The position numbers were made by a program, and so were the translations under genes. A stretch of 63,317 bases of DNA, the filler included, from Octopus bimaculoides (Eukaryota): NCBI RefSeq assembly GCF_001194135.2. It is 6 parts of 6 records of this genome, joined end to end, with 100 filler letters (N's around TTAATTAATTAA, not from the genome) between each part and the next. Parts side by side here need not be neighbours in the genome. Positions count along the whole stretch, not along the records: positions 1 to 30,740 come from NC_069005.1; 5 more parts are not named here. The stretch is one strand, 5' to 3'. Below are positions 1 through 63,317 of this stretch, piece by piece; position 1 is the stretch's first letter; every line of letters starts with the position of its first letter. Under the pieces are notes generated by a model, which ran no database searches, had not been told where the DNA came from, and was given only the letters and a program-made list of their open reading frames with translations.

Positions 1-70
1 CACCAGTCCTCAGTCAAATCGTCCAACCCATGCTAGTAGGGAAAGCAGACGTTAAACAATGATGATGATG
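1..70 (+). mobile_element. 3' end of the (GAT)n-tailed retroposon family
   Basis: ccaacccatgctag...gacgttaaac followed by (GAT)n, shared with several other copies in the window. Confidence 0.75.
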
Positions 71-287
71 ATATGGGAGAATTTACGAAAGAAACAACAG
101 ACGAGGACAGGTGGTGTAAACAACAAATGGATGTATTAGTTTAACGCTCGGGAATAGAGAAAGTCTTTGATGTTTCGAGCCTACGCTCTTCAACTGAAAG
201 GAACACAGAAAGAAATAAGGAGAGAAACAAGGAGAAAAAAAATATAAATGTAGTGGTCAGCGATCTATCATGGTGAATGCCGGACAG

Positions 288-321
<34 letters not shown>

Positions 322-329
322 ATGTTTGT

Positions 330-520
330 GTGTCTATGACAACCGATGGTGGTGTGTTTACATACCTGTAACTTAGCGGTTCAGCAAAAAGAGATCAATA
401 GAATAAGTACTAGGCTTACAAAGAATAAGTCTTGGGGGTCGATTTGTTTGACTAAAGGTGGTGCTCCAGCATGGCCGCAGTCAAATGACTGAAACGAGTA
501 AAAGAATAAAAGAAATACTA
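330..520 (+). mobile_element. SINE 3' half (tail ...gctccagcatggccgcagtcaaatgactgaaac...aaaaga)
   Basis: The same tail recurs at about 7490-7580(-), 29900-30140(-), 30240-30290(+), 42060-42240(-) and after the SINE head at 44186-44489. Confidence 0.75.
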
Positions 521-660
521 TAAAAGTTATCAAATGTAAAAAAAAAGGGCGTTACTTCTGTTGCACCATGTATATATATCTGTGTGTGAGTGTATATGTA
601 TGTGTGTGTATATATGTGTGTATGTGTGTGTATATATGTGTATGTGTGTATATATGTATG

Positions 661-734
661 GAACAGCCTGCTCGTGAAATTAACATGCAAATGGCTGAGT
701 ATTCCACAGACATGCATATCCTTAATATAGTTCT
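661..734 (-). mobile_element. Diverged fragment of the SINE tail shared with the 6.7, 24.7 and 37.2 kb elements
   Basis: gaacagcctgctcgtgaaattaacatgcaaatggctgagtattccacagaca aligns by eye to 24720-24795. Confidence 0.8.
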
Positions 735-747
735 TATTTCATTACAG

Positions 748-887
748 GTTCTGACAGTCCATTCCGCTCAAACCCAACCCTCCCTGCTGGCTTCGATGAT
801 GATGATGAACTGCTGAATGCCGACATTATCACTGGAACAGCTTTCAGTAAACAATGGCTGTTTACTGTTCTTATGAAACTGATTCAG
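748..887 (+). CDS. SAAL1: SAAL1 homolog, first coding exon in the window (internal exon; phase 1 in, phase 0 out)
   Basis: ttacag|GT acceptor and CAG|gtctca donor. Translates to xSDSPFRSNPTLPAGFDDDDELLNADIITGTAFSKQWLFTVLMKLIQ, which resembles the SAAL1 N-terminus as I recall it (RNPSPP...D.IG.T.YSK.WLF.VL..LIQ). Not in the ORF track in this frame. Confidence 0.88.
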
Positions 888-1429
888 GTCTCACACTTTT
901 ACTTTCACTTTACTGATCCTAGCTTCCCTGCGATACATGTATGATCTGGGGGAAGGGGGATGGACATATGTGGTCTTTGTAGTAGTGGTGGTGTTGCTAC
1001 TGGAGACATTTGCAGCCTTCTTGGAGAGAGCTAAATATGCACCTTCTGAGGGTGGGGGCATAGGTGATTATCTGGGAAAAAGGGAAAACATATTATTCAG
1101 GGTACAGGTTGTGTGAAGCAAAAAATATGCAACCTTTTTGAGCAATATGTAGCATTTTGTATTGGATTAGTGTGGCCTTCTAGGGTGAGGAAATATGAGG
1201 ACTAGAGTGTGGGGAAGTGTGCAGCTATCAAAGCAAGGAAAATATGTGGCTCTCTGGTCGGGACGTATGACCTGCTGGGGCTGGAAATTTTTAAACTTTG
1301 GAGTGGGGTTATGATTTATTCAAAAGGAAGGGGCAGTGCCCATGACTTCCACTGTCTTTTCTCTCCCAATGGTAATATTAATGCAGTTTTCAATTTAACA
1401 TGTACACACACATATACAAAAAAAAAAAA

Positions 1430-1720
1430 AAAGGTAAAGGGTAAAGACCCCTTTCAGTCATGACTGATAATGGGATTGCCCCTAGAAATTTCCCCTCTGA
1501 GGCACAGGTCCAGGCAAGGTTGTTTATGGAAGCCCAGCAGTTGCCCATGCATACCAGCCTCCCCTCTCCATGCCATCGATGTTATCCAAGGGGCTGATAC
1601 AGCTTGGCACCTGTGATGTCGCAACTCGTTTCTGCAGCTGAGTGAACTGGAGCAACGTGAAATGAAATTTTTTTTTATTCAAGAAAACAACACACAGCTC
1701 AGTCCAGGAATCAAACAACA
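1430..1720 (-). mobile_element. CORE-type SINE with a distinct tail
   Basis: CORE-like block (+ strand cagctgagtgaactggagcaacgtgaaat) and a degenerate B-box (ccaggaatcaaac). The tail ends in ...tgactgaaaggggtctttaccttt. Confidence 0.6.
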
Positions 1721-1871
1721 AGCTTCAGGTTTGCTTCCTGTCATTAGTGCTAACAAACTTTCTGATAGCTCAGTCTACTCGTACCACAATTAGGTACCAC
1801 ATTGATACTTGCGGCAGAAAGCAACATAGTGGATAACTCATCATTGCTTTATTCAGGAGTTTGCAAGAATG

Positions 1872-2095
1872 TTAACCTTTTAGCATTTAAACCAGCCATA
1901 TCTGGCCCAAATATTCTACCAGTTTTATGTTGAAACCAGCTAGATCCCGCCTCTCATACCTACCTTACAATGTCATTCTAAAAATATAGTCACATCATTA
2001 AATTGTCAAAGCTCTGAGATAATACATGATCAGTTAAAAACAACATGATTACATGAGCATTATATTTGATGGTAATCTCACTGCCAAAGGGTTAA
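1872..2095. mobile_element. piggyBac-like MITE with TTAA target duplication
   Basis: TTAA|CCTTT...AAAGGG|TTAA ends. Homologous in inverse orientation to 10857-11084. Confidence 0.75.
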
Positions 2096-2099
2096 CCAG

Positions 2100-2740
2100 A
2101 CTGATATAGTGTTGACACACAATGTCACTAGTACTGTACTGTAGACCCAGAAGGTGCATACACAGCAACAATACTGTCCCAGGTATGTCACTGACTCTAA
2201 TGTAGATCGAGCATGTATGTGTGTGACACTGGCGATGTCCTAGATATGTCAGCAACACAGTTATGTTATCTAGGATGTTTATGTAATAACAGACCTGTCA
2301 AAGATATCTAAGCAGTAGTGTAATAATATGGGCCTAGACTGTGTATACAGCAACAGCAGCTTGTCCTAGATATGTCACCAGTACTGTAATATTGTCTAAG
2401 ATGTTTGTGTATGTAACAACAGTACTGTCCCAGATGTGTGAGCTGTACTATAATGTTGTCTAGGAGGTTTGTGCATGTAAACAAAAGCATAGTCCCAAAT
2501 ATTTTAGCTGTATAGTAATCCTGTCTAGGCCGTTTCCACATGTAAAACAACAGCAAAGTCCCAGATATGTATGTTGTATTGTAAGGTGGTCTAGTATGTT
2601 TGTGTAACTGTAGTACAGTCTTAAAAAGGGATCAGTACTGAAATAAGAGATGTGTGTGTGTGTGCCAACTACTATTTCAGATATATTAGTAGTATTATAA
2701 TGTAGTGTCTAGGATGTTAGCGTGTGTGTAACATCAACAC
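2100..2740. repeat. Degenerate ~60-66 bp minisatellite, about 8-9 units
   Basis: gtcccag/gtcctag recurs near 2177, 2238, 2298, 2363, 2427, 2492 and 2558. Consensus is about caacagtactgtcccagatatgtcaccagtactgtaatattgtctaggatgtttgtgtatgtaa. Confidence 0.7.
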
Positions 2741-2749
2741 GGGTCTATA

Positions 2750-2788
<39 letters not shown>

Positions 2789-2805
2789 CATCATGATCAT
2801 CATCA

Positions 2806-3010
2806 TCTTCATCGTTTAACGTCTGTTTTCCATGCTGGCATGGGTTGGACAGTTCAACCGGGGTCTGGGAAGCCAGGAGGCTGTACCAGGCTCCAGTCTG
2901 ATCTGGCAGTTTTTCTACAGCTACATGCCCTTCCTAACACCAACCACTCCGAGAGTGTACTGGGTGCTTTTTACGTGCCATGTTTGGATGGTGCTGTTTA
3001 CGTGCCACCG
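2806..3010 (-). mobile_element. (GAT)n-tailed retroposon copy
   Basis: catcatc...tttaacgtctgttttccatgctggcatgggttggac...atgcccttcctaacaccaacc, a family motif in reverse orientation. Confidence 0.75.
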
Positions 3011-3269
3011 GCACGGGGATCACAACAACAATTTCCATTTGATTTTGATGTACTTGACTCAATAGGTCTCCTCAATCACAGCATGTCGCCCTACGATCCA
3101 AGGTACTTTTGAGTGGGCTGGGGCTGATTATGCGACACTGGTGTAGGTTTCAGCTGTGAACTCACTTTATTTGCCCGGTCTTCTCAGTCACAGCATCTCT
3201 CCAGAGGTCTCTGTCTTTCATCATTGCCTCTGTGAGGCCCAACGTTCATACATATACATGTCACACTCA

Positions 3270-3495
3270 TATATATAATCCTTTCTGCTATAGGCACAAG
3301 GCCTGAAATTTGGGGGAGGGGGACAGTCAATTACATCGACCCCAATACTCAACAAATACACAGTCCTTAATTTATCAACCCCGAAAGAATGAAAGGCAAA
3401 GTCTACCTCAGCGAATTTGAACTCAGAACATAGCGACAGATGGAATACCACTAAGCATTTCACCCGGCGTGCTAACGATTCTGCCAGGGCGCCGC
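3270..3495 (-). mobile_element. tRNA-headed SINE (gcagaatcgttagcacgccgggtgaaatgcttag...gttcaaattc family)
   Basis: Other copies at about 4925-5105(-), 37770-37975(-), 43690-44170(-, several), 46390-46760(+), 51620-51830(-) and 59480-59650(+). B-box-like gagttcaaattcc. Confidence 0.75.
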
Positions 3496-3669
3496 CGCCT
3501 TACACTCATATATACAAGCTGCGTAAGGTATTTGAGCACAGTTATATAATTACACAAAAATGTCTCTTAGAAACAGACAATAATGCCTTTTTACTGAAAA
3601 AGGTTTTGAGGATAAAAATAAACATATTCAATAAACAATCCTCTTATCTTTGATGATAAGAATAAGCAT

Positions 3670-4125
3670 ATTCAATAAAGTCCCCTTCAGCTTCAACAAT
3701 GGGTTCTATGCAAGGTCTGAATCGCCTACATGCTAGGGTCAAGTGGTCTGTGTTCATATTTGACATTATTCTGACTATGGAGGTTTTTAGGGATTTTTTT
3801 TTGTTGGTGTTATGAGAATGCTCATTAACCTCTTTCTCAACTATGCTCTACAGCATTGTAGTCCAGTGGATTGAGATCCGGGGAGCTAGGGGGTTACGTG
3901 GTTATGAAAATTTTCTGCCATCCATTCCTGCATTGCTGTAGCCTTGTGTGATGGTGCTGGTTCTTGTTGAAACATATAAGGTGTTCCGTTGCGTACATTA
4001 TCAATCCATGGATTAACCACTGTATTCAGGACATCTATGTAGGCAGCAGAGTTTACTTGAAGACCTTGTGGAAAGAAGTGAGGAGGCATCACATGTCCTT
4101 CATTGCTGAAGGTCATCCCCAGCAT
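3670..4125 (-). pseudogene. Tc1/mariner-superfamily DD37D (maT-like) transposase remnant
   Basis: SNEGHVMPPHFFPQGLQVN..YIDVL.TVV.PWID...YMFQQ..AP.H, then PSSPDLNPLDY and ACRRFRPCIEPIVEAEG in shifted frames. Confidence 0.85.
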
Positions 4126-5141
4126 AAAAAGTAAAAAAAAGATGTGTAAAGTAATTTATTTATTTAACTTGAATTGAGAGTTGAATTTGACCTTATACAG
4201 AAATGTATACATAGGTAATAAACTTTAATATATATGGATTTAGCGTCAAAGCTCTTATTTAAATTTTTGATATATAACAAAGGAGATCGAGCCATAAGGA
4301 GTTTACTATAGACCTTTGTGGACGAATTTTTGATATTTTGGTAACGATTACATGTTTTATCTTACCAATACATTTGGTAGATATCATTATATGAACATAT
4401 ATNNNNNNNNNNNNNNNNNNNNNNNNNNNNNNNNNNNNNNNNNNNNNNNNNNNNNNNNNNNNNNNNNNNNNNNNNNNNNNNNNNNNNNNNNNNNNNNNNN
4501 NNNNNNNNNNNNNNNNNNNNNNNNNNNNNNNNNNNNNNNNNNNNNNNNNNNNNNNNNNNNNNNNNNNNNNNNNNNNNNNNNNNNNNNNNNNNNNNNNNNN
4601 NNNNNNNNNNNNNNNNNNNNNNNNNNNNNNNNNNNNNNNNNNNNNNNNNNNNNNNNNNNNNNNNNNNNNNNNNNNNNNNNNNNNNNNNNNNNNNNNNNNN
4701 NNNNNNNNNNNNNNNNNNNNNNNNNNNNNNNNNNNNNNNNNNNNNNNNNNNNNNNNNNNNNNNNNNNCCAACATCATGACTGCTGCTCAATGCCCTGTGG
4801 ACACTAAAGGCTGTAAAGCATGATGTGGACAGCAGACATTCTGACTGTGTCTGCATGCCAAGGTTAACAACTGCAGGACTGGACCTTAAGACTCAATTCA
4901 GATGGCTATGTGAAGTTTCTTATTTCTTTACTACACACAGAGGGGACAAACGGATTAAGTCGATTATATCAACCCCCAGTGCGTAACTGGTACTTATTTA
5001 ATCAACCTTGAAAGGATGAAAGGCAAAGTCGACCTCGGCGGAATTTGAACTCAGAACGTAGCGGCAGACGAAATACCGCTAACGTTTCTGCCGACTTGCT
5101 GCCTTATGTGNNNNNNNNNNNNNNNNNNNNNNNNNNNNNNN

Positions 5142-5192
5142 CGCTCTTCCGATCTACAATGGCTGTTTACTGTTCTTATGAAACTGATTCAG
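5142..5192 (+). other. Illumina adapter end (5142-5155) plus a 37-nt cDNA-derived copy of the upstream exon end (5156-5192)
   Basis: CGCTCTTCCGATCT is the common 3' end of Illumina sequencing primers/adapters and sits right after a gap. 5156-5192 is identical to 851-887. Confidence 0.9.
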
Positions 5193-5303
5193 GAGGTAGA
5201 CAAACAGAATGAACCAGGCAATGCCGATTCTGAGTTTGGTGTTGATGTCAATGAAGACCTTCAAGATGAACTCTGTAACCTTTGGGACATGTCAATGAAT
5301 TCT
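5193..5303 (+). CDS. SAAL1: SAAL1 exon 2 in window; its true acceptor is hidden by an assembly artefact
   Basis: EVDKQNEPGNADSEFGVDVNEDLQDELCNLWDMSMNS, with the SAAL1-like motif E.C..WDMSM. Donor TCT|gtaagt, phase 0/0. Confidence 0.92.
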
Positions 5304-5365
5304 GTAAGTTGTTCTTGATATAGATGCATGTATGTATTTGTGTGCATTGTGAGTGTAGATGTGTG

Positions 5366-5401
<36 letters not shown>

Positions 5402-5446
5402 TACTATAAGTAAAATCTTTCAAAGAATACTTTTTTCAATTTTTAG

Positions 5447-5530
5447 GATGTAGTTGTCTTCATGCATGAATTCAAATCTGTTGAGCTACTCTCTGCTGTG
5501 ATTGTTAAATCCAGGGCTCCAAGAGTGACG
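5447..5530 (+). CDS. SAAL1: SAAL1 exon 3 in window
   Basis: ttttag|GAT...ACG|gtaagt. 84 nt, DVVVFMHEFKSVELLSAVIVKSRAPRVT (cf. SAAL1 DVA.FL.EF...KS..PRL). Confidence 0.93.
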
Positions 5531-5712
5531 GTAAGTGGTGGTGGTCTCTTCTTTGAAATTTCTTGTTTACTGTTAGGAAATTGTCGAGTTGTCAGCAGTT
5601 TCTTCTGGGTGCAGATGGTTGTGGCATTTAAATATTTACACAGGCTTACAATTGTATCTAGTTTGGGACATTCAATGTTCTGAGTTCAAATCTTTCTAGG
5701 GGATCATTTCAA

Positions 5713-5998
5713 CATCATCATCATCGTTTAACGTCCGCTTTCCATGCTAGCTTGGGTTGGACGATTTGACTGAGGACTGGCGAACCAGATGGCTGCACCA
5801 AGCTCCAATCTGATCTGGCAGAATTTCTACAGATGGATGCCCTTCCTAATGCCAACCACTCCGCGAGTGTAGTGGGTGCTTTTACGTGCCACCGGCATGA
5901 GGGCCAGTCAGGCAGTACTGGCAACGGCCACGCTCAAAATGGTGTTTTTTATGTGCCACCTGCACAGGAGCCAGTCCAGCGGCACTGGCAACAACCTC
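5713..5998 (-). mobile_element. (GAT)n-tailed retroposon copy running into a gap
   Basis: About 90% identical by eye to the reverse complement of 15118-15463. Confidence 0.85.
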
Positions 5999-6676
5999 NN
6001 NNNNNNNNNNNNNNNNNNNNNNNNNNNNNNNNNNNNNNNNNNNNNNNNNNNNNNNNNNNNNNNNNNNNNNNNNNNNNNNNNNNNNNNNNNNNNNNNNNNN
6101 NNNNNNNNNNNNNNNNNNNNNNNNNNNNNNNNNNNNNNNNNNNNNNNNNNNNNNNNNNNNNNNNNNNNNNNNNNNNNNNNNNNNNNNNNNNNNNNNNNNN
6201 NNNNNNNNNNNNNNNNNNNNNNNNNNNNNNNNNNNNNNNNNNNNNNNNNNNNNNNNNNNNNNNNNNNNNNNNNNNNNNNNNNNNNNNNNNNNNNNNNNNN
6301 NNNNNNNNNNNNNNNNNNNNNNNNNNNNNNNNNNNNNNNNNNNNNNNNNNNNNNNNNNNNNNNNNNNNNNNNNNNNNNNNNNNNNNNNNNNNNNNNNNNN
6401 NNNNNNNNNNNNNNNNNNNNNNNNNNNNNNNNNNNNNNNNNNNNNNNNNNNNNNNNNNNNNNNNNNNNNNNNNNNNNNNNNNNNNNNNNNNNNNNNNNNN
6501 NNNNNNNNNNNNNNNNNNNNNNNNNNNNNNNNNNNNNNNNNNNNNNNNNNNNNNNNNNNNNNNNNNNNNNNNNNNNNNNNNNNNNNNNNNNNNNNNNNNN
6601 NNNNNNNNNNNNNNNNNNNNNNNNNNNNNNNNNNNNNNNNNNNNNNNNNNNNNNNNNNNNNNNNNNNNNNNNNNNN

Positions 6677-7017
6677 GTCATAGGATCGCGGTTTCGATTC
6701 CCAGACCGGGCGTTGTGAGTGTTTATTGAGCGAAAACACCTAAAGCTCCACGAGGCTCCAGCAGGGGATGGTGGCGAACCCTGCTGTACTCTTCCACCAC
6801 AACTTTCTCTCACTCTTACTTCCTGTTTCTGTTGTGCCTGTAATTCAAAGGGTCAGACTTGTCACACTGTGTCACGCTGAATATCCCCGAGAACTACGTT
6901 AATGGTACACATGTCTGTGGAGTGCTCAGCCACTTGCACATTAATTTCACGAGCAGGCTGTTCCGTTGATCGGATCAGCTGGAACCCTCGACGTCGTAAG
7001 CGACGGAATGCCAACAA
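6677..7017 (+). mobile_element. tRNA(Arg)-like-headed SINE, 5' end in gap
   Basis: B box ggtttcgattccc. The body and tail (...gacggaatgccaaca) match the full copy at 24667-25049. Confidence 0.85.
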
Positions 7018-7137
7018 TATAAAAAGGTATGTTAATAGAGAAATAGATGAAATAATTAATCTAAGCTAATTCCTAGGATGTGTTATGTAATGTATTTTTT
7101 CCCTATGAAGTAATTCCTTAATTATGTTTACTTTTAG

Positions 7138-7217
7138 GAAATCTGTGTTGGTATTCTTGGAAACCTCTCCTGTAATCCAACCGTCTGTTCAGAGATGTCA
7201 TCAAACCCAGAATTTAT
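7138..7217 (+). CDS. SAAL1: SAAL1 exon 4 in window
   Basis: cttttag|GAA...AT|gtaagg. EICVGILGNLSCNPTVCSEMSSNPEF contains the hallmark EICVGILGN. Phase 0/2. Confidence 0.94.
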
Positions 7218-7293
7218 GTAAGGTTTTAATCTTTGCTTTGTGAACTCTATGTGATGTGTGTAGCTATCTCTGTATGTTGTGTGCATGCATGTA

Positions 7294-7327
<34 letters not shown>

Positions 7328-7883
7328 TTTCATTCATCATTTTTAACCATTTTCCTGTTCTGCCAGGGCTAAATGGAACTTTATTGAGGCAGGTTTTCTA
7401 CAGCCAGATCCATTCTTCCTCTCACTAACCTCTGTTTGTTTCACAAGTAAAGTAGTTAGTCATTCCACTGGTCATCACATACTCTTACTCTTTACTCTTT
7501 TACTCGTTTCGGTCATTTGACTGCGGCCATGCTGGAGCACTGCCTTTAGTCAAGCAAATCGACCCCAGTACTTATTCTTTGGATGCCCAGTACATACATT
7601 TTTCTATGCTGGTGTGACTTGGACAGGATTTATTGAGACTGTTTTCTGTGGATGGATGTCCTTCCTTTGGCAAAGCTGTGTATTCCAAGGAGGGGATTTT
7701 TATTCCACTGGTTTTCACGTTTTGAAACTGATGACCTACAGGGCACACAGTCTATGGAAAATCTTAAACAAGAATCACCATTTTTGCTTAACTGGTGTTA
7801 ATGTGAAAGGACCAGGAAATAAGCATTTACATATGTGCATAAATGTGTGTGTGTGTATATACATGTATGTATATGTATGTGTA

Positions 7884-8107
7884 TACGAGGGTGAGGTGCT
7901 GGAAAGTTCCTGGCTTTAAGGGTATCACAAAAGACCTGGTTGGAAGTCCAGCCTTCTGAGTTCTTTTACAGGGCTTAGAAAAACTGAAGGACTGCTGCAA
8001 TATGTGTGTGAATCTGAGAGGGGAATATGTTGAATAAAATCTTAATTAACTGATCCTCCTGCATTTTCTTTTACTCAAAGCCAGGAACTTTTCAGCTCAC
8101 CCTTGTA
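7884..8107 (+). mobile_element. mariner-derived MITE
   Basis: TA|CGAGGGTGAGGTGCTGGAAAGTTCCTGGCTTT...AAAGCCAGGAACTTTTCAGCTCACCCTTG|TA. The interior retains a mariner C-terminus (QGLEKLKD.C..CVNLRGEYVE*). Confidence 0.85.
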
Positions 8108-8419
8108 TATGTGTTTTGTGTGTGTGTGCATATATATGGACACATGCTCTCTCAAGATACATACGATGGGCTTCCCTATAGTTTTTGGCTCCCAAATTTT
8201 GCTCACTAAGCATTGGTTGGTTAGAGGCTATAGTAGATGGCATTTGCCCAATGTGACACACACGTGTGTAGGCACACACACACACACACACACACGCACG
8301 CGGCTGAAACCTGAGATGATGTAGCTGTGAAAAAAACATATAGCCATGACTGGACTTGTCTGTCTGTAGGTAGATAGATAGATAGACAGACAGACAGACT
8401 AATTGATTGATTGAGTGCA

Positions 8420-8470
<51 letters not shown>

Positions 8471-8529
8471 ACTATTGTATTCTTATAAATCAGATAATTA
8501 ATTATTCATGATTTCCTCTCATATTTCAG

Positions 8530-8589
8530 AAATATGGTTTTGTTGTTATTGGAGAATCCCGATGGACTTTGCTTAGTACAGACTGTCAG
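8530..8589 (+). CDS. SAAL1: SAAL1 exon 5 in window
   Basis: tttcag|A...AG|gtaaat. 60 nt, (I)NMVLLLLENPDGLCLVQTV(R), phase 2/2, compatible with both neighbours. Confidence 0.87.
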
Positions 8590-8909
8590 GTAAATATACT
8601 GTAATATAGTGTATGCATTTAGTACGGTCTTTCAGGTGAATATACTGGACTACATTGTACTGATAAGGGAGCTGTTCATATCAGGTAATTGTACTGTTTT
8701 GTACTGTGCTGTAATTCTGTACAGACTTTTANNNNNNNNNNNNNNNNNNNNNNNNNNNNNNNNNNNNNNNNNNNNNNNNNNNNNNNNNNNNNNNNNNNNN
8801 NNNNATAGATAGATAGATAGATAGTGTGACTCCTGGCCTTGTCATCTCCTGTCAAGCTGTCCATCCTATGACAGCATGGAAAACAGATGTTAAATGATGA
8901 TGTTGATAA

Positions 8910-8960
<51 letters not shown>

Positions 8961-9693
8961 TGCAAACTCATGTTTGAATATTGTCATTGCTTGATTGAAA
9001 GTTATGCACATGCTCACATGGGCAACTTTTTCCAACAAGCAAGCTATATGAGACATGGTGCATCTTCAGGCAAGCGGCACTGCTTATAAAATGCAAGGTA
9101 ATTTTTCTTTACGTGTGCTATTTGGAAAGTCCTGTACGCTGCAGTTTGCCCTCGATTGCTGTAAATCCAACTACTACAATATTCAGGAGATGAAAAAAAA
9201 GTGACCATGGTCTCAACACTTTGCCTCCCTGACTGATGAGACTACTGTGGCCAATGTCCAATGACCAGCTTAAAATCTGCTGGAAAAATCTGGAGCTGGT
9301 CTGAATACATCCAACAAGGATCACCAATTGGTGATGTTAAGATGTATGTTACCCCTCTTATTTGACTTACATCAGTCAAGGATCAGATTGTAGTGTTAAG
9401 CAGTGAGACATATAACATCAGCCATCTTACTAAAGTCAACTAAAATCTGAGAAGATCTGATGGTTATGTTAAACAGTGTTCTGCCAGAGTAGAGTAGACC
9501 AAACTGGAGCATTGGCACAGCAAGTGGGAGTCATTTATTGTTACTAAAAGGTTTGATGTATTCTTTACTGTGATAGAAAACACCAAGTTGGCAATACTCA
9601 TGTGGCTCGGAGGTTGGAGCATTGGAGTATATCTGTTAGTGATGGAATACCAGTTAACTAAGTGGCCCTTCACTGGATGTGTTCCTGGAGACC

Positions 9694-10044
9694 TGTACTG
9701 GAACTAACCCAGTTTCTGACCGACACACAAGGCCACAAATTTATGGGGATAGTACGTACAGTTGATAGAATTAACCCAGTTTCTGACCGACACACAAGGC
9801 CACAAATTTGTGGGAATAGTACAGTTGATAAAATTAACCCAAAAAATTTGTGGGGATAGTACAGTTGATAGAATTAACCCAGTTTCTGACCGACACACAA
9901 GGCCACAAATTTGTGGGAATAGTATAGTTGATAAAATTAACCCAAAAAATTTGTGGGGATAGTACAGTTGATAAAATTAACCCAGTTTCTGACTGACACA
10001 CAAGGCCAAAAATTTGTGGGGATAGTACAGTTGATAAAATTAAC
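9694..10044. repeat. Minisatellite of 63-bp (A) and 40-bp (B) units in the order A-A-B-A-B-A
   Basis: Unit starts at 9756, 9819, 9859, 9922, 9962 and 10025. B resembles A with an internal 23-bp deletion. Confidence 0.92.
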
Positions 10045-10284
10045 TTCTGCTAACTTTCAGTAATTGACAAGTTCTTTATTTTATGGGCCCAGGAAAGAAA
10101 GGTTTCATCAACCTCAGTAGGATTTAAACCCTGAAAATAAAGCAACGTTAATAAACACCACAAGGTACTTTGTTCTATGCTCTACTGATTTTTACCAATC
10201 CAACAACAAAATTTACATGTTTGGTAAATATGTAGATTGGACCTTTAATGAGATATGAGAAAGTCGTTATTTTTCCTATCGCAG

Positions 10285-10403
10285 GTTACTATATTGCTGC
10301 CTCCAGAGTGAAGAACATTATTTGCCATGGGTTGCTGCTATCAAAGATCAAGAAGCCAATATTTTAGAACTTATCAAATTCATCATGGCCAGTTCCACAA
10401 ATG
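10285..10403 (+). CDS. SAAL1: SAAL1 exon 6 in window
   Basis: tcgcag|G...G|gtaagt. (R)LLYCCLQSEEHYLPWVAAIKDQEANILELIKFIMASSTN (cf. RLL..CL...W...FIM.SSTN). Phase 2/1. Confidence 0.92.
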
Positions 10404-10795
10404 GTAAGTTATCCTTGGCTTGAGTAGACATGTGGGTCATGGCTGGCTTTGCATGACACTGATGCTCTTACCAAAAGTCAGCATTTTATTTTCTGTCCCC
10501 ATTTAGCTGTATCCAGAAACCAGATAAAGTTCCGGCCAGTTGGCTGATTTGATGTGTCGTGGGCCTGGCGGGAAGGAGTTGTTGTGTATTATGTGATTGC
10601 ATGTCGGGTGTAGTTACCATGAAGCAGTGGTTGGATGACCTGATAGGGTTAAAGATGTACATGGTTTTGAGAGAAGTTAGGTTTTGAGGTGATAAAGAGA
10701 TCAAGGTTGAAGTTTCTGTGTGTCAGTTGGGAGAGTCAGAGATAAAACAAATATAGCCGTGAATAGCAAAGCATTTGGTTTCTACACTGGCTACA

Positions 10796-11245
10796 TATGA
10801 AGGGGTGGGGCTGAAAAGTTCCTGGCTTTGGGTAAAAGAAAATACAGAAGAATTGGTTAACCATTTGGTGTTCAGATTACTCTGTTAAATGTAATACTTT
10901 TTCACTCAAATTGTTTTGAATTAATCATGCATTATCTTATAGCTTTGAGGTTTCAATGATGTGATTGTTTATTTTTAGAATGTCAATGTAGGTTAGGTGT
11001 GAAAGGCTAGATATCGCCAGTTTGAATATAAAACATGTAGAATATCTGGGCCAGATATGGCCGGTTTAAACACTAAAGGGTTAATTATGATTTTATTCAA
11101 CATATTCCCCTCTGAGATTCACACACTTATTGCAGCAGCCCTTCAGTTTTTCTAAGCCTTGTAAAAGAACTCGGAAGAGATTGGGTCTCAAACCTGGTCT
11201 TTCATGACACCCTTAAATTCTGAAACTTTTCAGCAACCCTTCATA
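10796..11245 (-). mobile_element. mariner MITE (same family as 7884-8107) interrupted by a piggyBac-like MITE
   Basis: TA-flanked TIRs at both ends. Removing 10861-11084 restores the empty site seen in the 7.9 kb copy. Confidence 0.85.
10857..11084. mobile_element. piggyBac-like MITE (220 bp) with TTAA TSD
   Basis: TTAA at 10857-10860 and 11081-11084. Ends CCATTTGGTGTT / AACACTAAAGGG. Confidence 0.85.
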
Positions 11246-11490
11246 AATGTGGGTTCAGTTTGAGCACGAGGAAGAGTAATGAGCATTGAATTTAGGGAAA
11301 TTGAGGGAAAGTCCTTCAGAATGGAAGAAGTAAGATGTTTTCAATGTACCTCTGGCTTTGTAGAAACCGGTGCATTGAACAGTGTTGATTGTCTCTGTTT
11401 CTTTTTTTTATTACTGTTGTTTATGTTTTATTATAGTTGTTGTTGTTACAATTGTTGTAATGTCATCACTGTTCTGTCTTCTAATTTCAG

Positions 11491-11614
11491 TTGAATTATT
11501 GAAGAACGTTGGCGAATTATTAAATCTGTTGTTTTATCTCGAAGATGAACTTTGTGAAAGATGGAGTACAACAGCCATGTTGACAGCCATGTTGGAGGCT
11601 GTGAAGGAAATAGG
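11491..11614 (+). CDS. SAAL1: SAAL1 exon 7 in window
   Basis: tttcag|TT...GG|gtaatt. (V)ELLKNVGELLNLLFYLEDELCERWSTTAMLTAMLEAVKEI(G) (cf. LL..VGE...LF.LD..L...W; .LEA.KQ). Phase 1/2. Confidence 0.92.
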
Positions 11615-12128
11615 GTAATTCGTTATAGACTTAACTGTTTACCTTGAGGCAGCAATTTCTTCTTCTCACTTACACTAATGCCAGGCTGGAGACTGTCAAA
11701 GAACTAACTTCTTGGCTATTTTGAATTGACAGTACCCACCTCTCACTCACAGCTTTTTCATATTTCTCTTGAATTAAACACAGAAGATCTTTCTGATTTG
11801 GCGGGCGCCATTCTTTATTTATGTTTTATTTAGTGTGTTTCCTACCGAAACACTTTAAAACTTCGTATACTTGTATATTTTGTCTTATAGAACAGAGAAA
11901 AATTTTTATATTCGAAGTTATTTCATGCTAAAAGTTGTCGTATTTCTGTAATTTCAACCAATCACTAACGTCTATTGAGGTGAAAACAATTACTGCTGTG
12001 GAATGTAAACAACACATTCTAGCAGTGTAATGGGATCTTTTCCCTTGAATAAAATTAGTGCCGTTGTTTGTCAACAACAGCTATCGGCAGTACTGTTATT
12101 TATGACATCATTTGTGCGTTTGTATTGG

Positions 12129-12227
12129 TTTTAGGGTTAGGGTTTTAGGGTTAGGGTTTTAGGGTTCGGGTTTTAGGGTTCGGGTTTTAGGGTTCGGGTT
12201 TTAGGGTTAGGGTTAGGGTTAGGGTTA
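12129..12227 (+). repeat. Interstitial telomere-like repeat, (TTTTAGGG-TT[A/C]GGG)x6 then TTAGGG
   Basis: Direct reading gives six 14-bp units followed by two TTAGGG units and TTA. Confidence 0.9.
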
Positions 12228-12789
12228 TGAGTATTTTACTCATAATGTAAAAAGCACCCAATACACTTTGTAAAGTGGTTGGTGTTGGGAAGTCATACAG
12301 CCACAGAAACCAAACCAAAACAGACTGTGGAACCTGGTGCAGCCCCTGGCCATACCAGTTTCTGTCAAGCCGTCCAACCCATGCCAGCATGGAAAACGGA
12401 TGTTAAATATTGATGATGAAGACTATATATACACATTTGAAGGGATAATTTCAGTTTCCATCTACCATATCCACTAATATAATTTTGGTCAGTCCAGGGC
12501 GAAAGTAGAAGACACTTTGCCCAAGATGCCACAGTGTGGTTCAGAAGCAAGCTTCTTGCTAGACAGCCATGTTTGTGTCTGTATATATCTTATACTGAAA
12601 GTTCCATGACAAACACAGAATTTTACAAGGAAGTCACTAGAAGTCCTCTGCAACTTGAAGGCATGAAATAAGGAAGTCCATTTAGCTTCAAAATAGCTTC
12701 TATGTCTTCTGGAGATATGAGTTTTGTATTATCATGCACTCAAATACTTCAAGATTAAAAATATACCTTATTTTTATGTAGCCCTGATA

Positions 12790-13148
12790 CGTAAAATACA
12801 CCATTTCGAGCATGGCCGTTGATCGTTACCAACGTCGCCTCCCTGGCACAAGTGCCAGTGGCACGTGAAAAGATATTCGAGCGAAATCGTTGCCAGTGCC
12901 GATGGACTGGCTCCTGTGCAGGTGGCATGTAAAATACACCATTTCAAGCGTGGCCGTCGCCAGTACTGCCTGACTGGTCCTTGTGGTCCGGTGGCACATA
13001 AAAGCACCCACTACACTCTCTGAGTGGTTGGCGTTAGGAAGGGCATCCAGCTGTAGAAACTCTGCCAAATCAGATTGGAGCCCGGTGTCCAACCCATGCT
13101 AGCATGGAAAGCAGACGTTAAACGACGACGATGATGATGATGATGATA
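12790..13148 (+). mobile_element. (GAT)n-tailed retroposon copy
   Basis: Repeated gtggcacgt..aaa..cacc modules, ggttggcgttaggaagggcatcc, and a tail of gacgttaaacgacgacgatgatgat. Confidence 0.85.
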
Positions 13149-13249
13149 ATGCCTCCTATTCTCTCCAACTTTTCACTTTTCTCCAATTTAGCAAATATTT
13201 GAACATTGAAACATTTTTCATTATTATTCATCTTTCCTTTTTTTACCAG

Positions 13250-13332
13250 CTTTCAACCTTGTCCTGCCTTAGAAGTGTTTATCCACAATTTTCAACTCAT
13301 GTCATGTTCACAAAACGGTGTCTTGGCTTTGG
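13250..13332 (+). CDS. SAAL1: SAAL1 exon 8 in window
   Basis: taccag|C...G|gtaagt. (G)FQPCPALEVFIHNFQLMSCSQNGVLAL (cf. LDVYMH.LQL......G..A). Phase 2/1. Confidence 0.87.
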
Positions 13333-13516
13333 GTAAGTTTTTTTTCAAACTTCTTTTATACCTAATGGATTTCCTTCATTTTTATTTTGGGATCCTGTGA
13401 TTATTATTGTTGTTTGTTTACCTCGGGGAAAGTCTTGATCTAACAGACTGATAATTAAAGATGTTCCAATAGTAACCATCCTGTCTTCTTGTTCCAACAG
13501 TATATCTAAGACAACG

Positions 13517-13641
13517 TTATCTAATGTATAGTAGTATGGAGCATTTTAGTTTGTTTCTGCATGCAAATATCATGGTTGAGTTCATGTTGTAGCAATCACT
13601 TAGCAGCTTTGAAGTTGCCATGAATGTGTGTTTGTGTGTTT

Positions 13642-13680
<39 letters not shown>

Positions 13681-13990
13681 AACAATATATGAGTATATGC
13701 ATATATATGTACATGTATGTACATACCTTCATCTACATGTACATATAGATATATATCTGGGTACATGACGTTCCAAAAGAAACATGGACAAAATGATAAA
13801 CAAGGTACAACAAACAAGCAGGCCACATAGAGAACATATCCTTCATCAGCTGCCACCATTAAAACACCGGCGTTTTGAAGAGTTAGGGCAGGACGCATCG
13901 TTAAAATGGCTCTTCCCACGAATACAAATTAAATTTTTTTCATGGAGGATAGTGGCAGACGGAAAACAAGACAGGAAAACAAAATGGTGA
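13517..13990 (-). mobile_element. Dispersed repeat, possibly the terminal region of a Penelope-like element
   Basis: Homologous to 28355-28780 (ccttcatcagct...aacaccggcgtt.cgaagag...gctcttccc). The superfamily assignment is inference only. Confidence 0.5.
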
Positions 13991-14224
13991 AATGGACTTC
14001 TTCCAGTTTCTCTACCAAATCCACTCACAAGACCTTGGATGGCCTGAGAATATACAAGAAAACACTTGCCCAAGGTACCACGCAGTGAGACTGAACCCGG
14101 AACCATGTGGTTGGAAGGCGAGCTTCTTACCACTCAGCCACACATTGACACATAATGACAGTAACATCATTTTGTCCCTGATATGGGTATTATAACCCTG
14201 TCTTCATTTGTTTTAATTTTGTAG

Positions 14225-14395
14225 AAAACATGTCACAGCCTATCTTGGAGGTTTTGATGAAATACTTAATGTTTCTCTGTGATGAACCAATTGTCCCAGT
14301 GGATTTGAAAGCCAAATATCTCGCAGCTATACTCTCTCTGATCAATCTGATTTTCTTGCAAGGATCAAAGTTTGATATTGGTTCTTTCTACAAAA
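14225..14395 (+). CDS. SAAL1: SAAL1 exon 9 in window
   Basis: tttgtag|AA...A|gtaagt. (E)NMSQPILEVLMKYLMFLCDEPIVPVDLKAKYLAAILSLINLIFLQGSKFDIGSFYK, 171 nt, phase 1/1. Confidence 0.85.
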
Positions 14396-15117
14396 GTAAG
14401 TCTTCGTTTCTTGTTATTTGTTTTTTTAAAATTCTTTTTTATTATCTTTCAGTCAGAAAGCATTAGAATACCCATGATCCTTTGTTTTTTTTTATTATCT
14501 TTCAGTCAGAAAGTTGATTCATTCTTTTTTTTAAGCCTTGTACTTATTCTATTGGTATCTTTTTGCCAAACTGCTTATTTATGAGGATGTAAACAAACCA
14601 ATATCGGTTGTCAGATGGTAGTGGTGGTGGTGGGACAAAGACAGACAAACACACACATACATACACACATATACACACTCATACAATGAGCTTCTTTCAG
14701 TTTCTGTCTACCCAATCCACTTACAAAGCTTTGGTAGGCCTGAGACTATAATAGAAGACACTTGCCTAAGGACTGAACCTAGGACCATATTGTTGAGAAG
14801 CAAGTGTCTTTCCTCCCTTTTCATAATTCATGGGATTCATATACATAAGTGGTCTCTGAGACAACAAATATTTTTTAAGGTCATTATTCATATTTTCCCC
14901 TAATTTATCTCAAAATTCAGTGTTCGCAGTATTTAGCATTCAGTTTTTCTGTATTCTGATTTTTAAGTCTTGTGCAAATCAGCCTTCTCACATTTTGTTT
15001 TTTTATATTTGACCTTATGACCCAAATACCTTAGCATATCCTTCATTTATCTTAGCAGTGTCCCCAACATGAATCTGTACCCTATATTTAAGTTGTGTAT
15101 TCTTGTCTTATTTATGT

Positions 15118-15463
15118 ACCCGGCGTACCAGCGTTGCCTTACTGGCACTTGTGCCGGTGGCATGTGAAAAAACATTTGAGCGAGGTCGTTGCCAGTGCCG
15201 CTGGACTGGCTCCTGTGCAGGTGGCATGTAAAAAACACCATTTGAGCATGGCCATTGCCAGTACCACCTGACTGGCCCTCGTGCCGGTGGCACGTAAAAG
15301 CACCCACTACACTCTCAGAGTGGTTGGCATTAGGAAGGGCATCTAACTGTAGAAACTCTGCCAAATCAGATTGGAGCCTGGTGTCGCCTCCTGGTCCACC
15401 AGTCCTCATTCAAATCGTCCAACCCATGCTAGCATGGAAAGCGGATGTTAAACGATGATGATT
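15118..15463 (+). mobile_element. (GAT)n-tailed retroposon copy
   Basis: Same modules and (GAT)n tail as the other copies. Confidence 0.85.
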
Positions 15464-15542
15464 TACTTGCTTTGAAGCTGTGTACCCTACAGCTTAGCTG
15501 TGTACCCTATATTTAAACTGTCTCCTTTTGTTCTCATTTCAG

Positions 15543-15829
15543 TTGAGATGTTTCCGAAATGTTTATTCAAAATCCTGGAAGGNNNNNNNNNNNNNNNNNN
15601 NNNNNNNNNNNNNNNNNNNNNNNNNNNNNNNNNNNNNNNNNNNNNNNNNNNNNNNNNNNNNNNNNNNNNNNNNNNNNNNNNNNNNNNNNNNNNNNNNNNN
15701 NNNNNNNNNNNNNNNNNNNNNNNNNNNNNNNNNNNNNNNNNNNNNNNNNNNNNNNNNNNNNNNNNNNNNNNNNNNNNNNACAAGGCACTTCACTCCTCCT
15801 TCCTTCGTCTTAGCTGGCTTATTCCGAAA
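15543..15829 (+). CDS. SAAL1: SAAL1 exon(s) 10(-11) in window, interrupted by an N gap (15583-15779)
   Basis: tttcag|TT gives (I)EMFPKCLFKILEG before the gap. After the gap, KALHSSFLRLSWLIPK ends at AAA|gtaagt. The frame after the gap is inferred. Confidence 0.7.
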
Positions 15830-15901
15830 GTAAGTTGGTCTGTATTTGGTTTTATGTTATTGTGAAGTTGTTGCTGTAATTGTTGTTTAATCCCTGGTGC
15901 T

Positions 15902-16373
15902 GGTGCCACTTAAAAGCACCCAATCCACACCGTAAAGTGGTTGGTGTTCAGAAGGGCATCCAGCTGTAAAAACCTTGCCAAAACTGACCTCGCCTGTGCT
16001 TGTGCCACGTAAAAAGCACTAAGTCCACTCTGTTGGGTGGTTGGTATTAGGAAGGGCATCTAGCTGTAAAAACCTTGCCAAAACTAACCTCACCCATGCT
16101 TGAGCCACATAAAAAGCATTGAGTCCACTCTACTGAGTTCACTCTACTGAGTCCACTCTACTGAGTGGTTAGTTTTCAGAAGGGCATCCAGCAGTATAAA
16201 CCTTTCCAAAACTGACCTCACCTGTGCTTGAACCACATAAAAAGCATTGAGTCCACTATACTGAGTTCACTCTACTGAGTCCACTCTACTGAGTGGTTAG
16301 TTTTCAGAAGGGCATCCAGCAGTATAAACCTTTCCAAAACTGACCTCACTCATGCTTGTTCCACATAAAAAGC
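15902..16373 (+). repeat. Tandem array (100, 100, 128, 128 bp) built from the retroposon body
   Basis: The aaaagc anchor lies at 15911, 16011, 16111, 16239 and 16367. Each unit contains gtggtt.g..tt..gaagggcatc.agc.gta.aaacc.t.ccaaa. Confidence 0.88.
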
Positions 16374-16624
16374 TATATGTGGTATTTCAGTATAGTATAG
16401 GTTACTGTATACACTATGACCAAGACACTTAGCTGTCACCACAGTGTAGTACAGTTTATTGTATTGTGTCCATGACCAAGAAGACTTAATGTCAGCCGTC
16501 AAGTTTACCAAGCTGTAAGTAGGTAACAATCTGTGGTATAGTCCATTATATAGTACATGACTATAATATTAGAAAATTACTATTTCTAAATCTCACGACA
16601 TGAGATATTCAGCAACAGTACTTT

Positions 16625-16870
16625 GTAGTAAAGATTGTTTGCCAACATAACATGGCAGTCCTGGTTTAGGACTAATGTTGCTGTAATTTAGCTCCAGGAG
16701 ACATCACCTCCAGCTGGCTATACAACACGATCTGTGTCCTTGTTCGAAAATATAAGGACACAGATCATGTCATATAGCCAGCTGGTAATGATGTCTCCTG
16801 GGGCTAAATTACAGCAACATTCATCCTAAACCAGGACTGCCATGTTATGTTGGCAAACAATTTTTATTAC
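16625..16870. repeat. Long palindrome with 119-bp arms and an 8-nt loop
   Basis: 16625-16743 versus the reverse complement of 16752-16870 shows about 12 mismatches counted by eye. Confidence 0.92.
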
Positions 16871-17289
16871 AATGACTATAACACTTCTTTATTATCAACA
16901 GCTGTAAATAGCTAGCTCGGTATAATACAGTTTATTGTACTGTGTCTATGACCAAGATGACTTAATGTCAGCCGTCAAGTCTACCAAGCTGTAACTAGGT
17001 AACATTATGTGGTATAGTCCATTATATAACACTTCTTTATTATCAACAGTCCAGTCTGTCTTGGTGTAGATAGATAGCTCAGTGTAGTACAGTTTATTGT
17101 ATTGTGTCCATGACCAAGACACTAAATTGTTAACAGTCCAGTCTACTGAGATGTAAGTAGACATCACAGTTCATTGTAATTCACTGCTGTAGCCAGTGAC
17201 AGTAATGTGAAGATGACACAGTGACAGTTGTCAGTTATTCCAAAGGCGAGGTCTGTCTGTTATGGACTGTCACCCTCTCCATGAAAATG

Positions 17290-17530
17290 TGGGTGGCACA
17301 TAAAATACACCATTGCCAGTACCGCCTGACTGGCCTTCGTGCTGGTGGCATGTAAAAGCACCCACTACACTCTCTGAGTGGTTGGCGTTAGGAAGGGCAT
17401 CCAGCTGTAGAAACTCTGCCAAATCAGACTGGAGCCTGGTGTTGCCATCCGGTTTCACCAGTCCTCAGTCGAATCGTCCAACCCATGCTAGCATGGAAAG
17501 CGGATATTAAACGATGATGATGATGATGAT
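17290..17530 (+). mobile_element. (GAT)n-tailed retroposon copy (another at about 18098-18260)
   Basis: Family motif and (GAT)n tail. Confidence 0.82.
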
Positions 17531-17662
17531 TGATCTAAGACTACAGAAAGAAGACTTGAACGTAAGGTCTGACTTTTGTAGACTTGGTGATTCAGGTCAT
17601 ATTAACAAAATCAAAAATGCAATCTAACAAATACAAACACAGTGTGACTGTATTATAATCTT

Positions 17663-17716
<54 letters not shown>

Positions 17717-17728
17717 TCTTTTGATCAG

Positions 17729-17938
17729 AAAACTACAGAAGACTCCGTTTGGTGTCAGCTACTCCATTACCTTGACACAGAATGCTCCGAGTTACACCTG
17801 CATTACCTGTTGCTTATTTTACAAGATGAGAGCGAGGACATAAGGAATCCGTTGCATCACCTCAAGGCTGTCAGTGATAGCAACGGACTGTACAGGCTCC
17901 ATCACGTTGTCATGGATACAGTTGTCGGTGGTGACTGA
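17729..17938 (+). CDS. SAAL1: Probable terminal coding exon of SAAL1
   Basis: A 49-nt poly-T tract precedes gatcag|AAA. A phase-0 open frame of 69 codons, KTTEDSVWCQLLHYLDTECSELHLHYLLLILQDESEDIRNPLHHLKAVSDSNGLYRLHHVVMDTVVGGD*, joins in frame to ...WLIPK. Homology in this part is weak. Confidence 0.65.
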   Translation, partial: KTTEDSVWCQLLHYLDTECSELHLHYLLLILQDESEDIRNPLHHLKAVSDSNGLYRLHHVVMDTVVGGD

Positions 17939-18413
17939 ACGTGGATTCCTGCTGCTTTTTATTTACGAGAGAGGTCAGGTGGAAGGGGAGAGGTTGTTAC
18001 TTTCTGTCTGACCGGGTAAATTAATAGAGACGTGTATGCTAGTAACTGTGTGTGTGTGTGTGTGTGTATATTGCATATGAATTTATATGTATATATACTA
18101 CACTCTCTGAGTGGTTGGCGTTAGGAAGGGCATCCAGCTGTAGAAACTCTGCCAAATCAGATTGGAGCTTGGTGTAGCCATCTGGTTTCACCAGTCCTCA
18201 GTCAAATCGTCCAACCCATGCTAGCATGGAAAGCGGACGTTAAACGACGACGACGACAACAATATACATGCAAGTATGTGTCAAAACATGGTTGATCTTT
18301 GCATATGTGTGTGTGCTCGTACGTGCGTGCCTGTGAGCAAGAGAATATGTGTAGATGTATGTATACTCATAGATGAATGTGTATATATATATATGTGTGT
18401 GTGTCTATGTGTG

Positions 18414-19414
18414 TACAAAGTGCATTCCAGAAATTTTCAGGCTTTTTTCAGGAAAGACCTTTATTAATTTCAAAGAAGTATGAAACTCTAAGCTCCTTCG
18501 AAATAGGATCATCTGACTTCAGTGCACTTGTCTTAGCGCTCCAGCCTCTTTGTGAGGGTCCCATGGTAGGCCTATAAAGTGAAGGTGTCCAGGACTCTTG
18601 TCGCAGCCTCATTCATCTTCAAAATCAACTGCTTCTGAGGTTCTTCTTCAGCTTGGGGAACAACCAGAAATCAGAGTGAGCAAGGTTCCGATTTTAGGGA
18701 AGACGCGGGACTGTTTTAATGTTGCCCATTTCTGTCATGTAGTTGGTTACCACGGTGCTCATCACCAAGCAGCCTGGGAATAAATTTTGCACAAATTTTG
18801 CACATGTTCAAATCTTCATGAATAATTCTGTATTCAGTTTCCACACCAACCATAAACTGTATTGCTTATTATCTTTATAGACACATAACGGTCTCCATCC
18901 TGGAAACTGACTTTTCTCAACCTGCTCTGATGTCCCACTTTCTCCCACACCTCTCATTATCTCTCACTTCTTCCCTACTAACGTTCTCCTTCAGCTTGGG
19001 GGATAACCAAAAGGGCTGGATTATAGGGGGAATGGTGAGAGACAGTTTTGATGTTGCCCATTTCTTGGATCTTTGGTGCCTAGTTTAAAAGTTAACCCAT
19101 AAGCAGTCTGGAACATTTCAAAAGCTTTTGTAGTGTTTTTTTTGCCCGGTTTAATGCAAAAATTTATTGTGTAGCAAGCTTCCGAATTGTCTTCATGTCT
19201 TGACAGCATTCTGTAAATTGGTCAGCTGTGACAAGTAGTATTTAGTAGGATGTGTTCTAAGTGCTATTACAGTCATCTCCTTCAATCTGGGATGAGAGAA
19301 GTTGGCAGGTCAGCTTATTTGATGTATAGTAACGATATAAAATTACAGTAGTGTTGAACAGTTATAACTGCATCTCCTGAAAATAGTCTCAAAACTTCTG
19401 AAATGCACCTCATA
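18414..19414 (-). mobile_element. Internally deleted mariner element with both TIRs
   Basis: TIRs TA-CAAAGTGCATTCCAGAAATTTT and its degenerate inverse at 19381-19414. Transposase remnants YTINFCIKPGK..TKAFEMFQTAYG and LAHSDFWLFPKLKKNLR on the minus strand. Confidence 0.8.
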
Positions 19415-19721
19415 TATATATATATATGTATGTATGTTTTTTTGTCTATGTGTGTTTATATATGTATATATGTGTGTATACACACACACACACACACACA
19501 CATAAATATTTTTCAATGTGCTGAAATAGTGCCTCTCTCTCTCTCACTCGCTCTGTCTGTCTCTCTCTCTCATTCTCACACACACACATACAACACACAT
19601 AAGGTAAGCCCAAAAGTCTTGAAGTTTCAAAGGTATTAATAATTCACTAATTCATTTATGTTCTGTTTTAAGTTTACAATACCCTCACATCATTTGCAAT
19701 ATGTGTGTGTGTGTGTATTGC

Positions 19722-19769
<48 letters not shown>

Positions 19770-20166
19770 TCTCCCTGATTCGTTTAATGTGCTTGTTACC
19801 TGGTATTAAATTGATATTAATTAATATCCAATTTTTTACCCTATTGTTTAATTTACACATATATATATATATATGGGAAATGTGTGTATGTTACGTGTGA
19901 AAAATCACATCTTGTAAATTACAAAAAAAATATTTAATTCAAATGAATTTAAAATGTTAAGCATCTTTGTGACTTTTGATCCACTCAGTATGTATATATG
20001 TGTGTGAGTGTGTGTGTGTGTATTTGTTGTGTATACACTCACATGCATCTGCACTACACAGCATGTAGGCCATATTGCAGGCAATGTAGACCTTACAAAC
20101 TGTGTGACCTAGATTCAATTACTGATTGTAAACTATTTCATTTACTTTGTTAATGTATCCTTTTAG

Positions 20167-20211
20167 GAGGGCATGACTGTCACAACTTCACTCTCTTTCA
20201 TTCAAATATAA
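20167..20211 (+). other. Candidate further SAAL1 exon (3'UTR exon or alternative short C-terminus EGMTVTTSLSFIQI*)
   Basis: Pyrimidine-rich tttactttgttaatgtatccttttag|GAG acceptor followed by non-repetitive sequence. The end coordinate is only the phase-0 stop codon. Confidence 0.3.
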
Positions 20212-21079
20212 CCAATTATTCACAAGTACTTCTGATTCTGGAAGGTCCAGAAATTGACTGAGTGTATTATAGGATAAATATACATCAATTCATGTATTTC
20301 ACATGTGGTATACACACACAAGCTGGCTCAGTTACTCCTCTGAGATATGGAGAACAGGTGTACAAGTTCAATCCTTGCATCAGCTATAATACAAAACACT
20401 GTCTGCTTAACCTTCTCAGATGACAATATAGTCCAGTCCCATTTCTTACGTAAGACGTTTAAGGCCTTAAAAAGCATTAAACTTGTATCTCGTGCATGGA
20501 TGTTTGCTCTTACAGATATTATATTCAATTATCCAGACAAGAGCATGAGATGAATGATGAAATGGTAATGTGGTATGCAGAGTAATTTTAGGTGATATGC
20601 AAGTTGTACATATATATATGTGGCCGTTGCCAGTACCGCCTGACTGGCTCTCGTAGGATTTTCGAGTGANNNNNNNNNNNNNNNNNNNNNNNNNNNNNNN
20701 NNNNNNNNNNNNNNNNNNNNNNNNNNNNNNNNNNNNNNNNNNNNNNNNNNNNNNNNNNNNNNNNNNNNNATATATATGTATATATATATATATATGTATA
20801 TGTATATATATATATATTTTAATAATTTAGAGAAGAACCACCATGGTGAAACTCTATGCATTTCTACCAACAGCCCCTGCTTTAGGCTTGTTACCCATCT
20901 CCACAGGAACTGATGCCCCCCCCCCCTAATAATAATGCCTTAGCAATGAACTGGCCTTGATGACCGTTATTGGTTATGAGGGATATCTGAGCAAAAAATA
21001 AAAATTGTAAATAATGAGACAAAGTTCATTTGTAAATCAGTGCAATTCCATGTTTCTGTTTGGAAAATTCATCGATCAC

Positions 21080-23140
21080 TATAAAATATAAATGATATAA
21101 AATATATCAGTGCCACGTTCTACCTTCATCTTCTTCAAAAGGTCTTTCATGCCTGGAAATAAAGGCCAAATTACTTAAACTCTCATTATTTTGTAAACAC
21201 CTCATATAATTACTCGCTTTAATGAAGAGAATGGTCTCTCACAGGAAGCAGATGTGGCTGGTATAGTCAGGATCATCATTTTACGTTTGTAATTTCTTGG
21301 ATGCTTGACATTTGCTTTGCAAAATCAGCAGCATAAACTGGTTTCAGCTCACATTTCAATCCATCCAAATCAAATATGTTTTTATAGATAGCCAAAGATG
21401 AAAATGCTTCCATTGGAATTTTTTTTAAAATTTTTTTTTTTTTTCATAATTGTGAAAAAGCTTCAGATTCAACGATTCAGCAAATCTGAATTCTCCTATT
21501 GTTTAAAATCTTTGTTCAACATAAATAATAGGCTTCATCCGAAATTCTGTTAAACAAAGTCCTTAAAACAGTGTCTGTTTCTCGATGTTGGCAATGGTTC
21601 TCTGATGGTTTAGCAACACCATCCAGAACCTGGCGGTAAAATTCCTCAAACTTGTTATTCTTGATATCAACTAATTGCTTTTTAAAGTTCCCAACCTCAT
21701 AAATACACCTCGAAATATCAAGTGAACATTTTTGAAGAATTAAAAGCAGAATCTCTGAGCCACTCAATATGGTTTCAAAAACCAATAATAAAAATTCAAA
21801 CTGAAAATCTTCTAGAATTGCCTGTGCTAATTCTTAAGCATTCTAATCTTCTGGATTTTCTAATATAATTGAAAATAGCTCAGAAAACGCAGTAAATTTG
21901 TTGGACAAAATGGATTCTTGTTAAGAAGAAGAATTCCGATGTGGCACAGGTAATTTTCAAAATTACCTTCCAACGGTTTCATCCGGTAGTGTTGTTCAAG
22001 CTGTCGACTTGGGAAAAAAGTTGTAATTCCTTTTAAAGTTTGGATGAAAATTCAACATTCACAAGTTTTAGAAGCTAATTGCAAGAGCATTAAATTAAGT
22101 GAATGTGCATAACAATGTACAGATATGATGTTTACACCAAAGATTTCCTTTATTCCTGCTTGCATGCCGTTCAAATGCCCAGCCATCATGTTTGCTCCAT
22201 CAAGTTTGTGCAATGAATTTTTGGCTATAACTGAATTCATTAACAAATTTTCGTGCTTCTTCTGTCAATGATACAGCTCTTCTGTCTTTGCTAACATTGA
22301 CATATCCCAAAATCCTTTCTTGAGGTTTTTCTTTCTCATCAACAAATTGCAAAACACATGACAATTGAAATCTCGTTCAATGATCCAGAGTCTCATGAAA
22401 CAAATGATGTTTCCATGATCATTGCCTTAATCTCACCTTCAATTGCGGCAGATATACAATTATCTCATTTTGAATATCACTTCAAGGTTCAGAAAATGTG
22501 CAATTGGCATTTTTCCTCATATAATTAGGATGCAATCTTAAACAAGAATCATATTCCTCTACTGCTTCACATTTAACCAGAAAATTCCTCTTATTGTTTG
22601 ATGTTCGATTCTTCTGGTTCATTATGTCCTTGAAATGCCAATTCTTGACAGGCCAAAATTTCAATACAATGAATTAACCTTTTCAATAGTTCACGATTTT
22701 TCTCGATCAATCTATTATGCAACTGAATCGAAGCTGCTTCCCAGTGATTGATTGCTGTATCAATCTGTTTTCAGCCAAAAGTTTTCAGAGCAATTATGGA
22801 ATTCGGATGATTTTCAGATTTTTTTGTATCGTATCAAAGCTGTAATCAAATTGTCCAAATCACAGTAGCCTTTAGTTGTCCATGCATTCTTATTTTGACA
22901 ATGTATCAGACATGGAGAACAACAATTTCTTCAAAGTGGGACATCCTGTCATCCTCTCGTACTGTTCATAATACTTAGAATCAAAATAATGATGACATTC
23001 CTTGCTGCCCACTTTGATTCTAATTTTCCTTTCAAACTTTGGCTTCTCTTTTCTGAGAATGATAATATTCTTCTTATCTGCAAAGAAAATTTTTGAGAAA
23101 AGTTTCAAGAAGAAACCATTCATCCGAACAATTGAATCGA
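21080..23140 (-). pseudogene. hAT transposase remnant (TTF-type Zn finger / ZMYM1-like group)
   Basis: Fragments DGANMMAGHLNG.QAGIKE...VHCYAHSLNL, an N-terminal YEQYERMTGCPTLKKL, and the hAT dimerisation motif TIPATSASCERPFSSLKRV. Many stops and frameshifts. Confidence 0.85.
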
Positions 23141-23675
23141 GCAATGATCCAGCTTAAAAAGGTCGGCCCCAACCCGAATGCCACAAGGACCAACACAAGA
23201 TACTGACGGTCAACCCTATCGAAAGCCTTAGATTGATCTAGATGGACCAGAGCCCCACTCTTGCCAGGAATTCTGTTAACCCTCTTTAAGATATAGCATA
23301 TAAGGTGGAGATTGTCGTGTATGGATCTGCCCAGAGTGGCACACATTTGTGCCTCCCCAACAATTCCACCCATGACACACGCCAACCTTTCTGCTAACAC
23401 CTTGGCCAAAATCTTCAGTTCTGTGTTAAGCAGAGTGATGGGCCGAAAATTGTCTACAAAGTCCCCCTTGATTGGGTCCTTTCTAAGCAGTGTCACCACT
23501 CTCTGGCTCACAGATCTGGGGATGGACCCATTCTGTTGCCAGTTCATGAAAACGCATGCCAGTAGGTACCTGAACAAGTCTGGTATACTATAACCCCTAG
23601 GGAAGACCATATAGCCCCAGCAACTTGTCCGTGCTGCAGTCTGCAAGAGCCTCCTCCACCTCCGCAGCTGTGATT
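23141..23675 (-). pseudogene. L1/Tx1-clade LINE reverse transcriptase fragment
   Basis: ITAAEVEEALADCSTDK..GL.GLP, then VVTLLRKD...DNFRPITLLNTELKILAKVLAERL...GRSIHDNLHL...LDQSKAFDRVDRQYL...AFGLGPTF. Confidence 0.9.
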
Positions 23676-24545
23676 GCAGAGTACTTGCTGGTGTATAATG
23701 CAGTATATAAACAGAACTTTCAGAAGTTGAAGCTCCTCCAACTTGGTCTGGATCCACCCTACCAAACCCGTCCTTACTCCTGCCATGTTTTTTTCCTCCA
23801 TCGACTGTAACACACACTGAAGCTTATAGTTTTGCAAAGTTTTCTGCACCTCTGTGAAAATATCTTCTCCAGTTGTTGTTCCATGTATACTGCAAACGGA
23901 TGCCATTTCTTCTATAATCTCAAAGTTGCAATTAACACCACGAATGAACACAAGAAGTTGTGACATACTAGAGAGACCAGTAGACTCATCCATTGCAAGA
24001 GAATACCACAAAAATTTCTTAGCTTTCTCATGTGTCTATAAATGTATATTCTCTCCAAGTTCTTCTATTCTCCACACTACTGAACTTGCTGAAAGGCTGA
24101 TGATACAGCCAAACATGTTGCGTTTTCAGGACATGAGTCATTTGCTTCTTCCATCATGCACTCTTTTATAAAGTTTCCGTCAGTAAATGGTTTTCCTCAC
24201 TCTGCCAAATTATTCATTATTTTGTAACTTACGCGAATGATCCATTCATTTCCAACGAACTTTTCCATAAAGAAATTCATTTGAGATTCCAAACTACGTT
24301 TCATAGATCCAAATTTCTCAGACCGCAACGTTCCAGAATATTAAGAATGTGTTGAGGGGATGTTTTGCTTTGTAGTGACGACGAATATTGTACTCTTTCA
24401 TAACAGCAACACTTTCATTGCATATCAGGCAACTAGCATTCTGGTTTGTTTCCACAAAGAAGTACTTTTCTCCCCGTTTCTTTATTGAAAATGCGACATT
24501 CATTATTAACCTTTTTCTTCTTAGCGATGGGTGAAGAAAAAACAA
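23676..24545 (-). pseudogene. hAT transposase remnant (Charlie/SPIN/GTF2IRD2-like group)
   Basis: KYFF......CLICNESVAVMKEYNIRRHY..KH, YSLAMDEST...SQLLVFIRGV, GTTTGEDIF and CIIHQQVLC. Confidence 0.88.
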
Positions 24546-24666
24546 AAACAATCCTAGGCCTCGGCATCAGATATTCTCATTTTCAATATAATCACTAATA
24601 ACTGACTAGCCCGAGGCACACGTGACGTACTGTAGCAATTATTATGGCTTGTGATGTGACTAGTGT

Positions 24667-25049
24667 TGTTGGCACTCCGTCGCTTATGACGTCGAGGATC
24701 CCAGTCTATCCGATCAACGGAACAGCCTGCTCGTGAAATTAACGTGCAAGTGGCTGAGCACTCCACAGACACGTGTACCCTTAACATAATTCTCGAGGAT
24801 ATTCAGCGTGACACAGTGTGACAAGGCTGACCCTTTGAATTACAGGCACAACAGAAACAGGAAGAAAGAGTGAGAGAAAGTTGTGGTGAAAGAGTACAGC
24901 AGGGTTCACCACCATCCCTTGCCGGAGCCTCGTGGAGCTTTAGGTGTTTTCGCTCAATAAACACTCACAACGCCCGGTCTGGGAATCGAAACCACGATCC
25001 TATGACTGCGAGTCCGCTGCCCTAACCACTGGGCCATTGTGCCTCCACT
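24667..25049 (-). mobile_element. Full-length tRNA(Arg)-like SINE with a 12-bp TSD (re-assembled a second time at 25901-26249)
   Basis: A box tggcccagtgg, B box ggtttcgattccc and a TCG-like anticodon loop. TSD tgtgactagtgt at 24655-24666 and 26250-26261. Confidence 0.88.
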
Positions 25050-26279
25050 GTGNNNNNNNNNNNNNNNNNNNNNNNNNNNNNNNNNNNNNNNNNNNNNNNN
25101 NNNNNNNNNNNNNNNNNNNNNNNNNNNNNNNNNNNNNNNNNNNNNNNNNNNNNNNNNNNNNNNNNNNNNNNNNNNNNNNNNNNNNNNNNNNNNNNNNNNN
25201 NNNNNNNNNNNNNNNNNNNNNNNNNNNNNNNNNNNNNNNNNNNNNNNNNNNNNNNNNNNNNNNNNNNNNNNNNNNNNNNNNNNNNNNNNNNNNNNNNNNN
25301 NNNNNNNNNNNNNNNNNNNNNNNNNNNNNNNNNNNNNNNNNNNNNNNNNNNNNNNNNNNNNNNNNNNNNNNNNNNNNNNNNNNNNNNNNNNNNNNNNNNN
25401 NNNNNNNNNNNNNNNNNNNNNNNNNNNNNNNNNNNNNNNNNNNNNNNNNNNNNNNNNNNNNNNNNNNNNNNNNNNNNNNNNNNNNNNNNNNNNNNNNNNN
25501 NNNNNNNNNNNNNNNNNNNNNNNNNNNNNNNNNNNNNNNNNNNNNNNNNNNNNNNNNNNNNNNNNNNNNNNNNNNNNNNNNNNNNNNNNNNNNNNNNNNN
25601 NNNNNNNNNNNNNNNNNNNNNNNNNNNNNNNNNNNNNNNNNNNNNNNNNNNNNNNNNNNNNNNNNNNNNNNNNNNNNNNNNNNNNNNNNNNNNNNNNNNN
25701 NNNNNNNNNNNNNNNNNNNNNNNNNNNNNNNNNNNNNNNNNNNNNNNNNNNNNNNNNNNNNNNNNNNNNNNNNNNNNNNNNNNNNNNNNNNNNNNNNNNN
25801 NNNNNNNNNNNNNNNNNNNNNNNNNNNNNNNNNNNNNNNNNNNNNNNNNNNNNNNNNNNNNNNNNNNNNNNNNNNNNNNNNNNNNNNNNNNNNNNNNNNN
25901 CCCAGTCTATCCGATCAACGGAACAGCCTGCTCGTGAAATTAACGTGCAAGTGGCTGAGCACTCCACAGACACGTGTACCCTTAACATAATTCTCGAGGA
26001 TATTCAGCGTGACACAGTGTGACAAGGCTGACCCTTTGAATTACAGGCACAACAGAAACAGGAAGAAAGAGTGAGAGAAAGTTGTGGTGAAAGAGTACAG
26101 CAGGGTTCACCACCATCCCTTGCCGGAGCCTCGTGGAGCTTTAGGTGTTTTCGCTCAATAAACACTCACAACGCCCGGTCTGGGAATCGAAACCACGATC
26201 CTATGACTGCGAGTCCGCTGCCCTAACCACTGGGCCATTGTGCCTCCACTGTGACTAGTGTATGAAGCAGTATAAAAGC

Positions 26280-26370
26280 ACGTTTATTTAATTCAGCATA
26301 TGGCGGTGGGCCGGACAAATTGACGTCATGGGCCGGATCCGGCCCGCAAGCCGTAATTTGGTGACCCATG
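26280..26370 (-). mobile_element. Terminal region of the Charlie/SPIN-like hAT element
   Basis: gggccggatccggcccgcaagccgtaatttggtgacccatg resembles Charlie-type hAT ends (...ggcccgcgggccgtagtttg..cacccctg). Confidence 0.6.
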
Positions 26371-26689
26371 TTCTAGATACACAGTGTCCAAAATAAAAGA
26401 TGCGATGGTCATGGTTGGCTTGACTTTGGTCATAGAGCAACAACACCATATTCATTGATAGCAATAATTGATATTTAAAGAACTATTGAACAAACAACAT
26501 GCAAAAAATTTCTTTATCTGTAGATTCACCCCTTCTTCCCAATGCTACAATAATTTCCAAATCTCCATTCTCTGCTGTTGTTGTACATTGGTCTGTTCTT
26601 GGATATGCTTCAGTGCCACATCAGTTTTTCTATGTAAAGTTATCTAACCTTTTTTCCATTTCTGGAGGAAAAGGGACACTAAATGATCC

Positions 26690-27040
26690 TCATATCACCT
26701 TTTCTTACAGCACAATGAAAGCAGAGAGAGAGAAAGAAAGACCTTTTATTACAGCACAATGAAAGCAAAGAGAGAGAGAGAGAGAGAAAGAAAGACCTTT
26801 TATTACAGCACAATGAAACCAGAGAGAGAGAGAGAAAAAGAAAGAACTTACAGCACAATGAAAGCAGAGAGAGAGAGACAGAGAGAAAGAAAGAACTTTT
26901 CTTACAGTACCATGAAAGCAGAGAGAGACAGAGAAAGTAAGAGAGAGAGAGAGAGAGAGACAGAGAAAGAAAGAGAGATAGAGAGACAGAGAAAGAAAGA
27001 CCTTTTCTTACAGTACAATGAAAACAGAGAGAGAAAGAAA
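26690..27040. repeat. Compound minisatellite (tt.ttacagcacaatgaaagc + (AG)n/(AAAG)n units)
   Basis: About six repeats of ttacagcacaatgaaa-like anchors separated by GA microsatellites. Confidence 0.85.
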
Positions 27041-27315
27041 TAATCAAGTTCAGTACTCAATTTCTACATTATTTACTAATCCAGTGGGATGAAAGATAAT
27101 GCTGATCTCTGCAGTATTTGAACCCAGAAAACATGACACTTTGCCATTTGGCTGCTCTTCCTCACCGAATAAAAACTGAATTTATTTCTATGCTGGAAAA
27201 TAACTTTGTTTTTATCACCTCTGAATAAATATTCACCTCCACCACCACCACCACCACCACCACCACAACAACAACGTGGTCAATCGTTAAAACACTGTAT
27301 TACATGCGTATAAGA

Positions 27316-27520
27316 AGGGATGACCACTAGGTGGACATCCGATATGCTAGAAAGAGGTCATCAACGACCCAACCACAAAGAAAAATAATGTTCTCCAGAA
27401 AAATTCAGCAAACACCAGAGCGTGGCGAACAAAACTTCTGGAGAACATTATTTTTCTTTGTGGTTGGGTCGCTGATGACCTCTTTCTAGCATATTGGACG
27501 TCCACATAGTGGTCATCCCT
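27316..27520. repeat. Near-perfect hairpin with 85-bp arms and a 35-nt loop
   Basis: 27316-27400 versus the reverse complement of 27436-27520 shows 4 mismatches. Confidence 0.92.
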
Positions 27521-27770
27521 GGCTTTAAATTGAATTTATTATTCAGTTTATCACCCTCAGTATATAAAGTTAAAACACTGTAAATAGCTTTTAATAAATC
27601 TTTATGAGAAAGTTTACTTGTTTNNNNNNNNNNNNNNNNNNNNNNNNNNNNNNNNNNNNNNNNNNNNNNNNNNNNNNNNNNNNNNNNNNNNNNNNNNNNN
27701 NNNNNNNNNNNNNNNNNNNNNNNNNNNNNNNNNNNNNNNNNNNNNNNNNNNNNNNNNNNNNNNNNNNNNC

Positions 27771-28078
27771 AGGGGATGGTGGCGAACCCTGCTGTATTCT
27801 TTCACCACAACTTTCTCTCACTCTTTCTTCCTGTTTCTGTTGTGCCTGTAATTCAAAGGGGCCAGCCTTGTCACACTGTGTCACGCTGAATATCTCCGAG
27901 AACTACGTTAAGAGTACACGTGTGTGTGTGTGTGTGGAGTGCTCAGCCACTTGCACGTTAATTTCACGAGCAGGCTGGAGCTTTAGGTGTTTTCGCTCGA
28001 TAAACACTCACAATGCCCGGTCTGGGGATCGAAACCGCGAGTCCGCTGCCCTAACCACTGGGCCATTGCGCCTCCACC
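27771..28078. mobile_element. Rearranged tRNA(Arg)-like SINE with + body fused to - head
   Basis: The orientation switches at 27976/27977 (...gagcaggct|ggagctttagg...). Confidence 0.85.
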
Positions 28079-28354
28079 CGCCTTTGCTAAAGCGGAGGTA
28101 ATGATCAGGATTTAGAGGGGAACAACTCCGTATAGATTAATCTCTTTGCCAGGGAAGTAACTCTTTAATATTTATTTATTTATTTTTTTTGCAAGTTAAA
28201 ATTTTGGGGATGGCAAGTTTTGTTCGCGACGACAATTCTACATGACAATAGAACTCCCACTGAGGACCTGAGGCTGTTGCAAAAGATGCAGCATCGCAGA
28301 CCAGAGAAGCAGTGCCTACAGCTCCATAAAAGTTAGAAGTGTGGAAAGACTTTG

Positions 28355-28940
28355 TTAACGATACTCCAAGTTGTGCCTGTCACAACTCCAAAATGAAACA
28401 TTCCCTATATATATATATATATATATAAAAGCAAATAGTAAATGAGTATATGCATATATACGTACAGGTATGTGCATACCGACATCCACCTGTATGTATA
28501 GGTGCATATCTGGGTACAGGACATTGCAAACAAAACGTAAACGAGAAAACACACAAGCCACATAGAGAACATTCTCCTTCATCAGCTACCCCCGTTTTAA
28601 CACCGGCGTTTCGAAGAGCTAGGTAAGACGCATCGTTAAAACGGCTCTTCCCATGGATCGCAAATTAAATTTGTATACACAAATTAAACCTTGCCATGGA
28701 GGAATGTAGTGGCGGACAAAAAACAAGACAGGAAAACAAACAGAAAAGGCTATACGGCCAGACGGGAAAAAATATGTGCGTATGAACGCTGTGAGGCACG
28801 AACTTGAAAGTGGGGACGAAGTAAGTTCGCGTGTTTGCTCGGCGATATACAAGCGTTTCGTTCATAAAGTACGGCTCCGTAACTTAACAAATCGGCAAAA
28901 GAAACGACAGAACTCGGAACTGTGTAGTTGAGAAGCAAGC
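28355..28940 (-). mobile_element. Second copy of the possible Penelope-like repeat
   Basis: Shares a long block with 13600-13990. Confidence 0.5.
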
Positions 28941-29362
28941 TTCTAACTATGCAGTCGCGTACAGATTATAGTTTCATTGTTATTGCAAAGTTGAAATATA
29001 ACTACAGAGGATGCTCTTATGGTCAAAGACATTCGACCCACGGTAACCCAGTCCGAATCTCGGTTACTGTATATCCAAGACTACATTACTCGTGTTTTTA
29101 CGTCTGTTTTAAAGAATGTAATACGCAATTTAAGATAGATTTGACGGCTATTTCTAGCATTTTGAGCTGACCACATACAATCTCTTGCAGCTGGCAACAG
29201 TGATGGTGTTGGTGATGAGCCAACTCATAGTAATAGCGGTGGTGGTGAAGACGGTGCTGATGTAGCTTTGCCCAGATCAACTCTGATGAAAGGCTTTCCA
29301 GTCGTGACCTTCTCGTCTTCTTTTTTTGTTGTTGTTATGATTGAGGGGACGCTTATGGTGCA

Positions 29363-29364
<2 letters not shown>

Positions 29365-29450
<86 letters not shown>

Positions 29451-29460
29451 ACTACTACTA
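29365..29460. repeat. Compound (TAC)n/(TGC)n microsatellite
   Basis: Direct reading. Similar compound triplet tracts lie at about 35708-36035, 49570-50010, 50505-50635 and 55517-55618. Confidence 0.95.
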
Positions 29461-29679
29461 CAAGTATGTATGCATGTGTGAATGTATGTATTTTTGCATG
29501 TGTATGTGCATGTGTGCGTGTATGTTTGTGTGTGTGTATGTATATATGTACGCATGTGTGTATGTATGTATGTGCGTGGATATATGTAAATATGTGTGTG
29601 TCTATGTATGTGTTTGTATGTATGTGTGTATGTATGCATGTGTGTATGTTGTAGTAGTAGAATACATGTAAAAAAGTTT

Positions 29680-29870
29680 AAAGGTCCTATCCGAGCCACG
29701 GGGTCATAAGCCCCATTGGACGGGACACCGGCCCCGTCGCAGGACAATTCTCTTTTTTTTGCCAGTTGAGTGAACTGGAACGACGTGGAATGAAGTGTCT
29801 TGCTCAAGGCTACAGTGCACCGCCCTGTCCAGGAATCGAAACCACCATCGACGCCCCTCCACACTGCCAT
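29680..29870 (-). mobile_element. CORE-type SINE remnant with another distinct tail
   Basis: + strand ccagttgagtgaactggaacgacgtggaatgaagtgtcttgctcaagg (CORE-like) next to the B-box-like ccaggaatcgaaacc. Confidence 0.65.
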
Positions 29871-30588
29871 GCATACTATTATCTTATATTTTATCTCTAT
29901 AGGTCATTTAACTGCGGTCATGCTGGAGCATCGCCTTGAAAAATTTTTAGTAGAATGAATCGACCCCCCCCCCAATTTTTTTCTTGTTTAAAGCCTGGTA
30001 CTTGTTCTAGCGATCTCTTATGTCGAACGGCTCAGTCGCGGAAACGTAAACACTCTAACACCGGTTGTCAAGAGATAGTGGTGAGGAGACAAATACAGAT
30101 ATACACGCGATAGGCTTCTTTCAGTTTCCGTCTACCAAATCTGATCGCAAGGCTTTGGTCGGCGCGCTGACGCATGAGTAAGTATCAGGTTCAGAAAGTA
30201 ATGAAGTGTAGGGGTCGATGTGATGCGCTAGAACCCTTTACGACGGTGCTACAGCATGGCCGCAGCTCAGTGACTGAAACAAGTAAACGAGTACGATATA
30301 TAGATGTATGTACGTATGCATGATGTATGTTCATACATACACACACACAGACACGCATGCATACATACATACAAACACACATGCATGTATAATATACACA
30401 TGCGTACATATATACATACACACACACATACATACACGTACACATTCACACATGCATACATACACACATACATACAAACACATACATAACATAGACACAC
30501 ATACTTACATACAACCACGCACATACATACATACATGCATATATACATACATGCATGCATACATACATTACATACATACATACATACA

Positions 30589-30623
<35 letters not shown>

Positions 30624-30693
30624 CATACACTGCGTACGTCATTCTGACTTGTTGCTTTTCCCGTTTTGTTCTCATTTTTGATTCGAATATATA

Positions 30694-30740
<47 letters not shown>

Positions 30741-30840
30741 NNNNNNNNNNNNNNNNNNNNNNNNNNNNNNNNNNNNNNNNNNNNTTAATTAATTAANNNN
30801 NNNNNNNNNNNNNNNNNNNNNNNNNNNNNNNNNNNNNNNN
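30741..30840. other. Artificial 100-bp scaffold spacer N44-TTAATTAATTAA-N44 (also at 38656, 44490, 58131 and 61587)
   Basis: Identical geometry five times. TTAATTAATTAA gives stop codons in all six frames. Confidence 0.93.
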
Positions 30841-31421
30841 TGACGACGACGATGATGATGATGATGATGACGACGACAACGACGACGCTGGAAAATATAT
30901 TTATAACGATGGGATGTAAGGAGAGAGCGATAACTATGGTTTTATGGACGCCCTTTCTTAACTGGTGATTAACCCTGCTTAAAATCAGACTCTCATTAAA
31001 CATCCAGCTGACGTGATACCGTCTAGATGAGAGGTCATATTATCTCTGAATATCCATACATATTAACCTGCACCTGTACATGCGTGTGCCTGTGCGTGTG
31101 TACATAGAGAAATACAGGTAAATATATATGTGCGTTTATGGATGCATGTATGTGTATATATGTATGTATATATATGTATGGATGTGGTCATGTGCATTTG
31201 CGCATGTGATGATGACATTGAGCTAAAAGAAGCAGAAGCTATCACTGGAGCAGCTAACCGCTTTTGATTTAAGATGCAATAAAACTAATTAAGGTACAAC
31301 TGTTAAAAGAGAGCAGTTGTAACAGGTTTACTGGCCTTCTGCCACTCTTTGGCGAGGAGAACTGAACTGCTGATAGTAAATCAGGAAAAACGATAGCATG
31401 ATATACATACATACATACATG

Positions 31422-31477
<56 letters not shown>

Positions 31478-32363
31478 NNNNNNNNNNNNNNNNNNNNNNN
31501 NNNNNNNNNNNNNNNNNNNNNNNNNNNNNNNNNNNNNNNNNNNNNNNNNNNNNNNNNNNNNNNNNNNNNNNNNNNNNNNNNNNNNNNNNNNNNNNNNNNN
31601 NNNNNNNNNNNNNNNNNNNNNNNNNNNNNNNNNNNNNNNNNNNNNNNNNNNNNNNNNNNNNNNNNNNNNNNNNNNNNNNNNNNNNNNNNNNNNNNNNNNN
31701 NNNNNNNNNNNNNNNNNNNNNNNNNNNNNNNNNNNNNNNNNNNNNNNNNNNNNNNNNNNNNNNNNNNNNNNNNNNNNNNNNNNNNNNNNNNNNNNNNNNN
31801 NNNNNNNNNNNNNNNNNNNNNNNNNNNNNNNNNNNNNNNNNNNNNNNNNNNNNNNNNNNNNNNNNNNNNNNNNNNNNNNNNNNNNNNNNNNNNNNNNNNN
31901 NNNNNNNNNNNNNNNNNNNNNNNNNNNNNNNNNNNNNNNNNNNNNNNNNNNNNNNNNNNNNNNNNNNNNNNNNNNNNNNNNNNNNNNNNNNNNNNNNNNN
32001 NNNNNNNNNNNNNNNNNNNNNNNNNNNNNNNNNNNNNNNNNNNNNNNNNNNNNNNNNNNNNNNNNNNNNNNNNNNNNNNNNNNNNNNNNNNNNNNNNNNN
32101 NNNNNNNNNNNNNNNNNNNNNNNNNNNNNNNNNNNNNNNNNNNNNNNNNNNNNNNNNNNNNNNNNNNNNNNNNNNNNNNNNNNNNNNNNNNNNNNNNNNN
32201 NNNNNNNNNNNNNNNNNNNNNNNNNNNNNNNNNNNNNNNNNNNNNNNNNNNNNNNNNNNNNNNNNNNNNNNNNNNNNNNNNNNNNNNNNNNNNNNNNNNN
32301 NNNNNNNNNNNNNNNNNNNNNNNNNNNNNNNNNNNNNNNNNNNNNNNNNNNNNNNNNNNNNNN

Positions 32364-32405
<42 letters not shown>

Positions 32406-32470
32406 CTGCATGCATGTATGTATGTATGTATGTATGTATGTATGTATGTATGTATGTGTAAGTAGTTTAC

Positions 32471-32679
32471 ATCGGTTTATCGGTTATTTTTGAAGATACA
32501 GTTGTGTAGCTGTGTGATTCTGTGTGCGTGTGTGAACGCAAATTACTATTGGATTTCTGTACCCGATACCCTTTATAGTTATGCTCCAATGCACACAAAA
32601 CATTTACCTCGAAATATCTCGGGCATGAAAAGAATATAACCAGCAACATAATGCAGTAAGCGACCTCATGCAGGGACAT
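32471..32679 (-). CDS. Candidate first coding exon of an unidentified secreted or membrane protein (minus strand)
   Basis: Acceptor cccacag|gctctcatATG, then MSLHEVAYCIMLLVIFFSCPRYFEVNVLCALEHNYKGYRVQKSNSN...KITDKP, ending at the donor AT|gtaaac. The N-terminus is hydrophobic like a signal peptide. No homology recognised. Confidence 0.35.
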
Positions 32680-32977
32680 ATGAGAGCCTGTGGGTTTCAG
32701 ACGTTATATAATGAACTCCCAAAACACACATACAGTTATATATATATATATATATATATGTACACACACACATATATATATATACACACACACATATGTA
32801 TATACATATGTCTATATATGCATGTATGTATGTATATATTATACATATATATATATATTATATATATGTTAAAAATATCTATGTATTATATATATAATAT
32901 ATATTATATATATACATATGCATATATATATTATACATACGTTATATATATCTTCTCCATTTTCTAATTGCTATATA

Positions 32978-33008
<31 letters not shown>

Positions 33009-33517
33009 NNNNNNNNNNNNNNNNNNNNNNNNNNNNNNNNNNNNNNNNNNNNNNNNNNNNNNNNNNNNNNNNNNNNNNNNNNNNNNNNNNNNNNNNNNNN
33101 NNNNNNNNNNNNNNNNNNNNNNNNNNNNNNNNNNNNNNNNNNNNNNNNNNNNNNNNNNNNNNNNNNNNNNNNNNNNNNNNNNNNNNNNNNNNNNNNNNNN
33201 NNNNNNNNNNNNNNNNNNNNNNNNNNNNNNNNNNNNNNNNNNNNNNNNNNNNNNNNNNNNNNNNNNNNNNNNNNNNNNNNNNNNNNNNNNNNNNNNNNNN
33301 NNNNNNNNNNNNNNNNNNNNNNNNNNNNNNNNNNNNNNNNNNNNNNNNNATATATATGTATGTATATACATACATAAATAGATAGAGAGAGATAGATATG
33401 TATATATATATATTTATATGTACGTATAAATACGTCAAATGCTTACATATATATATATATAAATATATAAACGTATGAATGTATGAACTATATATGTTTA
33501 TGTATATATACATATAA

Positions 33518-33557
<40 letters not shown>

Positions 33558-33960
33558 CTAGAGAGGGAGGAGGTAATACTTTTTGCAAGAAGGGAAAACC
33601 AAAACCAAGCCAAAGAGTTTGATTACCTTTGAAGACATCGATATCAAGTAGTAATAGAGTTTAGATATTAAAATGCGTGGAGATTAAATAAATAACACTT
33701 GACATGTCGGCACACCAAATACAAAAGACGTTCATTGTGGCGGTTTCTTGCGTTCCTTTGTCTTCGCTTGTTGACTTTTACTCTCAGACTCCTTTTACTA
33801 ACGCCAGACATTTGTTTGCCCTTTTCTTTCATTTAGCTTCTACAATATACACACATACATACGCACAACCATACTCTTCATTCCTGCACACACAGACACA
33901 CACACACACACACACACTCATATAAACCCATATACATACTCTGTCTATATGTATGTGTGT

Positions 33961-33999
<39 letters not shown>

Positions 34000-34249
34000 T
34001 TACACACACACATATGCACCTATTACACGTACATAGTATCTATGTTATATTTGGTATCGTTAAACAACTTAGTGAGGCGCAGCAATATCATATTTATTGA
34101 TGGCGGGCTCTATATATTTGGTAGAGTAGAGTCTAATATATTGATAATATTGCTTTGACCGGCACTTCAAGTTTCGCCTTTGACTGTTTATTTAATCAGT
34201 GAAGTCGTTAAAGGCGAGACGAAACTTCATATCCCAAACAAAGTAAACC

Positions 34250-34294
<45 letters not shown>

Positions 34295-34938
34295 NNNNNN
34301 NNNNNNNNNNNNNNNNNNNNNNNNNNNNNNNNNNNNNNNNNNNNNNNNNNNNNNNNNNNNNNNNNNNNNNNNNNNNNNNNNNNNNNNNNNNNNNNNNNNN
34401 NNNNNNNNNNNNNNNNNNNNNNNNNNNNNNNNNNNNNNNNNNNNNNNNNNNNNNNNNNNNNNNNNNNNNNNNNNNNNNNNNNNNNNNNNNNNNNNNNNNN
34501 NNNNNNNNNNNNNNNNNNNNNNNNNNNNNNNNNNNNNNNNNNNNNNNNNNNNNNNNNNNNNNNNNNNNNNNNNNNNNNNNNNNNNNNNNNNNNNNNNNNN
34601 NNNNNGTGTGTGTGTGTGTGTGTGAAGTTGGTTCAAATATGTTTGTGACATATTTCAACTTCAAGAGACAAATTCACCTGCAGTTTCTTTGGAGAAAAAA
34701 CAGTTGTCTTACAGTTAAAGGTGTAAAAATATCATAGGTGCCCAGTGCTGTCCCCTGTCGGATTCACATGCATACATATATATATACGTGCATACGTACA
34801 TACATATATACACACACTGTTGTTGATGTTGAAATTCCAATAAAAGAGCCTTGGATCTAGGTTCTTTCTCTATTGCCAAGAAATCTTGAAATAAACTGAA
34901 TAATGACATACATATATATATAGAGAGATATAGATATA

Positions 34939-34970
<32 letters not shown>

Positions 34971-35981
34971 GATATAAACATAGTTATAAATGTATGCATA
35001 TATATATACATGCATATACATGCATTATATATACATATATAGATATGAACATATAGCATGTGCTTACCCCGTTTTGTTTTTTGTATTTGTCATCTATTTT
35101 AAACAAAAAAAAATTTCGCGTCATTCCGCCCCACTCATCACCCCTTGGCTCACACTGCCCTCAATCTGCTATCCTCCCACCATTATCCCTAGCATTAACC
35201 CTCACTTTAAAACTATTCACTCATACAGATCTTCGTACTTCCTATATTGTCACTTCGCATTAAGAAACCACGCATTTCTGCTTGACTGCGTACACCCACC
35301 AACGTCCGCCGAAATCGTACCAACACACCACCTCACATTTCCATATCTCTGTCACCACGTGTCTATATATGTGTCTATATGCGCGCGTGTGTGTATGTGT
35401 GTGTGTGCGTGTAGTAACTTCAATTTAAATGACTCTAGCAGAATATTCTAGTAGTCATCTGGTAAAGCATTCAACAGTTAAAACGTTTTTTTTTTTTTTT
35501 CAGAAATACATTTTTATATTTTTTATTATGTATTTTTTCATGATTTTCTACGATTTCTTTCACTTTTGTTCTCTTTCTCTTTCATTTTATTTCCATATCC
35601 CACTGACATTAATTTTTAATTAAAGTCTCGAAGAGAATATGAAACCTAGCGCCATCGGTACATGATTGTGAATGAATGGTTCAGCATTCTCGCATACGTC
35701 AATTATTGCTCTTCTTCTTCTTCTTCTTCCTCTTCTTCTCCTCCTCCTCCTCCTTCTTCTTCTTCTTCTTCTTCTTCTTCTTCTTCTCATCATCTGTTTC
35801 ATCGTTGTCTCATCATCATCAACATCATCATCATATCATCATCACCACCTCAGCATCACCAACTCATCATCACCACCTCATCATCGCCACCATCGTCACC
35901 ATCATCATCATCATCATCATCATCACCACCCTCATCCCCTTCATTATCACAATCATCATCATTATCATCATCATCATCATT

Positions 35982-36019
<38 letters not shown>

Positions 36020-36332
36020 TATCATCATCATCACATTCATCAGTGCTATTCTACACAGTGCAATTCTACACAGTGCAACAGTAGCTGTCAACGAACACTA
36101 CGTCTATCCATCCGCTCCTGTTATCTTCGCTGTTTTGATTCTAACACCCTGTCAATTCCCTGCAGTCATCTTCTTTAACAACCGTCCAAAACTCAACTTC
36201 AAGAAAACAGGAAATTTTCAAATTTTTCAGTCTGAAAATACTATGTAAACCAAAAGAATGTCAACTGCCTCTTTAAATAACTCCAAAACAGAATTTCTGC
36301 CAAATTCACAACGCCAACTCGCGGAATATTCT

Positions 36333-36363
<31 letters not shown>

Positions 36364-36734
36364 AGACGCACACAGTTACACATGCCAGAGTCACTAATCC
36401 CTATTGACACACACACACTTACACATTCATACATACCATTCTCACATACACTCACACACGCACTCTTTCTTTTGGGATCACCAGCACTTTATTATCTCCC
36501 TTGCTTTCAACTTTTTTTCTAATTATTCGCCATGCTTGACCGCTAAATCTACAAGCTGGTTTTTTTTTTCCATTCCCTCTCTCTTTATTTTCTCTTATTC
36601 CTTTCATTTCAAGAGCGTAGACTCGAAACGTAAAAGACCTTTTCATTTCCCGAGCGTCAAACTAATACACCTGCTTGTTATTCATACACCTGTTTTTGTC
36701 TTTTCTTTTTTATAAATTTCAACTATATACATGC

Positions 36735-36776
<42 letters not shown>

Positions 36777-36842
36777 ACATACGTATATAAATACATGTAT
36801 GTATGTATGTATGTATGTATGTATGTATGTATGTCTATATAT

Positions 36843-36962
36843 ATTGGGTTGTCCGGAAAGTTCATGCCGATTTGTAAAGGAAAGAAAAAGGTCAATAAAT
36901 ACTTGCCATTACATTTTTAATCAACCAAATATGAACCATTTTTGTTGCACAATGCGTCTCCA
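36843..36962 (+). mobile_element. mariner TIR fragment
   Basis: TA|TTGGGTTGTCCGGAAAGTTC.. is a typical mariner terminus. Confidence 0.55.
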
Positions 36963-37083
36963 TCTTTCTCTCCCTCTCTCGGCCTCTTTCTCCGTCTTTC
37001 CCTCTCCACTGTTTTTCTCTCTCTCTGTTTCTCTCTTTGCCCCTGTCTCTTACACCCGCTCTCTCTTCCTCCATCTCTTCCCC

Positions 37084-37135
<52 letters not shown>

Positions 37136-37219
37136 TCATCCCTTCTCATTTCCGCAGTCTCTCCCTTCCTTTCTCTCTTCCGTTCCCTCTCTCTTTCCTC
37201 TCTTCCTTTATCTCTCACC

Positions 37220-37480
37220 GTTTGATTCGATCAACGGAACAGCCTGCTCGTGAAATTAGCGCGCAAGTGGTTGAGCACTCCACGGACACGTGTACCTTTA
37301 ACGTAATTCTCAGAGAGAGTCAACGCGACATAAAGTGTGACAAAACTGACCCTCTGAAATACAGATACTACTCATTTTTGCCAGCTGAGTGGACTGGAGC
37401 AACATGAAATAAAGTGTCTTGCTCAAGGACGCAACGCGTCACCGGGAATTGAACTCACGACCTTACGATCTCAAACTGAA
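37220..37480 (-). mobile_element. CORE-type SINE carrying the same 3' tail as the tRNA(Arg)-like SINE
   Basis: B box gagttcaattccc, CORE-like ccttgagcaagacact...ccagtccactcagctggc, then the tail ggagtgctcaaccacttgc...ttcacgagcaggctgttccgttgatcg. Confidence 0.8.
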
Positions 37481-38174
37481 CTCAAGACCTTACTAATAGC
37501 TTCATGTTTTTATGATACTTTAAATACGTCGTGTATCTCCAAGTAATCTTCCAGTCTCTGTTTATGCGTTATTTATATTTTAAAAATTAAGGACCCTGAA
37601 CAGTGAGAAAATAAGGGAAAATAAATTCACTCACAAATTATTAGACGCCCTGGGGCTATAGCAGAAGACACTTCTAGGTGCCGTGAATTGGAGCTGAACC
37701 CGAAATCACGTAATTGCAAAACAAACTTGGGTATTGATTAAAAAATTTTTTTTTATTAATTGTGATTTCAAATTTTGGCTCCAGGCCAGCAATTTCGAGA
37801 AGGAAGCAAATGGATTGCAACAACCCCAGTACTCATCTTGTACTTATTTTATTGACCTCGAAAAGCTAAAGGGTAAGGTCGACCTTGGCGAAATTTGAAC
37901 TCAGAATGTGAAGACGGACGAAATTCCGCTAAGCATTTTGCACGACGTGGTTAACCATTCTGCCGGCTCGCAGCCTTTTTTCTTTTTAATTTTGAAGGCA
38001 AGAAAATAAAACCTTCCCAAATATGTAATAGACAAGGCGATAAGGGCTCTATGGGGTTTAGTGGACTTGCTGAGAATTCACCTTACACATTTATGCATTT
38101 GCTACAAAATTTACGACGCTGTATTATAAATTCATGTTAAACTCCTCCAAGATTCATCAAACAAAATCAATTAC

Positions 38175-38243
38175 TTGGTGTCAGCGCCAGCAAACCAATC
38201 ACCAGACAACTAAAGTGAGATAAAACACGAAGTGTCGCGAAAC
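38175..38243 (-). other. Candidate 69-nt exon (minus strand; 5'UTR or phase-1 coding)
   Basis: Acceptor ttttttttttacattctgttatgtattag|G and donor CAA|gtaatt around non-repetitive sequence. Confidence 0.3.
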
Positions 38244-38560
38244 CTAATACATAACAGAATGTAAAAAAAAAAACGGCACAATTATAAAAACAAAAAAGAA
38301 ACAAAAGCAAGCGGGGAATTATAGAATAAATCATTGTTCAGAATGGGTTGCTGTCATTAGGAGCGGTCGGCGATAAACAATACATGTTGCTTAAATTTTT
38401 CATTCTTTTGTTTTATCTTAAATATGTAGGCACCAGACTGTTGAAAATGTCTACGAAGGAAATCATTGAGTCAAACCTTCGACGACACATTCATACAGAC
38501 CGAATTGCACACAAAAGTATATGCATATGGGTGTGTGTCTGTGTGTGTGCGCGTGTGTGT

Positions 38561-38609
<49 letters not shown>

Positions 38610-39951
38610 ACTGCGTATTTGCAAAAACGCGCGTGCGAACTCGTGTATATGTATGNNNNNNNNNNNNNNNNNNNNNNNNNNNNNNNNNNNNNNNNNNNNT
38701 TAATTAATTAANNNNNNNNNNNNNNNNNNNNNNNNNNNNNNNNNNNNNNNNNNNNCAAACATCATTGCCGACACCACCACCACCATGATCATAACCACTG
38801 CCATCACCACCACCACCACCACCACCACCACCATCATCCAGCAATTGGTAGAAACTTAACTTTTATCGACCCTCACCCAAGACTGATGAAGCCAAGCTGA
38901 CCTCAGAAACTAGAACACAGATTCTAAGGAGACATTATACTTCATTACAGCAGACCCCCTACAAATATGACAGGTACTTAAATTCTTCTACTGACCCAGG
39001 AACTAACACCACTACTCACGTCTACCTCCACAAAAAAAGGAATTGGTCAGGAAAAAAAGGCATAAAATGACATAAGTAAATGCCGCAAACCATTTTAAGT
39101 CCCATGCTTTAAAAGAATCGACGCTGCCATTTTCGCAGCCTCCTTCTACAGCCACCATCACCGTTTCCAAAGAAATAAATATATAAATAAATTAAATGTA
39201 CATCTACATACATATATATACATACATACATATATGCATGTGAGTGTGTGTGTGTATATATATATGTAAGTATGTAAGATACATTCAATGCTAAGTTAAT
39301 TATAACATGAAAGGAATGGTAAAAATAGAAGAGGGCGAGGAGGAAGGGGGGAGATGGAAAAGGAGGAAGGGGAGAAGGAAAAGGAGGAAGAAGAAGAAGT
39401 GGCAGGAGGGGAGAAGAGAAAAAGAGAAAAAAAAAAAAACAGACACCGTTATTGCAATCAATGAAGTCAATTTGGATAGCAAACCGCATAAAACAGTGAT
39501 AGCATGGAGCTGAGAATACACATCCACACATGCATACACACCCTCATACACACGCACACACACACACACATGTATATGTGCACACACTCAAGAACCTGTA
39601 TATAAGTATATGTATATATGAGCATGTAAGAATGTGTAAGCATACATATACACATGTAGTCATTCATATCTAAGCAGACATCAAATACATATACACATAT
39701 ACATACATATGCAAATACATATAGATCAAACACACACACGTGTGTGTATACATGTATAATACATATGCACTTATGTATGCTTACATATGTACATTTGTAT
39801 ATATATAAACACAAATGTACACATGACCATATATATGTGTGTGTGTATATACACGCATTTATATATGTATATATATAAACACAAGTGTACACATGACCAT
39901 ATATGTGTGTATGTGTATACACGCGTTTATATATGTATATACTTATATCTA

Positions 39952-40055
<104 letters not shown>

Positions 40056-40062
40056 TAGATAC

Positions 40063-40095
<33 letters not shown>

Positions 40096-40706
40096 TAAGT
40101 GCATGTGTGTTTATGTGTGTATATATATGAATGTGCATGTGTGTTTGTATATATGTGTATATATATATATATATATACACACACATACATACACACACAT
40201 GCATGTGTTTATATATGTATTATATGTGTGTGTGTGTAATTGCACATTTGTCAAATACACAAGTACAGATGTGTATAGTTACAAACGTAATTATACATAC
40301 AAAAGTAGAGACGTATACAGGCATGTATAGATGTCCACATACACCTACAGACAAATCTATCTATAATTACACTCACATGTATACATACACACATGCAAAT
40401 ATGCATACTTACTTATGCAAATATCTTGCATGCATAAACAGTGCTCCCATCACCAGCTAGGGTACAATCAGCACTTGCCAAGGGGCCTCCCAAATCTAAG
40501 GGCTCAGCTATGATCTATGTATTTGGGGGCTGCTGTCAATAAATATTATAGGGCCTAGTGCATTGATTTTCCCAGGGACCCGTAATGCCAGTAAGACAGC
40601 TCTGTATATATGTGTATACAAATATACACATGTGCATACATATACACATGCACAAATGCATACACAAGCACATACATGTATATACACAAATGAATGTAAA
40701 TAAGCA

Positions 40707-40738
<32 letters not shown>

Positions 40739-42059
40739 AACACAAATGTATACACGATACATGCAGACAGACAGACATAAGAGATTTTAGAAACACAGTA
40801 TATGTATATATATATATATATATANNNNNNNNNNNNNNNNNNNNNNNNNNNNNNNNNNNNNNNNNNNNNNNNNNNNNNNNNNNNNNNNNNNNNNNNNNNN
40901 NNNNNNNNNNNNNNNNNNNNNNNNNNNNNNNNNNNNNNNNNNNNNNNNNNNNNNNNNNNNNNNNNNNNNNNNNNNNNNNNNNNNNNNNNNNNNNNNNNNN
41001 NNNNNNNNNNNNNNNNNNNNNNNNNNNNNNNNNNNNNNNNNNNNNNNNNNNNNNNNNNNNNNNNNNNNNNNNNNNNNNNNNNNNNNNNNNNNNNNNNNNN
41101 NNNNNNNNNNNNNNNNNNNNNNNNNNNNNNNNNNNNNNNNNNNNNNNNNNNNNNNNNNNNNNNNNNNNNNNNNNNNNNNNNNNNNNNNNNNNNNNNNNNN
41201 NNNNNNNNNNNNNNNNNNNNNNNNNNNNNNNNNNNNNNNNNNNNNNNNNNNNNNNNNNNNNNNNNNNNNNNNNNNNNNNNNNNNNNNNNNNNNNNNNNNN
41301 NNNNNNNNNNNNNNNNNNNNNNNNNNNNNNNNNNNNNNNNNNNNNNNNNNNNNNNNNNNNNNNNNNNNNNNNNNNNNNNNNNNNNNNNNNNNNNNNNNNN
41401 NNNNNNNNNNNNNNNNNNNNNNNNNNNNNNNNNNNNNNNNNNNNNNNNNNNNNNNNNNNNNNNNNNNNNNNNNNNNNNNNNNNNNNNNNNNNNNNNNNNN
41501 NNCCTGTGATCTGTGTCAAACTCTGCACTTCACGTTACACACGTCGCTAAGGTCACATTTGCAGGTGGCGGTAAAGTCAATCATGTGACTATAAAACGCT
41601 GGCTTTGGAGGGGGGGGGGGGCTCTCATCAGAACCTGAATGAGAACATTAAGTGTTGGAGGTTATAAACAAACATGTGGCCATGTACACCCTTCCAGGGC
41701 TGGGGGCAAGTCGACCACCAGTAGTCCCACCAAAGACCAACTCTATGCAATGCCATTCATCCTGAACAGAGTGATCGGGCACCTGTAGTATGTGAAAGGG
41801 TTTGCCAGTTGATTGACACAGTTTAGAGGGATTCATATCTGATAAAGTGATCTGGTTAATCCAGTGGGGGTTACAACTTTCTCATGGGTCACCTATGCTT
41901 CAAACCAAGAAGTGAGATTGAGCAGTCAGTCATTGGAGAGGTCATAAATGGAATGTCAGAAATGCCATTGACAATGAAGAAGCTTAGAGAGCTGCCAATC
42001 ATCTGCATAGATGGAGCAGACACCACACACACACACACACATACACACACACGTTTTAC

Positions 42060-42445
42060 CTTTTACTTGTTTCAGTCATTAGACAGAGGCCATGCTGGAG
42101 CACTGCCTTGAAGAATTTTAGTTGAACGAATCAACCTAAATACTTATTTCTTAAGCCTGATATTTTCTCAATCAGACTCCTTTGCTGAGCTGCTTACTTG
42201 CAGGGACATAAACACACCAACATCGGTTGTCAAGTGATGGTGAGGTGGGGAAAAACATATACAGAAAGACACACACACAAACACACATACATACATACAT
42301 ACAGGCTTCTGTCAGTTTCCATCGACCAAATCCACTCACAAGGCTTGGTTGGCCCGAGGCTATGGGAGAAGACACTTGCCCAAAGTGCCACGCAGTGAGA
42401 CTGAACCTGATACCATGTAGTTGGGAAGCAAACTTCTTACCACAG
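42060..42445 (-). mobile_element. CORE-type SINE, near full length
   Basis: tRNA-like head, ctttgggcaagtgtcttct CORE-like block, internal (TG)n and the tail ...gctccagcatggcc..tgactgaaacaagtaaaa. Confidence 0.8.
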
Positions 42446-42801
42446 AGAGACAGAGAGACAGACAGACAGACAGACAGTCATATCAGATAGACCCATTCCA
42501 TATGGACATGTGGCATAACATGCCCACATAGAAACCATAAAAATTATATATTGCATTGTAGTTGAAATAACAATGATCTATAAACATACATTGTGTGTGG
42601 TCCTATAAAAGAGTTTGTATAAAACTGGTAGCAGAGAGTCTGGTGAGAGGGACAGAATCATGAACATTATAGGAATGTTTGACCAGCAAAACGTGTGTGT
42701 GTGTTTGTGTGTGAAAGAGAGAGAGAGAGAGAGAAATACATACAAAATCATTAATCTTTAGCTATTACAGATGTTTCATCAATCTGCATGTGTGTGTATT
42801 C

Positions 42802-42856
<55 letters not shown>

Positions 42857-44185
42857 CATCTACACACATACATGCATACATACATATGCACATTTCCATA
42901 AATATACAGACACATGCAGACATACACACATATATAAATACAAACACACACAGATTCACATATATATATACATACACATACACACAAATCTAATCACACA
43001 CATGCACATGAAAATACATATACATAAACATACACACAAACACGGAGACACACACATATATATATCCAAGCATACACACATATGTAGATACACACATACC
43101 ATCACACATACACACACTCAAATATGCAGACATACACATGTACATGCATACACACACAAACATAGACATATGCATTAATTAATATGGAATATAAACAAAC
43201 AGGTCCAACATCAATAAACTGTAGTACATAGATATACCATGCATCAGCTGTCAGGGGTCACAGATGAGGTCAAAGGTCAGAGTTTAATCACCAGGCTGGT
43301 TTAATATCTATAACATGTGCTCTATGCCCCACAGCCACTTCAATACAAAGTCAGTGTATGTGGGGTAAGGGTGGAGGGATCACCCCCCCCCCTGACAAAG
43401 GGGCTATTCAGAGAAGCCTAAACAATATACATACATACATACATATATATATAATATATATATATATAAATACCCCACCTCCAGCTGGTGATGGTGAATC
43501 TAGGCAGTCACCTGACCTACTCAAAATAGCAGCCAAATACCCCTCATATGAAAAAATTAATGGCAGGGATGTGACTAGAAGGGTCAGGGCTGAACTAGAG
43601 TTAAACAATAACAACAACAAAATGTTTCTAACAATAGCTTGGGGCCCTGAAATTTTGGGGAGTGTGGGGAGGTGTAGTTGATTAAATTGAATTCATGTTA
43701 ATTCATTTTACTGAACCCTAAAGGGATAAAAGACAAAGCTGACCTTAGTGCAATTTGAACTCAGAATGTAAAGAGATGGGACAAATACAGCAAGACATTT
43801 TGTCCGACACTCAGGATTCCAGCTGTCCACTGTCATGTTTTGAACATAAGCAAGATGTTGGAAATTTGAGGAAAGAGGGCAGTCAGTTATATGGACCCCG
43901 GTACTTGATTGGTGTGGGTAAAGGGCAAAGCTGACCTCGATGGCTTTTGAACTCAGAATGTAAAGAGTTGGGACAAACACTGCAAAACATTTCGTCTGAT
44001 ACCCTAATAATTCAAGCACCCATTGTAGTTGCTTCTAACACAAGAAAGATATCAGAAATTTGAGGAGAGATTAAGTCAATTATATCAACGTGAATTAATG
44101 ACTGGTACCTTATTTCATCCATACTGAAAGGATGAAGGGTAAAGTTGATTTCAGTGGGATTTGAACTCAGAATATGAAGAATATA

Positions 44186-44384
44186 GGCGCAGGAGTGGCT
44201 GTGTGGTAAGTAGCTTGCTTACCAACAACATGGTTCCAGGTTCAGTCCCACTGCATGGCACCTTGGGCAAGTGTCTTCTACTATAGCTTCGGGCCGACCA
44301 AAGCCTTGTGAGTGGATTTGGTAGACAGAAACTGAAAGAAGCCTGTCGTATACATGTGTGTATATATATATATGTGCGTGTGTG

Positions 44385-44417
<33 letters not shown>

Positions 44418-44489
44418 ATTTGTCCCCCAACATCGCTTGACAACCGATGCTGGTGTGTTTACGTACCTGTAACTTAGCGGTTCGGCAAA
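44186..44489 (+). mobile_element. CORE-type SINE with tRNA-like head
   Basis: ggcgcaggagtggctgtgtggtaag...ggttcagtccca, then ccttgggcaagtgtcttct (matches the start of the MIR/CORE domain). Further partial copies at about 14020-14140, 14670-14800 and 52545-52605. Confidence 0.82.
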
Positions 44490-46787
44490 NNNNNNNNNNN
44501 NNNNNNNNNNNNNNNNNNNNNNNNNNNNNNNNNTTAATTAATTAANNNNNNNNNNNNNNNNNNNNNNNNNNNNNNNNNNNNNNNNNNNNAATAAATGTAA
44601 CAACAACAAAAAACAATGCTACAAGAACAGTAATAACAATAATAATCACGATAATAAACATTAAATAAAATAGAATAAAAAAAATATTCGGAACGCATTA
44701 TTTAATTTGGACGTTTGTCTTGCAAGATGGAAGATGGAAAAAAAGAGGGGGATTGATAAGTGAGGAGGAGGAGGAGGTGGAGAAGAAGAAGAAGAAGTTT
44801 TTGGTGCATGCGTGAAGAAACAAGACGGTGGTTGCGACGGCGTTCGTTCTTGACCTGTACCTCTCCTTGCCTATCTGCATCCATGCCACCTCGCCTTCTT
44901 ACCTCACGGTTTCCTGCACCCACGGGTTCCCCCTTCTCACACTCCAACACCCTCCACATCCCCACCCTCATCCCCGTACAACACTCAATCCAATCTCTCT
45001 TTCCGTCTCTTATTGCACTCCACCGCACGGCATTGCATTTTCCACCCCCGCCGCCCTTCACCAATTTTCCCCTAACCACTCCAATCCACACCACAGCATA
45101 ACGCCGCTCAGTGCAGTACAGTACAGTACAAAACAACAGTCCACATAAAAACAACAGCAACACACATCACTCTTATGAGTCGAGCATGAAGGGGAAATAT
45201 CTAACAAAAACAAAAAAGATAAGCGTAAAAGAAAATGTTTTTGTAAAATACAACAAAAAATAAATTTCTATAGGTGCTGAACAGTTAAGTGAAAAATAGT
45301 AATTCAGGGTTAAAATAGATTATAGGATTGGATAGAGAAACTATTTATAGGGGAAAGGCATGAATGTTGAAACTTCTCGTTGGCAGATCTTTTACTGCGT
45401 GCATGCGTGGTGGTGGTGGTGGGAGAACTATATTTAGAGAAGAAATTTCTGTTCGAGTTTGTGTATGTAGGCATGGCATACATGTGTGTGTGTGTGTGTG
45501 TATAAATAAATGTATGTGTGTATGTATGCATTTATAGGTCTGTCTGTCTGTATGTATGTATGTATGACTATACGTGTATATATATATATATATANNNNNN
45601 NNNNNNNNNNNNNNNNNNNNNNNNNNNNNNNNNNNNNNNNNNNNNNNNNNNNNNNNNNNNNNNNNNNNNNNNNNNNNNNNNNNNNNNNNNNNNNNNNNNN
45701 NNNNNNNNNNNNNNNNNNNNNNNNNTATATATATATATATATACACATATATATATATGTACTTATGCATGAGTGCGTGTGTGTATGTGTGAGTATATAT
45801 GTATATATATATATTTTCATTTTTTTTTCATTTTATCCAGTTTCAGCTCATGAGCTGTGGCCATGCTGGGGCACCGATATATATATATATATGTATATGA
45901 TTATATACACACACACACATTAACATTTAGCTATTGTTTCTGCATATCAACCGTTTATTTTTCTGCTTAATGATTCTTTGAGCGATGTATTACAGAAGTG
46001 ACATTTATTCGCTCAATGTCTCAAGTAAATTTCTCATTTTGGCATAGTCAACAATAACATCAACAACAACAACAGCGTCAACAACAGCACCAATGAATAA
46101 TGAATTCTGGTATGGGTAGGAGATCATAAATTTATAAGTGGTGACCGATAAATTTTCAAGGGATGGGCAGGATGTAGCTCCAGTCGACCTGCAACATCAT
46201 GCCAAGTAGTTATATTGACCTTTGAGGGAAAAGAATAGTTAAAATTGAAATCAGTAGGTTTTCAACTCAAAGGGAAAAAGGGCCATTACTAAACATATGG
46301 AGGCATTCGTCCCGACTCAACAGAGTAAGAATTCTGGTAATCCACTGCTTCCTGCAATATAATCATTTCTAAAATTATTTCTAACATGAACGGGTGGCGA
46401 GCCGGCGGTATCATTTAGATCGTCGGACAAAAATGTTGTGTGGTATTTCTTTGGGTTTCACGTTTTCAGTTCAAATTTCACTGAGTCGACTTTGCTTTTC
46501 AACCCTTTAGGGGCCGTTAAAATAACTATCAGTGGGGCCGATGTGATCGACTAACTATTTCATCTCAAAATTTTAGGTCTTGTGCCTTTCGTAGAAAGAA
46601 TAATTATTTCTAACATAAGCACAAGATCACAATATTGGGGAAATTTTGTGAATTAAATCAATTTCTGTGATTTTGACGTGTAGTTTATTTTACGAAGTTG
46701 GGGATTTCGACAAAGAGCAAAAAGAACATAACTACGTACCGCAAGATGTTTAACCTGATGCTCTAATGATTCTGCCACCCGAGCAAC

Positions 46788-46865
<78 letters not shown>

Positions 46866-47119
46866 TGCATATATAATATACATACATCTATACAGTTTCG
46901 AAGGGAGTTGTCTGGTCGTTTACACCGACACCGGAAGAATGAAAGAANNNNNNNNNNNNNNNNNNNNNNNNNNNNNNNNNNNNNNNNNNNNNNNNNNNNN
47001 NNNNNNNNNNNNNNNNNNNNNNNNNNNNNNNNNNNNNNNNNNNNNNNNNNNNNNNNNNNNNNNNNNNNNNNNNNNNNNNNNNNNNNNNNNNNNNNNNNNN
47101 NNNNNNNNNNNNNNNNNNN

Positions 47120-47990
47120 CATTCAAATTAGTTATTAATTGTTATGATGTGATATTTGATATTTAATTCAATGCAAGGACCCTGTTAGGCATGTTACTGA
47201 TCAGATGACGAATATTCTCCTGCGGAATTTCTTGCCAAGTTTCATGCAGTAATCTCAAAACGTCTGGCTTTGAAGATGCTCTCTTGTTCTTTTTATGAAG
47301 TGTCCTGTCCATTATGTCCCAGAGGTGTTCAATAGGGTTCATATCTGGTGACTGGCTTAGCCATGGAAGCTTTTTAATGCCATTTTCATCCAACAAATCT
47401 TGATTTATTTTAGTTGTGTGACAAGGAGCCCACTCTTCCATAAATAAAGAGTCTTCTTTAATCATTTCACCACTGGAGAAGATTGGAAGGTGTTCTTTCT
47501 GCAATATGGACACATATTTATCTGAATTTATATTTCCCTCACACTTCACCAGCTCTGATCAACCATTGCACCAAATTGCTCCCCAGGCCATCACAGATTA
47601 GCTGCCATGTTTCATTATTGGCTGCAATCTTTTGACATAAAATTCTTGACCACAGAGTTTGCAGACCCACACTCGATAACTGTCAAGAAATACAGCAAAT
47701 CTGGACTCGTCAGAGAATATGACAGTGTCCCAAGATGCTAGTGGCCTCTTCACCATATCACTGGGCCAATCTTTTCTTTACTTAATGTTAGCTGGTCGAA
47801 GAAGTGGAATTCTTCTTGCTGCTTTACCATAGTAACCAAATTTGTGGCGATACCTGACAGCCGTTCTGGGACTTGTTCTGCTATGCCCGAAGCCTTGCAA
47901 CAGGCATTATCTTCCAAACTTCTCTTAACAGAGAGACGAAGTGAAAAATCTATGTGAATTCGTAGGGATTTTTAAAAACTGTTTTAAGGT
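47120..47990 (-). pseudogene. Tc1 (DD34E) transposase remnant
   Basis: VIFSDESRF, MAWGAIW, LFMEEWAPCHT (degenerate QDGAP) and PWLSQSPDMNPIEHLWDIM. Confidence 0.9.
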
Positions 47991-49570
47991 TAAAAGTTTT
48001 AAAAATATAGGCAGACTGCTGTTACCTTGTTTTATTAAGCATATTTGCGAACGAATATGACTTAGTAACATGTCTCATGCTTTCGTTAAATGTTTTTGAT
48101 GTCCATGTAATCCCGAATAGACAGGCACCCCGCTCGACTCTCCCACGCTTTGACTCAGCAATGCATTCAATATGAGACATATTGGGGATAGAGCGGCACC
48201 AGCGCTGACATAGTACTCATTTGTCAACAACTAAACTGCAACAGTGCAAAATGAAATGTCATGTTTAAAAAAACAACTTGTGCCACCCTCTTCAAGGATT
48301 GAAGCTACGTCGTTCTGATTGGGAACCGAAACTATCTCTTCATTTGACCACATGTTTTCAGTAGATATGTGCAGCAAAATTATGTGTATAACACATATTC
48401 CAAGATGTATTTAATAAACAAACATCAAAACATAAACAACATTGAGAAAGGAAAAACAGTGAAATGTAGACAAACAACAACCGGTAGGTGTATTTATAAG
48501 CTTAATTATTGATGACATCTCAATTATGACAAAATTAACAGTCAAGCATTAGTATATTGAACTTGTTATGGAAAGGACGTCGGTTTTTCTCCTCTAACTA
48601 GCATTGCATTCCACATGCGGTCAAAAATACATAACTCTCTAAATACCAAAGCACTTAAATATTTAAGTGCTGGCAAGTCAATGAAGGAACGTCTGCATAG
48701 CCGCTTAAACTGCTTGAAATAGCTGCCTAATCTCATTCAAATCATCGCAGGATCTTTTTTGAAATGTCTGTATGGATAATGGAATTTGCTTGTACACGGA
48801 GGAAAGATTGGAAAGTCACAAACAGAATGCATCTAATCATAGGTATTTTGATCAGTATTAATGTTTAAGTAGGACTAGACAACTACTACAAGGTATTGCA
48901 TGTTAGGAACCGGCAGTCGCTCTCAGTGTTGTCTTCACGTTGAAATAAAAGAGTATTTCATACATTCTGGATACACTTCCTCCTGATTATAGCTTGGAGA
49001 GCGACGAGTTCCGTGAATGTTATTTGAAAACAAAACCTTTAGTGGCTCTTCAGTTACCAAATAGGTTATGGGATTCATCACCACAAACAAGTTAATAGGA
49101 TATTGAATAGAATAAAATAGAAAGGGCTAAAATGTCTGCTGACAAAGGAAATGAATCGCTTTGAGTCATAAAATTAGATCGGATATTACAAGAAGAAAAA
49201 AGATATAGAAACGAAATAAAAGCAAGAGGAAGTGCATGTGAAAAAGATTAGAGCTAGTGTTAATAACAAAAATCAATAGCCTTCCTTATTGATTTAATTA
49301 CCCGATGGGCTGTCACAGTCATGCAATACAATGCGGCAATCCTTAAGTGGCACAAAGCAAAACTATAGATATGTTGGATTTAGATTCTAGAAAGATTATG
49401 GCTGAATTCAATCTCGTTGAATAGGACATGCAATCTAATATCTGTTTGTATGATGGGGGTTAGGGTGGATTGAAATAATCAGAAAAACCGGGTTTGATCA
49501 TTACCGAGGGATTTATAACAATTGTAAGAAGTAATTTAGAGCGATTGTCTACAAATAGAGGAAACAAATA

Positions 49571-49604
<34 letters not shown>

Positions 49605-49605
49605 A

Positions 49606-49648
<43 letters not shown>

Positions 49649-49815
49649 ATTCCCAAAACTACTACTACTACTACTACTGCTGCTACTACTGCTGCTGTTG
49701 CCACTACTATTACTACCACTACTGATGCTGCTGCTACAACAACGATGACAACCACGACCACCACCACCGCTGCTTCAACTACTGCTGGTGTTATCATCAT
49801 CGTAATCATCATCAA

Positions 49816-49891
<76 letters not shown>

Positions 49892-49919
49892 CTTCTCATT
49901 ATTAGTTTTATTATTATTG

Positions 49920-50012
<93 letters not shown>

Positions 50013-50109
50013 GACGGTCAGCCGGTCTATCTGCTGTCAGCACCCGTTAAGTGGTTGCCTGGGCACGCCGTGGTCGATGATGTGCCGACATGCGCTGAGG
50101 CTACGACAA

Positions 50110-50440
50110 TCTCCAGTGCTTTCAGCCAATCTTTGATCAACTTCTTCACGTTCCACTTGAAAAGGAAAACAAGGATAGAGAGTGAAGTGTTGTCTTCTAA
50201 CCAGTTTACTGAAAGATAGATGAAAGTGGCGAGAATGGTGCGGGTAAACGGGCCTCCCCTGTGCATACGCCTGTAGTTGGAAAAAAAAAGAAAGGAAAAG
50301 AAGGCACCTGCCCCATAACCCAGGGTACTCGTGGTTTTTTATGGGTTTTTTCCATGAGCAGCCTTAGAACGTCTCCTCCCTATTGAGGATCAGACATTGT
50401 TGATTTTTTAAATTTTGTTAGTCTTGTTTACACGCTAAAC
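50110..50440 (+). mobile_element. Probable 3' end of an L1/Tx1-type LINE
   Basis: LINFFTFHLKRKTRIESEVLSSNQFTER*MKVARMVRVNGPPLCIRL*, resembling an ORF2 C-terminus, followed by an A-rich, UTR-like tract. Recognition from memory only. Confidence 0.45.
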
Positions 50441-50566
50441 CCTAACAACAACACGTTCGCACTCCTATACACACACAGTCCTTGTTTTGTCCTCTACTGT
50501 CCATAACGTATTTCTTAATAAAGAAATCATCATCATCATCATCATTATTACCATCATCATCATCAA

Positions 50567-50624
<58 letters not shown>

Positions 50625-51296
50625 TTCATCATCATTAATCTATCTTTTGCTTTCAACAAATTCTGCACATGAAGGTCTTTATTAAAGACGAAATATAATG
50701 ATTTGTTTTTTCATCAAGTAGGAAAAAAACAAAGAGAAAAATGCATAAATTCAATCAAATACTCACAGACACACATATATACACACACGTGTTTGTGTAT
50801 CAAATATTTTCTTCATGCATGTATGCGTGTGTCTGTGTTTATATGTGTGTGTGTATATACATACACACTCACACATTTTCATGTGCGTGTCGTTGCTTGT
50901 CTGTTTGTCATGAAGCAACGAATCTTTACTAATTCCGCAGGAAGACACAGATGTAAATCACAATGATGCACGAATAAAGAAAAAAAAAAAAGAAAAATTC
51001 CCAGGTCCAATGTTTCACTGGAGTAAAATAGAGACGAATCATGAAAAGAGATGTTAGAGAGACTGAAAGACATAACAGAGCCGTAGATGAATAGTGTTAG
51101 TCTGAGCTGCAGAAGCATTGCCACTCTTTATCTAAAATCCTGCTTTACATTTCCCTTTTAATCTTTCTTTAATTTCCTTCTGTCTCTCCCTCTCTTTCTA
51201 AGTTCCCCTCCTTTCCGTACACACACACACCCCCACACCTTCTCTCTCTCTCTCTCTCTCTCGCTGTTGCATTCTTTAGTCGGTACGCAGTTTATT

Positions 51297-51450
51297 GAGG
51301 GTGCGTGGCCTTGTGGTTAGCGTATTGCACTCATGATCGCAAGTCCGTAGGTACGATCCCCGGACGGGGAGGTGCGATGTGTTCTTGAGCAAAACGCTTC
51401 ATCTCACGTTGCCATGCGATCACTTTGACATCTAAAATATGGTACGTCGC
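51297..51450 (+). mobile_element. tRNA-headed CORE SINE fragment (related copy at about 52240-52457, minus strand)
   Basis: A box tggccttgtggttag, B-box-like ggtacgatccc and CORE-like ttcttgagcaaaacgcttcatctcacgttg. Confidence 0.65.
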
Positions 51451-52481
51451 GCGCATGTACAGGTAATGTGGATTTGATGGAGGTAGTAAGCCTATGGGCA
51501 GCACAAATATTCCATTACTAAAGGCAAATTATCTGTAGTATGTTCAGCAAGAATTTGCAGAGCCGTCTTTCTCCGATAGAGGGAGACTACCATTACTACT
51601 AAGCAATTTCAAATAATATTGATTTCAAATTTTGTCTCAAGGCCAGTAAATTCCGGAGAAGGGGGAAGTCGATTACACAGACCTCCAGTGCTCAACTGGT
51701 ACTCATTTTATCAACACCGAAAGGATGAAAGGCAAACTCGACATTGGGGAAATTTGAACATAAATTGCATTTAGACCGTAAAATCGGACTAAATGCAACT
51801 AAGCATTTTACGCGGCGTGTTCTCGATTCTGCTCGAATTGTTTCATATTTTCAAACGTTTTGTTTATAAAATATTCATGTTAAATGCATTATATATCGGA
51901 CTGATAAACTGTTAATTCTTATAATATTTGAAATATACATGTATGAGGTCGTCATAATTGGGAAGTTCCCGGATTTTGAGGAGGGTGGAACCAACTCTGA
52001 GTCACTTTTGTTCTACTCTGAGCCGGAGTAAATAGCCCCACTGAAGAGGCCCACTGTGCATTAATTAACTTAAATCACCGAAAGTGAGGTTCCCCAAGCT
52101 TTTATCACGGCATCCTTCTAGGAGAGGGGCACTCTAATGTATATGTATATAATGGACCCTCCGTCGAAGATGACGTATGTGTGTCCAGCTTTTTTGCCAA
52201 ACGACCTACACAAATGATTTGTTCATAGTAATCAAATAATGCATGTGCCGTACTTTATTAGCTTACCTTCTCCTTCAAATCGATGTCGTTTGAACAGGAG
52301 CACGATGTGCCACGCGTCAGGTATCGAAATGATCCTAGAGAAACGTGAGACGAAATGTTTTGTTCAAGAATACAAGACATCATCCGGTCTAGGAATTGAA
52401 ACCCCGATCTTGCGATCGTGAGTGCAACAACTTAACCACTAGGCCGTGCGTCCTCGCTATAATAATAATAATAACAACAAC

Positions 52482-52526
<45 letters not shown>

Positions 52527-53329
52527 AATAAATAAATAATGATAATACATTCCCAGGTTCAGTCCTACAGCGTGGTACCTTGGGCACGTGTCTTCTATTA
52601 CAACCNNNNNNNNNNNNNNNNNNNNNNNNNNNNNNNNNNNNNNNNNNNNNNNNNNNNNNNNNNNNNNNNNNNNNNNNNNNNNNNNNNNNNNNNNNNNNNN
52701 NNNNNNNNNNNNNNNNNNNNNNNNNNNNNNNNNNNNNNNNNNNNNNNNNNNNNNNNNNNNNNNNNNNNNNNNNNNNNNNNNNNNNNNNNNNNNNNNNNNN
52801 NNNNNNNNNNNNNNNNNNNNNNNNNNNNNNNNNNNNNNNNNNNNNNNNNNNNNNNNNNNNNNNNNNNNNNNNNNNNNNNNNNNNNNNNNNNNNNNNNNNN
52901 NNNNNNNNNNNNNNNNNNNNNNNNNNNNNNNNNNNNNNNNNNNNNNNNNNNNNNNNNNNNNNNNNNNNNNNNNNNNNNNNNNNNNNNNNNNNNNNNNNNN
53001 NNNNNNNNNNNNNNNNNNNNNNNNNNNNNNNNNNNNNNNNNNNNNNNNNNNNNNNNNNNNNNNNNNNNNNNNNNNNNNNNNNNNNNNNNNNNNNNNNNNN
53101 NNNNNNNNNNNNNNNNNNNNNNNNNNNNNNNNNNNNNNNNNNNNNNNNNNNNNNNNNNNNNNNNNNNNNNNNNNNNNNNNNNNNNNNNNNNNNNNNNNNN
53201 NNNNNNNNNNNNNNNNNNNNNNNNNNNNNNNNNNNNNNNNNNNNNNNNNNNNNNNNNNNNNNNNNNNNNNNNNNNNNNNNNNNNNNNNNNNNNNNNNNNN
53301 NNNNNNNNNNNNNNNNNNNNNNNNNNNNG

Positions 53330-54169
53330 GGGGGAAAAACCTCCTCATCGAAATAAAACTCCGAAAGAAAACCAAAACTTTCAGATAGGGACCGTCGGAC
53401 TCTTATGCGAATTGTTAGAAAGGATCACAAAAGTATAGCTCCCAAAATTGTTGCAGAGCTTAATGACCACCTCAGAACCAAGTTTCCACAAAAACTGTTC
53501 GCCGGGAGCTGCATAAAGCCGGATTTCACGGGAGGGCTGCAATCAGAAAACCTCTACTTTCAAAAACAAACGTTGTAAAGCGTTTAGAGTGGAGTAAAAA
53601 CCTACAGAATCGGTCCCTAGAGTAGCGGAAGAATGTTATTTTCTCGGATGAGTCATCCTTTACCGTATGTCCGACCTCCGGTCGAGTATACGTGTGGGGA
53701 CAGCCAAAAGAAGCATTTGGCCCAGACTGCCTTCTTCCAATTGTTAAACATGGAAGAGGATCTATGATCATCTGGGTGGGTGGGGCTATATCTTGGAAAT
53801 CCTATGGTTGGGAACTGTTTCCAGAGGGAAACGCAGTCGTTCAGGATTATAATACACCAATTCATACAACTAAAGTTGTTCTGAATGGCACGAGGAGCAT
53901 TCTAGTGAACTTAAACATCTTATCTGGCCACCACAGTCCCCAGATCTCAATATTATTGAACATTTATGGTGCATTTTAGAAAAACGAGTAACTGGAGACT
54001 GTTTTAGCTGAAGAATGGACAAACATTCCTTTGGAAACCATTCAAACTTTGTACGAGTCCATACCTCGTAGAATTCAAGTTGTAATTACTGCCAAAGGCG
54101 GTCTCACTCCATATTAAAATAAATTTGTTGGAAATTTTAAGGTGTTTCTGTTATTTCGTCCAACCCTTG
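53330..54169 (+). pseudogene. Tc1 (DD34E) element remnant with its 3' TIR
   Basis: [68 protein letters not shown] and IPRRIQVVITAKGGLTPY*. Ends in ...gtccaacccttg|TA. Confidence 0.92.
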
Positions 54170-55162
54170 TATATCAGTATTTTGATAAAAACTTTATAGA
54201 TCAAAAACAAGTCATTGGAAAAAGAAAAGATTTAGTCATTTTTTAAGATCAAATCTTCTCAGACAGTTCTACAAGCCTGACCACAAACAAACCACCATCC
54301 TAACCTGCCGCCTTCACCGCCAACACCATCATTATCTTCCTCATTATCATCAACTCCCCCAACATCACCACAAGTCGCTATCATTGTAATTACCGACGTC
54401 AACAGATCTCAAAATAATCATCATTACCACCACCACCACTACTACCACTAGAACCACCACCACCGTAACTACTATCACCGACGCCATCTATACAATCGCC
54501 ACCACAAACCACAGTCACCATCATTATTGTCATCTTCGTTATCATCATCACCTCCACCAGCATCATTGACCATATCACAAACAAACATACAGTAATCTGT
54601 TCGTGCAGGCACACAGCTCTACGCATGGAAACAGTATGTGAGAGGGAGAGAGGGGCGAATAACATAAAGAGATAAGGGTAGAATGCGGGAAGAGAGGAAG
54701 AGACACAGGGAGACAGAGGCAGATAAAGACAGAGTGAGAAAAGGGAAAGAGAACGGGGAAGATTACGTGAAGAAAGAGAGAGTGAAAGAGAGACTGAAAG
54801 AGAGAGAGACAGAGAGACAGACAGACAAAGAGGATTGGTAAAATAAAGATACATACATACATATATACATACACCAAAGATACCTACATAATAAGCAGTT
54901 GTCCGAAAATGTCATCACGGTATTATCTGCCGATGAGACATATATATGTAGAAAGAGAAAGGGAGAGAGACCAGTGAGAAGGAATTATCAACACGGCATT
55001 GGTGGATGAATATTTCTGATTTGTGGATTAACCAGGCTACCATTGGTTTCATGTTAAGTGAGTTTCTTCTTAACAATCATCAAACCTGCCACACGGAACG
55101 TTGGTCTTCGTCTCTATATTCGATGAATGTGTGTTTGTGTGTGTTTGTGTGTNNNNNNNNNN

Positions 55163-55242
<80 letters not shown>

Positions 55243-55517
55243 ATTAATGAGAGAGACGGAAGACGAAAGGTACGAGAATCTTTATTGATCACTACAATCA
55301 TTTTTTACCCATTTGGTATCGATCACACGTGGGTGGGATATTGCACAACTAATTTAGGTGTACCCTTTGGTGTTGATGTGACTCCTTGGGTGATTTCAAG
55401 GGGTATCTCTCGCATAGCGTATCACTTCATGTTTTCTTCTTGGTTTTCCGAGATACAAATAGCAAATTAAGAGATACGACTTCATTCTTATAGAACACTA
55501 ACCCAGTGAACATGCGT

Positions 55518-55565
<48 letters not shown>

Positions 55566-55572
55566 CAGCAGC

Positions 55573-55618
<46 letters not shown>

Positions 55619-55837
55619 CAATGAACGGGACGTTTGAACTGTTTTGTTATATTTGTGTGTGAGCGTGTGTATAATAATGATGGTTGTCGCGGTGTTGCTA
55701 TGTAAGATAACATGCAAGGGAGAGAATTTGTCAAAAATAAACATTAAAACATTACTAATACAATGACAATTGAACAGAAAGAGAAAAAGAGAGGCACAGA
55801 AAGAGAGCGAGAGAAAGTGTAGGAGAGAGGAGGGAGA

Positions 55838-55877
<40 letters not shown>

Positions 55878-55961
55878 AATGTCCTATCTTGATAACATGA
55901 CAGTCCTCAGGGACCACTTGGATAAATAACATACAAACACGCAAACACGCAAATAAACGCA

Positions 55962-56019
<58 letters not shown>

Positions 56020-56361
56020 ACTTTATAAAGTTCAACATAAATAAAATGAATGTTTGCGCACCTAGACATACTCACATGCAAACATAAGCACGCACATGCA
56101 CATATGCATACACGCATACACGCACGTGTGCATACATGTGTGTGTGTAATAGAAGCACACGTACGCGACGAGGGATCCGTAATAACAAAACTAGCGCCCT
56201 AAATAAAAGGTACACAGAGATACACACAGACAAAAACACCTATGCATATATACATATATACTGAAATACATATTATATACCTACATACATACATACAGAC
56301 AGAGAGACAGACAGATTGATAGATATATAATATACATACATACATATATATAAATATATGC

Positions 56362-56396
<35 letters not shown>

Positions 56397-56397
56397 T

Positions 56398-56449
<52 letters not shown>

Positions 56450-57651
56450 GCATACATAAATACATACATAAGTATTTACGCACCGGCAAGCGTACATATA
56501 TATACCATGCCTATAGAAATACACCCTTAGACATCAATACAATCGAACACAAAGCACATCACATCCATACACACGCATCTAATATACTCGGTATACATAC
56601 ATTCAATCGTATGTACATATGTACACACGTACATAAATGTATGCATATACATATATACATGTAGATAATAATAATAATAATGATAATAATATATATATAT
56701 ATACATAAGATCGAAAGNNNNNNNNNNNNNNNNNNNNNNNNNNNNNNNNNNNNNNNNNNNNNNNNNNNNNNNNNNNNNNNNNNNNNNNNNNNNNNNNNNN
56801 NNNNNNNNNNNNNNNNNNNNNNNNNNNNNNNNNNNNNNNNNNNNNNNNNNNNNNNNNNNNNNNNNNNNNNNNNNNNNNNNNNNNNNNNNNNNNNNNNNNN
56901 NNNNNNNNNNNNNNNNNNNNNNNNNNNNNNNNNNNNNNNNNNNNNNNNNNNNNNNNNNNNNNNNNNNNNNNNNNNNNNNNNNNNNNNNNNNNNNNNNNNN
57001 NNNNNNNNNNNNNNNNNNNNNNNNNNNNNNNNNNNNNNNNNNNNNNNNNNNNNNNNNNNNNNNNNNNNNNNNNNNNNNNNNNNNNNNNNNNNNNNNNNNN
57101 NNNNNNNNNNNNNNNNNNNNNNNNNNNNNNNNNNNNNNNNNNNNNNNNNNNNNNNNNNNNNNNNNNNNNNNNNNNNNNNNNNNNNNNNNNNNNNNNNNNN
57201 NNNNNNNNNNNNNNNNNNNNNNNNNNNNNNNNNNNNNNNNNNNNNNNNNNNNNNNNNNNNNNNNNNNNNNNNNNNNNNNNNNNNNNNNNNNNNNNNNNNN
57301 NNNNNNNNNNNNNNNNNNNNNNNNNNNNNNNNNNNNNNNNNNNNNNNNNNNNNNNNNNNNNNNNNNNNNNNNNNNNNNNNNNNNNNNNNNNNNNNNNNNN
57401 NNNNNNNNNNNNNNNNNNNNNNNNNNNNNNNNNNNNNNNNNNNNNNNNNNNNNNNNNNNNNNNNNNNNNNNNNNNNNNNNNNNNNNNNNNNNNNNNNNNN
57501 NNNNNNNNNNNNNNNNNNNNNNNNNNNNNNNNNNNNNNNNNNNNNNNNNNNNNNNNNNNNNNNNNNNNNNNNNNNNNNNNNNNNNNNNNNNNNNNNNNNN
57601 NNNNNNNNNNNNNNNNNNNNNNNNNNNNNNNNNNNNNNNNNNNNNNNNNNN

Positions 57652-57705
<54 letters not shown>

Positions 57706-59368
57706 TGTATATCTTGTGTGTATAGTTAGAGGGACGGTCTTTACTGTTGATTTTAGAGCTGTGCATAGATTTTGTTCAAGCAATTTTCTAGTATAGTGCA
57801 TAGGTTACTAATATACTTAATAGCAATACTGGTTTTGATATACAGACCAAATTTAGGAGGAATTATGATAAACACCTGTAAAATCATGTAATAAGGCAAT
57901 CCCCAGGTGATCCGTTGTGGTGAAGCATCTAATTGCACTTGTAACATCTGATACTGTCGTTCCAAACAACTACAACGCCGACACATACGTGACGAACAAA
58001 CGTTATAAATGTGTATTCATCATAACTTCTTCTGATACATACACACACACACACATGCAGACACTCACACACACATATATACATGTATGTATGTATATAT
58101 ATATATATATACATGTATGTATGTATATATNNNNNNNNNNNNNNNNNNNNNNNNNNNNNNNNNNNNNNNNNNNNTTAATTAATTAANNNNNNNNNNNNNN
58201 NNNNNNNNNNNNNNNNNNNNNNNNNNNNNNATATATATATATATATATATACGTATACATCTGTGTATGTATACGTATCCATTTGTGTACGTCTAAATAT
58301 TTTATGTATAATATATAATATATATGTATGTATTTATATGCACACATATGGATTCTCTGATGTCTTACAAGTTACATTTATATCAATGCTAATCAGATAT
58401 ATTTAGAAGCAAGATCAAGTGGAATAAGAATATATCAGTAATACAGGCACACCTTAAGAGATAGTTTTCTCTATGTTCATCGAATTTTATTCATGCTAAC
58501 GAAATTTTCTGCATAAAACAAATCCTTACCGATAGAAACTTAGAGATATAAAAAAAGATACTTCAATTCCCGTGCAGGCATCTACGTGGTTGTAAGATAT
58601 TTTTAAACAATAGCAACCTAATCCCTCCTCAAATCATGTTTTATCATTGAATATGACATCGTTCTCAAAAAAAAAAAAAAACATGTTCCGAAATGTGCAT
58701 GGCTGCTGCGAATGTGGTTCCACGTGACCGCGAGACCAACTGAAAATAGCACTTTACTATTTGTTCAAATCACACTTCGCTGTTTTAAAAACGAGACAAG
58801 CATATACTATACAATGAAGTCTGAGTTGTTGGTGGAATAACTTTACTCAGAGGTCTTTTCTTCTCGAGTTGTTCTCAGGCTAAAACGGCATATCTACATG
58901 CATTATGAACCTGTGGGCTTTCACGCCCATATCGGATTAAGTGGAATATATACGATCATTAATTTAAAAATAGCAGTTGATTGAAAGTGAAAGTACAAAC
59001 AATGCCAACTATTTTATTTTATTTCAAGTTTTAGTTTTACTAAAAAAATTGTCTAATCTCTTTCAACAACAGCAAGAAAGTAATAGAAGTGTTGGCCAAT
59101 ATATTAATTCTCAAATGGCTGTTTATCAACAGGTCAAAACTGATTGGGTGACGGAGTGCCGATTTCCAAAGTGTTCTGGTAGCCGTATCCTTCGAACTAA
59201 TTTATCTAACATGTCCTGTTTCGATTTTCATGGAAATAAATGTGTCAAGTTTTGGAGATGTCATGAGATCGCATGAAGACTCTAAATTTGGCGTAAATGT
59301 TAACATATAGGCCAATTAATAAATAAATGCAAATACACACGTGCATATGTTATTATTATTATTATTAC

Positions 59369-59435
<67 letters not shown>

Positions 59436-59665
59436 TTGTATCTTTATGTATATATTTGCAATATTATGCATAGCATAAAGCGGCATGCTGGTAGAATCGT
59501 TGGCACTTCAAGAAAAATGCTTTGTGGCATTTCGATCGTATTTTCGTTCTTCGTTCAAATTCCACCGAAGTTGACAATCTTTTTCCCTTCGAGATCGATG
59601 AAACAAGTATCCTACCCCGAAATTGCTGGTCTTCTGCTAAAATTTGAAACCAATATTCTGCGTAA

Positions 59666-59697
<32 letters not shown>

Positions 59698-60924
59698 AAA
59701 ATAAATAGATAGATAGATAGGGATTTGTATTTATATACTCATATAAAATTATGTTTATTATCTATCTATGTATGTACATAAATATATATGTGTTTCCTCT
59801 GACCCACTTCCGGTTATTGCAGGATACGGAACTTGAACATGTATAATCATACATGCTTCTACATGTCATATTGTAAATTGTAGCTCTTCACTAGATCCAC
59901 CCTTACCCTGTGCCACAAGGATGGGGGTAGATCTATATTATATTACAGCAATTCCAATATCTTACTAATAAATTGATTTATTAATTCATCCACACAGGAG
60001 TAAGAGGAGTGAACAGCCTTGACCTAAGAACTGTTGGTGTTTTATTAAACACATTTTCAACGGCTGTTAACACTTGTCACTTTCAATGTATTTGTAAATT
60101 AAGTAATTAAGACTTATTCAAAGTGAGATTTCTATAATTTTCTCTTTACTTGCAATTTAACAGTTACGCATAACATTTATGCATTGCAATTGATTATTTA
60201 AGAAAATTATATGATTTTTATTCGGAGTTAGTAAAGTTAAATGCATCTGCAAGCTGAGGAAAAGCTAGTTATAGTATTTTAGTTCAATCACTGGAAATAA
60301 TATAAGGAAAGAGTCGTAAGAAAATTAAAACCCATCATAAACTAATTACAGACACTAAAAGCTTAGCCAATATCTCATGAGCAAGAAGATATATTTATAT
60401 ATCTGTATGTATCGTTATTTGAAAGAATGCTTCTCTGAAGTCACGACGACATTTCAAATTAGGTCTTCCAATTAAGGTTCGCTTCCTGATTAGCACATTA
60501 CTCGTTGCTTTTGCTGAGATTCCATTAATTGTTGAGTTTATCAACAGATTTGTAATTACTGCTTTGTTCTATGATAATTGCAACAGCTTACTGCAGTTCC
60601 TGCCAATGATAATGATGATGGTGCACATTACCAAACGTTAATTTACTTTTGAATTTTCGTATAAAGGAAACAAACTACACTTAATCATTCAAAAATTAAG
60701 ACGACATTTTCGTGTCTCCCCACCACCTGTAATTTGTTTGTTTATTTTATCAGTTTCTATTTGATGAACGGCTATATTAACAAGAAAAATATGTAAAGTC
60801 AGCAGTTTATATACTATAAAACATTTATTTTTGTTCGACCAACAATTACCATCTATTCATCAATAATACACGAGACATAACTATGTTGTCTGTGTATGTA
60901 TGTGTGTGTATGTGTGTGTGTGTG

Positions 60925-60961
<37 letters not shown>

Positions 60962-61689
60962 CAGCATGCGATGAGGCGTAGCTCAATGAAAAATTTTGCA
61001 ACAGTTTCATCTAAATCCTATAATCAGTGTAAGAATTCTTAACACAACGAGTCAGGACATTATAGATCTGGATGGAGACACGAGGTACATATCTTAAATT
61101 GTCGATGCGACTGCATAAAGATTCTGTGGTTACCACATAGAACTGAGATATACATTTGCTTTGTATGTTGTGAAGTCGATAAAACAGATATTGCTGCTCT
61201 ATATAGAACACGGTAAACTGACACCATCTCATCTTAAAGCGATGGATTAAGATAGAAACTAAGAATGAAATCAATATATACACCAAGTGAATGACAAATA
61301 AAATGTTTCATTTAAAGAGAGAGAGTGGAAAGAAAATTCAGTGATGTGAAGAGAGAGATTTTTCAATAACTTATGTGATTATTACTATCTTTTTCCATCC
61401 ACTCATTCAGAGTATTAAAAGTCTCTTTAGCTATATTTCCTTAAGCAATATTGGCTTGCAAGTGGATACAGTTTCGTAGTTTCGTTATTTTGATGTCTGT
61501 TTGCTATATATTTTTAAACGTTCGAAAGTGTGTGTAGAATTTTGTCTGTTTTATGTTCTGTTTGAATTATATATATATATATATATNNNNNNNNNNNNNN
61601 NNNNNNNNNNNNNNNNNNNNNNNNNNNNNNTTAATTAATTAANNNNNNNNNNNNNNNNNNNNNNNNNNNNNNNNNNNNNNNNNNNNTTT

Positions 61690-62760
61690 AATTTAATATT
61701 TCAACTGTGTATATGTAACTATTGGGGAATTCTAGTGTGTGGCATTATTCTATATATATATATTTTTTAACTATATTTCTAAAGATATATAGACATGTTT
61801 TAGAATATATATTATATTGGGCTCAAGACTTTTCACTGCTCAGTTTCAAATTCTATTTTAATTTAATGTGATTATTATTATTATTACTTATAAAGGTCGG
61901 TCTATCTTAATCGATTCATACCCAATAAATTTTTTTAAATGTACACACCTCTCTCTCTCTCTCTATTTTAATTTAAATATATTTATGAAGTGTCTAAGAT
62001 TTATACAATCCTATGAATAGCATAAGTATTTAAACGTTCTCTGTTTCATATTTTTCAATACAAGTGTTTTTAATTTTCGTCAGAAGATTCCATTTCAAAT
62101 CCTATTTTAATTTAATATGAATATTTNNNNNNNNNNNNNNNNNNNNNNNGGGGGAATTCTAGTGTGTGCCGTTATTCCATATATATTTCAACTATTGGGC
62201 TCAAAAGACTATTCAAAAAATTATTTGAAAAACATGTTAATATAGTATTTAAAAGACAAGGTAAGCTTTATATTTANNNNNNNNNNNNNNNNNNNNNNNN
62301 NNNNNNNNNNTCTTGTTTTGAGATTAACATGGGCTAATTACAAATTTAGATTTATTTAAGTCAAAATATAAAATAAACGACACTACTATTAAAAGCTTTG
62401 AAAATAATAAGGATCCTTTTAGAGTCAAGCATTAAATAAAGTGTACATTATATATTACATTAATAATTTGTAATTAGCCCATGTTAATCTCAAAACAAGT
62501 TCATGTNNNNNNNNNNNNNNNNNNNNNNNNNNNNNNNNNNNNNNNNNNNNNNNNNNNNNNNNNNNNNNNNNNNNNNNNNNNNNGGGTTTTCTTTTTTGTC
62601 TTTTAAAACTTAATTATTATAAAACTATAGATCATATACTAATTTTTTTACATTATAAAAATAAAGCTTACCTTTTATGTATCTTTTAAATACTATTATA
62701 TTAACAAAAATTATTTTTTCAAATAGTTTTTTGAGCCCATTATAATATTCTTAAACACCT
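61690..62760. repeat. AT-rich foldback-like structure with a perfect 35-bp inner inverted repeat
   Basis: 62312-62346 is the exact reverse complement of 62465-62499. About 62195-62276 is inverted at about 62655-62750. The left side repeats ggggaattctagtgtgtg and tattgggctcaa. Confidence 0.7.
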
Positions 62761-63317
62761 CATCTATATAACCTTTGAGTTCAAAATTGACACTATTCAG
62801 GGTTCTTGTATTGAAGGATCCCCATGTATGTATGTATATATATACCTCTCTCTTCTATATGTATATATATTTGTGTATGTATAAATTAAAAAAACAAACC
62901 CAATTTCGGCTGCATAGAGTGCTGAACAATGCAGTGAAATGTGCATATGCTACAAAAAACAACAATCAAATGTCTTATAATAGAAATGTTTCGGAAATCC
63001 TATATGCAATTGCGCCATGTACATCTTTAAAGCGCAACTATCACTTCGAAACCGTCGATTGGTTTACGTCGAAGAGGTCTAACAGCTCGGCAAAAAGCGA
63101 CCGATGGAGTAAGTGCTAAGCTTTGAAAAATAAGTCNNNNNNNNNNAGTAAGTGCTAAGCTTTGAAAAATAAGTCATGTGATTTCTTTTGATTAAAGTAG
63201 TTTACGAAAGCACATATAAAGAAATTTAATGAAGTACATTAGATAATTAGTAGAGAGATGCTATTAATATGGTTAGTGTGATTAAATCTTTCTATACGTG
63301 ACTCCCTCTCTCTTTAC

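What the first reader, a model, noticed from the sequence alone, without database searches (positions are those of the whole stretch)
5142..5303. Illumina adapter plus a spliced exon-exon junction assembled into genomic DNA
Seen: right after a gap comes CGCTCTTCCGATCT, then 37 nt identical to the end of the upstream exon (851-887), joined directly to the next exon at exactly the splice junction (CAG|GAG). Established: CGCTCTTCCGATCT is the shared 3' end of Illumina primers/adapters. Inference: an untrimmed RNA-seq or cDNA read was incorporated during assembly or gap filling and overwrote the real acceptor. It mimics exon duplication, intron loss or retroposition, and would corrupt gene models (e.g. 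an RSSDLQWLF... peptide).
Basis: partly seen in the sequence, partly recalled or inferred. Interest (0 to 1): 0.75.

Follow-up and report, generated by a model that had tools for sequence, protein, structure and literature searches.

The report
Sequencing adapter and spliced read in assembly
A 51-base stretch next to a gap in the public Octopus bimaculoides genome is not octopus DNA order at all but the tail of an Illumina adapter fused to a spliced (intron-free) copy of the SAAL1-like gene's exon junction: an assembly artefact, not biology.

Summary
After a 31-N gap (5111-5141) comes CGCTCTTCCGATCT (5142-5155). This is the only copy in the window, and about 0.0002 exact copies are expected by chance. 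Next come 37 nt (5156-5192) identical to 851-887, the last 37 nt of the preceding exon, which is itself followed by a GT donor. These are joined directly to the next exon (5193-5303).

The window is Octopus bimaculoides GCA_001194135.2, chromosome CM046625.1. The adapter lies at record positions 24,921,804-24,921,817. The gene is a SAAL1-like gene.

[quoted passage not shown] Both show an ordinary acceptor (...TTCTTTTCATTTCCGACGTCAG|GAGGTAGAC) in front of this exon. Homology to them starts only at window 5189. The last ~380 nt of their intron has no counterpart anywhere in the 35 kb of the O. bimaculoides locus held here.

So an untrimmed, adapter-bearing read from a spliced template, most likely cDNA, was built onto a contig end, and the true intron end is missing.

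One prediction fails. Both NCBI protein models read KLIQ|EVDKQ correctly, because the duplicated exon tail happens to end in AG at the right place. This is a curation issue of low biological interest.

The parts
748..887 (+). Genuine exon of the SAAL1-like gene. It is the second coding exon of the RefSeq model. Its last 37 nt (851-887) are the source of the duplicate. The GT donor is at 888-889.
   Evidence: tblastn with P0001. The spliced model equals XP_052832579.1 residues 11-346. Acceptor AG at 746-747.
888..5110 (+). Intron, incompletely assembled. It contains a 365-N gap at 4403-4767. Its last piece is a 343-nt contig (4768-5110) that ends in a SINE-like repeat.
   Evidence: Collinear with O. 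vulgaris and O. sinensis only for 734-1292 and 1997-2768. 4945-5100 matches many dispersed copies.
5111..5141 (.). Scaffold gap of 31 N. The true 3' end of the intron (polypyrimidine tract and acceptor) should lie here.
   Evidence: The last ~380 nt of the O. vulgaris intron has no match anywhere in the 35-kb O. bimaculoides locus.
5142..5155 (+). Last 14 nt of an Illumina adapter (CGCTCTTCCGATCT). Not octopus sequence.
   Evidence: Exact match to the 3' end of the TruSeq universal / PE adapters. Unique in the window with 0.02 expected. Absent from the O. vulgaris and O. sinensis loci.
5156..5192 (+). Artefactual second copy of exon positions 851-887. It is the 5' part of a spliced (intron-free) sequenced fragment.
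   Evidence: 37/37 identity. Single-copy in O. vulgaris and O. sinensis. Here it aligns to their exon end, not to their intron end.
5193..5303 (+). Genuine next exon (EVDKQNEPGNADSEFGVDVNEDLQDELCNLWDMSMNS). From here on the contig is ordinary genomic DNA, with the donor GTAAGT at 5304.
   Evidence: Collinear with O. vulgaris and O. sinensis from 5189 onwards, including the following intron.
5447..17941 (+). Rest of the SAAL1-like gene. Exons are at 5447-5530, 7138-7217, 8530-8589, 10285-10403, 11491-11614, 13250-13332, 14225-14395, 15543-15582 (cut by the gap at 15583-15779), 15782-15829, and 17729 to the stop near 17941.
   Evidence: tblastn and splice-site reading. All internal exons have AG/GT borders.

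Best explanation
This is an assembly artefact.

Mechanism. A short library fragment derived from spliced SAAL1-like mRNA (cDNA) began at the base corresponding to 851 and ran across the exon-exon junction into the next exon. Because the fragment was shorter than the read, the read ran through into the adapter. On the minus strand it reads ...CCTCCTGAATCAG...CCATTGT + AGATCGGAAGAGCG.... The read was not trimmed. It shared its exon-2 part with the genuine genomic contig that starts in or near that exon. It was therefore used to extend the contig's left end during contig building or gap closing.

Result. The extension ends in adapter, nothing can join it to the intron, and a gap remains. The real 3' end of the intron, with its polypyrimidine tract and acceptor, is missing from the assembly. 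The Hi-C based version 2 assembly inherited the contig unchanged.

What is shown: the adapter, the duplicate, the exact splice junction, the absence of all three in sister species, and the missing intron end.

What is inferred: the read-through geometry, the cDNA (rather than genomic) origin of the template, and the assembly step at which it entered.
For: The adapter 14-mer lies flush against the gap, is unique, and is not expected by chance.

The 37/37 duplicate of the exon end starts exactly where the adapter ends. It stops exactly at the donor site and is joined to the first base of the next exon.

The join is the real mRNA join. The spliced model from the window is identical to RefSeq XP_052832579.1 over 336 aa. 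KLIQEVDK is conserved in O. vulgaris, O. sinensis, a cephalopod-like transcript (P0001, 80% identical) and Haliotis.

The window is O. bimaculoides GCA_001194135.2, with 0 mismatches in 21,580 compared bases. That assembly is Hi-C data laid on the earlier shotgun assembly (PMC9068888) and has 713,915 contigs (PMC10700109).

O. vulgaris and O. sinensis show one copy of the 37-mer, no adapter, and a normal acceptor ...TTCTTTTCATTTCCGACGTCAG|GAGGTAGAC. Homology with the window starts at 5189.

The ~380 nt upstream of that acceptor is unique sequence conserved between the two sister species. It is absent from the O. bimaculoides locus.

The path stops in adapter after only 37 nt. This argues for very few supporting reads, that is, a contaminant rather than a full-coverage genomic allele (inference).
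Against: No reads were available, so the library of origin is unknown. I could not read the methods of the original assembly paper because it is not held. I therefore cannot say whether RNA-derived data were ever offered to the assembler or only contaminated a DNA lane.

Assemblers normally discard very low-coverage paths, so how a rare read survived is unexplained.

The comparison species diverged about 34 Myr ago (PMC10700109). They show what the locus should look like, not the O. bimaculoides sequence itself.
Confidence: 0.9

Rival explanations
1. The adapter is still an artefact, but the spliced template was genomic. A DNA-library read from a young processed retrocopy of the SAAL1-like gene elsewhere in the genome, or from an allele that has precisely lost this intron, was mis-joined to the parent locus through the shared exon sequence.
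For: The exon-exon junction alone cannot tell cDNA from a retrocopy, and cDNA-detector treats this as the main confounder (PMC8709999). Reverse-transcriptase-bearing elements exist in this very window (RVT_1 at 23074-23817 minus strand).
Against: A genomic copy would have full read depth, so the contig should have continued further into exon-1 sequence instead of stopping in adapter after 37 nt (inference). The 37 + 111 nt are identical to the parent exons, which would require a very young copy. Read-through into adapter needs an insert shorter than the read. That is usual in RNA-seq libraries and unusual in size-selected genomic libraries (general knowledge). O. vulgaris and O. sinensis keep the intron.
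Confidence: 0.05
2. An in-vitro chimera. Two genomic fragments from the same locus, the exon-1 end and the exon-2 start, were fused by PCR template switching or ligation at the shared microhomology TCAGG, and the product was then sequenced with adapter read-through.
For: The exon end (...ATTCAG|G) and the orthologous intron end (...CGTCAG|G) share TCAGG. A microhomology therefore exists at the join.
Against: A random chimera would have to break both partners exactly at the donor and the acceptor of the same intron. Five-base microhomologies are common, so the coincidence with the splice junction is about one in thousands (inference). Splicing explains it without any coincidence.
Confidence: 0.03
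3. The sequence is real genomic DNA. A partial duplication of the exon-1 tail sits in front of exon 2, and the adapter-like 14-mer is a chance match.
For: Only one point: the duplicated tail supplies a usable AG, so the gene would still be spliceable.
Against: It is a 14/14 match to an adapter at 2.3e-4 expected per window, it lies exactly at a gap edge, and it is exactly abutting the duplicate. It is absent in both sister species.
Confidence: 0.01

Closest known systems
Adapter/vector remnants in deposited genome assemblies (what NCBI's VecScreen and FCS-adaptor screens target)
   Same: Both involve the 3' end of an Illumina adapter at a contig end next to a gap, inherited by later versions of the assembly.
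   Different: Only 14 nt remain here. That is probably below usual screening thresholds (my knowledge, not tested). The adapter is also attached to a spliced insert, not to ordinary genomic sequence.
cDNA contamination of DNA sequencing libraries (cDNA-detector, PMC8709999; the APP 'gencDNA' versus vector contamination debate, bioRxiv 10.1101/706788)
   Same: The signature is identical. The sequence matches the genome up to an exon boundary and then continues into the neighbouring exon instead of the intron.
   Different: Those cases are seen as soft-clipped reads in alignments, usually from cloned cDNA in vectors. Here a single such read appears to have been fixed into a reference assembly, and the flanking foreign sequence is a library adapter, not a plasmid.
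Processed retrocopy / retrogene, or precise intron loss
   Same: Both show exons joined exactly at the splice junction in DNA.
   Different: This case has only one junction and only 37 nt of the upstream exon. It sits at the parent locus and is bounded by adapter and a gap. No poly(A), target-site duplication or second locus is visible. The downstream intron is retained.

Membership tests
Illumina adapter contamination of an assembly | Exact match to a known adapter sequence, more than chance would give | tested here: met
   14/14 match to the 3' end of the TruSeq universal / PE adapters. There is 1 hit against 0.02 expected with up to 2 mismatches, and 2.3e-4 expected for the exact match.
Illumina adapter contamination of an assembly | Located at a contig end or gap edge, in the orientation adapter then insert | tested here: met
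   It starts at the first base after the 31-N run and is followed directly by the insert.
Illumina adapter contamination of an assembly | Absent from independent sequence of the same locus | tested here: inconclusive
   It is absent from the orthologous loci of O. vulgaris and O. sinensis. No independent O. bimaculoides assembly or reads were available.
cDNA / spliced-read contamination | The join coincides exactly with an annotated donor and acceptor, with the reading frame preserved | tested here: met
   887|GT donor. The 5193 exon start equals the orthologous acceptor position. The protein is continuous and identical to RefSeq.
cDNA / spliced-read contamination | The genuine intron-exon boundary exists in the organism and is displaced by the contaminant | tested here: inconclusive
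   Sister species have the boundary. In O. bimaculoides it is simply missing from the assembly. Genomic reads are needed.
cDNA / spliced-read contamination | The source read belongs to an RNA-derived library | not testable with these tools
   No read archives can be searched here.
Processed retrocopy | Several or all introns removed, a poly(A) tail, target-site duplications, and a location away from the parent gene | tested here: not met
   There is one junction only, the next intron is retained (5304-5446), and it sits at the parent locus bounded by adapter. A retrocopy elsewhere in the genome could not be searched for.
SAAL1 protein family (identity of the host gene) | Significant full-length similarity to proteins named SAAL1 / saal1-like | tested here: met
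   E 3e-243 to O. vulgaris saal1-like and E 1e-84 to 1e-91 to Haliotis saal1-like. Fish saal1 hits are also found, and all carry precomputed PF28174 SAAL1_C. My N-terminal 337-aa model alone gives no Pfam hit, as expected for a C-terminal domain.

The most novel reading that the evidence does not exclude
The sequenced O. bimaculoides individual really carries spliced SAAL1-like DNA. This would be either a very young processed retrocopy or an allele with precise loss of this ~4-6 kb intron. A genomic read from it, with an untrimmed adapter, was assembled onto the parent locus.
Probability: 0.04. Interest if true: 0.35.

Novelty: not a real feature. Interest (0 to 1): 0.1.

Why it matters
This matters for curation, not for biology.

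- The public O. bimaculoides chromosome CM046625.1 carries 51 nt at 24,921,804-24,921,854 that are not the true local sequence, and it lacks the real end of an intron.
- Anyone scanning this genome for exon duplication, intron loss, retroposition or unusual splice sites could be misled.
- If one cDNA-derived, untrimmed read got in, others may have too. A genome-wide scan for adapter k-mers at gap edges and for transcript junction k-mers would be worthwhile.
- In this instance the gene models escaped damage by luck, because the duplicated tail ends in AG at the right place.

Tried and rejected
- The first word-indexed protein search with the 112-aa three-exon peptide found nothing. Pfam and PDB searches of the same peptide also gave nothing useful. 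The exhaustive phmmer search and a second search with the longer model then identified the gene and the species.
- ARAGORN and Rfam found nothing in the window, so the repeat before the gap could not be named.
- The original O. bimaculoides genome paper is not in the held library. I could not check which assembler was used, how reads were trimmed, or whether RNA data were used. My recollection that it was Meraculous is unverified. The Meraculous paper only shows that gaps are closed by reads or k-mer walks, not how a partial extension would be kept.
- I considered that the 31 N might be adapter masked at submission rather than a scaffold gap. I rejected this as less likely. A mask would have covered the last 14 nt too, and the other N runs in the window have the variable sizes of estimated scaffold gaps.
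- I checked every other gap edge in the window for adapter pieces and for duplicated exon ends. None were found.
- An 11-12-nt match to PE adapter 2 at 375-376 on the minus strand is not at a contig end and is chance-level.

Full report
**What is in the sequence**

Positions 5111-5141 are 31 N. The first 14 bases after them, 5142-5155, are CGCTCTTCCGATCT. The next 37 bases, 5156-5192, are identical to 851-887.

The identity begins exactly where the adapter-like string ends: 850 is A and 5155 is T. It ends at the exon border. 887 is followed by GTCTCA, a splice donor. 5192 is followed by GAGGTAGAC..., an open reading frame that runs to a GTAAGT donor at 5304.

The 14-mer is unique in the window on both strands. 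A search allowing two mismatches still finds only this site, against 0.02 expected. The expectation for an exact hit is 2.3e-4. The 37-mer has exactly two copies, with none expected.

The 14th base from the insert (C) fits the TruSeq universal / PE adapter 1 and the old PE adapter 2. It does not fit the TruSeq index-side adapter.

The orientation is adapter end followed by insert. That is what one sees after reverse-complementing a read that ran through a short insert into the adapter (insert + AGATCGGAAGAGCG...). This step rests on established knowledge of Illumina library structure.

**What gene and what genome**

The three exons around the site translate to one continuous peptide.

- A word-indexed search with that peptide found nothing.
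- An exhaustive phmmer search found 183 relatives. The best was 80% identical and reads FSKQWLFTVLMKLIQEVDKQNE across the junction.
- Named relatives are 'protein saal1-like'.
- Using the best hit, I located twelve exon segments on the + strand between 748 and about 17941. All internal borders are AG/GT.
- A second search with this model hit 'protein saal1-like' of Octopus vulgaris at E 3e-243.
- That cluster contains two O. bimaculoides RefSeq proteins.
- My model is identical to XP_052832579.1 over all 336 comparable residues.

Fetching the encoding contig showed that the window is O. bimaculoides GCA_001194135.2, chromosome CM046625.1. There were no mismatches in 21,580 compared bases. The adapter lies at record positions 24,921,804-24,921,817.

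That assembly is Hi-C scaffolding of the earlier shotgun assembly (PMC9068888). It has 713,915 contigs (PMC10700109). This is the fragmented short-read background in which such artefacts arise.

**Comparison with independent assemblies of close relatives**

I fetched the orthologous loci of O. vulgaris (GCA_951406725.2) and O. sinensis (GCA_006345805.1). The stretches fetched contain no Ns.

- Both have the 37-mer once, at the exon end and followed by the same gtctca donor. Neither has the adapter.
- In both, the next exon is preceded by an ordinary acceptor...TAATATGTTTTTACTTATTTTTGATTCTTTTCATTTCCGACGTCAG|GAGGTAGAC.
- Homology between the window and these species starts at 5189. That is only four bases (TCAG) before the exon. 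Those four bases happen to be shared between the exon-1 tail and the true intron end.
- Window 5156-5193 aligns to their exon-1 end, about 6 kb upstream in those species.
- The last ~380 nt of the O. vulgaris intron is unique sequence conserved in O. sinensis. It has no match anywhere in the 35-kb O. bimaculoides locus.
- From 5193 onwards the window is collinear genomic DNA, including the next intron.

So the true 3' end of the intron is missing. In its place stand adapter and spliced exon sequence.

**Most likely mechanism**

- A short fragment of spliced SAAL1-like cDNA began at the base corresponding to 851.
- It was sequenced through into the adapter and was not trimmed.
- It was attached to the genomic contig through the shared exon-2 sequence.
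- The extension ends in adapter, so nothing could bridge to the intron, and a gap remained.

Shown: the adapter, the duplicate, the exact junction, their absence in relatives, and the missing intron end.

Inferred: the read-through geometry, the cDNA origin, and the step at which the read entered.

Two arguments favour cDNA over a genomic spliced copy.

- The path stops in adapter after 37 nt. This implies very few supporting reads, whereas a retrocopy or an intron-less allele would have full coverage and would extend further.
- Read-through needs an insert shorter than the read, which is common in RNA-seq libraries and rare in size-selected genomic ones.

I could not check the original assembly methods. 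How RNA-derived reads met the assembler is therefore unknown. It could have been deliberate use, lane sharing or carry-over.

**Rivals**

- A genomic retrocopy or an allele with precise intron loss as the template: about 5%.
- An in-vitro chimera at the TCAGG microhomology: about 3%.
- Real sequence with a chance adapter match: about 1% or less.

Each rival is addressed above and in the report sections. The first is the only one with any biological interest.

The predicted corruption of gene models did not occur in the models I could see. XP_052832579.1 and the older XP_014783106.1 both read KLIQ|EVDKQ.

The duplicated exon tail ends in ...TTCAG, so there is an AG at 5191-5192 exactly where the true acceptor would be. 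A GT-AG intron from 888 to 5192 therefore gives the correct protein. The RSSDLQWLF... reading exists only as a frame cut off by the gap.

The RefSeq protein is 'partial' for a different reason: the gap at 15583-15779 cuts a coding exon.

**Comparison with what is known**

Adapter remnants in assemblies are routine targets of contamination screens. Spliced reads in DNA data are the recognised signature of cDNA contamination (PMC8709999; bioRxiv 10.1101/706788).

This case combines the two and has become fixed in a reference sequence. It is not a new kind of biological feature.

**Verdict**

Artefact. Confidence is about 0.9. Interest is low, apart from curation of this widely used genome.

Noticed in passing
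window 24700-25052 and 25901-26253 (gap 25053-25900): The 353 nt before the 848-N gap are 100% identical to the 353 nt after it. The two contig ends therefore overlap perfectly. This is either an unmerged overlap (a false gap) or a collapsed ~1.2-kb tandem repeat. The sequence is a dispersed repeat that also occurs inverted at 6677-7017 (94%).
   Followed up: partly
window 15583-15779: A 197-N gap interrupts a coding exon of the SAAL1-like gene. In O. vulgaris and O. sinensis this part encodes a His/Gln-rich stretch (…KKKHHHHHHHHHQQPQQ…). This is why RefSeq XP_052832579.1 is 'partial' (346 aa, against 481-500 aa in the congeners).
   Followed up: partly
L001 (O. vulgaris) about 21269-21380; protein CAI9740702.1: The O. 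vulgaris protein model lacks 19 residues (VNEDLQDELCNLWDMSMNS) of this exon, although the DNA encodes them. The model appears to use an internal GT (GAT|GTCAAT) as the donor. This is either an alternative isoform or an annotation slip.
   Followed up: no
window 23074-23817, minus strand: An ORF with a reverse-transcriptase domain (Pfam RVT_1, E 7e-11). It is a retroelement fragment downstream of the gene.
   Followed up: partly
window 12113-12228: An interstitial telomere-like array (GGTTTTAGGGTTAGGGTT units, 14-nt period) inside an intron of the SAAL1-like gene.
   Followed up: no
window 4768-5110: A small 343-nt contig sits between two gaps. Its unique part (4768-4944) has no counterpart in the O. 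vulgaris or O. sinensis loci, and the rest is a very abundant SINE-like repeat. Its placement in this intron is unverified.
   Followed up: partly
window 9689-10064, 15918-16401, 26695-27042: Intronic and intergenic tandem arrays with periods of about 103 nt and 128 nt, plus a GA-rich unit of about 50-100 nt.
   Followed up: no
L001 18447-19204 and 20010-20881 versus window 1997-2980: One stretch of the O. bimaculoides intron matches the O. vulgaris intron twice, once on each strand. O. vulgaris therefore has an inverted duplication here that the O. bimaculoides assembly shows only once. This is either a real difference or a collapse.
   Followed up: no
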